A stretch of DNA of 64,000 nucleotides from positions 4,744 to 68,743 of the forward strand of contig JAUILH010000002.1 of assembly GCA_030433115.1 (NCBI GenBank), given 5' to 3'. Within the stretch, counting starts at the first letter, position 1; every line of letters starts with the position of its first letter. The translations under genes were made by a program, and so were the position numbers. This document shows, piece after piece, positions 1 through 64,000 of the stretch. Below the pieces are notes generated by a model, which was not told where the DNA came from, did not search any database, and saw only the letters and a program-made list of their open reading frames with translations. This stretch comes from Bacteroidia bacterium (GTDB lineage Bacteria; Bacteroidota; Bacteroidia; Flavobacteriales_D; JAUILH01).

Positions 1-733
1 CCTTGTGTGTCTATCATTTCATAAGACTGAAATTGTGGAGCATTAATGATGAATTCTCCACTTGACGGATTGGGATAGATGCTCACTTGATCACTTCCAA
101 AATTATCCACTGAAGCAACAGCACTGTAGTATATGTGAAGCACGGGAGACATGCTTGCATCTCCATCATAAGCATGCGCCACTCTGCTTCCTGATCCAGT
201 GATGATAAATGACATGGCGTTTCCAGACTGCCAGCCAGATCGGTCAACAATTTGTTGAACAATTGAGGTTAAATCAGGTGTTTTTTGTATGCTTCCAGAT
301 TCATCAGCGTTGTCCCAATCTTGAATAGTCCAGGTTACATTTTGAAGTGTCTTTGTCCGGGCACTCACGTTATAATCAAGGCTATAGAATTTAACTGAAT
401 TATTAATATCTTCTCCATATATGATAACCACTGTAGGGTCGTTGGTGGTTTCATCAGACGTGAATTGAATATGGGCACTGTCAATAATTGCTCCCTTAGG
501 AACTGCAATGTTTTGAAAGCGAATTCCAAGTGTTTGGTCATCATTTGGAATGGGCCAAATATTATCTTCCAGACACATTTCTAAATCCGAACTGGTCAAA
601 TCAATGCTGCCGTCGGATAAGTCCTCTTCAGCATCATCATCAGATGAGCTAATCTGACTCGCCACATGAATTTGAGCATGAAGCCCTCCTCCAATCATCA
701 ATAAAAAAACAACTGAGTATACGATTCTATTCA
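1..733 (-). CDS. Secreted protein, partial (C-terminus runs off the left edge): signal peptide, SSxDDAEE module, T9SS type-A C-terminal sorting domain
   Basis: My own translation of the minus strand from the ATG at 731-733 gives MNRIVYSVVFLLMIGGGLHAQ (signal peptide). It continues ...QISSSDDDAEEDLSDGSIDLTSSDLE...LGIRFQNIAVPKGAII...IVQQIVDRSGW... and reaches ...VSIYPNPSSGEFII (T9SS CTD motif) at the window edge. It is absent from the ORF track because it is open-ended. Confidence 0.75.
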
Positions 734-849
734 TGGTACAAAAGTCTTGCACTTAGTTTACCTGATGCTCACTGTGACCTTAAGAAATTGAGGGTGTTTT
801 ATTAATTAATTAACCGCTTGAAGTAATCTTAAGTTAACCTTGAATATTC

Positions 850-1500
850 CTAAGCTGCGCGTTCCGCTCTACTTTGGTATGCATGCATGATTGTGACAGA
901 AATTGACATACAAATACAGACCATACTAACTAAAAATGCCAATAAGGTAATTGGAGGTAAACTAGCTGGCCAATCAGATACGTTAAACCAACCAGAGAGC
1001 CCCATTGTAATGACGTGTCCCAGACTTAATAGATAGGCCAATTTTGCCAATCGAAATATCTTACCCACTTCCTTTTTGAACAACAACTTCCTCATTTTTT
1101 GAAAAGACGCCAAAAAAGGAAGTGTAAAAACAACGATGGAAATGATACCGAAAAACAGGGTCAAAATCCCCACAACATTGAAACTTCCCCCTGAGTAAAA
1201 CTTAGGATATAGTTGAGGACTTAAGATGAAAAGTGTGATCACTAGATGTAATACAGACATTCCATAGGCTGCCAGAGAAAAGTTCTTTTTACTCGCTACC
1301 GCATCAAACCTTTTGAATGATTCAAAAATGACGTTCGGTAAGAAAGTGAGCGCGAACAAAATGAGTGATGCAAAAGACAAGGATTTATTCAGAATATAAG
1401 TGGGTATCAAATCGTAATCTACCCCTTTAAAGACGTTATACCGAATGAAGGCATAGATCAAACAAAGTAAGAATATAATGATTGGTAAAGATCGTTTCAT
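850..1500 (-). CDS. Six-TM integral membrane protein of unknown function; a ferric-reductase/YedZ-like topology with conserved His in TM3 and TM5 is only a guess
   Basis: The 216-aa ORF has about six hydrophobic helices, with His in SVLHLVITL and LGHVITMGL. Its start overlaps the stop of the upstream gene by 4 nt (1497-1500), which suggests an operon. Confidence 0.55.
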   Translation of the reverse strand: MKRSLPIIIFLLCLIYAFIRYNVFKGVDYDLIPTYILNKSLSFASLILFALTFLPNVIFESFKRFDAVASKKNFSLAAYGMSVLHLVITLFILSPQLYPKFYSGGSFNVVGILTLFFGIISIVVFTLPFLASFQKMRKLLFKKEVGKIFRLAKLAYLLSLGHVITMGLSGWFNVSDWPASLPPITLLAFLVSMVCICMSISVTIMHAYQSRAERAA

Positions 1501-2810
1501 GGTGCTTCAGTTTTAGCCATTGATTTGATTTTAATGTCAAAATCAAAGGTGTTTTTTTGTGGTGTTGGAACTAGAAGGACATCTACTTCCTCACCCTTAA
1601 AATTCTTTCTCTTTATGCATTGAATGCCCTCCTGTGTCATGATTAATCTACCATCATCCCGACCAGTATTGTAAGGTTTGCCCATGTTGTAGGCGTTGCT
1701 CGGCTGAACTACATCATTCACAATGGAATAATTGGGCGTGTACATCAAGTCCGATCCCCCGAAACCCGGATGACCTTTGGATGAGAAGTAAAATGTACCG
1801 TTGTTCCAAAAAGGATATTCATCGTCTTTTGGAGTATTGATCTTCCACAAAGCTTCTAATGTATCAAGAGTATTGTTATTCAGATTTATTTTAGCCACAA
1901 ACAAGTCCTTATTTCCTGTTCTGTTTGATGAAAAATATAGTAAGGATCTGGTCTCATCAAAAAATGGCTGTCCCTCCCATGAGTTCGTGTTGATCTGATC
2001 AGACAAGCTCATTTCGGGTCCCCACTTCTTACCCTCAAGCTTTCTCCAGAAAAGGTCATACTCACCGTCCTTCTTACGCGAATAGAAGGCAAGTTTTCCA
2101 CTTTTAGACAAGTGTAAATCCTGAATTTCTGATTTAAATAATTGATAGGTCTTTCTTTTTTTGAACGCCTTTCTGCTCAACAATCGTTTTGATTTTCCAT
2201 AATCTATGATGTTCTTTCCATCCACGCAGAGTTTGCCTGAAGTTCTTTTCAAAGTATCAATCAGGTTGGCTTTTGGCACCCAATAATCATAATTGAAAAT
2301 GATTTCCATGGATTCTGACAATCTCTCGTAATCATCAACCGTAAAAGGAAATTCCGCTTCATATTTTCCTTCCGCAACCTTACCGTAGTATTTTTTAAAG
2401 TGCTTTAAGTTGTGCTTAACGGTATGGTATTGTTCCATCATCAGGCCAGTTTCGGCCATAAAAAAGTAATGATGGGGTTCTTGATGAGTGGCAAAATCAA
2501 TTCCACTGTTGAAATATAGAAATGCTGAATCCATGATATTTTGATCATAGAATATTTTAGCCAAAAACAATTGGGCTTCTGTTAAAGCGAAACTTGTATT
2601 AATAGCTTCATACAATGATTGCTTAGCCCTCTCTATTTCTCCATTCGAATAAAGTTCACAAGCCTCATTGTAAAACGGCAATGCCAGATATTGATCATTG
2701 CTATTATTTCCTCTTAAATGATCCGGATGCTCATGTGGAGTTTGAGCATTAATTGAATTCGCAGCAATTACTGTAATGATTAGTAAAATAAGTCTTTTCA
2801 TAATCTCCAA
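1497..2810 (-). CDS. Exported TPR plus PD40 (TolB-like beta-propeller repeat) protein
   Basis: It has a signal peptide (MKRLILLIITVIAANSINAQ) and a TPR-like helical N-terminal half. PD40-type motifs are LYFSSNRTGNKDLFVAK and FYFSSKGHPGFGGSDLMY. It resembles the N-terminal part of the 2391-aa protein at 50003-57178. Confidence 0.7.
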   Translation of the reverse strand: MEIMKRLILLIITVIAANSINAQTPHEHPDHLRGNNSNDQYLALPFYNEACELYSNGEIERAKQSLYEAINTSFALTEAQLFLAKIFYDQNIMDSAFLYFNSGIDFATHQEPHHYFFMAETGLMMEQYHTVKHNLKHFKKYYGKVAEGKYEAEFPFTVDDYERLSESMEIIFNYDYWVPKANLIDTLKRTSGKLCVDGKNIIDYGKSKRLLSRKAFKKRKTYQLFKSEIQDLHLSKSGKLAFYSRKKDGEYDLFWRKLEGKKWGPEMSLSDQINTNSWEGQPFFDETRSLLYFSSNRTGNKDLFVAKINLNNNTLDTLEALWKINTPKDDEYPFWNNGTFYFSSKGHPGFGGSDLMYTPNYSIVNDVVQPSNAYNMGKPYNTGRDDGRLIMTQEGIQCIKRKNFKGEEVDVLLVPTPQKNTFDFDIKIKSMAKTEAP

Positions 2811-2987
2811 AAGCTCAATTTTACGACAATTTAATGCGGTTTTAGAAGTACAAAATCAGACTTAATACTTTGATAAGATTCCTAATATTAAGATCAAGAA
2901 AGCGTCAATAATCGGTAACGCTCTTTTAATGAAATTGGAAAATTTAAGCTCTAGAATTGTACAGTAATTTAACCCATCATCTCTATC

Positions 2988-5900
2988 ATGAAAACCTTTA
3001 CTTTACTCTTCACTTTTCTGGTCTGTCAACAGGCATTTGCTACTACAGATCGGTATAGACTTATGTTCAACAACGACCCTTCCTCAACCATCACAGTGGC
3101 CTGGGAACAAGTTTCCGGTTCTAACTCGGAAGTCTTCTACGGCACTGCAGATGAGGGCACAAACTGGTCTGCCTACCCCAACAGTATGACACCCTATAAA
3201 ACAACCAATTATATGGGTATGACCAACAAGTTTGCCGTACTTACGGGATTATCATCAAACACCATTTATTATTTCGTTATTAAAGATTCTGACGGCACAG
3301 GTCAAAGGTATTGGTTCAAAACCTGCCCGAATGTGAATACCCATAAATTATCTTTCATTTCTGGAGGTGATTCAAGATCCGGTCAGACGCAAAGACAAAA
3401 CTCCAATAGAATGGTGGCAAAAATCAGACCTCATGCTGTCCTATTTGGTGGAGATTTGGTAAATACCCCAACCAACTCGTCAGTTCAAACGTGGTTTGAT
3501 GATTGGAAATTATCTTATACCTCAGATGGGCAAATTATACCTTTGGTACATTCATTTGGAAACCATGAAGACTATGGGTTTGGTGGTCCAGAGTTCATCA
3601 GTGAATTGTTTGACACGCCTTATGACGTTTACTATAAAGTTACTTTTGGCGGAGACTTATTCTCTGTATATACTCTAAATGGAGAGTTATTGCCGGGACA
3701 TACCATCCCAAATTCTACCAAAAGAGCAAACCAAACAGCCTGGTTGGCGTCTACCCTACCTTCTGATCCCGCTGTCTGGAAGTCGGCGCAATACCACAGA
3801 CCAATTGTTCCACACTATTCTGGTAAAGGAGAAGGAGCTGATGAATTTAACGATTGGGCAAATTTGTTCTATGACCATGGTGTAAGATTGGTCATGGAAT
3901 CTGATGCGCATGTGACAAAATTGACAGAAGAAGTAAAACCTGCCATGTCTTCTGCTTCTGGCAATTCAAGCAACTGGTTCACAACTTCAGGATTAGATCC
4001 GAACCAGGGAATTACCTTCATTGGAGAAGGTGCCTGGGGGACCATTAGAACACCCGATGATTCACATCCTATGACAACAGGCATGACCTCTATGTACCAG
4101 TTCGTTTGGATCACAGTTGATAATTGCGCTATTGAATTGAGAACCATTGACACGCAAAGTCCTGGAACGGTTCCAGAACATACCATTAATGACCAATTTT
4201 CAATTTCTTCAGGATTGGATGCCCAAATATGGAAACCATCAGGTTTACCAACAGGTGTTAGAGCTATCAGACGTTGCTACCCACCAGATGCAGATTTTGC
4301 CGCAAGTGTGACTTCTGCATTTACAGGACAAAGCATCAACTTTACCGATTTATCGACCAACACACCTACCTCATGGTCCTGGGATTTTGGTGATGGGAAT
4401 ACCTCAACACAGCAAAACCCATCTAACACATACGCTACACCGGGTACTTATACTGTGACACTATCAGCTAGCAATGCTGATGGAACTGGTGTAGAAACAA
4501 AAACAGGATATATCACGATTTATGCGCCAACAGCCCCAACAGCAGATTTTGTAGCGAATCAAACAGTTGCAGCAGCCGGCACAACCATCAACTTTACTGA
4601 TTTAAGTACAGGAGCGCCAGCTTCATGGAGTTGGTCATTTCCAGGTGGCACACCAAACTCTTCTACCTCACAGAATCCATCGATTACCTATAACAGTGCA
4701 GGCTCATATGACGTAATCTTAACTGCAACCAACATTTATGGAAATGATACAGAAACCAAAACTGGATATATCAACATTACAACTGGTGGGACTGTTTCAG
4801 TGGTTATTTCCTCTGGAAATGATGATGCCGAGGAAGAAAGAACAGGTGGTGGTGCCGGAGACATGTACCTCAACAGTTCAGATTTGGAAATTGGAAATGA
4901 TGGTGGCACCGAGCAGTATGTTGGTCTGAGATTTAGAAACATCAATATTCCACAAGGTGCAATTATCACCAACGCCTATTTGCGCTTCAGAGCCGACGAA
5001 ACAGATTTTGCCACAAGTCAATTAAACATATATATTGCTGGAGAGGACATTGATGATGCTTCAACTTTTACCAATGCACAGAACAATATCTCTTCCAGAA
5101 ACTTTACGACTAATCAGGTGACATGGCCAGATGGCTCAGTTCCACAATGGAACTCCGGAAGCATGTACAATACACCGGATATTTCTGCAGTTGTTCAAGA
5201 AATTGTTGATCGATCAGGCTGGACAAACAACAATGACATGGCCTACTTCTTATGGAGCGACCTAGGGGAATCTAGTGAAAGAGTCGCAGATTCCTATGAA
5301 GGTGGATTTCCTGCAGAACTTATAATTGACTGGATTGCGCCTCCCGCACCCGTTGCTAATTTTTCGGGCACACCAACTGAATTTTGCGCAGGACAAACGC
5401 TCAATCTAAACGATCAATCCACAAACAATCCAAGCTCATGGGACTGGCAAGTCACCGGACCTGCCACTTTATCTAGTAATCAACAAAATCCTTCATTTAA
5501 TTTGACTGCGGCGGGTACTTACTCAATTCAACTAACCGCAGCCAACTCCGGCGGACAGAATGTATTTTCTCAAATTAATTACGTAACTGTGAATCCCTTA
5601 CCTAATGTATCTGCTGGCACCAACCAATCAATATGTGACGGTTCAAGTATTACTTTGAGTGGTTCTGGTGCTTCCTCATATAGCTGGGATAATGGGGTAA
5701 TTGATGGTGCGGCATTTGCACCTGCAACTACTCAGACCTACACGGTCACCGGAACTGACGCAAACGGTTGCGTGAATACAGACCAACTGACCGTATCGGT
5801 AAATCCACTACCAAACGTGTCAGCCGGCAACGATCAAACTGTGTGTTCAGGAACATCCGTGACATTGAGTGGTTCTGGCGCTACCAACTACTCTTGGAAT

Positions 5901-7718
5901 AACGGTATTACTGATGGGGTAGCATTCACTCCAACTTCAAATCAAACTTACACTGTTACAGGAACAGATGCTAATGGTTGCTCAAACACGGATCAAGTGA
6001 ATGTAAACGTTAATGCATTGCCAAACGTAAGTGCCGGATCAGACCAAACAATTTGTGAGGGAACTTCAGTTACTTTGAACGGTAGCGGTGCTTCAACCTA
6101 TTCATGGAATAATGGTGTTAACAATGGCATTGCTTTCACTATTAACTCAAGCCAATCTTACACTGTCACAGGCACAGATGCCAATGGATGCTCCAACACG
6201 GATCAAGTAGACATTACAGTACACGCTTTGCCCAATGTATCAGGAGGAATTGACCAGACTGTTTGTGCAGGAACCTCTATCACATTGACGGGAAGTGGTG
6301 CAAGTACATATTCATGGAACAATGGTGTTACCAATGGAGCATCATTTGTACCTGGATCAAGTCAAAACTATACTGTGACTGGAACCGATGGAAATGGCTG
6401 CAGCAACACTGATTTGGTAGCTGTAACCGTTAACCTACTTCCAAATGTGTCTGCTGGAGCAGATGTGGCAGTTTGCGATGGCAATACAGTCACCTTGAGT
6501 GGCAGCGGTGCAACAAGCTATTCTTGGGATCAAGGTGTGAACAATGGTGTTGCTTTTACACCAACATCATCAAACTCATACACGGTGACTGGTACAGACG
6601 CAAACGGATGTGTCAATACAGATCAGGTTAACGTAACCGTAAATACCAATCCAACAGTTACTATTGGTGGAAATATTCAATACTGTCAGGGACAACAGGC
6701 GGTTTTAGATGCTGGTGCAGGATACAGCAACTACAACTGGTCCACAGGAGGAAGCTCTCAAACCATCAATGCTACAATTGCCGACAACCCAATAAGTATA
6801 TCTGTAACTGACGCGAATGGATGCAATGGAACCGATCAAATCACGATAACTGAAGTAACTTCCATCACCAGTAGCTCAAGCATTGACATCTGTCAGGGAC
6901 AGTCTGCTTTGATCCATGGAAACAACGAGACAACTTCAGGAATGTACGCACAAACTTATCCTTCAGTTTTGGGTTGTGATTCGACTTCACAGGTAACGCT
7001 AACCGTGTATAACTTACCAAACATTGAAGGTGGCAACAATGTCAATGTTTGCGCAGGCGATTCAATTGTATTGAGTGCGAGTGGAGGACAAAATTACACC
7101 TGGGATAATGGGGTTAGCAATAATGTTTACTTCACCCCTACTTCTTCTGGCACATACATGGTGACCGGGCAAGATGCGAATGGTTGTGTCAATACAGATT
7201 CTGTGGTGGTGACAGTAAATCCACTGCCAACGGTCACACTTACCGCATTTGATGACGACACACTATGCGTGGAATCAGGAATGATTCTCCTTCCGAATGG
7301 TTCTCCTTCCGGAGGTAGTTATTCTGGAACTGGTGTCAATGGAAACCAAATGGACCCTTCGATTGCTGGAGCTGGAAGTCATGATGTGACCTACACTTAC
7401 ACAGATGGCAACAATTGTTCGGAAGAAGATGTGGCTACCATTGTTTTTGAGATCTGTGCTGGGGTTGAAGGTATGATTTTTCAGGATGCATCAATATTCC
7501 CTAACCCAAGTCACGACTTTATGAATGTCAGTTTCAAAACAAATAGACATGTTAAGATAGAAGTGTTTGGTACCAGTGGTAAACTTGTTCATAGCGAAAC
7601 AACAACGAGTAATCTGATAAGATTGGATGTGAGTACCTGGCCAAGTGCTTCTTACACCATTCGAATTCAAGATTTGGATACAAAAGAATACCACATACAA
7701 CAAGTGATTGTCAGATAA
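2988..7718 (+). CDS. Giant T9SS cargo protein: purple-acid-phosphatase-like metallophosphoesterase, 3 PKD domains, SSxDDAEE module, 9 Cys-containing Ig-like repeats, T9SS CTD
   Basis: Signal peptide is MKTFTLLFTFLVCQQAFA. Metallophosphoesterase motifs are GGDSR, GGDLVN, GNHE and ESDAH. PKD signatures are WDFGDG, WSWSFPGG and WDWQV. The LPNVSAGxDQTxCxGxSVTLSGSGAxxYSWxNG...YTVTGTDANGCxNTD unit repeats every 70 aa. The C-terminus IFPNPSHDFMNVSF...IVR is a T9SS type-A CTD. Confidence 0.92.
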   Translation: MKTFTLLFTFLVCQQAFATTDRYRLMFNNDPSSTITVAWEQVSGSNSEVFYGTADEGTNWSAYPNSMTPYKTTNYMGMTNKFAVLTGLSSNTIYYFVIKDSDGTGQRYWFKTCPNVNTHKLSFISGGDSRSGQTQRQNSNRMVAKIRPHAVLFGGDLVNTPTNSSVQTWFDDWKLSYTSDGQIIPLVHSFGNHEDYGFGGPEFISELFDTPYDVYYKVTFGGDLFSVYTLNGELLPGHTIPNSTKRANQTAWLASTLPSDPAVWKSAQYHRPIVPHYSGKGEGADEFNDWANLFYDHGVRLVMESDAHVTKLTEEVKPAMSSASGNSSNWFTTSGLDPNQGITFIGEGAWGTIRTPDDSHPMTTGMTSMYQFVWITVDNCAIELRTIDTQSPGTVPEHTINDQFSISSGLDAQIWKPSGLPTGVRAIRRCYPPDADFAASVTSAFTGQSINFTDLSTNTPTSWSWDFGDGNTSTQQNPSNTYATPGTYTVTLSASNADGTGVETKTGYITIYAPTAPTADFVANQTVAAAGTTINFTDLSTGAPASWSWSFPGGTPNSSTSQNPSITYNSAGSYDVILTATNIYGNDTETKTGYINITTGGTVSVVISSGNDDAEEERTGGGAGDMYLNSSDLEIGNDGGTEQYVGLRFRNINIPQGAIITNAYLRFRADETDFATSQLNIYIAGEDIDDASTFTNAQNNISSRNFTTNQVTWPDGSVPQWNSGSMYNTPDISAVVQEIVDRSGWTNNNDMAYFLWSDLGESSERVADSYEGGFPAELIIDWIAPPAPVANFSGTPTEFCAGQTLNLNDQSTNNPSSWDWQVTGPATLSSNQQNPSFNLTAAGTYSIQLTAANSGGQNVFSQINYVTVNPLPNVSAGTNQSICDGSSITLSGSGASSYSWDNGVIDGAAFAPATTQTYTVTGTDANGCVNTDQLTVSVNPLPNVSAGNDQTVCSGTSVTLSGSGATNYSWNNGITDGVAFTPTSNQTYTVTGTDANGCSNTDQVNVNVNALPNVSAGSDQTICEGTSVTLNGSGASTYSWNNGVNNGIAFTINSSQSYTVTGTDANGCSNTDQVDITVHALPNVSGGIDQTVCAGTSITLTGSGASTYSWNNGVTNGASFVPGSSQNYTVTGTDGNGCSNTDLVAVTVNLLPNVSAGADVAVCDGNTVTLSGSGATSYSWDQGVNNGVAFTPTSSNSYTVTGTDANGCVNTDQVNVTVNTNPTVTIGGNIQYCQGQQAVLDAGAGYSNYNWSTGGSSQTINATIADNPISISVTDANGCNGTDQITITEVTSITSSSSIDICQGQSALIHGNNETTSGMYAQTYPSVLGCDSTSQVTLTVYNLPNIEGGNNVNVCAGDSIVLSASGGQNYTWDNGVSNNVYFTPTSSGTYMVTGQDANGCVNTDSVVVTVNPLPTVTLTAFDDDTLCVESGMILLPNGSPSGGSYSGTGVNGNQMDPSIAGAGSHDVTYTYTDGNNCSEEDVATIVFEICAGVEGMIFQDASIFPNPSHDFMNVSFKTNRHVKIEVFGTSGKLVHSETTTSNLIRLDVSTWPSASYTIRIQDLDTKEYHIQQVIVR
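4795..5335 (+). other. SSxDDAEE module (about 180 aa) inside the 1576-aa protein, paralogous to 119-664 on the minus strand
   Basis: VISSGNDDAEEE...LNSSDLEIGND...YVGLRFRNINIPQGAIITNAYLRFRADE...VVQEIVDRSGWTNNNDMAYFLWS aligns by eye with QISSSDDDAEED...LTSSDLEMCLED...LGIRFQNIAVPKGAIIDSAHIQFTSDE...IVQQIVDRSGWQSGNAMSFIITG in the partial gene at 1-733. Confidence 0.7.
5592..7440 (+). repeat. In-frame tandem array with a 210-bp (70-aa) period: five well-conserved units (5592-6641) followed by about four degenerate units
   Basis: Unit starts carrying (N)xLPNVSAG fall at about 5592, 5802, 6012, 6222 and 6432. Later units at about 6642, 6850, 7005 and 7215 are divergent. The array is coding and is not CRISPR. 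Confidence 0.85.
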
Positions 7719-7757
7719 GAATAAGTCATGGAGAGTTAACTGTGCTTATCTAATAAA

Positions 7758-7786
7758 ATGCCCGAACCTAGGTTCGGGCATTTTTC
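7758..7786 (+). terminator. Rho-independent terminator of the 1576-aa gene
   Basis: gcccgaacc-ta-ggttcgggc is a perfect palindrome at 7760-7779, followed by attttt. Confidence 0.75.
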
Positions 7787-7922
7787 ATTTAGGACCTGAG
7801 GCTCTAACCAGTGCTTTTTTAGCAGAGACTGCCCATCTCTTGTTTTTTATTACTACCAATAATACATTGTGTGACTGAGTGTTCCACTCTAAATAACTAC
7901 ATTAGGCTACAAAAGATTACAT

Positions 7923-8507
7923 ATGAAAGATCTATTAAAAGCAGCAATTCTCAGTTTTCATCCAGACTTTCCGGAAGAAGACATGAACAAGGGACTTACA
8001 CTTTTCGAGCTGAAAAACTTCAAAGCCAAAGAGATTATTTCCAGGAGCGGTGACATTTGTAATCACCTATTCTTTGCACAGGCATCTATTTCCAGGTGTT
8101 TCTACTTAGACAAAGACAGTACAGAACAAACCCTTTGGATGAAACCGGAGCAGACTTTCATCACAGATTATAAAAGCTTTACGGAACAAACACCTTCCGG
8201 TTTTAGCTTGCAATTTTATGAGGACACCCAAGCCTATTGCATTTCCAGACAGGACTTATTGAAACTGTACCAGGAATCTAAAGATTGGGCCCTCTTTGGA
8301 GTACTTCTCACAGAAAAACTACACGTCATTTTAATTGATGTATTTGTGAATTTGCTCGCCAATGACGCCACACAGAACTACAGATACATTGAATATGCTT
8401 TCCCCAGATTTATTCAGGTAGCCCCATTAAAAGACATTGCCTCCATGCTTCAAATGAGTCAGGTGACGCTTTCAAGGATCAGATCAGGCACTCAACTCAA
8501 ACAGTGA
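7923..8507 (+). CDS. Crp/Fnr-family transcriptional regulator (cNMP-binding domain plus C-terminal HTH)
   Basis: The 194-aa protein has an N-terminal beta-roll-like region (FELKNFKAKEIISRSGDICNHLFFAQASISRCFY). Its C-terminal HTH is LKDIASMLQMSQVTLSRIRSG. Confidence 0.82.
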   Translation: MKDLLKAAILSFHPDFPEEDMNKGLTLFELKNFKAKEIISRSGDICNHLFFAQASISRCFYLDKDSTEQTLWMKPEQTFITDYKSFTEQTPSGFSLQFYEDTQAYCISRQDLLKLYQESKDWALFGVLLTEKLHVILIDVFVNLLANDATQNYRYIEYAFPRFIQVAPLKDIASMLQMSQVTLSRIRSGTQLKQ

Positions 8508-8571
8508 TTTTTTAACATTTGTTAAATTGAAATAAATCCGGAGGTCCTACTTTTGGCCAAAATCATTTGAA

Positions 8572-9075
8572 ATGAAATGCTTAATTCTAACACTTTTGAT
8601 CATGGCCGGAACCAACACATTTGGACAAAACTCCAAAGCAAGTACAGTAAAAAAGACATTTAACCGAACTACCTCAGTGAGTATCGACATTGATGTGGAA
8701 CCATCGGTTATTTGGAAACTTCTCACCACTGCTAATGATTTCCCAAGATGGAATTCCACCGTATTATCTATTGAAGGAGATATCAAAGTGGGTGAAAAAA
8801 TAAAACTGAAAAGCTATCTGGATCCAAACCGTACTTTCAAGATCAAAATCAAGGAAATTGGTGATGAGACCATGATTTGGGGGGATGCCATGGGAAAAAG
8901 AGTGTATACCATTACCAAAACTTCTGATGGTAAAACCCATTTTGACATGACCGAAAAGATCGGCGGGTTGATGTTTCCTCTCTTCGCCAACAAAATACCA
9001 GACTTTGATGAGTCATTCGACAGGTTCGCAGAAGATTTGAAAAAGGAGGCTGAAAAAATAGCGAACAAAGAGTAA
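8572..9075 (+). CDS. SRPBCC (START/polyketide-cyclase-like) superfamily protein with a signal peptide
   Basis: The 167-aa protein contains SIDIDVEPSVIWKLLTTANDFPRWNSTVLSIEG, which is typical of the SRPBCC N-terminal strand-helix. It lies directly downstream of a Crp/Fnr regulator, a common pairing in Bacteroidota. Confidence 0.65.
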   Translation: MKCLILTLLIMAGTNTFGQNSKASTVKKTFNRTTSVSIDIDVEPSVIWKLLTTANDFPRWNSTVLSIEGDIKVGEKIKLKSYLDPNRTFKIKIKEIGDETMIWGDAMGKRVYTITKTSDGKTHFDMTEKIGGLMFPLFANKIPDFDESFDRFAEDLKKEAEKIANKE

Positions 9076-9141
9076 AGAGCAATTCATCTACGTTAAGTCA
9101 TTGTTTTAAGTAACTTAGTTCTGTACAGAAGCTTAAAAGAC

Positions 9142-9702
9142 ATGACCTACAAACACAAGGAAGACTCGCAAATCAAACTCACAGAACTCATGCTCCCCTC
9201 CCACTCAAATTTCAGTGGTAAAATACACGGTGGTTACATCCTCAACCTAATGGATCAAGTTGCTTTTGCCTGCGCTTCAAAACACTCCGGACACTACTGC
9301 GTAACAGCTTCTGTAAACAGAGTTAACTTTTTGAATCCGATTGAAGTTGGAGAGCTTGTTACCTTAAAGGCATCAGTAAATTATACTGGAAAAACATCCA
9401 TGGTGATAGGTGTGCGTGTGGAAGCCGAAAAAATCAAAACCGGAGAAACAAAGCATTGCAACTCGTCTTATTTCACGATGGTAGCCAAAGATGAAAATGG
9501 CAACAATGCCTCTGTTCCTGGTTTGATCCTTGACTCAATGGACAGTGCCCGACATTTTGCCAGAAGTATTCGTCATCAAGAGCAGGCCAGAAAACGTGAT
9601 GTCACGTTTAGTGCTGAAAATTTCCGCTTAGAAGATTATCTGGAAGACCTCAAGAAACATAATAACATATTGGATGAAGCTTTGTTTTCAGTGGATAGTT
9701 AA
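9142..9702 (+). CDS. Acyl-CoA thioesterase (hotdog fold, YciA/ACOT-like)
   Basis: LMLPSHSNFSGKIHGGYILNLMDQVAFACASKHSGHYCVTASVNRVNFLNPIEVGELV matches the conserved hotdog thioesterase core. Confidence 0.85.
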   Translation: MTYKHKEDSQIKLTELMLPSHSNFSGKIHGGYILNLMDQVAFACASKHSGHYCVTASVNRVNFLNPIEVGELVTLKASVNYTGKTSMVIGVRVEAEKIKTGETKHCNSSYFTMVAKDENGNNASVPGLILDSMDSARHFARSIRHQEQARKRDVTFSAENFRLEDYLEDLKKHNNILDEALFSVDS

Positions 9703-9707
9703 GGGCA

Positions 9708-10502
9708 TCATCCTTCCGATAAATCATCCCACAATTCCTTGAATTCTTTGTTGTAGGTAATCTGAAGAACATCCTGTTTCTTGTAAAACAATGGCTTGCC
9801 TGCTTCCATAATCTCCCTGGCTTCTTCCAGCCTGTTTTGAGATATGTAAAACTTAGAGGTATGAATGACCGCATATCTCAACAAGTATTGGGACTTGCTG
9901 GATTCTTCAGCCAATTGCTTAACGGTCATATCTGTCATTAACTCTTGTGCTTTTTTGGTGTATTCCTGTCCCATTTTTCTGTTTCTGGTCTGGATTTCCA
10001 GTGTTCCCCGCAACAACCAGGCACCAGCATCATCAGGATCAAATCCTGTGATTTTCTTCATTCCATAGAGCGCTTTTCGGTAGTATTTTTCACCTTCTCG
10101 ACCAAGATGACTGGCTTCTGCGATATAGTTCTCCGCTTCCTCTATCGCTACAGCCTTTAATTCGCTCCAGTATGTCGCATAATCCTCAAAATGAACGCCG
10201 GTTTTATCTTTCTTGCGGTACTTCACAGCATAAGTCAAGGCTCGTTTATAAGCTCTTGGATAAGTTTCCTTGTAACGACCATCTCTCGACATCTCAAAAT
10301 AAGCCATAGATGCATATATGTATGGCAAAGGTTCTTTTTTGGTCTCCGGCTTATCTATATATTTCAAAGACTTCTTGAGGCACTTCTCATAATCCTCATC
10401 TGCATAAAGGATCACCAATTCTGTGAACTCAGGATCATGGTCAGACCAAGCATTAAACGGTTGAATTAGGAATAAAATGGAAACAAGGACTATTTGTCTC
10501 AT
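9708..10502 (-). CDS. Exported helical (TPR-like) protein of unknown function
   Basis: The ORF is 9708-10550. I prefer the start at Met17 (ATG complement 10500-10502), which gives the signal peptide MRQIVLVSILFLIQPFNAWS. The rest of the protein is helical-repeat-like. Confidence 0.55.
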   Translation of the reverse strand: MRQIVLVSILFLIQPFNAWSDHDPEFTELVILYADEDYEKCLKKSLKYIDKPETKKEPLPYIYASMAYFEMSRDGRYKETYPRAYKRALTYAVKYRKKDKTGVHFEDYATYWSELKAVAIEEAENYIAEASHLGREGEKYYRKALYGMKKITGFDPDDAGAWLLRGTLEIQTRNRKMGQEYTKKAQELMTDMTVKQLAEESSKSQYLLRYAVIHTSKFYISQNRLEEAREIMEAGKPLFYKKQDVLQITYNKEFKELWDDLSEG

Positions 10503-10708
10503 ACTGCTTATTTGATTTAATATAATTTGATTTGAGTGAGTCTCTCTCACTGCTAAAAGGTCCTGAAGAATCGATCAGATTCATGATAATTGAACTAAAT
10601 ATAGATATACAAAAAAATGATGGAAATATCAAGTTTTCCTGCCCTTATCTTCGCGAACAAATGCTTTTTCACTGCACATAAAAGATATAATTGCCTAGTT
10701 TAGTTTCC

Positions 10709-11401
10709 ATGAAAAACATCTTACTTCTTCATGGTGCATTAGGTTCAAAAAAGCAACTTTTCGGACTCGAATCGATCTTGAATTCAAACTTCAATTGTGT
10801 CACACTCAACTTTGAAGGACATGGCGACCATGCCAGTGAAAAAGCGTTTTCCATTGATCTGTTCACGCAGAATGTGATTAACTTCTTGCAAGAGAATCAG
10901 ATCGAAAACACCCATATTTTTGGATACAGCATGGGAGGGTATGTCGCATTAAATCTTGCCATTAAAAAACCAGAACTGGTGGGCAAAATCATGACTTATG
11001 GTACCAAATTCGATTGGACACCCGAGTCGGCAGAAAAAGAGGTTAAAATGCTGAATCCGGAAAAAATTGAAGAAAAGGTACCCGCTTTTGCACACAAACT
11101 TCAATCGACACACACCGCCAATGATTGGAAAGATGTGATGAACAAAACAGCTCAAATGATGCTTGAATTGGGTAATGGAGCAAGACTTGAAATAGATGAT
11201 TTTTCTCGAATTCAACAAAATGTACTGATCTCAATCGGAACCAAAGATCACATGGTAAGTATTGAAGAATCTAAAATAGCAGCAAATTCATTGCCCAACG
11301 GAAAACTCTTCAAGTTTGAAAGTGAACCGCATATGATTGAACAGCTTGATGCAGATCAGTTAAGTGTTACTTTAATCGATTTCCTGGGTATACACTCATG
11401 A
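10709..11401 (+). CDS. Alpha/beta-fold hydrolase
   Basis: LLLHGALGS forms the oxyanion region, GYSMGG is the GxSxG nucleophile elbow, and a C-terminal His is present (EPHMIEQ). The ATG at 10709 is preferred over the upstream TTG used in the ORF track. Confidence 0.85.
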   Translation: MKNILLLHGALGSKKQLFGLESILNSNFNCVTLNFEGHGDHASEKAFSIDLFTQNVINFLQENQIENTHIFGYSMGGYVALNLAIKKPELVGKIMTYGTKFDWTPESAEKEVKMLNPEKIEEKVPAFAHKLQSTHTANDWKDVMNKTAQMMLELGNGARLEIDDFSRIQQNVLISIGTKDHMVSIEESKIAANSLPNGKLFKFESEPHMIEQLDADQLSVTLIDFLGIHS

Positions 11402-12015
11402 ATTCTTCAAAACTGATTCTAACATTTGGGAGCTTAGTACTTGCCTTAGTTCTTTTAATGGGGACAAGCATTGGACCGGAACCCAATTCTAAAACGTCAA
11501 CTTCACAAAACATTTTGGAACAACAGCAATATGACTTCCCAAATTATCTTGACCAACGAATCTTAGGTCTGTGGAAAGCTGACTCATCAAGGACTACAAG
11601 CCCATTTGAGGAAGAAAATCACTTTTTCACCTTCCCTCTGGATACATCATTTGCTGAATTCCGTTCAACTGAAATGCAATATGCACATGAAGTCATAATG
11701 TTCTACAATAGAGATTCCATTGGTCGCTATTCAATTGAATCTAGAACAAAAATCATGTCGCTAGATTCCGCAAGTGTCGAGCCATGTGCTAGCGGCATCT
11801 CAAAAATTACGGTTAAAAATCATCAGATATCTATCAACTCACAATTCAGGGGCGGTACATTTGAATTGAAAGATGAGGTTCTGATATTAAGAAACAGACC
11901 CGGAGGTTTTACGCTCATCGATTCAATTTACACTTATTACAGCAAAATAGCCCCCAGGTCATACACATTAAAACTGGTATCAAGCTTTCCTACCATCAGA
12001 GATTGTCGACTCTAA
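11398..12015 (+). CDS. Hypothetical exported protein
   Basis: The 205-aa ORF has a hydrophobic N-terminus (LILTFGSLVLALVLLMG). Its start overlaps the hydrolase stop (ATGA at 11398-11401). I recognise no family. Confidence 0.5.
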   Translation: MNSSKLILTFGSLVLALVLLMGTSIGPEPNSKTSTSQNILEQQQYDFPNYLDQRILGLWKADSSRTTSPFEEENHFFTFPLDTSFAEFRSTEMQYAHEVIMFYNRDSIGRYSIESRTKIMSLDSASVEPCASGISKITVKNHQISINSQFRGGTFELKDEVLILRNRPGGFTLIDSIYTYYSKIAPRSYTLKLVSSFPTIRDCRL

Positions 12016-12017
12016 AT

Positions 12018-12962
12018 TTAGTCCATCAAAATAGTCGTAAAATAGCCATTCTCCTGAAATTCTTGTTTCACTTTATTGGCATATTTTTTTGACAAAAAAG
12101 GTGCAGTCACATACCCTTCGCCTCCTTCCACCTTTTGTCGGGTTAAACTATTAAAAGTTGTGCTCAAGTAATGATCTTGTTCAACCCTTTGAGGCACTAT
12201 AACCACTCTGTATTCCTGATATCCACTCCTTTGTGGCCCATTTCTATCAATCAAATAATCAAACTCATGGATGATGATCTCTTCTTGAGCACTCATCTCT
12301 CCATCAACGGTAATCAACTCGCGAACCGTATTTGCCAGGTACTTCAGCTCACCGGACTCCGGATTGGTTTTTAAATAATCATCCAAATCTTCCCACAAGA
12401 CAAAAAACGGACTGATACTCGCCTTTTTATGTCGGGCTTTGATAGCGCCCCAGATGACCTTTGTGTGCCATTTTGCAGCTAATTTGTCAATAAAATCCTT
12501 TTCAGTTTTGTCCAACTTACCATCAATCATGGCTATGGCTCCCAAAATATCTATTACCTTCTCTTGAGAATGTGGCTTAAAAATAGCTTTGGCCAAGTAC
12601 CCCATCTCAGAACGCTCCTTTCGAATGGATCGGGAAATCAGTTTTGAAAAACGCATCTTCTTATTGCCAGACACCCAAATCCCCACACCAATCAACAATT
12701 GAACAATGCCCGCAAACAGCCACAAAACACCGTCGATCACTCCCTGGTACTGACCATTCAGCGCATAATGCAATGTAAAAATTGACAATGGAATCAAACC
12801 TATAATCCTACTGGACACAGAGATACTTTCTGACACTTCCTTGATGTGCTTTCTAGACCATAGTTTGTTCAACATGAGATAAATCTCCACCACCGAAAAC
12901 AAGAGGGCTCCATAAGCCAACATGTTGACAATATCTCCGATTACCAAAAAGTGAAAACTCAT
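12018..12962 (-). CDS. Membrane protein with 3-4 N-terminal TM helices and a TerB-like (tellurite-resistance/DjlA-N-like) cytoplasmic domain
   Basis: VIDILGAIAMIDGKLDKTEKDFIDKL and ELITVDGEMSAQEEIIIHEF resemble the paired TerB helices. I prefer the start at Met43 (12962), which leaves about 130 bp for the promoters it shares divergently with the A2M gene. Confidence 0.55.
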   Translation of the reverse strand: MSFHFLVIGDIVNMLAYGALLFSVVEIYLMLNKLWSRKHIKEVSESISVSSRIIGLIPLSIFTLHYALNGQYQGVIDGVLWLFAGIVQLLIGVGIWVSGNKKMRFSKLISRSIRKERSEMGYLAKAIFKPHSQEKVIDILGAIAMIDGKLDKTEKDFIDKLAAKWHTKVIWGAIKARHKKASISPFFVLWEDLDDYLKTNPESGELKYLANTVRELITVDGEMSAQEEIIIHEFDYLIDRNGPQRSGYQEYRVVIVPQRVEQDHYLSTTFNSLTRQKVEGGEGYVTAPFLSKKYANKVKQEFQENGYFTTILMD

Positions 12963-13094
12963 TGAATGGCAAGTTACATTTTTATCCCGACTCGAATAAT
13001 TATTGGACAATCGCACATAATAATCAGCAATACCTTTTATAAATAGGAAGCGGTAAAATTGAGTATCCAAATAATTTAAACCGCACAAAACGCC

Positions 13095-16000
13095 ATGAAA
13101 AAGACCCTCTTAATAGCACTCATGAGTCTACCTCTGCTCATCTTAATCCCAAAAAAATGTTCCAAAGATCAAATAGAAGAAACAGTCGAAAAGGTGACTG
13201 TCAATCCAGAGTTTGCCACCTACATTAGGGCCTATACCTCCGGAATCATTTCAAAGAAATCGAGCATACGGATTGAGTTGATTGAAGATTTCGAGAACTA
13301 TGAGGACATGCCATTGAGTTCGGATATTTTTAAACTGACGCCATCCACTCCGGGAAAAGCTGTTTGGGTAGATGAAAACACAGTGGAATTCATTCCCAAC
13401 GGCGAACTGAAGTCTGGGCAAGAATACAAATTAGACTTTCATTTAGGTACTCTATTGGATGTGGAGCCGGAATACAACACCTTTTCTTACAACTTCTCAA
13501 CCAAATCTCAGTTTCTGAATGTCAAAACTCAGAGTCTGAAAGCCGAAAAGAAGACACAATTGGAAAAACAGAGTTTAAGTGGTACGGTTTATACCAATGA
13601 TGTGGCCGATGAAGAAGATCTTGAAAGTACACTTGAAGCGGTTCAAAACGGAAAATCATTAGACATTGAATGGACACATGTATCAGACACCAAACACACC
13701 TACCTTGTAAAAAACATTGTGCGGTCAGAAGACCCATCACAAGTAACCGTTAAGTGGAATGGTGCCGCTATAAAAACCAGCAGTATGGGCAGTGAGGTTG
13801 TGGAGGTTCCGGCACTTGGAGACTTCAAAATCCTGGACATAGAAGTCATTCAGGAACCAGAGCAATATGTCAAAATTGAGTTCTCAGACCCACTTCAAGA
13901 CCTCCAAAATTTGAATGGAATCATCAAGATTGAGGACATGACGAACCTCAACTACAATATCGAAGATCAGGAAATTCATGTGTATCTGCCTCATAGATTA
14001 TCCGGAACCAGAGCCGTTACAATTAATCCTGGAATCAAAAATATTAATGGATACAAAATGATTAATAGTGATGAAGTAGATTTGGTGTTTGAAGGCATCA
14101 AACCAGATCTTCGTTTAGTGGAGAACGGTGTGATTGTTCCTAGCAGTAAAGAGGGCATCATGTTCCCATTTGAAGCAGTTAACCTCCGGGCTGTTGACGT
14201 TTTTATCACCAAAATTTACGAGAGCAATATTCTTCAATTCCTTCAAATCAACCAGATTTATGAAAATGATGAAATGAAGCGCGTCTCCAAGGAAGTACTT
14301 AGACAAACCATCCGTATAGACAAACCTGGCACCAATCTGCACGAATGGAATAGATACACATTGGATTTGAGTAAGCTCATTGCCATCGATCCGGGAGCCA
14401 TTTACCAGGTAGAAATTCGTTGTAAAAAAGAATTCAGCACCTACGGATGCGGTGAAGAAGCTGTTGAACTAGAAACTTTCTCCAAAACTGAAGAAAAATC
14501 GTGGAGCGAAAAAGAATGGGTTTCCTGGGATTACTGGTATGACAATGATTATTGGTACGGAGAAGATTACAGTCATAGAGAAAGAGACAACCCTTGCAAT
14601 AGCGCTTATTACTACGACAGAGCCATCAAGAGCAATGTGTTGGCGTCCAATATTGGAATGATCGCAAAAGCCGGTAGCGACAAAGAATTACACTTATTCG
14701 TCAACGATTTGAGAACCACCAATCCAGTATCTGGTGCTACGGTGGAGTTTTACAGTTACCAACAGCAATTACTCGGAAAAACCTACACCAACTCAAAAGG
14801 AATGGCGGCGCTTAAACTGGAAGAAAAACCCTTTGTAGTCATTGCTAAAAAAGGAAACGAAAGGAGCTACATCAAATTAAGAGATGGCGAATCATTGTCC
14901 CTAAGTAAGTTTGATGTCTCAGGTGCCACCATCCAGGAAGAAATCAAAGGTTTTATGTATGCCGAAAGAGGTGTATGGAGACCCGGTGACTCCTTATTCA
15001 TCGCTTTTATGATGGAAGACAAGAACAAAGTATTGCCCAAAGGACATCCGGTGAGTTTCACTCTCGAAGACCCTAAAGGCAATACAGTCTACAAAACAGC
15101 GACATCCAGGAATTTGAACGGTTTATACGACTTCAGAACCAGCACAGATGTGGAAGCACCTACCGGAAACTATCTGGCAACTGTTAAAGTTGGAAATAGG
15201 GAATTCACTAAAACGCTTAAGGTGGAAACAGTGAAGCCCAACAGACTAAAAGTTTATCTCGATTTTGAAAGTGATCTACTGTCAAACGGGAATAGAGACG
15301 CCATTGGCATGTTGAGTGTGAAGTGGCTGCATGGTGCCATTGCCAAAAACCTAAAATCCAGAGTTAACATGAGTTTAAGTGCTGGTGCCACACGTTTCGA
15401 CCAATTCAAAGGCTATATTTTTGACGATCCTTTGAAAAGCTTTAACGGTGAAGAACACACTGTTTTTGATGATGCCGTGGACAACGAAGGGCATGCCGAA
15501 TTTAAGCTGAACATGAAAGTTAAAAACTCAGCGCCAGGTATGTTGAAAGCGCACTTTATCACCAAGGTATTTGAAAAAGGCGGTGGTTTTTCTATCGACA
15601 GACATTCTATGCCTTACTCTCCTTACAAAAACTATGTAGGTTTAAAGGTGCCGGAAGGCTCCATGGAATACGGTACACTTGAAACAGACAAGGACATCAT
15701 GATAGACATAGCCCATGTCTCAGAAACAGGTGATCCGATAAAGTCTTCTGAAGTAGAAGTTAAAGTTTACAAACTCGAATGGAGATGGTGGTGGGACAGC
15801 TACGACAACGATCTGGCTAGCTATATCTCAAAATATACTACCACTCCTATTGAGAACAAAATGGTGAGCATTAATCAAGGCAAAGGTCAGTTTAAACTGA
15901 GAGTTAACAGACCGGAATGGGGCCGCTTTTTTGTCCAGGTAATCGACAAAAAATCAGGGCACTCTACCGGGAAAATTGTATACATAGACTGGCCTTATTG

Positions 16001-18668
16001 GGCACGCTCAGAGAGAACCACTATCGAGAATGCAACCATGCTAAGTTTTAGCACAGACAAAGAAGTGTATCAGGTGGGAGAAAAAGTGAAGGTATCCTTC
16101 CCATCCAGTTCAAAAGGTCGAGCCATTATCACACTTGAATCTGGCACCAAAGTGGTCAAAAAATATGAAACGGCCACCGAAAAAGGCGAAACCCGATTTG
16201 AATTTACCACGGAAGCCTCAATGGCACCTAATGTCTACGTTCATGTGACTTTGTTACAACCACATAACATCACTGAGAACGATCTACCCATCCGAATGTA
16301 TGGTGTCGCACCAATCATTGTTGAGAATCCTGGATCACACCTCAAGCCTGTGATTTCCTGCAGCGACGAATTCAAACCAGAAAGCACAACCAGCATTAAA
16401 ATCAAAGAAGAAAATGGAAAACCTATGACTTATACATTGGCTGTTGTTGATGATGGACTTCTGGATTTGACCAGTTTCAGAACACCTCAACCCTGGGATC
16501 ATTTTTATGCCAGAGAAGCACTTGGTGTACGGTCATGGGATATGTACGATGATGTAATGGGAGCGTTTGCTTTCGATATGAATCGTATTCTTGCTGTTGG
16601 AGGAGATGGTTCTGGCAGATTAAAAAAACCTAACAAAGCCAATAGATTCAAACCCATGGTAAGGTACATTGGTCCATTTCATTTACCAGCCGGATCAAGC
16701 AAAACTCACAAAATAGACATTCCAAACTACGTAGGCTCAGTGCGTGTAATGGTAGTTGCAGGCGAAAAAGGCAGATATGGTAATGCGGAGAAAACTGTTC
16801 CAGTGAAGAGTCCATTGATGGTGCTCGGCACTTTACCAAGAGTCTTGAGTCCAACTGAAGCGGTATACCTTCCTGTGAATGTATTTGCCATGGAAGATGA
16901 AGTTAAGACAGTTGATGTAAGCATCAAGGTAAATGACAAGCTTCAAATTTTGGGTCAAGGCCAAAAGCAAATACGCTTCAACAAAACTGGCGATGAAGTC
17001 GTGAATTTTGCCCTGGAAGTGGCCAAAGAGATCGGCATTGCCAAAGTAGAAATTACTGCCAAAAGCGGTCGACACATTGCACATCACAATATCGAGTTGG
17101 ACGTAAGGTCTCCTAACCCCGTTGTGGCAGACGTGCACGAAACTGTCATAGAAGCAGGAGCCAATTGGGAAGTAAATGTGGCGCATACCGGCATCAAAGG
17201 AACCAATGAAGCGTATATTGAATTGTCAGCAATCCCTTCTATCAACTTGCAGAAACGATTGAGGTACCTCATTCAATATCCACATGGTTGTATTGAGCAA
17301 ACCACTTCCTCAGTATTCCCACAATTGGCATTACACAAGATCACTAAACTAGATCAGGATTTTAGAACGCGTATAGATGAAAACATTGCGGCTGCCATTA
17401 GTCGACTGCGTTTATTCCAAACCAGTGATGGTGGATTTGGATACTGGCCGGGAGACGGTAGCAGCAACTCCTGGGGGACAAGCTATGCGGGACATTTCAT
17501 GATAGAGGCGTCCTTACATGGACATAAAGTGCCGAAAAGCATGAAAAAAGCATGGATTAAGTACCAGAAGAATGCTGCCAGAGATTATAAACCCATAAGA
17601 TTAAATACAGGGATCTACCGAAACAATAATTTAGATCAGGCGTACCGATTGTATACATTGGCATTGGCACAGTCCCCTGAACTAGGCGCCATGAATAGAT
17701 TGCGTGAAACACCTGGTTTAGACGACCAAACGAAATGGCGATTGGCTGCTGCCTATTCCTTGATTGGTCAGCCAGAAGCTGCACAACTCCTTGTGAGAAA
17801 TGCCAGTTCAAATGTTGATCCTTACAAAGAACTGTCCAACACTTTTGGTTCCAGCATTAGAGATGAAGCCATGATTTTGGAAACAATGGTTCTCATGGGC
17901 AAAAAAACTGATGCGGCTGTGCTTGCAAAGAAAATTGCCAAAAAGCTGAATCAGGATGAGTGGATGAGCACTCAGACAACGGCCTACAGTTTACTGGCAA
18001 TGAGTAAATTCGCCGGCACAAATGGTTCAGACAAGACCATGCGTTTCAATTACAGTCTGGATGGTAAATTACTCGACACCAAAGCCACTCAGGAAATCAT
18101 TTTTTCCAAGAAACTGGACAAAGAAGGTAAACTGAGTATTGAAAACACCGGAAAAGGCATCTTGTACGCCAAGGTCATAGTTGAGAGTGTGCCAGTTATT
18201 GGAGACCAAACCGAAAGCTCTAATCACGTGGCGCTCAATATCAAATACCTCTCTATGAAGGGAGAAGAAATCGACCCCAGACGCATTGAGCAAGGAACCG
18301 ATTTCATGGCTAAGGTCACCATCAAAAATGACGGCACCCGCGGCAACATTCCGGAGATGACTTTGAATCAACTCTTTCCTTCAGGATGGGAAATTCACAA
18401 TTCCAGAATGGATAACACCGGGCATTTAAGCAACAACAGCACATATGATTATCAAGATGTTCGAGACGATCGGGTGTACACCTATTTTGATTTGGCATCC
18501 AATCATTCTCACACCTATACCGTGCGATTGAATGCAACCTATTTGGGACGTTTTTACTTACCAACTGTTGAAACAGAAGCCATGTACGACAACACAATTA
18601 ATGCGAGAACACCTGGTTTCTGGACAGAAGTGGTTAAATCCAATAAACTTGTGAGTAGTCAACCTTAG
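13095..18668 (+). CDS. Bacterial alpha-2-macroglobulin family protein (YfhM-type, thioester-containing)
   Basis: The protein is 1857 aa. The thioester motif GCIEQ within YPHGCIEQTTSSVFPQ has its CIEQ codons at 17289-17300. The N-terminus (MKKTLLIALMSLPLLILIPKKC) looks like a lipoprotein signal. pbpC follows immediately. Confidence 0.93.
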   Translation: MKKTLLIALMSLPLLILIPKKCSKDQIEETVEKVTVNPEFATYIRAYTSGIISKKSSIRIELIEDFENYEDMPLSSDIFKLTPSTPGKAVWVDENTVEFIPNGELKSGQEYKLDFHLGTLLDVEPEYNTFSYNFSTKSQFLNVKTQSLKAEKKTQLEKQSLSGTVYTNDVADEEDLESTLEAVQNGKSLDIEWTHVSDTKHTYLVKNIVRSEDPSQVTVKWNGAAIKTSSMGSEVVEVPALGDFKILDIEVIQEPEQYVKIEFSDPLQDLQNLNGIIKIEDMTNLNYNIEDQEIHVYLPHRLSGTRAVTINPGIKNINGYKMINSDEVDLVFEGIKPDLRLVENGVIVPSSKEGIMFPFEAVNLRAVDVFITKIYESNILQFLQINQIYENDEMKRVSKEVLRQTIRIDKPGTNLHEWNRYTLDLSKLIAIDPGAIYQVEIRCKKEFSTYGCGEEAVELETFSKTEEKSWSEKEWVSWDYWYDNDYWYGEDYSHRERDNPCNSAYYYDRAIKSNVLASNIGMIAKAGSDKELHLFVNDLRTTNPVSGATVEFYSYQQQLLGKTYTNSKGMAALKLEEKPFVVIAKKGNERSYIKLRDGESLSLSKFDVSGATIQEEIKGFMYAERGVWRPGDSLFIAFMMEDKNKVLPKGHPVSFTLEDPKGNTVYKTATSRNLNGLYDFRTSTDVEAPTGNYLATVKVGNREFTKTLKVETVKPNRLKVYLDFESDLLSNGNRDAIGMLSVKWLHGAIAKNLKSRVNMSLSAGATRFDQFKGYIFDDPLKSFNGEEHTVFDDAVDNEGHAEFKLNMKVKNSAPGMLKAHFITKVFEKGGGFSIDRHSMPYSPYKNYVGLKVPEGSMEYGTLETDKDIMIDIAHVSETGDPIKSSEVEVKVYKLEWRWWWDSYDNDLASYISKYTTTPIENKMVSINQGKGQFKLRVNRPEWGRFFVQVIDKKSGHSTGKIVYIDWPYWARSERTTIENATMLSFSTDKEVYQVGEKVKVSFPSSSKGRAIITLESGTKVVKKYETATEKGETRFEFTTEASMAPNVYVHVTLLQPHNITENDLPIRMYGVAPIIVENPGSHLKPVISCSDEFKPESTTSIKIKEENGKPMTYTLAVVDDGLLDLTSFRTPQPWDHFYAREALGVRSWDMYDDVMGAFAFDMNRILAVGGDGSGRLKKPNKANRFKPMVRYIGPFHLPAGSSKTHKIDIPNYVGSVRVMVVAGEKGRYGNAEKTVPVKSPLMVLGTLPRVLSPTEAVYLPVNVFAMEDEVKTVDVSIKVNDKLQILGQGQKQIRFNKTGDEVVNFALEVAKEIGIAKVEITAKSGRHIAHHNIELDVRSPNPVVADVHETVIEAGANWEVNVAHTGIKGTNEAYIELSAIPSINLQKRLRYLIQYPHGCIEQTTSSVFPQLALHKITKLDQDFRTRIDENIAAAISRLRLFQTSDGGFGYWPGDGSSNSWGTSYAGHFMIEASLHGHKVPKSMKKAWIKYQKNAARDYKPIRLNTGIYRNNNLDQAYRLYTLALAQSPELGAMNRLRETPGLDDQTKWRLAAAYSLIGQPEAAQLLVRNASSNVDPYKELSNTFGSSIRDEAMILETMVLMGKKTDAAVLAKKIAKKLNQDEWMSTQTTAYSLLAMSKFAGTNGSDKTMRFNYSLDGKLLDTKATQEIIFSKKLDKEGKLSIENTGKGILYAKVIVESVPVIGDQTESSNHVALNIKYLSMKGEEIDPRRIEQGTDFMAKVTIKNDGTRGNIPEMTLNQLFPSGWEIHNSRMDNTGHLSNNSTYDYQDVRDDRVYTYFDLASNHSHTYTVRLNATYLGRFYLPTVETEAMYDNTINARTPGFWTEVVKSNKLVSSQP

Positions 18669-18669
18669 C

Positions 18670-21027
18670 ATGCGGCTTTTTCGTAAAATATCTTTTCCTT
18701 TCCGCAGGCTTTGGTGTTGGATAAAGAAGGTGCGCTATTATTTGATAGCGGCCTTTCTTATCCTTGCGGGAATTTGGTGGTTTTGTCTGCCAAACGAACT
18801 TTTCAATGATCCAACAAGCACTGTTTTAAAAGATAGACATGGCAATATTCTGGGGGCTAGAATAGCAAGTGATGGACAATGGCGCTTTCCAGCAAGAGAT
18901 CAAGTACCATACAAATTTGAACAAGCCATTATTCAGTTTGAAGACCGTGACTTTTACGATCACATGGGGTTTAGTTTCAAAGCATTCGGACGTGCCATCA
19001 AGCAGAACATTCAGGCCGGGGAAGTTGTCAGCGGTGGTAGTACGATCAGCATGCAAACCATCAGAATTTCAAGAAAGGGTCAAACTAGAAGTGTATTTGA
19101 AAAGGTGGTAGAAGTATTTCAGTCGACCAGAATGGAAATGAGTTATTCAAAAGAAGAGATTTTGGCCATGTATGCTTCTAACGCCCCGATGGGTGGTAAT
19201 GTAGTAGGATTGGATGCCGCTGCCTGGCGATATTTTGGAACCACTCCGGAAAAATTGAGTTGGGCAGAGACCTGCGTTTTAGCTATTCTCCCAAATTCAC
19301 CTGGGTTGATTCATCCGGGAAGAAATCGGGATGCCTTGTTGAAGAAAAGGAATCGATTGTTAAAACGTCTGTATGAAGTTAAAATATTGGACAAATATGA
19401 CTATGAACTTGCCATTGCAGAGCCCATTCCTGACAAGCCCCCTCTTCTACCGAATATTGCTCCGCATCTCATGGATCGCATAATTAAGAATGGGCAGACA
19501 GGTCAAATTGTGCTTGCCACTGTTGACATTCAATTGCAGAACAAAGTCAATCGGGTGGTTGACAATCACCACAAACGTTTATCGAAAAATGAGATCCACA
19601 ATGCGGCAGTCTTGATTGTGAATAATAGAACTGGAGAAGTCATATCCTATGTAGGCAATACGGCTGGAGATAATCCCGAAAATGGCAATGCAGTGGACGT
19701 CATCCCGGCACCAAGAAGCACTGGCAGCATTCTCAAACCTTTCTTATTTGCAGGCATGATTCATTATGGAGAGATCACTCCTACGCAGCTGGTTGAAGAC
19801 GTGCCCATTATTCTGTCCGGTTATTCTCCTAAGAATTACAACGGCAAATATGACGGTGCGGTCCCGGCGAACAAGGCACTCGCCAAATCACTGAATGTGC
19901 CAATTGTCAAATTACTCAAACAATATGGCGTCCAGAAGTTCCATCACCAATTGAAGCGGATGGGCATGACAACACTTCATCAGCCGTCCTCACATTACGG
20001 ATTGTCATTGGTGCTCGGCGGTGCAGAAGCCAGTTTATGGGATTTATGTCTCATGTATTCCAATATGGCACGCACGTTAAATGATCAAAACAGCCTGAAT
20101 CAGCTTAAATTAAATAGCGGTGAAGCAGCAACAGAAACGGGCAAATTCACACCAAACAAAGCGGCTATTTGGTCAACATTTGAAGCGATGAACGGACTTG
20201 CCCGACCAGAATCTGAAGGATTATGGGAACAATTCAATTCTTCCCAGAAAATTGCATGGAAAACCGGCACCAGCTTTGGTTTTAGAGATGCCTGGGCCAT
20301 TGGTGTTACTGCAGATTATACCGTTGGTGTATGGGTTGGCAATGCAGATGGCGAAGGGCGACCGGGACTAATTGGCATTCAGGCTGCCGCTCCCGTTCTA
20401 TTTGATGTTTTTGAGTTATTGCCTCAATCAAAGTGGTTCAAAAAGCCATTAGAAGACATGGTGCCCATTGCGATTTGCAGAAAGAGTGGTTATCGCGCAT
20501 CTAGATTCTCTTCTGATGTAGACACATTACTTTTGCCCAAGTCTTGTTTGGAAACCACAGCTTGTCCTTTTTGCAGGAAGGTTCATCTTGACCCATCAAA
20601 ATCCTATCAGGTAAATAGCAGCTGTTTGTCCAGTTTCGAACTGGTCACAGAGAATCGATTCGTTTTGCCTCCCATCATGGAAAAATACTACAAGCTTAAA
20701 AATCCAAGCTACGAACCGTTACCCCCATACAAAGACCTCTGTTCCAACACCTCTGAAGAAGCCATAGCAGTCATTTATCCGAAAGAAAATAGCCGGATTT
20801 ATATTCCAAAAAACTTAGATGGACAGCACAGCAAAACTGTGTTTGAAGTATCCCACAGACAGGACACTCTCAAGGTATACTGGCATCTAAACGATCAATT
20901 CATTGGCACTACCGAAGGCAATCATGAATTATCCGTCATCCCGGAAGAAGGCAAACATACACTCACTTTGGTAGACGAGTTGGGGCAGAGCTATGTCCGT
21001 CATTTTGAAGTTTTCAGCAAGGAATAA
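18670..21027 (+). CDS. pbpC: Penicillin-binding protein 1C (bifunctional transglycosylase/transpeptidase)
   Basis: GT51 motifs are EDRDFYDHMGF and GGSTISMQ. Transpeptidase motifs are STGSILKP (SxxK), YSPKNY (SxN) and KTGTS (KTG). The start lies 1 nt after the A2M stop. Confidence 0.93.
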   Translation: MRLFRKISFPFRRLWCWIKKVRYYLIAAFLILAGIWWFCLPNELFNDPTSTVLKDRHGNILGARIASDGQWRFPARDQVPYKFEQAIIQFEDRDFYDHMGFSFKAFGRAIKQNIQAGEVVSGGSTISMQTIRISRKGQTRSVFEKVVEVFQSTRMEMSYSKEEILAMYASNAPMGGNVVGLDAAAWRYFGTTPEKLSWAETCVLAILPNSPGLIHPGRNRDALLKKRNRLLKRLYEVKILDKYDYELAIAEPIPDKPPLLPNIAPHLMDRIIKNGQTGQIVLATVDIQLQNKVNRVVDNHHKRLSKNEIHNAAVLIVNNRTGEVISYVGNTAGDNPENGNAVDVIPAPRSTGSILKPFLFAGMIHYGEITPTQLVEDVPIILSGYSPKNYNGKYDGAVPANKALAKSLNVPIVKLLKQYGVQKFHHQLKRMGMTTLHQPSSHYGLSLVLGGAEASLWDLCLMYSNMARTLNDQNSLNQLKLNSGEAATETGKFTPNKAAIWSTFEAMNGLARPESEGLWEQFNSSQKIAWKTGTSFGFRDAWAIGVTADYTVGVWVGNADGEGRPGLIGIQAAAPVLFDVFELLPQSKWFKKPLEDMVPIAICRKSGYRASRFSSDVDTLLLPKSCLETTACPFCRKVHLDPSKSYQVNSSCLSSFELVTENRFVLPPIMEKYYKLKNPSYEPLPPYKDLCSNTSEEAIAVIYPKENSRIYIPKNLDGQHSKTVFEVSHRQDTLKVYWHLNDQFIGTTEGNHELSVIPEEGKHTLTLVDELGQSYVRHFEVFSKE

Positions 21028-21114
21028 GATTCCAATAAATCGAGGACATAAATAGCTAAGACTGCTCAAAAATGTGTACTTTTACTATAGATCGTTAAAA
21101 TTAAAACTAACTAT

Positions 21115-22149
21115 ATGAAACACATCTACACAACATTTTTCGCATTGGCCATTGCAGGGTCCGTTAGCGCTCAAACCCAGCGCCTCACATTGGTAGAAGG
21201 ATTTACTAGTAACACCTGCGGACCTTGTGCGGGATGGAACAACTCCTACTCCCCAATTCTGGAGGCCAATAACCCAAATGAAGGAAACACAGCTGGCGTT
21301 GCAGTTCTGAAATATCAAATGGACTGGCCATCTCCTGGAAATGACCCTAGTAACAACAATGACGCAGACTCCAGAAGAAGTTTTTATGGAGTAACTGGTA
21401 TTCCGGACTGGAAAATTGATGGTGAGCCTAATGGTGGAACACAAGCTGAGATTGATGCGGCCAATATGGTAGATTCTTACCTGGAGATTGATGCAGCTTA
21501 CACTTTAACCGGAACAACCATTGATGTGGAACTGGAATTCACACCTTTGGCAGATTTAGGAAATGGTCATTACTATTTCATCGCCCTGGCAAACAAATCG
21601 TACACCTATACTGGAGGTACTAACGGGGAGACTTCTTTCAAACACGTTTTCAGAAAAATGCTCCCTAATGCTGCTGGTGGCTGGTTGGCATCACTTGATT
21701 CTGGTGTGACTGTGACTAAAAGCGAATCTTATACATTTACTGTTGGTACGCCAACTCAAAACGACAACAACTTCTGGAATGCGGATTTTGAAGTCGTGGT
21801 ATTTGTCCAAAAGAAAACTGGTGGTTCAAGTGACGTTTTAAATGCAGCGGTTGCCACTGAAGGTGCTTTGGGCATTGCAGATGGGGATTCTGATGACTTT
21901 GGAATTTTATTATACCCTAACCCTGCCAATGAGCAAACTAATTTGGTATTTGAAGGCAATGGCAGTGATGATGTGATTGTGACTGTTTATGACAATGTAG
22001 GCAAATTGGTATCATCTCAAAATTATGGATCATTGAGTGGTAAGCAAACTATCAACATGACTACAAGCGATATGGAAGCAGGTATGTACCATGTAAATAT
22101 TCAAATTGGCAATCGAAAAGCCAACTCTACTTTGGTGGTGAATAAGTAA
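21115..22149 (+). CDS. T9SS cargo protein with an Omp28-related/thioredoxin-like N-terminal domain carrying a CGPC motif
   Basis: Signal peptide is MKHIYTTFFALAIAGSVSAQ. LVEGFTSNTCGPCAGWN contains the CGPC codons at 21217-21228. The C-terminal LLYPNPANEQTNLVF...LVVNK is a T9SS CTD. Confidence 0.72.
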   Translation: MKHIYTTFFALAIAGSVSAQTQRLTLVEGFTSNTCGPCAGWNNSYSPILEANNPNEGNTAGVAVLKYQMDWPSPGNDPSNNNDADSRRSFYGVTGIPDWKIDGEPNGGTQAEIDAANMVDSYLEIDAAYTLTGTTIDVELEFTPLADLGNGHYYFIALANKSYTYTGGTNGETSFKHVFRKMLPNAAGGWLASLDSGVTVTKSESYTFTVGTPTQNDNNFWNADFEVVVFVQKKTGGSSDVLNAAVATEGALGIADGDSDDFGILLYPNPANEQTNLVFEGNGSDDVIVTVYDNVGKLVSSQNYGSLSGKQTINMTTSDMEAGMYHVNIQIGNRKANSTLVVNK

Positions 22150-22170
22150 TTAATTCCGCATATTGGAAAG

Positions 22171-22200
22171 GGCCTTCCCGATATTGGGAGGGCTTTTTTT
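22171..22200 (+). terminator. Rho-independent terminator
   Basis: ggccttccc-gatatt-gggagggc forms one G-U pair and is followed by ttttttt. Confidence 0.7.
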
Positions 22201-22254
22201 GTGCAATTGAGTGGCATTATTGTTGTGGTATTTCAGCCACCAAAACCCAACCAG

Positions 22255-23295
22255 ATGCTACAGCAAGTCATCATCACCTTCACATGTCTGATCTGTCCGA
22301 TAACAGAAAGTCTTTCTCAGAGCAAATACCCCAATGGACAAATCAAAGCTGAGCGTGATTCGCTTACCGGGATTTACACAGAATATTATGAAAACGGAGA
22401 CCTAAAACTGGTATCAAAAGACTCTCTCTTCTTTCGTTTGATCTATGACAGCTGGCATGAAAATAGGCAACTGAAAGAATCGAATAGCAAGTTATGCGAC
22501 TCCATTGTTGCTCACATCCAGTATTTTGACAAAGGACAAATTAAAGAACGGGGCAAACTCCTAATTCTGAAACCACAACCAGGAAGAACAGCTTACACAG
22601 TAGTTAGGACTGGGCGATGGCATTTTTACAGTCCGGAAGGAGATTCTTCCATACTCACTTATAAAAGAAGTCCCTATAAAATCATGGGACATGGTGATGT
22701 CGAATCCTATTATTTCAACGGTCAACTAGAATCCAAAGGGAACTATCAAAACAATTTGCGCAACGGGATACACACATCTTTTTATGAGGACGGAACGCTC
22801 AAATCAAAGATACACTATGATATGGGTATAACAATCAGCTCTAAATTTTATTTCCCCAGCGGCATAATTGATTGGACATTTTTTTATGACTCAAAACATG
22901 TCAAAAAAACCATCTGGCACGACCATTTAGGCAATACCCGAACAATCAATTTGAACGATACCCTTAACAAGATCAAAACTGAAGAGAATTTTCAATCGGA
23001 TGGGACACTATCCTCAAAAACAATTGAAGATTACTCGAAAGAATACCAACACATACAAAGCTTTTATTACCTGGATAATGGCGAACTCGAAAAAACCGCC
23101 GTAGTTGAAGGTAATAGACGCAAAAATTCACTTACATACTTCAATCCTGAAGGAAAAAAAACAGAACGAACAACCTTCTTTAAAAGCGGAATGGTCACAA
23201 AATATGTAAAAAAAGAGAACGGCAAAGTTAAACGTAAGGTGTACCTAAGGCGGAAGAACTATTGGAAACAAAAAGAGAAACAATCCGATCAATGA
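22255..23295 (+). CDS. MORN-variant repeat protein (YwqK-like)
   Basis: It contains repeated YYENGxLK / YFNGQLESKGNYQNNLRNGIHTSFYEDGTLKSKIHY units. I prefer the start at Met19 (22255) because the GTG at 22201 overlaps the upstream terminator. Confidence 0.68.
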   Translation: MLQQVIITFTCLICPITESLSQSKYPNGQIKAERDSLTGIYTEYYENGDLKLVSKDSLFFRLIYDSWHENRQLKESNSKLCDSIVAHIQYFDKGQIKERGKLLILKPQPGRTAYTVVRTGRWHFYSPEGDSSILTYKRSPYKIMGHGDVESYYFNGQLESKGNYQNNLRNGIHTSFYEDGTLKSKIHYDMGITISSKFYFPSGIIDWTFFYDSKHVKKTIWHDHLGNTRTINLNDTLNKIKTEENFQSDGTLSSKTIEDYSKEYQHIQSFYYLDNGELEKTAVVEGNRRKNSLTYFNPEGKKTERTTFFKSGMVTKYVKKENGKVKRKVYLRRKNYWKQKEKQSDQ

Positions 23296-23310
23296 TTACC
23301 TTTGCGCGAA

Positions 23311-24261
23311 ATGTCAACTACCCTGCTATCCTCCCCGCTTCAAGGTTTCACAGACTATCGATTCAGGAATGCCTTCCACAGATATTTTGGAGGAATTGAC
23401 ACATTCTATGCCCCCTATATTCGACTTAACGGCAAATTAAAGATCAAGTCGAATTATGAAAGAGATATCGCTCTGAAGAACAACACAAATCTAGAGGTGA
23501 TTCCTCAAATTATGACCAATGATGCAGATGAATTCTTGTTTGTGGTTAAATACATTCGGTCGCTCGGTTATACAGAGCTCAACTGGAACCTGGGTTGCCC
23601 TTACCCTATGGTGGTCAATAAGTGCATGGGATCAGGACTCATCAATGATCCGCAGCGAATAGACCATATTTTGAAAAGAGTTCATGAAGAGACTGATGTG
23701 ACTGTCTCAATGAAAATGCGCATGGGTTACGAGCATAGTAAAGAAATTCTTCAAGCCTTTCCTGTCCTGAATAAATATCCTTTGAAAAGCATTGCCATTC
23801 ATGCCAGAATTGGAAAGCAACTCTACAAGGGTGGAGTTGATCTGGAATCGTTTGCAAGATGTTTAGATCACACCTCACATAAAGTCTATTACAATGGAGA
23901 CATCACTACAGTAGAAGGTTTTCGGCAATTAAAAACTAAATTCCCACAAATAGACCATTGGATGATCGGCCGTGGATTGATTGCAGATCCTTTTTTACCA
24001 GGTATGATTAAAGCGGATACAGTTGTCTATCCCGACAATAAACCGGAGGTGTTTAGTAAATTTCACGACACCTTGTTTGCTGAGTTTGAACAACACTTGA
24101 AAGGAGAAAAACATGTGGTCATGAAGATGCAATCTTATTGGGAGTATTTTGCCGACTTATTTCCTGATCAAAAACGTGAATTGAAACGTATTAATAAGGC
24201 GAAAAGCTTTGAGGAATACGATTTAGCGGTTGGGGAGGTATTGAGGGGAAGCAACTATTGA
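23311..24261 (+). CDS. tRNA-dihydrouridine synthase family protein
   Basis: LSSPLQGFTDYRFRNAF, NWNLGCPYPMVVNKCMGSGLI (catalytic Cys region) and IHARIGKQLYKGGVD match the Dus/TIM-barrel flavoenzyme pattern. The ATG at 23311 is preferred over the TTG at 23302. Confidence 0.87.
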   Translation: MSTTLLSSPLQGFTDYRFRNAFHRYFGGIDTFYAPYIRLNGKLKIKSNYERDIALKNNTNLEVIPQIMTNDADEFLFVVKYIRSLGYTELNWNLGCPYPMVVNKCMGSGLINDPQRIDHILKRVHEETDVTVSMKMRMGYEHSKEILQAFPVLNKYPLKSIAIHARIGKQLYKGGVDLESFARCLDHTSHKVYYNGDITTVEGFRQLKTKFPQIDHWMIGRGLIADPFLPGMIKADTVVYPDNKPEVFSKFHDTLFAEFEQHLKGEKHVVMKMQSYWEYFADLFPDQKRELKRINKAKSFEEYDLAVGEVLRGSNY

Positions 24262-24284
24262 GGCATTAATCTCATCACCTTGGT

Positions 24285-24500
24285 ATGCGTGTTTTGATCT
24301 TATGCCTGCTTTCAATCATTGTTTATTCTTGTAATAAACCGGAAGGTTTCAAGACAAAACTGAAGGATAATGAGAACTACTACTTTAATGGTATCGGAGT
24401 TATACTTCACGGGAATCCCCAAATTATGCCGCAGGATCTGTTGAAATGGCCCTTTTTCAAAATCAAAAAATTGTCAGATTCGATAATAAAGATTCTTTAG
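24285..24500 (+). CDS. Small lipoprotein-like ORF, possibly the N-terminal fragment of a frameshifted gene
   Basis: MRVLILCLLSIIVYSCNK looks like a lipoprotein signal. The ORF overlaps the next one by 55 nt in another frame. Confidence 0.35.
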   Translation: MRVLILCLLSIIVYSCNKPEGFKTKLKDNENYYFNGIGVILHGNPQIMPQDLLKWPFFKIKKLSDSIIKIL

Positions 24501-24880
24501 ACTCAGTTGTGCATTATGCTCATAGCATGAGTAATCGATCAAAACGCAAATTAAGTATGTCAGACATGATTAATGGTGTTGATTTTTCCACTCATTCTGT
24601 TTACGTAATCTATACAATTACAGAACAACAGGAATTTCCAAACGTGTCAAAAGACAAAATTTGGGTAAATGACTCCAATAAAGAGATTTTATTCGATTTT
24701 AAGCTAAGAGTACAGATAGGTGGCAGTGGTATGGATTACGTAGCAGGGTTTTGGTACGTTATTTTACCCAAAAGCTATGATGATTACTCTATACGCTGCA
24801 CACTTCATGTGAACGAAACAGGAAAGTTGTATGGTGGTCCAGGAAATGACTATACCAGAGAATACAATCTTTTTAACTAG
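24446..24880 (+). CDS. Hypothetical protein, possibly the C-terminal part of the same gene as 24285-24500
   Basis: The ORF is 144 aa and has no signal peptide of its own. Its reading frame is already open from 24389. Confidence 0.45.
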   Translation: MALFQNQKIVRFDNKDSLDSVVHYAHSMSNRSKRKLSMSDMINGVDFSTHSVYVIYTITEQQEFPNVSKDKIWVNDSNKEILFDFKLRVQIGGSGMDYVAGFWYVILPKSYDDYSIRCTLHVNETGKLYGGPGNDYTREYNLFN

Positions 24881-25078
24881 GCTTTAGTCATTATTCCGTT
24901 CTTCGACAATATAGACCGGAAACGATAAATTAAGGATCATCAAAAAGTCTAAACTGTATCTCTCCTGCTAATTGATAACAGAGTGCGACCAACCGAAAAA
25001 ACGATTGGCAAAATTGATCTGTATTTCTTCCAGTCATATTTTATTAATTATACTTTGAGCAACTCTAAACGATACAAC

Positions 25079-25633
25079 ATGCAATTTGAAATAGAACATT
25101 GGCCAAACCGATTTGGAAAACACACCTTGACAAGACTTGTCAAGGGTTTTATTAAAGGATGGCTCCTTCTTGCTCTCATCACAATAATCATGTTTGTATT
25201 ATATTACTTTACTCATATTAACACTCTGAGGTATGTAATCCAGGGGTTTGTTTTTGTGATGATTATAGCTCCTCTGCTACCAATTGTCTCTTATTTCCAA
25301 CAGGACAGAAAGACCCCGGCATACGGCATAAACAAAGATGGATTCATTCTCAACGAAAGAGGTTGGTATGCCTGTTTTTTTAAATGGGATGAAATTGCAT
25401 CAATTGAACGTTTTGATCATCCAAAATTTGGACTGGAACTACACTTTGAGTTTGTATCGTACACAAAAGCAATCAACAAACCTAATCAGGATAAGTTCAG
25501 GCAGTCATTAATGCGGGAATATGGGATTGAAAAGCAGCCTAAAAAGATCAGCGGTCAGCTTGTGAAAGGAGATGTCACAAAGTTCATAGAATTGTTTGAA
25601 AAGTATTTTACCGAGCATCAGAGTATGGCATAG
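25079..25633 (+). CDS. Hypothetical membrane protein (two TM helices plus a soluble C-terminal domain)
   Basis: The ORF is 24983-25633. I prefer the ATG at 25079 (MQFEIEHW...). The TM segments are GWLLLALITIIMFVLYYF and GFVFVMIIAPLLPIVSYF. Confidence 0.5.
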   Translation: MQFEIEHWPNRFGKHTLTRLVKGFIKGWLLLALITIIMFVLYYFTHINTLRYVIQGFVFVMIIAPLLPIVSYFQQDRKTPAYGINKDGFILNERGWYACFFKWDEIASIERFDHPKFGLELHFEFVSYTKAINKPNQDKFRQSLMREYGIEKQPKKISGQLVKGDVTKFIELFEKYFTEHQSMA

Positions 25634-25659
25634 GTGCAATTAATAAGGCACGCTAGATT

Positions 25660-25814
25660 ATCCTATGATCCATTTGTCTCTGTTTTGAAATATGAAGTCT
25701 TCACGTTTTACAAACGTGATACTTTTTTGTTTACCATTCCCTCACTCAAACAGAGTTTGGCTCGGTTATGCCAAACAAAAAAGTCGCACCTCTCGGCGCG
25801 ACTTCATCTTATCC
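25660..25814 (-). repeat. tRNA-linked 155-bp structured non-coding module, copy 1 (3' of tRNA-Val)
   Basis: It is about 80-85% identical by eye to 47631-47788. It begins directly after the tRNA discriminator base with the shared trailer CGGATAAGATGAAGTCG (minus strand). It contains three hairpins at 25781-25804, 25756-25775 and 25701-25719. Confidence 0.85.
25777..25806 (-). terminator. Rho-independent terminator of tRNA-Val (hairpin H3 of the module)
   Basis: On the minus strand, AAGTCGCGCC-GAGA-GGTGCGACTT is followed by TTTTTTG. Confidence 0.75.
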
Positions 25815-25815
25815 G

Positions 25816-25890
25816 TGAGGCATACTGGATTCGAACCAGTGACCCCTACCCTGTCAAGGTAGTGCTCTGAACCAACTGAGCTAATGCCTC
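25816..25890 (-). tRNA. tRNA-Val (anticodon GAC)
   Basis: Hand-folded cloverleaf of 75 nt with no encoded CCA. Acceptor GAGGCAT/ATGCCTC, D-arm GCTC-AGTTGGTTCA-GAGC, anticodon arm CTACC-TTGACAG-GGTAG, variable loop GGGTC, T-arm ACTGG-TTCGAAT-CCAGT, discriminator A. Confidence 0.92.
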
Positions 25891-25984
25891 ATGGAGACAA
25901 ATATCAACATTTTTTGTTTTGCATCCGTCGAAAAAGTGAGCTAAGATTTACGCAAATTCAATACCTTCAACTCTTGAAACTAGC

Positions 25985-27109
25985 ATGAATCAGATTCTAC
26001 AAAGTATATTGACTCTATTGTTCCTAACTATGTCTCTCCAATTGGATGGGCAAAGTTTATCCCTAGTGAGTCCCTTGTCTTCAACTGTTCATGAAACTTC
26101 CGGATTGGACGTAGTAAATGGCAAATTGATTACCCATAACGATTCCGGAGGCGATCCTTTTCTGTATGAAATCGATTCTCTAACAGGCAATATATCCCGA
26201 ACAGTGGTGGTTGCCAATGCCTTTAACACAGATTGGGAAGACATCACCACAGACAGTGATTATATCTACCTGGGAGATTTCGGCAACAACTCAGGATCGC
26301 GGACAGATCTCAAGATATTCAGAGTAGCCATACCCGATTTTCTCACCACACCTAACGACACAGTTTACGCAGATACAACTTTCTTTAGCTATGCAGATCA
26401 AACGGATTTCACGCCCACATCTTTTCAGACCAATTATGACGCAGAAGCACTGATTTCATTCGGAGACAGTTTGTACATATTCTCGAAGAACTGGGGAAAT
26501 GGAAAGTCTTACATTTATGCTTTACCCAAAAATCCGGGCACCTATTCTCTGGTCAAACGAGACAGTATTGACACTCAGGGGCAAGTAACCGCAGCAACAT
26601 TTAACCCATACAACAACAGCATTCTATTGACCGGCTATGCTGGTTTAAATCCATTTTTAGTCCAGATAAGTCACTTTACCGGTGACAATTTTGCGTCCGG
26701 TCATATTGTGAGAGTTCCCATGTCTCCTCCCTCAGGGTACAGCTATCAAATAGAAAGCGTTATTTGCTTTAAAAGTGACTATTACTACCTCACAGCGGAG
26801 GACAACTTCTCAGGAAATTCCGGTCTATTTAGTCTGGAAAGTGAGTTTTTAGATGTTACCAATCAGACATCATCCGATATCGAGTTGTATCCTAATCCGT
26901 GCACGGGACATCTTCGATTTAAATCAAATCAAGAGCTCGGTACTCAATTGAATCTTTCTATCTATAATTTACAGGGACAGTTGATCCAAAAATCCACTCT
27001 AAAAACGAATGAATCTCTTGATGTACAAAGACTTAATACGGGTACATATTTGATTGAAATCAGTTCAGAACCGTTCTTTCGGAGTACTCAGATTCTGGTT
27101 ATTCAGTAA
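25985..27109 (+). CDS. T9SS cargo protein with a beta-propeller-like N-terminal domain (SdiA-regulated/phytase-like fold suspected)
   Basis: It has a signal peptide. Conserved stretches are HETSGLDVVNGKLITHNDSGG, DWEDITTDSDYIYLGDFGNNSG and the C-terminal IELYPNPCTGHLRF...LVIQ (T9SS CTD). Confidence 0.75.
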   Translation: MNQILQSILTLLFLTMSLQLDGQSLSLVSPLSSTVHETSGLDVVNGKLITHNDSGGDPFLYEIDSLTGNISRTVVVANAFNTDWEDITTDSDYIYLGDFGNNSGSRTDLKIFRVAIPDFLTTPNDTVYADTTFFSYADQTDFTPTSFQTNYDAEALISFGDSLYIFSKNWGNGKSYIYALPKNPGTYSLVKRDSIDTQGQVTAATFNPYNNSILLTGYAGLNPFLVQISHFTGDNFASGHIVRVPMSPPSGYSYQIESVICFKSDYYYLTAEDNFSGNSGLFSLESEFLDVTNQTSSDIELYPNPCTGHLRFKSNQELGTQLNLSIYNLQGQLIQKSTLKTNESLDVQRLNTGTYLIEISSEPFFRSTQILVIQ

Positions 27110-27147
27110 TATTTGTGCAGATTAACATCATAGCTTATTAAGGATTG

Positions 27148-36655: not shown

Positions 36656-36806
36656 TTTCAAAACACCGAAAAAAGTGAAAGAAAAATCAGATAATCCTAT
36701 ACATTTGGTCTTGCTTAAAAATCATGATAAAGTGGTTTTGACACTTTGACAATCAATGATGCCTGGAACCTTAATTTTACACCAGCAATTAAAATTTAAA
36801 GTCAAT

Positions 36807-39191
36807 ATGAAATTTTTAACCGCCTTGTGCATGTGTGTTGGAATCAGCTTCCATACGTTCGCTGCAGATATCTACATCTATAACTTTGGAACATCTAACA
36901 ATTCGCTAGAAGACGCCCTTAACATCATTAAGACAAGTTATGTGGATGCCAACAATAATGCGACAGAGGCCATCAACATCTACCTTGTTAATAATTGGGG
37001 AGACGTTCAAATAACTGATTCCGGGAATACTTTGAACTGGGATGTTTCAGGTACTTCTCAATATCCAATAACCATTACTTCTTACAGTTGCAGAACAACA
37101 TTGACTCGAAATTTGGATTCGGGTCCAATGCTTTACATGGAACAAGCTAACTACGTCAATATTATTAATGTAGATTTTAATGCCGTCTCTTCAGGAGCTA
37201 TTTTAATTGATAATTGCGACCACCTTAACATTTCTTACTGCTCCTTCCATGGCAATGGTACAGCAGTACCTGCCCCCGATTCAGGAATTATATGGATCGG
37301 AGTAAACCATAATTATGCCGGTCAGAACACGGAGACCTCTGCTTACAACAAGATTACAAATAATTACTTCCATTCATTGGATTATTTGACAGAGAGTTTT
37401 CATCATCATGGAATCTACTTCTCTAATGGCGCACATCACAATACGTTTGCGTATAACTATATAGATCGACCAGCCTCTTTTGGCATCCACGGGTATCACG
37501 GAGATTTCCAAGACAATTATTTATCGACCAATCTTATTATCAGGAGACCAAGAGTTAACAATCAAAACGCAACGGGCGTTATTTTTGGTTCTCAGAATGA
37601 TTTAATTACACCTGGTGTTACATATGACAACGGTGCTCCGGGGTCTATCCACGGTAATAATGCAGTCAATAACTACATCTTTGATGATGAAAATAATCAC
37701 GATGGGGTAGATATTGAGACAGTCTTAGCTGGAAATAATTACGAGAGTGGAAACAAGCGATTTGACAACCTTTACCCAAATGATCCATACTGGCTGGGCT
37801 ATAACGCCAGTAAAATTACAGCCCGTATGGTTTCCGGAGACTTTGACAGAGATGGAGTTGAAGATGATGTAGCGGCATTTTACGATTTGAGCGGACAAAC
37901 GAAAATTCATGTTTGGGAATCGCTGGGGGCAGATAATGCCTTTGAGTATTCATCTTCAAACGGATGGTGGCATGGCAGCTCGTATACTGCTTCCAACGTG
38001 AGTAAGCGCGTGGTCTCAGGTGATTTTGACAGAGACGGAAAAAAGGATGACATTGCTGCTTTCTACGATTATGGCAGTGGACATACAAGGATACATGTAT
38101 GGACATCAAATGGAAGCTCATTTAACACACCTCAAACATGGTGGATTGTTTCTGGTTATACGGCCGGACAGATTTCCGGACGTCTAGTATCCGGAGACTT
38201 TGACAGAGACGGATATGAAGATGACATTGCTGCATTTTATGATTATGGCGGGGGACAGACAAGAATTCACGTTTGGACTACCAATACTAACTTTTGGGGC
38301 ACGGGCATCAGCTTTAACTATCAAAATTCAACAGGCTGGTGGAGCACTTTTGGTTACACTGCCGGTCAAATAACAGATAGAGTTGTTTCGGGTGACTTTG
38401 ATCGGGACGGGTATAAAGATGACATTGCCGCATTTTACGATAATGGTGGCGGGAATACGAGTATCCATACCTGGAGATCAACAGGATCTTCCTTTACGTA
38501 TTCCAACAGCTTTGGATGGTGGAATACATCCGGGTATGATGCCAACAAGATCACTGGAAGAGTTGTGTCCGGGGACTTTGACAGGGATGGATATAAAGAT
38601 GACATTGCCGCATTTTATAAAACTGGCACACACTCCACCCAGCTACATACATGGAGGTCTACCGGTGGAAGTTTCAGCTACTCAGGAAGTCCCGGGTGGT
38701 GGTCATCTAATGGATATACACCCGACAACATAACCGGACGAGTTATTGCAGGGGATTTTGACAAAGACGGAAAACTGGATGACATTTCCGCTTTTTACGA
38801 CCACAGTAGTAATTGCGGCAATGTCAGGAGTAATGTTTGGCAAGGAACAGGAAGCAACTTTACCTATATTAATTCGTCGATGGGCTACCCATGGATGACT
38901 GGCTATACTTTTCTTCGAAACCAAGCCTATGTTGATGAACCAATGGAAGAAACTGTGTTGTCAGAACTGAAGGTACTCGTTTATCCGAACCCTGCTACCG
39001 ATCGACTTACCATAGAGCTAAATGAAAAGGCACTTGTTCAATTTTCAGATTTAAATGGTAAAATAGTTTATAGCAATTATTTAAATCAAGGAAGTTCAAG
39101 TATTGATATTTCAAACTTTTCAGCTGGAATTTATGTTTACTCTGTTCTTTCGGATGGTCAGACGAGTCGTGGTAAGGTTGTGGTGAAATAG
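36807..39191 (+). CDS. T9SS cargo protein: parallel beta-helix N-terminal domain, six FG-GAP/VCBS-like repeats (beta-propeller), T9SS CTD
   Basis: I prefer the start at Met18 (36807; MKFLTALCMCVGISFHTFA). The beta-helix region includes NISYCSFHGNG, ITNNYFHSL and NTFAYNYIDRP. There are six copies of VSGDFDRDGxxDDIAAFYD...xIHVW. The C-terminus is VLVYPNPATDRLTIEL...VVVK. Confidence 0.9.
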   Translation: MKFLTALCMCVGISFHTFAADIYIYNFGTSNNSLEDALNIIKTSYVDANNNATEAINIYLVNNWGDVQITDSGNTLNWDVSGTSQYPITITSYSCRTTLTRNLDSGPMLYMEQANYVNIINVDFNAVSSGAILIDNCDHLNISYCSFHGNGTAVPAPDSGIIWIGVNHNYAGQNTETSAYNKITNNYFHSLDYLTESFHHHGIYFSNGAHHNTFAYNYIDRPASFGIHGYHGDFQDNYLSTNLIIRRPRVNNQNATGVIFGSQNDLITPGVTYDNGAPGSIHGNNAVNNYIFDDENNHDGVDIETVLAGNNYESGNKRFDNLYPNDPYWLGYNASKITARMVSGDFDRDGVEDDVAAFYDLSGQTKIHVWESLGADNAFEYSSSNGWWHGSSYTASNVSKRVVSGDFDRDGKKDDIAAFYDYGSGHTRIHVWTSNGSSFNTPQTWWIVSGYTAGQISGRLVSGDFDRDGYEDDIAAFYDYGGGQTRIHVWTTNTNFWGTGISFNYQNSTGWWSTFGYTAGQITDRVVSGDFDRDGYKDDIAAFYDNGGGNTSIHTWRSTGSSFTYSNSFGWWNTSGYDANKITGRVVSGDFDRDGYKDDIAAFYKTGTHSTQLHTWRSTGGSFSYSGSPGWWSSNGYTPDNITGRVIAGDFDKDGKLDDISAFYDHSSNCGNVRSNVWQGTGSNFTYINSSMGYPWMTGYTFLRNQAYVDEPMEETVLSELKVLVYPNPATDRLTIELNEKALVQFSDLNGKIVYSNYLNQGSSSIDISNFSAGIYVYSVLSDGQTSRGKVVVK
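37812..38890 (+). repeat. Six in-frame tandem FG-GAP-like repeat units of about 55-65 aa each
   Basis: The motif (V/I)(S/A)GDFD(R/K)DG(x)(x)DD(I/V)(A/S)AFY(D/K) recurs six times with conserved GWW...GYTA...I.GR linkers. Confidence 0.85.
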
Positions 39192-39381
39192 CCCAATATA
39201 CCTCACAGACTCCTTTGACATCATTGTTTTTAAGTGTAAAAGCCTAATGGTTTTGTATTGAAATAACCGGAACCTGCAAGCATGAAATTGCTGAGACATA
39301 TGAAAAGATGTCTACGTATCTCTAACTAAAAGTTCAAAATCCCCATCCAATTTGTAACTTGCCAATCTTCACAATGGAAGT

Positions 39382-41241
39382 ATGTCGCAGCTCAAATTTG
39401 CATTTACCTGGTCCTTAATATTTCTCTATTGTTTCGGGTGCTATGCTCAAAACGACTATAAAAAAGAGATTGACTCTTTGCACGCTCTGGTCGAGGATCC
39501 ATCTCGATCAGATTTGAAGAGGGCGAAGGACTACGTAGAGTTGTCCTCTTTTTACTTTCGACAGAACATTGATACGGTTGTAACTATATGCATCAAGGGC
39601 ATTAATTTTATTAATACCTGCAGTAATTCCAGAGAATCATCTATTCAAATAAGTAAATCCAAGCTTTGGATGAACATTGGATTTACATACTATTACCTCA
39701 ATAAGTTGGACCAATCTATTGAGGCTTTTTACAAATCTTTGGCGATTGCCGAAAACCATAGAGATCTCAAAACCATTGCGGATGTAAAAACAAATATTGC
39801 GAACGTAGAAATAGATTTGGAAGAACTAGAATCTGCCGAAAGGAATCTAAAACAGGTGCTCTTACTACAAAATGAACTTAGAGATTCTGCCGATATTGGA
39901 AGAACACTCAATACCTTGGGCTATATCTACAGAATATCTGGAGACAACAACCTGGCTCTTGATCACTATAAAAGAGCTCTGTACATAAGAATTGCTTCAA
40001 AAGATAGAATAGGTGAAGCAGCCTGCTACAACAATATCGCCTATATTCATCGGTCTGGAAAGCACTTTGAAAAAGCCATCGAGTATTATGACAAAGCGAT
40101 TGCTATTTATGAGGAAGAAAATGCACTCAATGGAATCGCTTTACTGTATGGGAATCGGGCCAATTGTTATTTGGAAATTGATGAGATTGAACAGGCCCTA
40201 AGCAACGCGCACAGGGGCTATAATTTGGCAACTAAACAAGGCTCAAAGAAAGATCTTATGTACCTCTCTGAAGTACTCTACACCATCTATAAAGAAAGGA
40301 GCAATTACAAGTTAGCGCTACATTATTTTCAGGAGTTTAATGCCTATAAAGATTCAGCAACATCTCAAAAACACTATAAAGAACTGATCAATCAGAAGCT
40401 TCAGTATGAATACAAGGAGAAGGAAAAAATCCTGGCTCTGGAGCATGAACAAGAGACACTCCTAAAAGAAAAGGAGCATACATATGCTATTGAGCGTTCA
40501 AAAGAAGAAAACAACAAGCTCTATTTTATAATTGTTACCGTATCTATTTTACTACTTGTCGTTATTGGTTTTCTGGTATATCTCAACAAACAAAAGCGCG
40601 TCATTCAAAGACAAAGCAAGGAATTGGAACTAATTGCCCTCAGGACACAAATGAATCCGCACTTCTTATTCAATAGTCTTAATTCAATTAAACTCTCCAT
40701 TATAGAAAACGACAAGGAGTTGTCTACTCATTACCTCACAAAGTTTTCAAAACTAGTACGACTGATACTGGAAAATTCCAATAAGAGCTTAATTTCATTG
40801 GAAGATGAACTAGAAACAACCAAGCTTTACTTGGAATTAGAACAGCTCCGTTTTAAAAATAAATTTCAGTTTAAAATTAATACCAATGCTGATATTTTGA
40901 TAGAACTTCCCCCATTGGTACTTCAGCCATATGTTGAGAACGCCATTTGGCATGGCATTATGCATTTAGACGGAGGTGGCCTGATAACAATTCGCACCTA
41001 TGAAGATAAACATGGCATTTGCATAGAAATCGAAGACAATGGTATTGGAAGAAAAAAGGCGACAGAGATAACTAGTGGTCAAGATCAAAAACAATCGATG
41101 GGTATGGATATCACTCAAAAGCGAATCCAAGCTTTGAACGAAATTACAGGAGTAAAACCCATAATTAAAATTGTTGACCTTGAGGAAGATCTAAAAGCAT
41201 CTGGTACCTTAGTAAAAATTTCTATTCCTTTCTATGAATAA
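39382..41241 (+). CDS. Sensor histidine kinase, LytS/YehU-type (extracytoplasmic TPR domain, one TM helix, His_kinase and HATPase domains)
   Basis: It has a signal peptide and TPR repeats (e.g. AIEYYDKAIAIYEE). The TM helix is LYFIIVTVSILLLVVIGFLVYL. LRTQMNPHFLFNSLNSI is the PF06580-type H-box, and QPYVENAIWHG...EIEDNGIG is the ATPase region. Confidence 0.88.
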   Translation: MSQLKFAFTWSLIFLYCFGCYAQNDYKKEIDSLHALVEDPSRSDLKRAKDYVELSSFYFRQNIDTVVTICIKGINFINTCSNSRESSIQISKSKLWMNIGFTYYYLNKLDQSIEAFYKSLAIAENHRDLKTIADVKTNIANVEIDLEELESAERNLKQVLLLQNELRDSADIGRTLNTLGYIYRISGDNNLALDHYKRALYIRIASKDRIGEAACYNNIAYIHRSGKHFEKAIEYYDKAIAIYEEENALNGIALLYGNRANCYLEIDEIEQALSNAHRGYNLATKQGSKKDLMYLSEVLYTIYKERSNYKLALHYFQEFNAYKDSATSQKHYKELINQKLQYEYKEKEKILALEHEQETLLKEKEHTYAIERSKEENNKLYFIIVTVSILLLVVIGFLVYLNKQKRVIQRQSKELELIALRTQMNPHFLFNSLNSIKLSIIENDKELSTHYLTKFSKLVRLILENSNKSLISLEDELETTKLYLELEQLRFKNKFQFKINTNADILIELPPLVLQPYVENAIWHGIMHLDGGGLITIRTYEDKHGICIEIEDNGIGRKKATEITSGQDQKQSMGMDITQKRIQALNEITGVKPIIKIVDLEEDLKASGTLVKISIPFYE

Positions 41242-41980
41242 GTTGAGAGCGATAATTATTGATGATGAGGCGCATTGCATCAAAACATTGCAATGGCAAC
41301 TAGAAAAGTACTGTCCGAATATTCAATTGATTGTGACTTTTGATTCTCCAAGAGATGGTTTGACTTTTTTGAGGGAAAACCCGATTGATTTATTATTTCT
41401 TGACATTGACATGCCAGGCATGACTGGTTTTGAATTATTGGAAAAAATTGAAAGTCCCAACTTTGACATTATTTTTACTACTGCACATGTACAATTTGCC
41501 TTAAAAGCCATTAAAATCAGTGCGTTGGATTATTTAATCAAACCTATTGATGACGAAGAATTAAGGCTTTCGGTAAATAAGGCTAGTGAAAAGAAACAAC
41601 TGTCATCACTCACTTCAATTTCTCATTTACTGGAACAGATAAAAAAGCAATCGGTTTCGGATCGCATTTATCTGCCTACAATTACAGGTTTGGAATTTGT
41701 TGACATAACGTCAATCAATCGCTGTGAAAGTGACAGCAATTATACCACTTTATTTCTTGAACAAGGCAAAAAAATCATTGTATCCAAACCCTTAAAAGAA
41801 ATTGGGGACATGCTCAAAACTAAGCAGTTTTTTAGGGTTCATAACTCACATATAGTGAATCTCAAAAGAGTTGGAAAATATGTAAAAGGAGATGGTGGTC
41901 ACTTAGTGATGCAATCCGGAGAGGTTATACCTGTTTCAAGATCCAGGAAACAGGCTCTAATGGATCATCTAAAAACATAA
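41234..41980 (+). CDS. LytTR-family response regulator (REC plus LytTR DNA-binding domain)
   Basis: The REC domain includes IIIDDE...DLLFLDIDMPGMTGFELL. The LytTR domain includes FFRVHNSHIVNLKRVGKY...IPVSRSRK. It overlaps the kinase gene by 8 nt. Confidence 0.92.
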   Translation: MNKLRAIIIDDEAHCIKTLQWQLEKYCPNIQLIVTFDSPRDGLTFLRENPIDLLFLDIDMPGMTGFELLEKIESPNFDIIFTTAHVQFALKAIKISALDYLIKPIDDEELRLSVNKASEKKQLSSLTSISHLLEQIKKQSVSDRIYLPTITGLEFVDITSINRCESDSNYTTLFLEQGKKIIVSKPLKEIGDMLKTKQFFRVHNSHIVNLKRVGKYVKGDGGHLVMQSGEVIPVSRSRKQALMDHLKT

Positions 41981-42021
41981 AGGCAGGCAGGCTTTAAACC
42001 TACCCGCCCTTATACTATATA

Positions 42022-43119
42022 CTATTTGCAATCTATAGCCCTTGGATGTGAGAAGTTATAAATTCCTGAGCAATACACATCTTCATACCCCGCCCCGTTG
42101 TATTGTGCTCTGAAAATATACTCTTGAACGTAGCACATACCATTTTCGAAAGTTGATTTGCAATATGCTACGATATTTTTCTCTAAAACAGCCCCTGTTA
42201 CTTTGTGATGAACAATGTTCCATTTTGAACTTCTGATTTTTACTGCTGAAAACTTTTCTTTATAACCATTACTGCTGCCAAAATATTGCACTTTTTGTAG
42301 CAAATCTTTTTCCAAATTTGCATCAGTCATACCTGCTTTATAGTCAGAAAATGTCACGCCTAATTCAGGCGCAAATTTTTCTCCGGAAGATTTTGTCAAC
42401 GTAAACTCACCAACAGCCACATTCTCTTCGGTAGAATATTTTGGGCTGCTACCTTGGTCATAGGCTATGACCTCTACTCTTATTTTGTGATTTCCTTCAG
42501 ATAATTTCTGCATGTGGTTGATCCACTTTAAACTAGGTTGTTTTTCTGATGTGACCGGAGAAATGTATCCTGTATACGCTGTTTGAGTAGATTTAAAAGG
42601 AACTTCTACCTGAAACACGATATCATCAATCAACTCGCCATCAATGAATACCTTCACTTTATGGGACCCATAATTATTAATTTTTGGTGTCCCTGTGCTT
42701 TCTCCCTCATACCATTTTTTAAAGGAGTTGTCGTAGTAATATCCTTTATTGATACTTCCATTATTATCAAGTGGATATAAGAGTTGATTTCTAAAAGACT
42801 TAGGCATAAAAAAAGTGAAATAGATAGATTCATTGATTCCAAAACTTGTTTTCACGTCAGACTGGGTAATGTCTTTAGGCTCCATTCTTTTATTCATAAA
42901 TACAACCTGATTGATGTTCGCTTTGTGAAAATCGTTAATAATACCATCATCTGGCACCAGCCCTGGTCGCATTAAAGCCCAGGTTTCTTCTTCATTTAAA
43001 TCTGAGCCCTTAACTTTTCCACGGGTTTTAGTGAGTCCTATTTTATCTTTCCAGGTTTGTCCATAGCCCTGTCCAATAGCCAATAATGTACCGATTGCAA
43101 TAATACATAGAGATTTCAT
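42022..43119 (-). CDS. Hypothetical exported protein
   Basis: The 365-aa ORF has the signal peptide MKSLCIIAIGTLLAIGQGYGQ and belongs to no family I recognise. Its start overlaps the stop of the phosphatase remnant (ATGA at 43116-43119). Confidence 0.6.
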   Translation of the reverse strand: MKSLCIIAIGTLLAIGQGYGQTWKDKIGLTKTRGKVKGSDLNEEETWALMRPGLVPDDGIINDFHKANINQVVFMNKRMEPKDITQSDVKTSFGINESIYFTFFMPKSFRNQLLYPLDNNGSINKGYYYDNSFKKWYEGESTGTPKINNYGSHKVKVFIDGELIDDIVFQVEVPFKSTQTAYTGYISPVTSEKQPSLKWINHMQKLSEGNHKIRVEVIAYDQGSSPKYSTEENVAVGEFTLTKSSGEKFAPELGVTFSDYKAGMTDANLEKDLLQKVQYFGSSNGYKEKFSAVKIRSSKWNIVHHKVTGAVLEKNIVAYCKSTFENGMCYVQEYIFRAQYNGAGYEDVYCSGIYNFSHPRAIDCK

Positions 43120-43665
43120 ACAGATTGATTTTTTATTTTGAGCGTCAAACTTAATTGGGAAGAATGGTCATTAACTCCCGAAATGAGTAGTTGGTGGATT
43201 TGAATCTCTGAATAACGTATGTGCGATTTAACTAACACATGCACTCCAATAACACATACGTCATCAAGCTGCTCAATGCTTCCTTTCCAATCTTCGAAGG
43301 CGGCATCTATCAATTCCCCTTGTTTCTCGATGGTTTTATCCTGCAGTGATAGTAGAAGACGCTTGAAATTAGTTGCTTTTAGCTTTTTACCGCCCGGTCG
43401 ACCACTTTCTCCTCCAAATTGATCCGCATAGCCATCGGAGAAAATGTAAATCACATCATTTGGTTCTAAAATAATTTCTTGTTCAGTGAAAGTCACTGCT
43501 TACCAAGTCTTTTGGTTTATACAACACAAACATATCTCCCATATTGGTTTTCAAATCTTGAACAGAGGCAATATGGCTTTTTGAAGGCGTTCCGTGTATT
43601 AAACACTGTCGCTGATTTTCTGGTGTGTTTCTTCTAGTTTGAGATGTTGAAGCTCATTTTTCGAT
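43116..43665 (-). pseudogene. Decayed SpoIIE/PP2C-family serine phosphatase gene (N-terminal sensor lost, internal deletion, frameshift and stops)
   Basis: An intact C-terminal piece remains: VIYIFSDGYADQFGG...KKLKATNFKRLL...WKGSIEQLDDVCVIGVHV. My own translation upstream in two other frames gives KNELQHLKLEETHQKISDSV*YTERLQKAILP and then MFVLYKPKDLVSSDFH*. These correspond to the pre-domain YAxxIQxAxLP and the FxxxxPKDxVSGDFYW start of the domain. The roughly 110-aa catalytic core between them is missing. Confidence 0.72.
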
Positions 43666-43774
43666 TTTGCGCTTCAACTGAGGCTCTTTGCTCATGAATG
43701 ATATTTTTTTGCCTAAAACTTTATTGAAGTGGTTACTTCTTGACTTATTTGACATAAAGCAAGTAAACTGTGTT

Positions 43775-44755
43775 ATGATGAATGATAATAGGCTCTTGCT
43801 GCTTGGTTTACATGTCATGTTGTGTTTAACGTCTTACTGTCAAATTCAGATTCCAAAATTTGACACATCCAAATCGGAATTTCCTTTATTCGATCAACAA
43901 TTATATATAGCTGGAGCAAAATCGGTTAAAGTTGTTGATGCCGGAGTTTACTCTGACTGGAAAAGGTTTACCAATGAGTCTCATTTTGACAGGAAAGGCA
44001 GGGTTAAGAAAAGATACTTTGCCAATGTAGGTTGGGTAACATATGATTATACCTTTTCTGAATCAGATATGTTGCTCAGTGTTGGTAAGTATATATATCA
44101 ATACGACGATAATTCTCGTCTGAGAAAAATACTTCACGACACCTTAACTTTAAGGGAGTTCACTTACAAAAAGTGGGGAGGTATTCAATCTGTAAAAGAA
44201 TATAAAGGTGATACAATTTATTCCATTAAAAAGTATGAATATGATGAGAATTCAAGATTGATCAACGTCTTTTACAACAATGTTTTAACTAAGGAATACG
44301 CATATTATAAAAACGATTCTGTACAATGGATCAAAGCCTATAGAAATGGACAATTATTTCAGTTTAGGGAATTTGAATATGAAGTATTGCCAAAAGAACC
44401 AGCATATGACCATTACTTTTCGCGGGTAGAACGAGAAACTAGAACAACCTATTCCCTTCATGACAGTGCACCTGAGATAGACACCTATCATTTTTATTTC
44501 AATAGAAGAAATCTGCTAAGTAAGATTGTAACTGATCAAGGTTTTTCTAGTATAAACGGGGTTTCTATTGAAACTGTGACGTTTAATGAAAATGATCAAA
44601 TAACCAGAATTTCGCACCATCTGAGCAATAAGGAGAGTTCAGGTTATCAAGAACGCATCTACAATAGACAGGGTATTTTGAAAAAAGTAGTTTGGTATAC
44701 CAATAACGGCGAGGAAAAAACCAGGGAATTTACTTTTTCATATAAGTTGTATTGA
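43775..44755 (+). CDS. Hypothetical exported protein with YD-repeat-like motifs
   Basis: I prefer the start at Met30 (43775; MMNDNRLLLLGLHVMLCLTSYCQ). The motifs YQYDDNSRLRKI and YEYDENSRLINV resemble YxYDxxxRL of YD/RHS repeats. Confidence 0.55.
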   Translation: MMNDNRLLLLGLHVMLCLTSYCQIQIPKFDTSKSEFPLFDQQLYIAGAKSVKVVDAGVYSDWKRFTNESHFDRKGRVKKRYFANVGWVTYDYTFSESDMLLSVGKYIYQYDDNSRLRKILHDTLTLREFTYKKWGGIQSVKEYKGDTIYSIKKYEYDENSRLINVFYNNVLTKEYAYYKNDSVQWIKAYRNGQLFQFREFEYEVLPKEPAYDHYFSRVERETRTTYSLHDSAPEIDTYHFYFNRRNLLSKIVTDQGFSSINGVSIETVTFNENDQITRISHHLSNKESSGYQERIYNRQGILKKVVWYTNNGEEKTREFTFSYKLY

Positions 44756-44797
44756 TCAGTTCCATTATCATGATTTTTTCACATCAACATAAAAACT

Positions 44798-45370
44798 ATG
44801 AATTATAAATATGTATTGTGGAGTATTCTGTTGCTCCTAAAAACACCTGTCATTTCTCAGTCCAAAGTCGGATTTAGCCATGAAATTGGAATGAATTATT
44901 TGGTTGCCGACTGGGATGACAATACATGCCTCATGTATTCTCCCGGACTCTATTTACGGATGAATCAGGATAACGCGATCACACTTAAATTCAATATCTC
45001 CGCTAGTGGATTTCAGGATGAAAATCCGCTGGTGATTGACATGCTCAGAGTAAGAGACACCCCATTTTTTCTCGGGTATCATTGGGGATCGGGCTCATCT
45101 ATTAACTCAGAAAGAACACTAGGATTTCATATGGGAATTGGAATAAGCAACTACAATTATTTGAGGGTTCGTGATGATCATGGCATATCACAGCCCACTC
45201 GAGAAAGTCATACTGTTATCTCACCATGCATGGAATTGGGTCTAAATACAGCCTTGTTCAATTTTGGAATTTATACCATCATGCCAAACTCCAACACCAA
45301 GCTTATTCTAGGTTTTTATTTACGCGGAGGTCCTTTTTTTATTGGAGACATTATAAAAAGTATGAAATAG
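44798..45370 (+). CDS. Hypothetical exported protein, possibly a small beta-barrel
   Basis: The 190-aa ORF has the signal peptide MNYKYVLWSILLLLKTPVISQ and alternating hydrophobic strands. The function call is weak. Confidence 0.45.
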   Translation: MNYKYVLWSILLLLKTPVISQSKVGFSHEIGMNYLVADWDDNTCLMYSPGLYLRMNQDNAITLKFNISASGFQDENPLVIDMLRVRDTPFFLGYHWGSGSSINSERTLGFHMGIGISNYNYLRVRDDHGISQPTRESHTVISPCMELGLNTALFNFGIYTIMPNSNTKLILGFYLRGGPFFIGDIIKSMK

Positions 45371-45472
45371 AGGTCATAAGGTATATAAGAGCGGATTGAG
45401 TTCGAACTTTTGGGAGGATTTGAGTTTGGTAGAGAGGATGGTCCTAGTGTGAAAGTATGGCTAAGCTGCGTT

Positions 45473-46969
45473 TCAATGCTGTTCAGGTTTTATCGACGGT
45501 AGTTTTTTTATCAATTCATATACCTTGCTTATCTCTGGATCAACTTTATCAATATAATTTTGCAAATCTTGTTTAACTAAAAAATGAGGGATTACTGGTA
45601 TGCCAATTTCAGTTTTAGAAAGTGCTATATGTCTTTCCATGGTTGGTAGTTCAAATCTGAAGCGAGAATTAGGCAAAGTGACGTGAAGGAAACCACCTCC
45701 ACAAAAAACCCCTCTAACACTGCCTGTTTCTTCTCCCACTATTGTTACATTTTCAAGTTCGGTGCATTTAGAAGCAAATATCGCACCTGCTGAAAAAGTA
45801 ATCCCACTTGTTAGAACAAAGGTATTTCCATAGTATTTGTTCTTTGTGATATTTTTAATCTTCATTTTGGGACCTGAAGGAATATGAGTGCAGGATTGAA
45901 TCTCCTTTGATTCAATACCGTCTGTCACTTTTAACCTTTGATTATCCAGTCTTAAAGTGTCATGTGTATTCAAAAAATTATAATGTCCGTCTGGATACTG
46001 GGTGTATACAGCAAAATCTTCAGTTCCATCTAGGTCGGTCACGCTATAATCAGTCCATTTGAAATCTTTAGGGCATAAGTAAGCAAATAAACACATGGCG
46101 AGTGCTCCAGAGCCTCCCCAATTTTCTCTTACATCAATTATAATATTCTCAATTTTCGACTTTCTGACCTTTTTAAAGAATCCATCAATAAACTTGTGAA
46201 AGTCTTGATTAGAATTCATAATCCGTCTGTAACCAAATGTATTAACCTCTATTATTGCGATATTGTTCTCCTTATCAAAAGTACTAGACAAGGGAGGTCT
46301 GGTATTCGAATTAATTCGAGTTTCATAATCTTTGATACCATCAATTGATTTTCGAATAGTATCTCCCAACACATTGATTGAGACAATATCATAGGTGTCA
46401 AATGGACCAAAGAAAAAATCAATATTTTGACCTAAAATTCTTTCGTTATATCGTTTTCTATAGATCGCGTTGTTATTGTCTGAGGTAGTATACCTAAAAC
46501 ATACTGAAAGAATTGAATCTGAAGAAATACTGTTAATGGAGACAATTTTTGTATGCAAGAAATCTGAAGTTCCAGAAATAAGGGTATCGACAATGTATAT
46601 TTCATTATCAATTATTTTATATCTAAAAGGTAGTGTTGTACTGCTTCTTTTCGTTGCGTTGTATTTCTCTCCAAGTGATAATCCTGTATGACCGTCTTTC
46701 AAATAGACTAATGATTCAAGAAGCTTTAGGTAGAAGGCATCAAAGGATATTGAGTCGGGAATCTCAGTGTTCAAACTTTTGAGAAGTGAATCAATTTCAA
46801 CTTTATTGCGATAAATATAACGTCCAGGATGATGATTAAGGGCATCTGAAAATACGATTAGGTCTTCATCCGCCTTTTTATGAGATAGATAAGGCTCTTG
46901 CGCGTCTGTTTCTGTGAAACCGAAAAAGAAAATAAGTGCGAGAATTGTTTGAAGTAAATATGGACGCAT
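45473..46969 (-). CDS. S41-family (tail-specific/C-terminal processing type) peptidase-like protein
   Basis: It has a signal peptide. IIDVRENWGGSGALAMCLFAYL matches the DxRxNxGG motif, and FVLTSGITFSAGAIFASK matches the catalytic Ser region TxSAxE-like. Confidence 0.7.
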   Translation of the reverse strand: MRPYLLQTILALIFFFGFTETDAQEPYLSHKKADEDLIVFSDALNHHPGRYIYRNKVEIDSLLKSLNTEIPDSISFDAFYLKLLESLVYLKDGHTGLSLGEKYNATKRSSTTLPFRYKIIDNEIYIVDTLISGTSDFLHTKIVSINSISSDSILSVCFRYTTSDNNNAIYRKRYNERILGQNIDFFFGPFDTYDIVSINVLGDTIRKSIDGIKDYETRINSNTRPPLSSTFDKENNIAIIEVNTFGYRRIMNSNQDFHKFIDGFFKKVRKSKIENIIIDVRENWGGSGALAMCLFAYLCPKDFKWTDYSVTDLDGTEDFAVYTQYPDGHYNFLNTHDTLRLDNQRLKVTDGIESKEIQSCTHIPSGPKMKIKNITKNKYYGNTFVLTSGITFSAGAIFASKCTELENVTIVGEETGSVRGVFCGGGFLHVTLPNSRFRFELPTMERHIALSKTEIGIPVIPHFLVKQDLQNYIDKVDPEISKVYELIKKLPSIKPEQH

Positions 46970-47207
46970 GATTTTTAGTGTTCATAACGCTCTAGTAAAT
47001 TTTGGTTACACATTTTACTCTTTAATCAATGCCAACTTGCTGTTATGCGTCACCATTATCAAAAAGTACAGATTAACTTATACTGAAGCAGAAAATCCGG
47101 CTATTCGGGATTACTATGATTCCTGATGTTTTCCTTGGGTACTTTTTGTGTCCAGGGCAGACTGTTACATCCAATCTTTACGCAACCTAAAAGTTAACTG
47201 TAATATT

Positions 47208-47236
47208 CCCCTCTCTGAAAAAAGTGATTTTGTTCG
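47208..47236 (+). promoter_or_regulatory. Recurrent intergenic motif, locus C (core GAAAAAAGTGA at 47217-47227)
   Basis: cccctctctGAAAAAAGTGAttttgttcgag is nearly identical to locus A. It lies about 245 bp upstream of the S41 peptidase start and about 50 bp downstream of the 61-aa ORF. Confidence 0.55.
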
Positions 47237-47283
47237 AGTATCTTCAGTTTTTCGATGAGCATGTTGGCGCAAGGAGATCAATC

Positions 47284-47469
47284 CTAATTTTTGGAATTTT
47301 CCTGCTCAAGTGTACGGATATAGTTTTCTAAAAGAAATATGGTAAACTTCTCTATTTCTCCAATATGATTCCACAATTCTTCGTCTGACGTGATTTCAAA
47401 TTTGCCCTCTTTGCTCTTCAACTTTTTGGGAGTAAGACCTGACTTACCAAGTTCATATACGTCTTTCAT
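47284..47469 (-). CDS. Small hypothetical protein (61 aa)
   Basis: It is an ORF only (MKDVYELGKSGLTPKKLKSKEGKFEITSDEELWNHIGEIEKF...). It is preceded by a phased direct repeat and a terminator, so it may be an independent transcription unit. Confidence 0.3.
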   Translation of the reverse strand: MKDVYELGKSGLTPKKLKSKEGKFEITSDEELWNHIGEIEKFTIFLLENYIRTLEQENSKN

Positions 47470-47502
47470 AATTTCAATAAAACATCAAACCCCAAGTACT
47501 AG

Positions 47503-47532
47503 TTCGAACCAAAAAGGGAAAATTTCGAACCA
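47503..47532 (-). promoter_or_regulatory. Two exact 9-bp direct repeats TGGTTCGAA (minus strand) with a 21-bp period, 34 bp upstream of the 61-aa ORF
   Basis: The plus-strand sequence ttcgaacca occurs at 47503-47511 and 47524-47532. Each repeat contains the palindrome TTCGAA. Confidence 0.45.
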
Positions 47533-47574
47533 GGACAAAAAGCTCGTAACACACTATTTATCAGTAGATTTAAA

Positions 47575-47610
47575 ACCAAAAAAAGCCAACCCCAACAGGA
47601 TTGGCTTTTT
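47575..47610. terminator. Bidirectional terminator hairpin just outside the distal tRNA-Arg repeat
   Basis: ccaaaaaaa-gccaacccc-aaca-ggattggc-tttttc has an A-run on one side and a T-run on the other. Confidence 0.7.
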
Positions 47611-47630
47611 CAAAGTGACCCCGCCAGGAT

Positions 47631-47788
47631 TACTCCATGATCCTTTGTACTCCGTTTTGAAATATGAAGTCTCCACGTTTTACAAACGTGGTACTTTTTT
47701 GTTTGACATTCTTTCGCTCAAACTTAGTTTGGCTCAATCTTGCCAAACAAAAAAGTCGTCCCGAATTCGGGACGACTTCATCTTATCC
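47631..47788 (-). repeat. tRNA-linked 158-bp structured non-coding module, copy 2 (3' of tRNA-Arg), flanked by a perfect 17-bp direct repeat
   Basis: It is homologous to 25660-25814. It is bracketed by gtgaccccgccaggatt at 47614-47630 and at 47789-47805, the latter being the 3' end of the tRNA. Its hairpins are at 47752-47778, 47727-47746 and 47672-47690. Confidence 0.88.
47748..47779 (-). terminator. Rho-independent terminator of tRNA-Arg (hairpin H3 of the module)
   Basis: On the minus strand, AAGTCGTCCCG-AATT-CGGGGACGACTT (one bulged base) is followed by TTTTTTG. Confidence 0.78.
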
Positions 47789-47789
47789 G

Positions 47790-47863
47790 TGACCCCGCCA
47801 GGATTCAAACCTGGAACCTCTTGAGCCGTAATCAAGTACTCTATTCAGTTGAGCTACGGGGCC
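47790..47863 (-). tRNA. tRNA-Arg (anticodon ACG)
   Basis: Hand-folded cloverleaf of 74 nt with no encoded CCA. Acceptor GGCCCCG/CGGGGTC (one G-U pair), D-arm GCTC-AACTGAATA-GAGT, anticodon arm CTTGA-TTACGGC-TCAAG, variable loop AGGTT, T-arm CCAGG-TTTGAAT-CCTGG, discriminator A. Confidence 0.9.
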
Positions 47864-47966
47864 AAATGTATTAAGCGATGGCAAATATATGGAAAGTATA
47901 TTGTTTGTCAATGGATTTTCTGATCTTGGCTATTCTGTGTAACTAATTTCTGCTGTTGACGTAACC

Positions 47967-48533
47967 ATGTCCGTGCGATTAAACCATGTGAATAGTCTGA
48001 TCTTCCCGGTTCTTCATCTTGCTTTTCTCTTTTCATTAATTGAATCGGAGAATGGATCAATGAAACACAATTATCTCTCGTATAATAGGCTATGGCTTGG
48101 TTTGGGTATTTTATGTCTCATTGGTATGAAGACTCTGTACCCCAGACAAGCAGACCTTCGAAGAAACTACACCGATATTCTAATGGTTATTCTGGGAGGT
48201 ACAACGACATTCTTTCTGAGTCAGGATTTGAAATTGGGACCTGTGATTGCGGCTGGAATTGTAGGAGTCTTGGCATCATTTCTTCCATCGTTATATAAAA
48301 AGCATACAGACACATTAAAACTTGCTTCATTTTCAATTTACTGTGGGGCTTTTGTTGGTATGTCCTCAACCCTGGTATTCGACAATTACGCGCACCTCAC
48401 CCTGGCTTCTTTATTTGCCGGAATCATTTACGTGTGGACAACAAGGTCTTTTAACGGCATTGGTGGCAAGCACGGTACCATTGCCTTTGCTGGTGTATTC
48501 ATCCTTAAAACGCTGTTAGATGTGGTCGCTTGA
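47967..48533 (+). CDS. Hypothetical polytopic membrane protein (paralogue of the next gene)
   Basis: The 188-aa ORF has 4-5 TM helices. The shared pattern LKxGxVxA...GxxFxGMSxT...ASxxxA...FxGxGGKxG aligns with 48520-48930. Confidence 0.5.
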   Translation: MSVRLNHVNSLIFPVLHLAFLFSLIESENGSMKHNYLSYNRLWLGLGILCLIGMKTLYPRQADLRRNYTDILMVILGGTTTFFLSQDLKLGPVIAAGIVGVLASFLPSLYKKHTDTLKLASFSIYCGAFVGMSSTLVFDNYAHLTLASLFAGIIYVWTTRSFNGIGGKHGTIAFAGVFILKTLLDVVA

Positions 48534-48930
48534 GGTATTTCTATGGTACATAGTATTCAGCTTTTCAGGTTTGTGGAGCACACACTACCTCAACCATCAT
48601 TTGAAGCAAGGGAGTGTGAGAGCGTCTGCCCTAAGCAGTTTATTAGTTGGTCTGGTGTTTCATTTCAATCCGGACATGTTTGTTTCATCTCTTCAGATGA
48701 ATTTACCTCTGGTATTCATAGGCACCAGTTTTATTGGCATGAGTAACACACGGCACTTTAATTCAATGCTCAAGTTCATTGTAGCTTCTGTGATTTTCGC
48801 TGCACTTTTTATGGGTTCCCAAAGTATTTTTTCGGGGTATGGTGGTAAATTGGGTTTGATGGCCAATGTGTCTGTGGTGTCAGTCATTGGCTTGTTCTCA
48901 ATGATCAAGAAGCCTACTCCAAATACTTAG
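48520..48930 (+). CDS. Hypothetical polytopic membrane protein (paralogue of the previous gene)
   Basis: The 136-aa ORF overlaps the upstream paralogue by 14 nt. It carries the same conserved GMS(S/N)T and G(I/Y)GGK(H/L)G motifs. Confidence 0.5.
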   Translation: MWSLEVFLWYIVFSFSGLWSTHYLNHHLKQGSVRASALSSLLVGLVFHFNPDMFVSSLQMNLPLVFIGTSFIGMSNTRHFNSMLKFIVASVIFAALFMGSQSIFSGYGGKLGLMANVSVVSVIGLFSMIKKPTPNT

Positions 48931-49702
48931 GGATCTCAGGGATGAATGCTTTAATATCAGCAATCCTTTGTTCATCGCTTGGGTGAGTGCTCACCAAAAC
49001 TGGTGGCTTTTCACCTCCTAACTTGCTCATTTTTGCCCAAAAATCAATGGCTTTTTCCGGTTTATATCCAGCCAATGCCATAAAAACTAATCCCAACTTG
49101 TCCGCTTCACTTTCGTTCTTTCGGCTATACTTTAACATCCCCAAAGTAGTCACAATACCATACGATTGAAGAAACACATCATTATTCCCTTCTTCATTTC
49201 CTGCTCCCAAAACAGCGCCACCAACGTTTACCAAAACGCCTTTACTCATACGTTCGTTTCCATGTCGTGCAATGGCATGTGCAATTTCATGTCCCATAAC
49301 GGTTGCCAATAAATCATCATCGGTAGCCAGCTTCAATAATTCTGTGTAAACCACTACTTTTCCTCCGGGCATGCACCAGGCGTTTACAACCGGTTCATCC
49401 ACCACTTCAAATTGCCACTGAAATCCTTCTACACGCTTACTGGCATTGTTCTTTTTCAAAAAAGCTTCCACATTGTTTTTTATTTTCTCACCAACCCTTC
49501 TTACCTGCTGTACTCTGGGATCAGTATCGGGAAGAGGTGGATGTTCATTCAAAAATTTGCTGTACTCCACATTGGCCAACTCAATCATCTCGCTCTCCGG
49601 TCTTAAGTTAAGTTGCTTCCTTTTGGTGATAGGCACTCTATTACACCCTAAGGTGGCTAAAGCAATTAAACTCAATAAAACCAAACTCTTCATCTGTCTC
49701 AT
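48914..49702 (-). CDS. M48-family zinc metallopeptidase (lipoprotein)
   Basis: HEIAHAIARH is the HExxH motif, with a downstream Glu in ESEADKLG. The lipoprotein signal is MKSLVLLSLIALATLGC. I prefer the start at Met17 or Met20 of the ORF. Confidence 0.88.
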   Translation of the reverse strand: MRQMKSLVLLSLIALATLGCNRVPITKRKQLNLRPESEMIELANVEYSKFLNEHPPLPDTDPRVQQVRRVGEKIKNNVEAFLKKNNASKRVEGFQWQFEVVDEPVVNAWCMPGGKVVVYTELLKLATDDDLLATVMGHEIAHAIARHGNERMSKGVLVNVGGAVLGAGNEEGNNDVFLQSYGIVTTLGMLKYSRKNESEADKLGLVFMALAGYKPEKAIDFWAKMSKLGGEKPPVLVSTHPSDEQRIADIKAFIPEIPKYLE

Positions 49703-49704
49703 AA

Positions 49705-50013
49705 CTATTGTATTTCTGCGTTGATACCCCTTTCCAAAATTGCAGTGCAAAGTGGTTCTAATTTTTCATATTCTCCTTCCTTGACGGAACATTTACCTTT
49801 ATAATGAATGATATGTGTACACTGTTCTGCCTGAATTAAATCGTGCTTACAAACCTTCACCAGGGTATCTATCACATGGTCAAAGGTGTTGACATCATCA
49901 TTGAACACTACAAGATGCTTGCCATCTATCATTTCTTCTAAAACAACAACATCTTCAAGCTCTTGAACATCTGCACTCGCAAGCACGTTATTCTCAAATA
50001 AATTATTTCTCAT
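49705..50013 (-). CDS. clpS: ATP-dependent Clp protease adaptor ClpS
   Basis: LVVFNDDVNTFDHVIDTLVKVCKHDLIQAEQCTHIIHYKGKCSVKEG is the conserved ClpS core. The start is uncertain (50013, 50031 or 50037), and every candidate overlaps the 3' end of the giant gene, whose stop is at 50003-50005. Confidence 0.88.
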   Translation of the reverse strand: MRNNLFENNVLASADVQELEDVVVLEEMIDGKHLVVFNDDVNTFDHVIDTLVKVCKHDLIQAEQCTHIIHYKGKCSVKEGEYEKLEPLCTAILERGINAEIQ

Positions 50014-53000
50014 TTGTTCTGGTTTTAGCATCTTCAATATCTATTTCTTCATACTTGAAAAGAGCCACAATTTCGGTGCCTTCCAAACCTTGATTGTCAA
50101 AATAGTCTTTAGCCTGCAATGCTTCTGCAAATGTACTAAAGCCCACGTAATATACGGTTTCAAAATTTTCATTTTCTTCAGAAGTCCAGTCTCTGCCTGA
50201 TGTTAACAAGACTTGAGAGAACGATTGCGGCGCTTCATTTTCATAGACTCCTAGGATTAAACGGTACTCCAAACCATCCACTGGTGTGGGTTCATTGAAT
50301 GTTGGGGCCGTATCTACTGGATCGGAATCCACGGGGGCCGAATCCACAGGGGCAGGGTCAACTGAATCTGGGTCACTTGGTTCAGGTCCCGGATCTATAT
50401 CTGTATCGTCAATGTCCTCATCTCTATTAATCTCAACATCCTCTCCCATTCTCAGTTTTTGCGCATCTTCCAAAGAAATTTCATTGAATCCGTATTTGGC
50501 TCGGATCTCTGCTCCTTCAATCCCTTGAGATTTAAAGAATTCCAATTCATCCTGGATAGACTTATAGTTTTCCATGCTATTGCTCTGATACAAGGTTCCG
50601 TTTTCTGTCTCATCTGAAGACACTTTATCCTGATTTGATAGCACAACAACTGAAAAATCGGCAGGGGCTTCTCCCTCAAACTCACCCAACCACACGTAGT
50701 ACGATAAACCTTCAATAACTACTTCATCAAAAGTCTTAGGATCAACTGTGGCATTGGCGGCACTGTTTTCTTCCGTCCATTCAAAAACAGCATCTCCCTT
50801 TTCATTGATCAACTGCTGTGCTCGTGCATTTGTAATCCTTTCACCATTATAATATGCGGTTACGAAGGCATCAGGAACAGGTCCGCCTCTAATTTCATCT
50901 CTTCTAGGAGCAGCTTCCTGAACGGATTTAAACACCCCTGTAGAGTACTTAAACAACTGATTTACCTTAAACACAACCAAAGGTTCAACTGGAATGATGC
51001 CATCCTGAATTGGTTTGGAATAGGCCCCTACCTGAACAGTGAAGTACAAACCTGGAATTCCAGCTCCCGGAATCGCGTCTGCCGCTCCAGCCGTGCTTTT
51101 TATCTGATCAATCAAATCCTTGCTTTCTTGAGATTCATTGTAGACCACTTTGCTGCCGTCATCTCCTTCAAATACCTGACTATTTCCAGTTTGGTTGCCT
51201 GTTTGATTACCAGCCTGATTGCCAGTTTGGTTCCCAGTTTGATTACCGGTTTGGGTTCCAGTTTGATTGCCTGTTTGATTACCAGTTTGGTTACCCGCTG
51301 CCACATCAATACCATCCGTGATTGGTGGATGCTCTTGTTCATAAGCTCTGGCCTGAGCCAAGTTGACGCGTTCACCGTCAATGTATGCCACAACAAAGGC
51401 ATCATCATACCCTCCAAAGCCTCTGATTGTAGTTTTCGCTTCATTGGCTGTTTTATAATCACCAAAATACCCCACCATATATCGTTTAAGGTCTCCACGG
51501 ATGGTTTCCCCTGAGATTGGGGTAAATTGATTGAACAAATCCTGAGGAATTGGTCGTGCATAGGCACCAACCTGGACTTTATAAACCAGGCCTTTCGGAT
51601 TGTCCACATCCATTGGGATTGGCTTGTCTTCGTTGTACAAAGATTGATTTGTAGTGGCGAAAATGTTTGTATTCAAACTATCCGGAACAGTAAAGTCTGC
51701 ATCTGTAGGATCCAAAATATTCACTGGTGTCATGATTGGAGACGGCATATTATCACCATGAGTACCGGTCAAGTCTCTAAATCTATCGCCTTTGTTATCT
51801 GGCAATTCAGATCTATACTTAATCAAACCATCAAAACTGATTTTATAGCCTCTTTCCTTTTCCTCAGTATCTGCTTTGGCTACGTCCAACTGATCGTTTA
51901 GATCGTTTATTTCGCCTTGAACACCAACGATTCTTTGATTATAGCCATCTTGCTCATCATCCGGAGCAGTTGCAGCTTCCGACTGAAGATCAAGCAGTTC
52001 TCTTTCTTTTTTCTTAAGCTGCTCCTCTATATCGTTCTTATTCTGGATGGCATCTTCATAGTCTTGTTTTTTGGTTTTGTTTTCCTGTAACAAACCAAAA
52101 TAAATTTGGTAATCTTCATCTCGTCGTAATGCGTCTTCCTCTCCTGGCGACAGGTCCTTAGGTGCATCTGCTATTTTCTGTGTTTCGATGGCTTTGTTCT
52201 CAGCATCTGCTATATCATCAGCTTTCTTTTTTGTTCTTACCGCTTTATCTCTCAACTCATCGGCTTCTCTATCCAATTGGTCGGCTTGTGCAGTCAATGC
52301 CTTTTTATCCTTTTTCTTGGCATCCTTAGCTTCTTGTCTCAAGGCAGCTGCTTCATTTTCTTTTTGAGTTGCCTGTTGGTTGTAGTCGTCTGCTTTACTG
52401 TAGATCTGACCAGACTTACGTTCATTTGGATCGGCGGAAATATCTGTTACATCAATGGTCTTAGCTGGATCTGAGATGCTGCCCGGTTCGTAAAACTCGT
52501 CAGACATTTCCGTAAACATGTTATACGCCTCAGTTTTCTTTCCTATGGCATCATTCTCTTTTTTGACGGCAGATTTAATCAAGCTGTTTTTCTCAGAGTT
52601 GTCTTTGGTATCGTCAGCTTTTGATCTGAGACCTTTTGCTTCATCAAATAACTCATCCGCCTTTTTATCTAAATCGCTCGCCTTAACATAGTCAGGATTT
52701 GAAGAATCCGCTACACCATTATTGGTGGCATTGTCTTTTGCCGTATTGGTTTGATCGCTTTGATTTGTGAATTGAGCTTGATTTGAGTCACCCAACTTCT
52801 GACCAACCTTGATTTCTTCTTTGTCTTTTTTGTCCTGAAGTTTATCGATTTTCTTATCGATGGCTGCTTTTTCTTTATCTGAATCGGCAGCGTCTTTTTC
52901 ATCATTCAAAGCATCAATGGCCGAATTATAGTTCTGAATCTTTTCGCGTCCCTTTTCAGTATCCTTATAATTATCCAGAGCGCTATCATCTGTATAATTG

Positions 53001-56000
53001 ACCGCTGTACTGGTATAATCAGGCTGAGACTTCACGATAATGCTTTGGTTCATTGTGATATCGTTGAGACGGTCGTTCTTCAGGTCGTTGAGTTGATCGA
53101 TTGTATTCTGTCCTGTTTCTTCATCGATATCTCCCGATTTCATGCCCTTTTCGGTCGACTCTATTTCATCATCAATCTTTTTGATAACGTCTTCATTCAA
53201 TTCATTGCGCTTACGGGCCTTGTCTTCCTCAGAGTCGTTGCCCCCATCAATAGTCGCTTGCCTTGAAGAGAATTCGCTCAACAGATCATCAAAAGAAATT
53301 TTGCCTGCTCTATCAGGTGTGGATGCTATATCCTGCAGACCATTGTTCTCTGCCGTTAGCTCATCTGTGAGTCGCTCAATGTCGTTCAAACCATTGAAAT
53401 ACGTATCATCATCAATGGTTCCATTGTTGTGTGCATCCTCCAATTCTCCCTTTTTAACATTCAGTTTGTCGATCATGTCATTGTTGCTCGCAATGATTTG
53501 TTCTGCCTTTTCTGATTCGCTCAAGTCCGGATTGCTGTTAATATCTGACTTACCACTCATGAAACCGGGGTCCAAAGCATCAAAACTGATTTTACCTCCT
53601 GGCGTGGAATCTGTAGAAGCATCCGCGATGGTCTGATAGCCCTCATTATCCGATTGAATATTAGCAGCAATTTCATCTAATTTATCTACTGCTGCCTGGT
53701 AATCATCATCCGATAAGTTTCCTTGATCCCGCTGCTGAGTTAACCTGGTTTTCTCATCTTCAATCTTACCCAAAAGGGTGTTGTTTTCATCAATTTTTTG
53801 TTGTGCTTTTTGACCTTCAGTAAGGTTTGGATCATTGTCTATATTGTCCAATGTAGACTGATGATTTGGATCGAGATTAGCCACATTGATGTCATCCAAA
53901 TTAAAGCTTGTAGAGGTTGTTCCGTTGATGATTTCATCGTTATTGGCAATGTCATCCCTAAGCCCTCTTGCCATGTCGTCTAACTTTTCATTTCTGGCAT
54001 CTGCCGTCGACTGATCTATATCTCCTGCATTGAGAGCAGCTTGCGTTTCTGATTTGGCATCATCAATTTTATCCAACAATCTATTATTCAGATCGTTTTT
54101 CTGTTTGGCCTTGTCTTCCGGAGACGCATTTGATGTTTCAATGGTATTAATCTCATCATTAAAACCGGGATCTATGTCGCCAACAGACACATCTGCACTT
54201 AAGTTATTTCCTACCGGCGGATCAGTATCTGTAGCAGCTATTAGCTGTTTATTCTCATCAATTCGGTTTTGAATATCATCCTTTAATTTGTCCAGGTCAG
54301 ATTTCTTTTGGTCTCCCTGCGCCTGAGTCAAATCACCATCACTTACTTGATCATCAATGGCCCGTTTTTCATCTTCAATTTTACTAATGAGATCATCATT
54401 GATCTTGTTTTCTGCTTTGGCTTTGTCGGCAGGATTGGTGATGTCATCCAATGCTGAGATTTGATCATTGTAACCAGGCAAAATGTCGTTAGGATTGGCC
54501 ATTTGATCAGAACCATTCTTCAAGAGGTCCTGGTTAGCAGCAATGTCATCTTCTTTTCTCTTCTTGAGGTCGTTTAAGCCATCTATTTGTGTTTTGATGT
54601 CAGATTTTTTGTCTGGGTCTGTTTCACTATCATATTGATCCTGAAGGTCTGCAATGTCTTTATCCAGTTGATCTACCCAATTCTGATCATTTTTAATCTG
54701 GTCTTGAATTCCATCAAAATCCTTATCCCTGAACTGATCGTATTTAGGATCATCGATTGCACCCGCGTACACAGGATCTTGAGATTTGACTTCTTCCAGG
54801 AGATCTTTGGTATTGGTGAAAGACTGGTCTATGTCCGAACCATTTTGCAATTTATCGTTCAGACTTTTCAGTTCCTGCTCGCCAACCGGTCCTCCAGCAA
54901 CCAGGTCGTAATTACCAGCTGCGACATCCCATGCATTTTGAGCTTGATTGGCTGCTTTTTCATCTTCAATAAGTTTGGAGGACAGGTCTTTAACTTTATT
55001 TTGTGCGTCAGACAGTTCGTCTTCTTTTCTGGCAATCTCTTCTTCAATTCCGGGTTTATCTTTCTTTTTGGCATTGTCTAGTTGCCCTTTAAGGTCAGTT
55101 ATCTCATCTTTTATGTCCTGAACAAGCCCTTTGTTGGCAGCTAATTGCTTTCTGGTTTTATCTGCAGCAGACTTTTTATCGTTATAGTCTTGCTCATATT
55201 TGGCTATTTCTTCATCATTGCTGTCACTGGCTTGTCGATCCATGACGCCCTTAATGAAATCTTGTTGTTCTTTCAGTTTGTCTACCGCATCTTCTAAATT
55301 ATTGCCATCCAGCGCATCTTTAATGCCTGATGCGAACTCTTTGGCAGTTTCATAGTCATCCTTAATGAGTTTTTCATCTTCCTCCAATTTCTTACCAACA
55401 CCATGCGCTAACCGCGCCTTATCCATATAGTTTTCTGAATCTGCAATGTGTTGTTTGGCTTCTTCCAGATACTTCTCTCTATCATCTGCATTATTAGAGT
55501 TTTTTGCTTTGTTGATGGCTTCTTTAGCTTTGTCATCAGACGCTTTGGCTTTTTTGAAATTGTCATTTGCGACAGAGAATGCTGCATCCTTTTTGTCTCT
55601 CGTATCTTCGAGTTCTTTCTTAAGATCGTCGGCGTCCTTCTGGGCAGAGGCAATGATCTCTTCATTGGTCATATCAGTTGGCGGCGGTGTATTGTCCTCT
55701 GGAAATTGGTCGGCGTTCACATCCAACTTGGCTCTATCGTTGACTATTTGACTGAGGATAGTTTCAGAATCTGGCACGTCTTCTCCGTATCTGGTATCAA
55801 TCTTAATGGTTTCTTTTCCTGCTTCTGCCATTAAAGAAATCTCTTGTGGTACCACCATCATTTTGTCATTGTAAGGCAACTCCACTACCCCTTGATGCGT
55901 GATATCACTCTGGGCTGTTTTAATTTTGAAGTTATACTTACCACTTTTAGGCAACGTAATTAAGTAATCTCCGGAAGCATTGTTGGCATTGTACACTCCA

Positions 56001-57178
56001 ACTACCTCTCCAGTTTGTGCGTTCTCTACCTGAATACTTGCTGCCCGTTTGCTTGGATCTATGTCGTTGTTGAATTTTCCTTTTAGCACCACTATTTGTG
56101 CAGGGTAACGCTTCACCCGTACATTGTACACATGAAATTGATTCAATCCGGCCTCTCTATTGGAAGAAAAATAGGCTTCATTGTCTTCACTATCCACCAC
56201 ATACATAATGTCGTCTGCCGGTGTATTAATTGAAAAGTCTAAATTCTCCGGTTTCCCAATTGCCTGACCGTTTTCATCAATTTTAATCCGGAAGATATCA
56301 TAACCTCCCATGGTATTATGTCCTTTGGAGCTGAAGTATAAATATTCTCCATTAGGATGCAGGAAAGGGTAATCTTCATCATATCTGGTATTGACATCTC
56401 CCCGCACAATTTGAGACTTCCCCCACTCTCCATTGGGTAGACGTTTAATCATGTAAATATCTTTACCGTTACTCCCATCTTCCCCGTAGCTGGAGAAAAA
56501 CACCATTTTGGTTTCATTGGACCTTTCGGGAATATGAACCACCACATCTTCATCTCTCTTTTTATCGGTTTTGGTCCGCATTTCGTCCAGATTCTTGGCG
56601 TTGATCATGCTTCCGCCTATGCCATCCAGGTTGTAGTAGTTGTAGAAATTATCTATACCGGATTTCTTTTTACTGATGACGGCCACATCTGTGATGCTGG
56701 ATAACAATTTCTTTCCGTACTCTGCAGATTGAATATCGTGAGCCACATCAAATTTCTTCTTGTCTTTGGCATCTCCGTATTTCTGAAACTTCTTATAGTA
56801 CATGAGAGCCTGCTTGAAACGGTAATTCATATGCAAGGCCCGACCAAGGAAATAGTCGTGAAGAATGGGAATCCCGTCTTTTTCATCACTTTCTTTGAGG
56901 TACTTGAGTGCCAGTTCTTTTTGTTCTGTAACCATCAAGAGGCACGCTCCATACTTATAGCGATACTCATAATTTCCCTGAAAGTTGTTGAGCAGTTTTT
57001 TATACTTTTCAAGCGCGCCAGAGTAGTCCCCATCTTCAAACATGGCATCTGCTTCCTTTTTAATTTTCTCAAAGGTCTTGTCATCAGGTACCTGGTTTGG
57101 CACATCAGAATAAGATGAGCAAACAATGACCACCAGAAGGCAAATGATATGTTTCAGTCTGTACAGCAAATCAAACAA
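50003..57178 (-). CDS. Giant (2391 aa) envelope-associated protein: TPR, PD40/TolB-like repeats, CarboxypepD_reg-like domain, about 1300-aa acidic coiled-coil/repeat region, four SPOR-like domains
   Basis: The N-terminus has a signal/anchor and TPR repeats (GDYSGALEKYKKLL). PD40 motifs are YLYFSSKGHNTMGGYDIFRI and AYFSSNREAG. IVVLKGKFNN...TGEVVGVYNANNASGDYLITLPKSGKYNFKI is CarboxypepD_reg-like. Residues of about 480-1800 are D/E/K/N/Q-rich. The SPOR-like stretches are LVYKVQVGAYARPIP..., LYFTVQVGAYSKPIQ..., LSYYVWLGEFEGEAP... and LEYRLILGVYENEAP... Confidence 0.9.
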   Translation of the reverse strand: MFDLLYRLKHIICLLVVIVCSSYSDVPNQVPDDKTFEKIKKEADAMFEDGDYSGALEKYKKLLNNFQGNYEYRYKYGACLLMVTEQKELALKYLKESDEKDGIPILHDYFLGRALHMNYRFKQALMYYKKFQKYGDAKDKKKFDVAHDIQSAEYGKKLLSSITDVAVISKKKSGIDNFYNYYNLDGIGGSMINAKNLDEMRTKTDKKRDEDVVVHIPERSNETKMVFFSSYGEDGSNGKDIYMIKRLPNGEWGKSQIVRGDVNTRYDEDYPFLHPNGEYLYFSSKGHNTMGGYDIFRIKIDENGQAIGKPENLDFSINTPADDIMYVVDSEDNEAYFSSNREAGLNQFHVYNVRVKRYPAQIVVLKGKFNNDIDPSKRAASIQVENAQTGEVVGVYNANNASGDYLITLPKSGKYNFKIKTAQSDITHQGVVELPYNDKMMVVPQEISLMAEAGKETIKIDTRYGEDVPDSETILSQIVNDRAKLDVNADQFPEDNTPPPTDMTNEEIIASAQKDADDLKKELEDTRDKKDAAFSVANDNFKKAKASDDKAKEAINKAKNSNNADDREKYLEEAKQHIADSENYMDKARLAHGVGKKLEEDEKLIKDDYETAKEFASGIKDALDGNNLEDAVDKLKEQQDFIKGVMDRQASDSNDEEIAKYEQDYNDKKSAADKTRKQLAANKGLVQDIKDEITDLKGQLDNAKKKDKPGIEEEIARKEDELSDAQNKVKDLSSKLIEDEKAANQAQNAWDVAAGNYDLVAGGPVGEQELKSLNDKLQNGSDIDQSFTNTKDLLEEVKSQDPVYAGAIDDPKYDQFRDKDFDGIQDQIKNDQNWVDQLDKDIADLQDQYDSETDPDKKSDIKTQIDGLNDLKKRKEDDIAANQDLLKNGSDQMANPNDILPGYNDQISALDDITNPADKAKAENKINDDLISKIEDEKRAIDDQVSDGDLTQAQGDQKKSDLDKLKDDIQNRIDENKQLIAATDTDPPVGNNLSADVSVGDIDPGFNDEINTIETSNASPEDKAKQKNDLNNRLLDKIDDAKSETQAALNAGDIDQSTADARNEKLDDMARGLRDDIANNDEIINGTTSTSFNLDDINVANLDPNHQSTLDNIDNDPNLTEGQKAQQKIDENNTLLGKIEDEKTRLTQQRDQGNLSDDDYQAAVDKLDEIAANIQSDNEGYQTIADASTDSTPGGKISFDALDPGFMSGKSDINSNPDLSESEKAEQIIASNNDMIDKLNVKKGELEDAHNNGTIDDDTYFNGLNDIERLTDELTAENNGLQDIASTPDRAGKISFDDLLSEFSSRQATIDGGNDSEEDKARKRNELNEDVIKKIDDEIESTEKGMKSGDIDEETGQNTIDQLNDLKNDRLNDITMNQSIIVKSQPDYTSTAVNYTDDSALDNYKDTEKGREKIQNYNSAIDALNDEKDAADSDKEKAAIDKKIDKLQDKKDKEEIKVGQKLGDSNQAQFTNQSDQTNTAKDNATNNGVADSSNPDYVKASDLDKKADELFDEAKGLRSKADDTKDNSEKNSLIKSAVKKENDAIGKKTEAYNMFTEMSDEFYEPGSISDPAKTIDVTDISADPNERKSGQIYSKADDYNQQATQKENEAAALRQEAKDAKKKDKKALTAQADQLDREADELRDKAVRTKKKADDIADAENKAIETQKIADAPKDLSPGEEDALRRDEDYQIYFGLLQENKTKKQDYEDAIQNKNDIEEQLKKKERELLDLQSEAATAPDDEQDGYNQRIVGVQGEINDLNDQLDVAKADTEEKERGYKISFDGLIKYRSELPDNKGDRFRDLTGTHGDNMPSPIMTPVNILDPTDADFTVPDSLNTNIFATTNQSLYNEDKPIPMDVDNPKGLVYKVQVGAYARPIPQDLFNQFTPISGETIRGDLKRYMVGYFGDYKTANEAKTTIRGFGGYDDAFVVAYIDGERVNLAQARAYEQEHPPITDGIDVAAGNQTGNQTGNQTGTQTGNQTGNQTGNQAGNQTGNQTGNSQVFEGDDGSKVVYNESQESKDLIDQIKSTAGAADAIPGAGIPGLYFTVQVGAYSKPIQDGIIPVEPLVVFKVNQLFKYSTGVFKSVQEAAPRRDEIRGGPVPDAFVTAYYNGERITNARAQQLINEKGDAVFEWTEENSAANATVDPKTFDEVVIEGLSYYVWLGEFEGEAPADFSVVVLSNQDKVSSDETENGTLYQSNSMENYKSIQDELEFFKSQGIEGAEIRAKYGFNEISLEDAQKLRMGEDVEINRDEDIDDTDIDPGPEPSDPDSVDPAPVDSAPVDSDPVDTAPTFNEPTPVDGLEYRLILGVYENEAPQSFSQVLLTSGRDWTSEENENFETVYYVGFSTFAEALQAKDYFDNQGLEGTEIVALFKYEEIDIEDAKTRTNEK
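50303..50392 (-). repeat. In-frame 15-bp (5-aa) tandem repeat encoding PGPEPSDPDSVDPAPVDSAPVDSDPVDTAP
   Basis: About four (D)(S/P)(A/D)PV units lie between the third and fourth SPOR-like domains. Confidence 0.7.
51182..51295 (-). repeat. In-frame 12-bp tandem repeat, about 9.5 copies, encoding (GNQT)n
   Basis: The protein segment is GNQTGNQTGNQTGTQTGNQTGNQTGNQAGNQTGNQTGN (aa 1962-1999). The plus-strand unit is ccagtttgRttN. Confidence 0.9.
53024..54487 (-). repeat. Five divergent tandem repeats of about 98 aa within the acidic region (aa 898-1385)
   Basis: Each unit begins (L/I)DPG(F/Y)xxxI, then has NP/SPxxKAxxKxxxNxxLxxKIxDEK, then GD(I/L)(D/T) ... D(K/Q)L(D/N)D. Unit starts are at aa 898, 1000, 1099, 1198 and 1296. 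Confidence 0.75.
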
Positions 57179-57203
57179 TGGTACACCTCAGGGTGTAAAG
57201 CGT

Positions 57204-57845
57204 TTAGTTTTTGTTTCCAAAGGATATTTTGTTCTCCTCATTACTCACCAATCTTTGAATGTTCTTTTGATGTGTGATAATGACCACCAGAGAAAATATA
57301 ATGGAGAAATACATGAGCGATGGGAAACTGGTTTTATAGATCAAAATAACCAGAATTGGGAAGGCAACCGCTGAAATGAGCGTACCCAAAGACACGTATC
57401 TTGTCAGTAGGAAAACCAGCAGAAAAATGCCCATGCTGGACAAGGCCGCCATCCAGTGTAAGGTGATGATGACTCCCAAAGTGGTGGCAACACCTTTACC
57501 TCCGTTGAAGCTGGCAAAAATTGGGAATATATGCCCAACAATGGCCGCCACACCTGTTGCAATCTGCAAATTGATGTACAATTCAGAGCCTTGCGTGTAG
57601 TAAGAAATCCAAGACAGTCCCATGGTAGCAAGCCACCCCTTAAAAATATCGAAAAGCAGGACTGGAATGCCTGCTTTTTTACCTAAAACCCTGAACGTGT
57701 TGGTTGCTCCTGCGTTTCGACTTCCGTGTTCCCGAACGTCTACTCCGTACATCCGTTTGCCCAGCCACACTGCTGTTGGTATGGATCCTATTAAATAGGC
57801 GATTACCACAGCCGCTATGTTAAATACTGTAAATGCTTCCTCCAT
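57204..57845 (-). CDS. plsY: Glycerol-3-phosphate acyltransferase PlsY
   Basis: GSRNAGATNTFRVLGKKAG is a variant of the GSGNxGATN motif. The 213-aa protein is a multi-TM protein and contains FKGGKGVAT. Confidence 0.93.
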   Translation of the reverse strand: MEEAFTVFNIAAVVIAYLIGSIPTAVWLGKRMYGVDVREHGSRNAGATNTFRVLGKKAGIPVLLFDIFKGWLATMGLSWISYYTQGSELYINLQIATGVAAIVGHIFPIFASFNGGKGVATTLGVIITLHWMAALSSMGIFLLVFLLTRYVSLGTLISAVAFPILVILIYKTSFPSLMYFSIIFSLVVIITHQKNIQRLVSNEENKISFGNKN

Positions 57846-57852
57846 ATACTAT

Positions 57853-60800
57853 CTATTCGAACTGACTCAGGAATACAGATCTTTTGCTCTTTCTACCAGC
57901 CATAAATCTGAAGTCCGGTTGTCCTTTCTCTCCTTTATACTTGGCTTTATCCTCTTTTGTTTCCAATATTTCATTATTGAAATCATTATCTGAAGAAATC
58001 ACCTCCATGATGGATTCCTTGGCATTATTCGAATACTCGAAATAGTACCAGTTTGCGGCATCCAATTCAAGATAAATATACATTTTATCTTTAGATTTCC
58101 CTTTACTGTCTGGTGTGCGCTTCTGGATAGCTATTCTTCCATTTACATACTTGTACACCTGATCCTTTTGAATATTGGCGATCCCAATCAATCCTTCCGA
58201 CACAAATGCACTCATTTCATCGTTCCATTTGAATTTAACATCTGCGATAAAAAGGCTCTTCTGAAGCTCTTTTGGGAATTTACCTTTAATGGATCCTTTT
58301 AAGGTCACCTCACCCACAATTTCTTCTGCGGTTTCTTTGTCCAAAGTCTCGGTCAGTGCTTTTTTATAAAAGGTTTTCCCTAATTCCACGGGGATCAACT
58401 CTGGTGATTTTTCAATCTTCTCGGCGATCTTCTTCAGGGCATTTTCACTAAAAGGGAAGTCTATAAACATCCCTCCCGAAGATCGCACTTCTCCTGAATT
58501 CATGTTGTGCGTGATTATTCCGACAGAATTGGCTGTGAGTTGTCCAAGATCAGCACCAAAAGTAATGGTTCCATCTCCCTCGATGACACAATTCTCAGTT
58601 TGCAAACTCACGTAATTCCCTGGCAGAGATCTTTCCTGTAGTTTTTCCTTGTTGGAAATTCTGTACTCTTTAGACGCTTTATCAAAATGCAAGAATCCTT
58701 CTGCGGAAATTACATTCGGGTGAGAGCTGGCTCCTTTTCTGGATAAGAAAGTAGAATACACTCCCAGAGAGTCTACACTTGGATTCATGATGACACCGGC
58801 ACCGATGGGTTTATTATCCATGTCCTTCATTTCTGCTCCCACAGGAATATAAATCTCCAGAGGATCAATTTGCGAACGGAAGTTCATCCAGTTTTTCGAC
58901 ACCTGATCACAAACATGTGTAATTCTGGTTGCACCATCAAATACCAAAGATTTGTTGATGGCGTATAGCTCTACTTTACCAAAAAACTCAAAGTTCTTGC
59001 TCAAGCTAAAGTTTTCTTCTTTTTCAATGATACCATCCGCATAGGTGGTGAAAGAAGAGTCTGGTTCAATCTTAGCAAAATGAATTTTAAACTCTTTTTC
59101 ATCCTCATCCACATAAAAGTAATCACCGGAAGCTTTGTAAGACCTTTTCGCCATAACATCACAGGTCACATTGATGATTTTGTGATTCTTGCTCACATTG
59201 TCTGCAATGATGACAGCATTTTCCAAAGTTTGAATTTTCGCCTTTTTCTTAATGATAACCGTCCCACTATCAGGCACAATTCTGGCATCCGCGATATCCA
59301 TGAATGGCACCTCTGTACATGTAATGGTTTTCTTTCTCAAATCGTACCTTGCTTTAGGCGCCATAAAACTTAACGAATCTTGCTTGGGATGAATTGAATA
59401 GAAGTTCGGCTTTTCGAACTCAGTACTTTCTACCACCAAATCTGATTTCTTCTGAAGCTCAATGTCATCATTATCCATGAACCACTTAAATTCATCCATA
59501 TAACAGATGTATTGGTTTTCCGGGAACTCGACATAACTGTTCTCCCCGTTCGATTTAAAGAGACCTTCTCGTGCTTCAAAGTCGACCAGAGCGCTGACAT
59601 TGTCTGTTTTAAAAGCCAGATCGTTGTCCTCTTTTTGCAGAGATTCCAGGTCAAATTCAGAAGTATCTGATTGAATTTTGTATTGCTTGTAAGTAAACTT
59701 TCTTGCCTTGAGGTCTGCATTGCCAAACTGCATTTTACCCCTACCCGTCATCTCCTGAGCCGTAATAGATATTTTCCCTCTCATGGTTGATTCATTATTG
59801 AAGAAGGACAAAGTATTCTTGCCCACAGAAGAAGCATCTAGCACCTGATATTCCGGTTTGAAAGTTACTTTCACGCCATAACCTTTGACATCCGGAAACT
59901 CAATGGGTTTGCCCTGGGGCTTATTGATGAAAGAATCTACAACACCTGCCGTACTATCAGGGTAAAAGACAAAAGCCTTAGATACGGATGTGGAATTTAC
60001 AAATTCAATGATCCCATCTCCAACTAAACCGTCTGCAGTAAGTGCGATTGTGTTTTTAAACTGTCCTTTGTCTTCATACAGAGAAAAACCATCTTTTGGT
60101 AAATCACGCACAAAGCCCAATGAATAATCTGTGAGTACTTTGAGTGTCTCATCAAATTCGGGGAATATATCGGCAGACAAAAGTGAACCTTCAAATCCGA
60201 GTGCATCTCGTTTAAAATTGTCCAAACTATCCAAAGTAAAAGGCTTGATTTTGAACATAAAGGACTCCCTTGGGTAGGCTCCATTAGAGATTTTATCGTA
60301 GAACACGTAAGACTCTTTGGTACATTTTAAAACTGGATAATAGTTAAAACTTGTGTCCAAACTGGCTCTATTTGTAGGATCGTCGATATCAATTTCACCT
60401 TTGATGTCTTCAATCACTGATCTCAACGGACGTTGATTTTTACCGCCATCAAATGGCCACACCCAAATTTTCATAGAATCACACTGGGGAATTGTGATTT
60501 TAAATTCTTCATAATCGAAATTAAAGTCAGTACCGAAATAATCTGTCGAACCAGCGATTACAGTTCCATCAAAAACAATGTTTCTATTCTTGTACATTTT
60601 AATAGACCCATAAGGTACTTTCTTACCTGTGTTCACATCTTTGTATGAACTTGAAGCCTTTGGAAACACCTGCACAAATTGCCTTTCCGACAAATTAAAC
60701 TTACTGATCCCTGTAATGTCTAGTTCATAAGATGTGATATTTAAATTGGCATTGGCTTTTCCTTTGGGATCACTGTAGATCACAATATTGTCATAATCCT

Positions 60801-62364
60801 TCTTTCCTGTTCGGTTATCTATATAGTCGAACAGCTTTTGCTTGATATATATGTACTCATTCTTTTGGTCGTATCGAATAAAATTGTTGTTATTCAAATC
60901 GTACAGCAAACGCGTTAACTCCGGACCTTTGGCCATCCCCAATGAAGTAGCCAGATTGGCTGTAGTATACTCAAATTGATCGTAGCGAACTGCATGTCTT
61001 GCAATGGCAACCATTGGATGCATCTGGCTTGCATTTCCTATTCTATCAAACTTTCTGCGATCGAAGAAATTAGATGACTCAAATAACGCATCTGTTTTAG
61101 AACTTCCAAAAAGCGGTCCCATCCTTAATATTGAATCTCCTCTGACCCAGGACATGGACTCAACGTACATATCAATATTATGATATGAATTTACGAAGGG
61201 ACTCATCCCAACACCTTCTTTGTTCCTGATAATGGTGAGTTTAGCCGGCTTGTCGTCAGTTTTGTATTGATATTCCAGGTTGATGCCAGGGTGAACCAAA
61301 GAATCTTTGTCCATTATGAACTTGAAGCTTGCAACGGGGGATGAAATCTTGTCTGACTTGATGTTGTAATCGATGGCAGAAGTTTGCACAAAAGGTTTGT
61401 TATTCCTGTAAAACGTAAGAATGGCCGGTTGTTTTGCTGTACCAGATCCTTTAAAGACTGCTCCATGCATGGTGAATCCTCCTTCATAATCAATTTCCGG
61501 AGCAATTTCCTTGATCAGGAGTCGCTTACTATAAGACACGAATCTAGGGTAAGTGGCCTCTTTGCCCGTACCAATTCTTAAGACTTTTTCATTGATTTTA
61601 CCCCATAGTGGTTCTTTAAAGTAAGTATTGTAAAATTTGACAGAATCGATTTGGTAGGTACTTGATTTGACGTTGATTTTGTATCCAGACGTAAACTCGC
61701 CTCTGGTTTCTTTGGGATCAAGTTTCACGCGTGTCATATGGATTTCTCCTCCTTTACCCAAAAACTCAGCTGAATATGGGCGGTATTTACCAGATGTTTT
61801 CAGAATTACAGAACTGTCTTTGTTGGCGTAACAAACCAGATTGACGTCTGTGAATTCAATAAATGGTGTCTTATCGAATCCGTATTTGAAGCTACCTCCC
61901 TTGGCTTTCCATGAAAGCTTGGTACTAGAATAGAATTGTTCTGATATAAAGAAATTCCCACTATTTTCGAGAAAATCGGACATGTTTTTCTTCTTCTTTT
62001 GAGACATGACTTTTTTGACAACATCATTCCATGAATTGAACACGTCAGAGCCCATGCCTTTTTTGAAGATTTGGTGGACAGATCCAATGTAGCCTTTGAA
62101 TTCGGGATAAACTCTGAGTCTCTTAGATTGAATAAGGTTACAGGCTTCAACCACCTGGCTTTGGTCAGATGCTTTCATTCCGTTCCAAATCGGGGTAAAT
62201 TCTTCCACAAACACTTTTGCATCTCTTTTATCAAAAGACCCTAAATGTTTTCCAACTTGCTCAATAAACTTCTCAGGATCATTGCTAAAATTGTCGACCT
62301 GTGCGTTTGCAGAAACCAGCAGAAATTGTGTTACTAATAGAACCAGAATTAATCTAAGCATCAT
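57853..62364 (-). CDS. Large (1503 aa) exported protein of unknown function
   Basis: The long uninterrupted ORF has the signal peptide MMLRLILVLLVTQFLLVSANAQ and a beta-rich composition. It has no T9SS CTD and no motif I can name. It sits 8 bp upstream of plsY and 4 bp downstream of prmA. Confidence 0.85.
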   Translation of the reverse strand: MMLRLILVLLVTQFLLVSANAQVDNFSNDPEKFIEQVGKHLGSFDKRDAKVFVEEFTPIWNGMKASDQSQVVEACNLIQSKRLRVYPEFKGYIGSVHQIFKKGMGSDVFNSWNDVVKKVMSQKKKKNMSDFLENSGNFFISEQFYSSTKLSWKAKGGSFKYGFDKTPFIEFTDVNLVCYANKDSSVILKTSGKYRPYSAEFLGKGGEIHMTRVKLDPKETRGEFTSGYKINVKSSTYQIDSVKFYNTYFKEPLWGKINEKVLRIGTGKEATYPRFVSYSKRLLIKEIAPEIDYEGGFTMHGAVFKGSGTAKQPAILTFYRNNKPFVQTSAIDYNIKSDKISSPVASFKFIMDKDSLVHPGINLEYQYKTDDKPAKLTIIRNKEGVGMSPFVNSYHNIDMYVESMSWVRGDSILRMGPLFGSSKTDALFESSNFFDRRKFDRIGNASQMHPMVAIARHAVRYDQFEYTTANLATSLGMAKGPELTRLLYDLNNNNFIRYDQKNEYIYIKQKLFDYIDNRTGKKDYDNIVIYSDPKGKANANLNITSYELDITGISKFNLSERQFVQVFPKASSSYKDVNTGKKVPYGSIKMYKNRNIVFDGTVIAGSTDYFGTDFNFDYEEFKITIPQCDSMKIWVWPFDGGKNQRPLRSVIEDIKGEIDIDDPTNRASLDTSFNYYPVLKCTKESYVFYDKISNGAYPRESFMFKIKPFTLDSLDNFKRDALGFEGSLLSADIFPEFDETLKVLTDYSLGFVRDLPKDGFSLYEDKGQFKNTIALTADGLVGDGIIEFVNSTSVSKAFVFYPDSTAGVVDSFINKPQGKPIEFPDVKGYGVKVTFKPEYQVLDASSVGKNTLSFFNNESTMRGKISITAQEMTGRGKMQFGNADLKARKFTYKQYKIQSDTSEFDLESLQKEDNDLAFKTDNVSALVDFEAREGLFKSNGENSYVEFPENQYICYMDEFKWFMDNDDIELQKKSDLVVESTEFEKPNFYSIHPKQDSLSFMAPKARYDLRKKTITCTEVPFMDIADARIVPDSGTVIIKKKAKIQTLENAVIIADNVSKNHKIINVTCDVMAKRSYKASGDYFYVDEDEKEFKIHFAKIEPDSSFTTYADGIIEKEENFSLSKNFEFFGKVELYAINKSLVFDGATRITHVCDQVSKNWMNFRSQIDPLEIYIPVGAEMKDMDNKPIGAGVIMNPSVDSLGVYSTFLSRKGASSHPNVISAEGFLHFDKASKEYRISNKEKLQERSLPGNYVSLQTENCVIEGDGTITFGADLGQLTANSVGIITHNMNSGEVRSSGGMFIDFPFSENALKKIAEKIEKSPELIPVELGKTFYKKALTETLDKETAEEIVGEVTLKGSIKGKFPKELQKSLFIADVKFKWNDEMSAFVSEGLIGIANIQKDQVYKYVNGRIAIQKRTPDSKGKSKDKMYIYLELDAANWYYFEYSNNAKESIMEVISSDNDFNNEILETKEDKAKYKGEKGQPDFRFMAGRKSKRSVFLSQFE

Positions 62365-62367
62365 ATT

Positions 62368-64000: not shown

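Follow-up and report, generated by a model that had tools for sequence, protein, structure and literature searches.

How did a sequence of about 155 bp come to lie immediately behind a tRNA-Val gene, closed on its far side by what looks like a worn second copy of the tRNA's own 3' end, and why does a similar sequence follow a tRNA-Arg gene in the same region? Both loci lie in the stretch of 64,000 nucleotides analysed here (hereafter the window), which is ordinary chromosomal DNA of a member of the Bacteroidota with a G+C content of about 40%. It encodes proteins with type IX secretion sorting domains, TonB-type outer-membrane proteins, and housekeeping functions, and the closest named relatives of the neighbouring proteins belong to Crocinitomix and Crocinitomicaceae (order Flavobacteriales). 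Only two tRNA genes are present, both on the minus strand and each followed by a module of the kind in question (Table 1). Besides these 64 kb of the source genome, approximately 55 kb of three related genomes were read. A sister genome (ENA ERZ25074695, contig ctg340534, 2.27 Mb) was reached via the neighbouring proteins and provided the loci L021 (tRNA-Arg) and L023 (tRNA-Val). Its M48 peptidase and Dus proteins are 89% and 83% identical to those of the window, respectively, the identity of coding DNA is about 76%, and neither tRNA gene shows any difference. A more distant relative (contig ctg334470, locus L031) has an M48 peptidase with 71% identity to that of the window. Loci reached through orthologues of the outer-membrane protein, and through one Dus orthologue, have no tRNA gene, because synteny was lost there. 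Two long minus-strand open reading frames (ORFs) of the window (50003-57178 and 57853-62364; 2391 and 1503 aa) gave no match to Pfam at E values up to 1e-5 and are both kept in the sister genome.

Table 1. Coordinates of the tRNA genes, module parts, flanking repeats, and terminators in the window.
Feature	Position	Strand	Evidence or remark
tRNA-Val(GAC)	25815-25890	-	ARAGORN; Rfam tRNA 68.6 bits; 100% identical in sister locus L023
Val proximal repeat copy	25815-25831	-	tRNA-Val nt 58-74, AATCCAGTATGCCTCAC
Val element copy	25660-25814	-	155 bp (156 bp including C74 at 25815); 84% identical to Arg copy
Val linker	25808-25814	-	
Val closing stem P1, 5' strand	25800-25807	-	
Val hairpin 1	25786-25799	-	
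Val long hairpin P2	25721-25785	-	
Val hairpin 3	25701-25719	-	
Val closing stem P1, 3' strand	25692-25699	-	
Val tail	25660-25691	-	Ends in GGATCATAGGAT
Val distal repeat	25643-25659	-	AATCTAGCGTGCCTTAT, decayed copy of tRNA-Val nt 58-74; 12/17 vs AATCCAGTATGCCTCAC
tRNA-Val intrinsic terminator	25780-25805	-	Hairpin 1 extended by GAAGTC/GACTT, then T run; scan: 11 pairs, tail TTTGTTTGGC
Convergent intrinsic terminator	25701-25719	+	Hairpin 3, then TACTTTTTTG; terminator scan
tRNA-Arg(ACG)	47789-47863	-	ARAGORN; Rfam; identical in sister locus L021
Arg proximal repeat copy	47789-47805	-	tRNA-Arg nt 58-74
Arg element copy	47632-47788	-	157 bp (158 bp including preceding C); absent from sister genome
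Arg linker	47782-47788	-	
Arg closing stem P1	47774-47781 and 47664-47671	-	
Arg hairpin 1	47758-47773	-	
Arg long hairpin P2	47693-47757	-	
Arg hairpin 3	47673-47691	-	
Arg tail	47632-47663	-	
Arg distal repeat	47615-47631	-	AATCCTGGCGGGGTCAC, perfect copy of tRNA-Arg nt 58-74; 17/17 vs 47789-47805
Native tRNA-Arg terminator, displaced by insertion	47579-47611	-	Scan; directly 3' of tRNA in L021 12355-12390

Global alignment of the two modules (25660-25814 against 47632-47788) gives 133 identities in 159 columns, or 84%. This agrees with the 80-85% that the initial annotation, made from the sequence by eye, had estimated, and the start that it gave for the Arg partner (47631) is corrected to 47632. 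BLAST of either copy against the window returned these two copies only and no third. Read in the direction of the tRNA, both loci have one layout, consisting of a C, the trailer GGATAAGATGAAGTCG, the remainder of the module, and a copy of nt 58-74 of the local tRNA. Both modules begin one base past the tRNA discriminator, and the trailer CGGATAAGATGAAGTCG occurs in the window exactly twice, at 25799-25815 and 47773-47789, compared to a mean of 0.08 matches in shuffled sequence, where none of 100 shuffles reached two. The equal starting points and identical trailers first seen by eye are thus confirmed for both tRNA genes, and the trailer is not a general tRNA terminator, as the tRNA-Arg gene of the sister genome lacks it. 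A Bacteroidota-type promoter of the form TTTG-N21-TAAGTTTG was noticed in the Arg copy and dropped as a candidate, as it is not conserved in the Val copies.

Among all 127,968 17-mers of the window, matches of at least 12/17 to the Val 17-mer occur at a frequency of 1.5e-4; without the AATC common to both copies, the match is 8/13, with a frequency of 4.8e-3. The former value applies to a register set beforehand, directly past the module; an unconstrained 600-nt search reaches 12/17 fairly often, and such a search of the empty site in L021 yielded one 12/17 hit. At the position of L023 that corresponds to the distal repeat of the window, the copy still matches in 16 of 17 positions (AATCCAGTATGCCCCAC), which supports the Val repeat of the window. 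Each 17-mer of the window is an exact or decayed copy of the end of its own adjacent tRNA, such that the Arg and Val elements are 82-85% identical over body and tail while their 17-mers are only 11/18 alike. That the distal repeat is specific to the local tRNA, as had been proposed, is true for the Val locus, for the Arg locus of the window, and for L031, where the tRNA-Arg end differs. Like elements that carry unlike, locally matching 17-mers indicate that the repeat was templated by the target at insertion, an outcome that point mutation cannot produce.

Comparison with the related genomes provides a relative chronology. The tRNA-Arg locus of the sister genome is an exact empty site, in which the tRNA gene (...GAATCCTGGCGGGGTCAC, ending in AATCCTGGCGGGGTCAC) leads straight into the native terminator. 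The two Arg loci differ by 174 bp, corresponding to the 157-bp module and one 17-bp copy, and the site is therefore polymorphic for the insertion. Behind its tRNA-Val gene, the sister genome carries an element at the same position, with the same start (CGGATA), the same architecture, and different stem sequences. Since this site is filled in both genomes, the Val insertion predates their split. An empty Arg site next to a filled Val site bears out the earlier view of two independent insertions at two tRNA 3' ends, of which the Val event is the older. The Arg insertion is probably younger than the split, with loss from the sister genome by deletion between the repeats being less likely. Such a deletion could leave a site that looks alike, and the tRNA-Arg site in L031 is filled, though by a very different member of the family. 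The last 21 tail nucleotides of the Val elements of the window and L023 are nearly the same (20/21; 25660-25680 vs. 19996-20016), but their bodies are only 61% identical. This mosaic shows that conversion or replacement has acted and blurs the history of the locus; one of the two lineages has apparently undergone replacement or conversion of the element body.

The fourth member, in L031, lies behind a tRNA-Arg(ACG) gene with a different 3' end and has two terminator arms (z = -10 against shuffled sequence). Its tail consists of GGGATCAC, a hairpin, and GGTAATCCC, followed by a degenerate copy of its own tRNA end. About 70 bp past this first distal repeat, a second tail copy (GGGATCAC...GCGGTAATCC, 11451-11489) is found without a four-way-junction body of its own, which suggests a remnant of an earlier insertion that was pushed outward, and hence repeated insertion at this site. 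The four known copies, from three genomes, measure 156-167 bp and constitute a repeat family.

We interpret 25643-25831 as an old insertion of a non-autonomous mobile element of small size (~156-167 bp) and without coding capacity, which precisely targets tRNA 3' ends and generates a 17-bp target duplication. We assign this reading a probability of roughly 60%, a figure that covers transposition-like insertion with a duplication of fixed length and includes the claim of mobility. The element would be placed past tRNA position 74 and would leave the tRNA intact, and the second copy of nt 58-74 on the far side would arise most simply from staggered cuts at 57/58 and 74/75. Insertion would supply the tRNA gene with a new intrinsic terminator and add a second one in the opposite direction. 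Together with the closing stem, the terminator arms would form a long imperfect palindrome able to adopt a four-way junction, and the tail motif NGGAT would pair with the tRNA-derived ATCCN'. According to this scheme, the Val copy was inserted before the window and sister genomes split and the Arg copy afterwards. The enzyme would presumably act in trans and be encoded elsewhere, with the palindrome and the tail as its likely recognition features. Caution is warranted by the failure to find an enzyme or an autonomous partner in the DNA read, by the lack of terminal inverted repeats, and by the low number of copies (n = 4).

The tRNA-derived repeats may also be read differently. The modules could be miniature integrative elements or island remnants mobilized by a tyrosine integrase encoded elsewhere, with the 17-mer being an att core carried by the element (attP) rather than a duplication, and with the palindromic body and tail serving as binding arms for the integrase or accessory proteins. 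A 17-bp repeat of a tRNA 3' end would also fit an att core, as its position and length (T loop to 3' end) are typical of such cores at tRNA genes; published abstracts describe islands at tRNA-Asn and tRNA-Gly with flanking direct repeats of 17 bp. At the distal junction, the inverted repeat NGGAT...ATCCN' could likewise represent paired core-type binding sites. The difficulty lies in the target-specific repeat, which conservative recombination cannot make: two elements with 84% identity would already have needed, before integration, two different 17-mers, each an exact match to the tRNA that it was to enter. A crossover at the AATCC or TCAC edge would leave one Val-type copy at the Arg locus, yet neither copy there is Val-type, and a crossover in the T loop needs identity, which is lacking between CATGGAGTA of the element and TTTGAAT of the tRNA. 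Furthermore, no integrase gene was found in the window or the related loci, and independent decay would not be expected to give four elements of nearly the same size (156-167 bp) in three genomes. As unlike 17-mers, each of its own tRNA type, sit on like elements, transposition-like insertion is favoured, and we consider an att core unlikely. Of the initial proposal of a target duplication, the part that the repeat follows the local tRNA holds, and a true duplication is more probable than an element-borne att core.

The surroundings of both loci fit an integrase-based history as well. The genes just past the two tRNA loci are non-homologous between the window and the sister genome, with syntenic flanks on either side, as is seen at island hot spots. 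Behind tRNA-Arg, the variable segment comprises a 61-aa ORF and an S41 peptidase gene in the window (45422-47546) vs. three other genes in L021 (12422-15879); behind tRNA-Val, it comprises two small ORFs in the window (24262-25642) vs. 9 kb with DNA-repair, acetyltransferase, and HxlR genes in L023 (10973-19978). Neither version of these segments (window, L021, L023) encodes an integrase. The differing gene content and the tRNA-3'-like remnants further downstream make classical island traffic at both sites plausible, too. One such remnant may be a 32-bp block of 97% conservation that bounds the variable segment behind tRNA-Arg (45390-45421; L021 15880-15920). It contains the T-loop-like GTTCGAAC and continues in L021 to GGGGTCAC, a tRNA-Arg end, which would be consistent with an old tRNA-3' remnant or an att scar. 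The loop of the native tRNA-Arg terminator (AATCCTGTTGGGGT, 47589-47602; L021 12367-12380) matches the tRNA 3' end in 12 of 14 positions, and a second tRNA-3'-like copy of this kind occurs about 100 bp further on in L021 (12457-12480). These matches could be due to chance or could be older duplications of the same target. In addition, two occurrences of GGTTCGAA with a spacing of 21 bp lie immediately upstream of the 61-aa ORF (47503-47531, minus strand); elsewhere in the window, this sequence is found only in the T loop of tRNA-Val.

Copying between tRNA loci might even have proceeded without a dedicated enzyme, through template switching during replication or through repair at microhomologies. 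The switch points would be TCAC at the tRNA end and the AATCC of the T loop, which are common to both tRNAs and the donor junctions, and a switch back to the upstream AATCC would produce the 17-bp duplication. Both junctions indeed lie within short sequences shared by donor and recipient (TCAC|GGAT and T|AATCC), only two sites are occupied within 64 kb, and the family is rare in public data. Against this, at least three separate events (at Val, at Arg in the window, and at Arg in L031) used identical positions for both junctions. Template switching also explains neither where the first copy came from nor why fold and tail would be selected, and it is thus a quite improbable source of the modules.

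The second property in need of explanation is the secondary structure. The predicted folds are more stable than those of shuffled sequence (z = -6.4 for the Arg and -4.3 for the Val module), and all four copies are predicted to form a four-way junction composed of the closing stem P1, the G+C-rich hairpin 1, the long P2 with a T run paired to an A run, and hairpin 3. This fold is conserved with P1 sequences that are unrelated among copies (ATGAAGTC/GACTTCAT in the window, CAATGCA/TGCATTG in L023, and CATTAT/ATAATG in L031). Between the window copies, 38 of the 47 predicted pairs are unchanged, five show compensatory double changes, two are kept after a one-sided change, and two are broken. This pattern indicates that the predicted fold is under selection.

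Each module contains one intrinsic terminator per strand, and the scan predicted three sites per 700 bp vs. 0.3 in shuffled sequence. The body is thus made of two convergent terminators arranged as an imperfect palindrome, which P1 lengthens beyond what termination needs. At the Val locus, the plus-strand terminator faces a 216-aa ORF ending at 25633. Because the two terminators converge, a full-length transcript from either side should be prevented, which argues against both an RNA intermediate and a single functional RNA. For the window copies, the fold of the tRNA-sense strand is the more stable one (-52.0 vs. -37.6 and -54.4 vs. -47.4 kcal/mol); the L023 and L031 members show no strand asymmetry in folding, and a test based on G-U pairs cannot separate RNA from DNA structure. 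Insertion by tRNA-primed reverse transcription, in the style of a retroviral primer-binding site, was considered and rejected, as CCA is missing from both copies and the distal copy passes directly into the native flank. Arms of the window type (ATGAAGTC, a G+C hairpin, and GACTTTTTTGTTTG) also occur as plain single terminators in other Bacteroidota (L006 2677-2720 and L002 2779-2815), one of them directly behind a tRNA-Phe gene and one near a tRNA-Arg(CCT) gene of Crocinitomicaceae, and the module arms may derive from this common local terminator type.

Behind P1, the 32-nt tail of the window copies ends in GGATCAT.G..T and is followed at once by the tRNA-derived AATCC, so that the motif GGATCAT.G..TAATC reported for the two distal junctions is present at each. 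More generally, a conserved tail GGATCAY...TAATCC is found in each of the four copies, in which NGGAT is complementary to ATCCN' from the tRNA. In every case compared, the nucleotide that precedes GGAT can pair with the one that follows AATCC in the tRNA, namely T-A at Val, A-T at the Arg site of the window, and G-C at that of L031. This complementarity points to recognition by pairing. The resemblance of the junction to a tRNA T-arm, suggested initially, holds only in part: the tail and the ATCCN from the tRNA make up a stem of 5 bp, but its register is two bases off the real T stem.

The closest arrangement that we found is that of the RtT repeats in the tyrT-tyrV region of Escherichia coli (Rfam RF00391, rttR/tpr), which have the same layout and an unrelated sequence. 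An RtT unit of about 159 bp lies directly behind the tRNA gene and closes with a copy of the tRNA that starts at A58 and reaches the 3' end (...GAGT|AATCCTTCCCCCACCACCA, corresponding to nt 58-76 of tRNA-Tyr, 19 nt). The junction T|AATCC, i.e. T|A58, is the same as in the window elements, and the unit segment GGGGAAGGAT pairs with the tRNA-derived ATCCTTCCCC to form an outer stem, as NGGAT does with ATCCN' here. RtT units form a tandem array of 3.1 copies, each of 178 bp, and one more unit lies in the tyrT-tyrV spacer. In E. coli K-12 (NC_000913, 1286600-1287630), the units and the spacer all end in T|AATCCTTCCCCCACCACCA and each contain a GGGGAAGGAT that pairs with it; this end pairing reads as an acceptor/T-stem minihelix with a large insert in its loop. 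E. coli genomes have between 1 and 9 RtT places, and 18 places are on plasmids. The covariance model RF00391 found no match in the window modules at E values up to 10, while the four E. coli units score 133-138 bits. The RtT repeats also lack the four-way junction of convergent terminators (z = -0.9 against shuffles for a single unit), and the window elements differ from them in having a documented empty site and in occurring at two tRNA species. The window modules are therefore not members of the RtT family, and the layout alone is common to both. To our knowledge, RtT units occur behind tRNA-Tyr only and have never been shown to be insertions, and their layout has been known for decades without an explanation.

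This likeness raises the alternative that the modules do not move at all and are vertically inherited, tRNA-linked RNA or terminator modules, with the sister Arg site being a deletion between the 17-bp repeats and gene conversion homogenizing copies within a genome. The E. coli RtT units, with the same layout, are indeed RNA processed from the tRNA transcript, the tRNA-Arg site of L031 is filled, the mosaic Val elements demonstrate that conversion or replacement occurs, and the greater stability of the window copies on the tRNA-sense strand would be in line with a role as RNA. However, the other two members lack this asymmetry, and hairpin 1 with its T run should end the tRNA transcript before the remainder of the module. 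Moreover, the Arg repeat is perfect and the older Val repeat decayed in the same genome, and the window Arg element is far closer to the window Val element (~83% identity) than to the Arg element of L031 (~50%). We therefore regard a non-mobile origin as highly improbable and retain insertion of a small mobile element as the preferred explanation.

Searches for the machinery of such an element were negative. Pfam scans of 40 window ORFs identified no integrase, transposase, or Cas1 domain, and the precomputed Pfam lists of L021, L023, and L031 contain no recombinase domain. Neighbouring ORFs without an assigned family matched no mobile-element or phage family, and no autonomous partner element was found in the DNA read. 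Rfam returned tRNA only, both at gathering thresholds for the whole window and at E values up to 10 for the two loci. An exact pattern of the left arm, searched in species-representative genomes, gave 12 listed matches, all of them ordinary terminators and one directly behind a Bacteroidota tRNA-Phe gene; the closing stem plus tail start gave four listed chance matches in JGI metagenomes; and three motifs searched in viral contigs gave either no match or a phage phosphatase gene. Further copies were thus not present among the matches listed for these three collections, and BLAST of the module against GenBank phages and PLSDB plasmids yielded no match. No terminal inverted repeats are consistent across the four copies, as the left ends (GGATAAG..., GGATAGT..., and AAGCTC...) show no match to the right ends (...GGAGT, ...AGGAT, and ...GTGGT) in reverse complement. 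DDE transposases and casposases normally require terminal inverted repeats.

Individual features of the element are known from other systems. Family 2 casposons, which use a Cas1-type integrase, integrate at a tRNA 3' end with a fixed 14-15 bp target duplication, and their target motif TCAAATC lies upstream of the duplicated segment in a leader adjacent to and partly overlapping the tRNA-Pro gene (PMC6614799). The window element also lies at a tRNA 3' end, with a long duplication of 17 instead of 14-15 bp that differs in its starting position relative to the T loop. Casposons are large, self-replicating, mostly archaeal, and equipped with terminal inverted repeats, whereas the window element is 157 bp long, lacks such repeats, has no known cas1 nearby, and has a putative 17-bp duplication that starts inside the T loop. 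MITEs, Correia elements, and REPINs resemble it in being small, non-coding, non-autonomous, strongly palindromic, intergenic, and possible terminators, and MITEs additionally have a target duplication, as is the case here at tRNA-Arg (17/17, with a single copy at the empty site). However, the inverted repeats of MITEs are terminal, while the window palindrome with P1 lies inside the element, starting 7-12 nt after its left end and stopping 32-47 nt short of its right end, and the window element targets one precise position in tRNA genes. Most bacterial insertion-sequence families duplicate 2-14 bp, which makes 17 bp a longer duplication. With islands and cis-mobilizable elements borne by an integrase, the window element has in common that direct repeats of the tRNA 3' end flank the insert and that the tRNA gene remains intact; it differs in its length of only 157 bp, in lacking an integrase, and in a repeat that follows the target across close relatives, so that elements about 83% alike have 17-mers matching at 11/18 instead of a constant att core. 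Elements of the IS200/IS605 type have subterminal hairpins, insert 3' of a short motif, and produce no target duplication; the window element has hairpins but is flanked by a duplication of 17 bp and therefore does not fit this type either. Compared to these systems, the element is probably best described as a small insertion module specific for tRNA 3' ends.

The ends of tRNA genes are classic landing sites of large islands that bear their own integrase. A gene-free element of 157 bp that enters different tRNA genes at a single exact position, leaves 17 bp of the target in duplicate, and changes termination in both directions would differ in kind from these islands, and it would provide the E. 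coli tyrT/RtT repeats with a possible origin. Tentatively, these elements, and perhaps the RtT units too, could represent an unrecognised class of site-specific mobile DNA, whose enzyme would recognise the T-arm/acceptor end of a tRNA, cut at 57/58 and 74/75, and duplicate 17 bp, aided by the NGGAT/ATCCN' pairing; we hold this possible but rather doubtful. In that case, members of one element family could move from one kind of tRNA gene to another. Such a targeting enzyme, if identified, could be a candidate for precise insertion beside tRNA genes.

The modules also have practical consequences for assembly and annotation. They break short-read assemblies at tRNA loci, and Logan contigs of the source organism end at these modules. 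In addition, they give rise to spurious ORF calls: the plus-strand ORFs at 25634-25870 (78 aa) and 47390-47824 (144 aa) run antisense across the modules and the tRNA genes and are almost certainly not genes, although automatic annotation could call them.

Follow-up and report, generated by a model that had tools for sequence, protein, structure and literature searches.

A 157-bp cargo-less module between a tRNA-Arg gene and a displaced copy of its 3' end in a Bacteroidia genome: a candidate member of a family of miniature elements at tRNA genes

Central to the locus described here is a tRNA-Arg(ACG) gene on the minus strand of a 64-kb window, the window being the whole stretch of 64,000 nucleotides that was analysed. 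The gene (47789-47863) is intact, was called by ARAGORN and matched Rfam RF00005 at 58.2 bits, and its sequence is identical in the window and at the loci L003 and L021 of two related genomes. A promoter-like site, TTGACA-16-TATATT, lies 5' of it (47884-47911, minus strand) and is a match to the consensus only. Downstream in the direction of the tRNA come a non-coding segment of 157 bp (47632-47788, minus strand), a perfect copy of the tRNA-Arg 3' end (47615-47631, minus strand) and a terminator-like site (47579-47611, minus strand). It is well appreciated that islands and prophages classically integrate at tRNA genes, and a short repeat of a tRNA end is routinely taken as proof of an integrase event. 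Here, such a repeat brackets a 157-bp module that holds no gene.

The repeat itself is exact. The 17-mer GTGACCCCGCCAGGATT occurs twice on the plus strand, at 47615-47631 and at 47789-47805, the latter being the functional tRNA-Arg 3' end from A58 to one base after the discriminator. Further copies with up to two mismatches are absent from the window, and the pair had no match in 100 dinucleotide-preserving shuffles. When parsed on the tRNA strand, the repeat reads as AAT (T-loop positions 58-60), CCTGG (the 3' half of the T-stem), CGGGGTC (the acceptor 3' strand), the discriminator A and a final C, and identity between the two 17-mers is lost sharply at both edges. The preliminary description of this DNA had reported an exact recurrence of the 17-mer beyond the tRNA-Arg 3' end, and the repeat is indeed real, but the coordinates are amended here: the distal copy occupies 47615-47631 and not 47614-47630, the start-to-start spacing is 174 rather than 175 bp, and the enclosed segment is 157 rather than 158 bp long. 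A search of the window for degenerate copies of the tRNA-Arg 3' end that would mark a larger island returned only a 12/15 match within the old terminator, which is at chance level.

An empty version of this site exists in a related Flavobacteriales organism. The locus, L003, lies on a 2.27-Mb contig (ERZ25074695 ctg340534), and a further locus considered below, L006, belongs to the same genome. The 188-aa protein encoded beside the window tRNA-Arg has a homologue on the L003 contig that is 61% identical; this is the next homologue of the gene, the lineage being poorly sampled, and homologues among the relatives bear the names Crocinitomicaceae, Cryomorphaceae or Flavobacteriales. The order of genes to the right of tRNA-Arg is kept in L003, with a 137-aa protein, an M48 peptidase, ClpS, a 2387-aa protein, PlsY and a 1502-aa protein. 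At L003, the tRNA-Arg(ACG), identical in sequence, runs directly into TTTGAAAAAGCCAATCCTGTTGGGGTTGGCTTTTT, the very sequence that follows the displaced 17-mer in the window, such that the displaced copy continues into the flank of the empty site, and the homology between the two flanks runs for about 85 nt. The hairpin directly after the L003 tRNA-Arg is 100% identical to the terminator-like site at 47579-47611. Since the L003 tRNA-Arg is joined straight to its terminator, the window holds 174 bp (157 + 17) in excess, and the original terminator has been pushed downstream by that length. As judged by this comparison, the segment 47632-47788 is an insertion relative to the orthologous empty site in L003, which agrees with the cargo-free insertion at a tRNA 3' end that had been proposed earlier; the empty site could equally reflect a precise loss. 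More distant relatives retrieved by their flanking genes (L009-L011 and L022-L024) carry no tRNA at the locus.

Moreover, the module recurs at another tRNA gene. The only other tRNA in the window is an intact tRNA-Val(GAC) (25815-25890, minus strand; ARAGORN; Rfam 68.6 bits), and blastn of the region against the window placed a second module directly 3' of it. This Val copy (25660-25814, minus strand) is 155 bp long, has the same orientation to its tRNA and is supported by the alignments, by its terminators and by a covariance model score of 182.6 bits, the Arg copy scoring 194 bits. The two window modules are 83% identical overall, with a blastn match of 87.6% over 105 bp and an identical 20-bp end proximal to the tRNA. 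Beyond the Val module lies a degenerate displaced tRNA-Val 3' end (25643-25659, minus strand) that agrees at 12 of 17 positions; this agreement has no significance by itself and is interpreted by position from a better copy in the related genome. There, at L006, the orthologous tRNA-Val, whose upstream gene is 67% identical to that of the window, is followed by a 158-bp module and a displaced tRNA-Val 3' end matching at 16 of 17 positions (GTGGGGCATACTGGATT vs GTGAGGCATACTGGATT), in exactly the register seen at tRNA-Arg. In a third related genome, at L021, the orthologous tRNA-Arg is followed by a module that is cut by the contig end, its far junction being out of sight. The L021 copy is 78% identical over 73 nt to the Val module of L006 and barely alignable to the window Arg copy.

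The known family hence comprises four copies, which are spread over three genomes and two tRNA species. The tRNA-Arg(ACG) site is occupied in the window and in the L021 genome and is empty in the genome of L003 and L006, while tRNA-Val(GAC) is occupied both in the window and in the L003/L006 genome. All four copies are in one orientation relative to the tRNA, and in each copy whose far end can be seen, the repeat runs from A58 to one base past the discriminator (position 74) at both tRNAs. The module sequences diverge down to about 60% identity across the family and cluster by genome lineage, not by tRNA. A perfect 17/17 repeat at tRNA-Arg is no proof of recency, since about one-quarter of such repeats would still be intact at the 17% divergence of the window copies. 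The preliminary description had proposed counting copies beside other tRNAs and looking for a vacant site in a relative; the former are now represented by 25643-25814 of the window (Val), L006 (Val) and L021 (Arg), and the latter by the tRNA-Arg of L003. It had also named two findings that would speak against its reading, namely a module confined to one locus with no empty site in any relative and a segmental duplication unrelated to the tRNA, and neither corresponds to what is seen.

Searches beyond these loci returned no additional member. The covariance model gave no match besides the known copies in 94 kb comprising the window, L003 and L006, and two metagenome scans yielded no further copies. 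A scan of a genome collection with a pattern of the module ends produced two chance matches in coding regions, the collection evidently being without the source genome. Phage and plasmid sequences contained no module copies by blastn, and family patterns in viral contigs met with chance matches only, none of them with tRNAs. Further, junction patterns expected of a full-length parent, an attP or a circle found no match in the viral contigs.

The module is made up of hairpins, much as had been described from the first inspection. A 221-nt segment has a minimum free energy (MFE) of -85.7 kcal/mol (z = -7.9), and three terminator-like hairpins are found in the Arg segment, of which two belong to the tRNA strand and the third to the opposite one. 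All three full copies, when folded independently by MFE, adopt the same four-way junction on the tRNA strand, composed of a closing stem P1 and the hairpins H1, H2 and H3. In the Arg copy, the 5' strand of P1 (ATGAAGTC, 47774-47781, minus strand) pairs with its 3' strand (GACTTCAT, 47664-47671, minus strand), as indicated by the folds and pair counts. H1 with its T-tract (47752-47779, minus strand) lies directly after the tRNA and includes a perfect 13-bp palindrome (47753-47778). The long central hairpin H2 (47693-47756, minus strand), an inverted repeat supported by folds and pair counts, pairs the T-tract TTTTTTGTTTG with CAAACAAAAAA. H3 (47673-47691) is terminator-like on the plus strand, where it is followed by TACTTTTTTG, and is also present in the window Val copy. 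A distal tail (47632-47663, minus strand; …GGAGTACAAAGGATCATGGAGT), defined by the alignments, adjoins the displaced 17-mer. The best-conserved primary sequence of the module is found in the last ~22 nt before that 17-mer, with GGAGACnAATGGATCATAGGAT matching at 20 of 22 positions in the two Val copies.

Conservation of the fold extends to compensatory changes. In a model-guided alignment, 95.7% of the cells are paired and 24 of 47 pairs are changed on both sides, a level reached by none of 500 shuffles, and slid controls are only 35-46% paired. Fitting the alignment to the structure inflates these counts somewhat; the separate folds are nevertheless consistent with the alignment. All 6 core pairs of H1 and 5 of the 8 pairs of H3 are changed on both sides, and P1, which reads ATGAAGTC/GACTTCAT in the window, is CAATGCAAA/TTTGCATTG in L006. 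Each of the three full copies folds more stably on the tRNA strand, and G-U pairs number five on that strand vs one on the other. A hairpin of the H1 type with a T-tract stands after the tRNA in 4/4 copies and has the form of an intrinsic (Rho-independent) terminator, so H1 is a predicted replacement terminator for the tRNA. H3 in the window copies reads as a predicted terminator on the opposite strand. Read in the direction of the tRNA, the module begins with GGATAAG... and finishes with ...CATGGAGT, and these ends are not inverted repeats. No terminal inverted repeats were found in the module, the sole inverted repeats being the internal stems that covary. A scan of the three copies against Rfam 15 at permissive E-values recovered the tRNAs only, other matches lying far below threshold and differing between copies.

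A 144-aa open reading frame (47390-47824, plus strand) crosses the module antisense to the tRNA. The frame is uninterrupted across the module in three copies, and no relatives of its translation were found; a protein search with concatenated translations of several frames of the module likewise returned nothing at E <= 10. Given that the module lengths of 155, 157 and 158 bp differ by non-multiples of three and that the translation is without relatives, a protein-coding module was rejected, and the earlier statement that the segment has no credible ORF stands in substance. Pfam scans of all large ORFs revealed no integrase, transposase, reverse transcriptase or Cas1 in the 64-kb window, and PHROGs and NCBIfam revealed no mobile-element genes among the neighbouring ORFs, in keeping with the first reading of this DNA. 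Neither the domain scans of the window nor the junction patterns in viral contigs disclosed a mobilising enzyme, an autonomous partner or an excised form.

Since homologous modules carry repeats specific to the tRNA at which they reside, the 17-bp repeat is most likely copied from the target as a target-site duplication and is not an integrase core borne by the element. We are inclined, with somewhat better than even confidence, to regard 47632-47788 as one of a family of 155-158-bp non-autonomous modules without cargo that land at tRNA 3' ends in a single orientation. The recurrence of the same unit at two tRNAs and in three genomes fits the miniature non-autonomous or tRNA-targeting element that was among the initial suggestions. 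In such a mechanism, an enzyme encoded elsewhere in the genome would act in trans and would recognise a feature that tRNA genes have in common, the simplest candidate being the T-arm (GGTTYGAATCC). It would nick one strand between G57 and A58 and the opposite strand just past position 74, at a distance of 17 bp; the module would be joined at the nicks, and repair would fill the 17-nt gaps to yield the long target-site duplication. Such insertions could survive because the tRNA is left intact and a new terminator is supplied. Copies within a lineage are more alike than copies at the same tRNA across lineages, which is the pattern that continuing transposition from lineage-specific source copies would give.

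The textbook alternative is an integrase. In this account, the module would be a minimal CIME, a collapsed integrative element amounting in essence to the two arms of an attP, which carries the 17-bp core itself and is integrated and excised by a tyrosine integrase in trans, or else the scar of a deleted island. The layout resembles attL and attR, with identity running from the T-loop to the end of the tRNA gene, and the clean empty site in L003 is what a precise excision would leave. The 174 bp (157 + 17) counted here come close to the length of an attP. Further, islands commonly leave 17-bp repeats at tRNA genes as their footprint (e.g. PMC548262, PMC4891358), and the definition of a CIME accommodates attL and attR retained without integration genes (PMC5704250). 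However, homologous modules are associated with different cores, Arg and Val between the window copies (83% identity) and Val versus a tRNA-Arg-sited module in the other lineage (78%), so that within each lineage one module subfamily occupies both tRNAs. Entry of a Val-core element into tRNA-Arg would be expected to yield either a hybrid, dead tRNA or a distal repeat of the Val type, according to where in the 17-mer the crossover falls, whereas both Arg 17-mers are perfectly Arg, and a core-carrying element is doubtful for this reason. The four bases before the displaced 17-mer mismatch the T-loop, which therefore cannot serve as the overlap region. Moreover, there is no integrase in the 64 kb and no larger element with these junctions in the viral contigs. 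The classic attL/attR mechanism that had been put forward for this locus is thus doubtful, given the tRNA-specific 17-mers in one register and no integrase nearby. The scar of a later-deleted island, raised at the same time, is unlikely as well, as independent decay would not give the same 155-158-bp unit four times. Taken as a whole, the integrase and scar readings appear unlikely, though they are the foremost of the alternatives.

Two further accounts would dispense with a dedicated mobile element, and both are improbable. A host terminator cassette might have spread between tRNA loci by replication template switching at microhomology, with gene conversion homogenising the copies and no dedicated enzyme involved. 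The nascent strand would exit after ...TCAC, copy the donor module and re-enter at AATCC in the T-loop. As both repeat edges (AATCC... and ...TCAC) are common to tRNA-Arg and tRNA-Val, a 17-nt duplication in the observed register would arise anew from such a switch; the module supplies predicted terminators that the host could use, and the likeness of copies within a lineage is what concerted evolution would give. Yet by this route rare events must have struck the same two junctions independently at least three or four times. The first duplication is left unexplained, as are the conserved P1 and distal tail, for which two terminators would have no use; the shared edge bases, for their part, are simply conserved tRNA positions. 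We hold this account to be a distant contender. Slightly more remote still is an old structured 3'-trailer RNA, ancestral at these tRNAs, with a role in transcript termination or processing and now immobile, whose Arg copy in L003 was lost by recombination between the 17-mers. The compensatory conservation of the fold across genomes whose proteins are ~51-67% identical, the greater stability of the tRNA-strand fold in all three full copies together with the G-U count of five vs one, and the occupancy of tRNA-Val in both genomes examined are in its favour. However, orthologous descent alone does not fit modules that group by lineage and not by locus, and most transcripts should stop at the predicted H1 terminator before the rest of the module is reached. 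The displaced 17-mer is perfect at Arg and decayed at the window Val, no Rfam family matches the module, and the origin of such an RNA would still need an insertion that duplicates 17 nt.

Two other candidates were considered and set aside. An RNA-guided scaffold with a 17-nt guide, of the TnpB/IscB type or akin to the homing crRNA of a CAST, was rejected as the main reading because H1 should end transcription before the scaffold, there is no conserved internal promoter, the 'guide' of the window Val copy is decayed, and such systems do not duplicate their target. The primer-binding site of a retroelement was dismissed, since the repeat is a direct one and is without CCA.

Among the known systems, the integrative elements offer the closest likeness in position. 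The module shares with tRNA islands, prophages and CIMEs the insertion at the tRNA 3' end, the intact tRNA, the direct repeat that starts in the T-loop and the empty site in a relative. CIMEs have lost their integration and transfer genes and kept attL and attR (PMC5704250), and repeats of 17 bp beside tRNA genes are familiar as footprints of islands (PMC548262, PMC4891358). Unlike these, the module is 157 bp long and has neither integrase nor cargo, whereas the CIMEs described so far span kilobases. Integrase elements bring their own core and use one tRNA per family, whereas the repeats of the module differ by tRNA (Arg vs Val). As regards CIME membership, att-like repeats are present in the module and are tRNA-specific across copies, and the viral, metagenome and genome-collection scans contained no parent ICE or IME with matching ends. 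MITEs, on the other hand, resemble the module in being small, non-coding, strongly folded, multi-copy and non-autonomous, in duplicating their target and in the likeness of copies within a lineage. The module differs from them in lacking terminal inverted repeats, its only counterpart being the covarying internal closing stem, and no parent IS is known. None of the characterised bacterial transposases corresponds to a duplication of 17 bp in the absence of terminal inverted repeats. The usual duplication of MITEs is 2-10 bp, whereas that of the module is 17 bp with a strict specificity for the tRNA end and for orientation; the duplication is retained at 17/17 in the window Arg copy, 16/17 in the L006 Val copy and 12/17 in the window Val copy.

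A fixed, long duplication at a tRNA 3' end has a precedent in the casposons. To our knowledge, casposons are not known from Flavobacteriales. The casposase of Aciduliprofundum boonei carries out a staggered integration with a 15-bp target-site duplication that overlaps the 3' end of tRNA-Pro, the T-loop region serving as the 'leader' (PMC5137440). The module and the casposons are alike in the fixed length of the duplication beside the T-loop (17 bp and 15 bp, respectively). Casposons, however, are large, possess terminal inverted repeats and encode Cas1 and PolB, and only 5 bp of their duplication lie within the tRNA. Cas1 and PolB domains are absent from the window, and the module has no terminal inverted repeats of the casposon type; with neither the inverted ends nor the genes, it shares with casposons a likeness of mechanism and not membership. 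Among eukaryotes, the Dada DNA transposons of Kojima and Jurka (2013) are said to target multicopy small-RNA genes, including tRNA genes. They would resemble the module in inserting into genes of the tRNA type and in leaving a functional gene copy, and would differ in being eukaryotic, in the DDE transposase of the autonomous copies, and in their reported 6-7 bp duplications and terminal inverted repeats. The PATEs derived from IS200/IS605 are likewise short, hairpin-forming, non-coding elements without terminal inverted repeats that insert in one orientation 3' of a short motif, and the module copies all follow ...TCAC. The IS200/IS605 family makes no target duplication, whereas the module is accompanied by 17 duplicated bp.

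Our literature search met with no account of a module without cargo that is present at different tRNA genes and bears at each a repeat specific to that tRNA, which is not proof of absence. We read the module as a variant akin to MITEs and CIMEs that has not been described before, represented by four copies only. A more specific proposal, which we advance tentatively and consider less likely than the family assignment itself, is that it constitutes the first miniature element in bacteria whose specificity is for tRNA genes as a class. Its enzyme, supplied in trans and either new or Cas1/casposase-like, would recognise the T-arm and nick at a fixed distance of 17 bp, and the four-way junction together with a tRNA-matched tail (WGGAT with ATCCW of the T-stem) may help to select or hold the target. 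If the duplication is indeed made from the target, some 'att scars' at tRNA genes would be target-site duplications left by a miniature element with specificity for tRNAs. There would then be an enzyme able to measure out 17 bp from the T-loop of such genes, which could be of interest for site-specific insertion work. Such modules would also rewire the termination of tRNA genes and may escape island-finding software.

At this locus, an empty allele would join tRNA-Arg directly to TTTGAAAAAGCC, and a circle would carry the junction GGATCATGGAGT-AATCCTGGCGGGGTCAC-GGATAAGATG. The organism is represented in the sequencing runs SRR24442557 and ERR3420974. Further, the covariance model and the junction rule together provide a testable handle for a census of Flavobacteriales genomes. 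Built from the two window copies only, the model recovered the L006 copy at full length with E = 3e-14.

The neighbourhood of tRNA-Arg keeps its gene order on one side only. Compared with L003, the empty tRNA-Arg site of a related Flavobacteriales genome, gene content to the left of the tRNA gene (window 39382-47469 vs L003 6316-9622) is not syntenic, whereas the right side is conserved. In the window, the left side carries a TPR-histidine kinase, a LytTR response regulator, a SpoIIE-domain fragment, an S41 peptidase and a 61-aa ORF. Judged from the two sequences, a gene-order breakpoint lies at tRNA-Arg; a search there for an island signature (integrase, repeat) found none.

The ancestral terminator of tRNA-Arg (47579-47611), pushed downstream by the insert, is strikingly preserved. 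Over 35 nt, window 47579-47614 and L003 9759-9793 are 100% identical, while the proteins of the two genomes are only about 61-67% identical, an unusually strong agreement for an intergenic hairpin. The terminator includes AACCCCAACAGGATT at 47588-47602, which agrees with the tRNA-Arg 3' end at 12 of 15 positions and is unchanged in L003 (about 9767-9781). Some 110 nt further downstream in L003 (about 9666-9690) lies another segment resembling a tRNA 3' end, which reads AGGTTAGAATTGTCCTGTTGGGGT on the tRNA strand. The two may be remnants of earlier duplications at the tRNA-Arg site, but as tRNA-3' matches each reaches just the 95% chance level. Further, in the stretch that separates the old terminator from the 61-aa ORF, the T-loop-like motif GGTTCGAA occurs twice, 25 nt apart, at 47483-47540 (minus strand); after one of the two comes CTAGTACTTGGGGTTTGA, with a loose resemblance to a tRNA 3' end.

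Within the module, the hairpin-rich insert 3' of the tRNA gene, the distal tail was compared between the Arg copy (window 47632-47663) and two Val copies of different genomes (window 25660-25691; L006, the tRNA-Val site of the same relative, 3676-3707). The Val tails are identical at 20 of 22 positions, and the Arg tail differs from them at 4-5 positions. A WGGAT in the tail is able to pair with ATCCW of the 17-mer, the repeated tRNA 3' end, through A-U at Arg and U-A at Val. These three sequences hint that the tail is matched to its own tRNA.

Each of the three full copies has an ORF on the strand opposite the tRNA that is uninterrupted across the displaced 17-mer and the entire module and reaches into the tRNA gene (plus strand; window 47390-47824 and 25634-25870, L006 3632-3889). 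Since its indels are not multiples of three and it has no protein relative, it is probably spurious; gene callers could annotate it nonetheless.

Some contigs begin or end at this locus. In both L001 and L002, metagenome (Logan) contigs of the same strain, position 1 lies 37 nt short of the 3' end of tRNA-Arg, and that of L021, a third related genome with the module after tRNA-Arg, falls within the module tail. These ends are assembly-graph branch points, consistent with a tRNA or module that is also present at other loci, or in other strains, of the samples concerned.

Among other proteins of the window, a 126-aa ORF (43116-43496, minus) holds just the C-terminal portion of a SpoIIE phosphatase domain and adjoins, with a 4-nt overlap, a 365-aa ORF (42022-43119, minus) with no domain; the pair may reflect a start called at the wrong position, a gene fusion or a gene disruption. 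Moreover, two giant minus-strand proteins of 2391 aa (50003-57178) and 1503 aa (57853-62364) are almost devoid of Pfam domains, and their size and position are kept in the L003 relative (2387 and 1502 aa).
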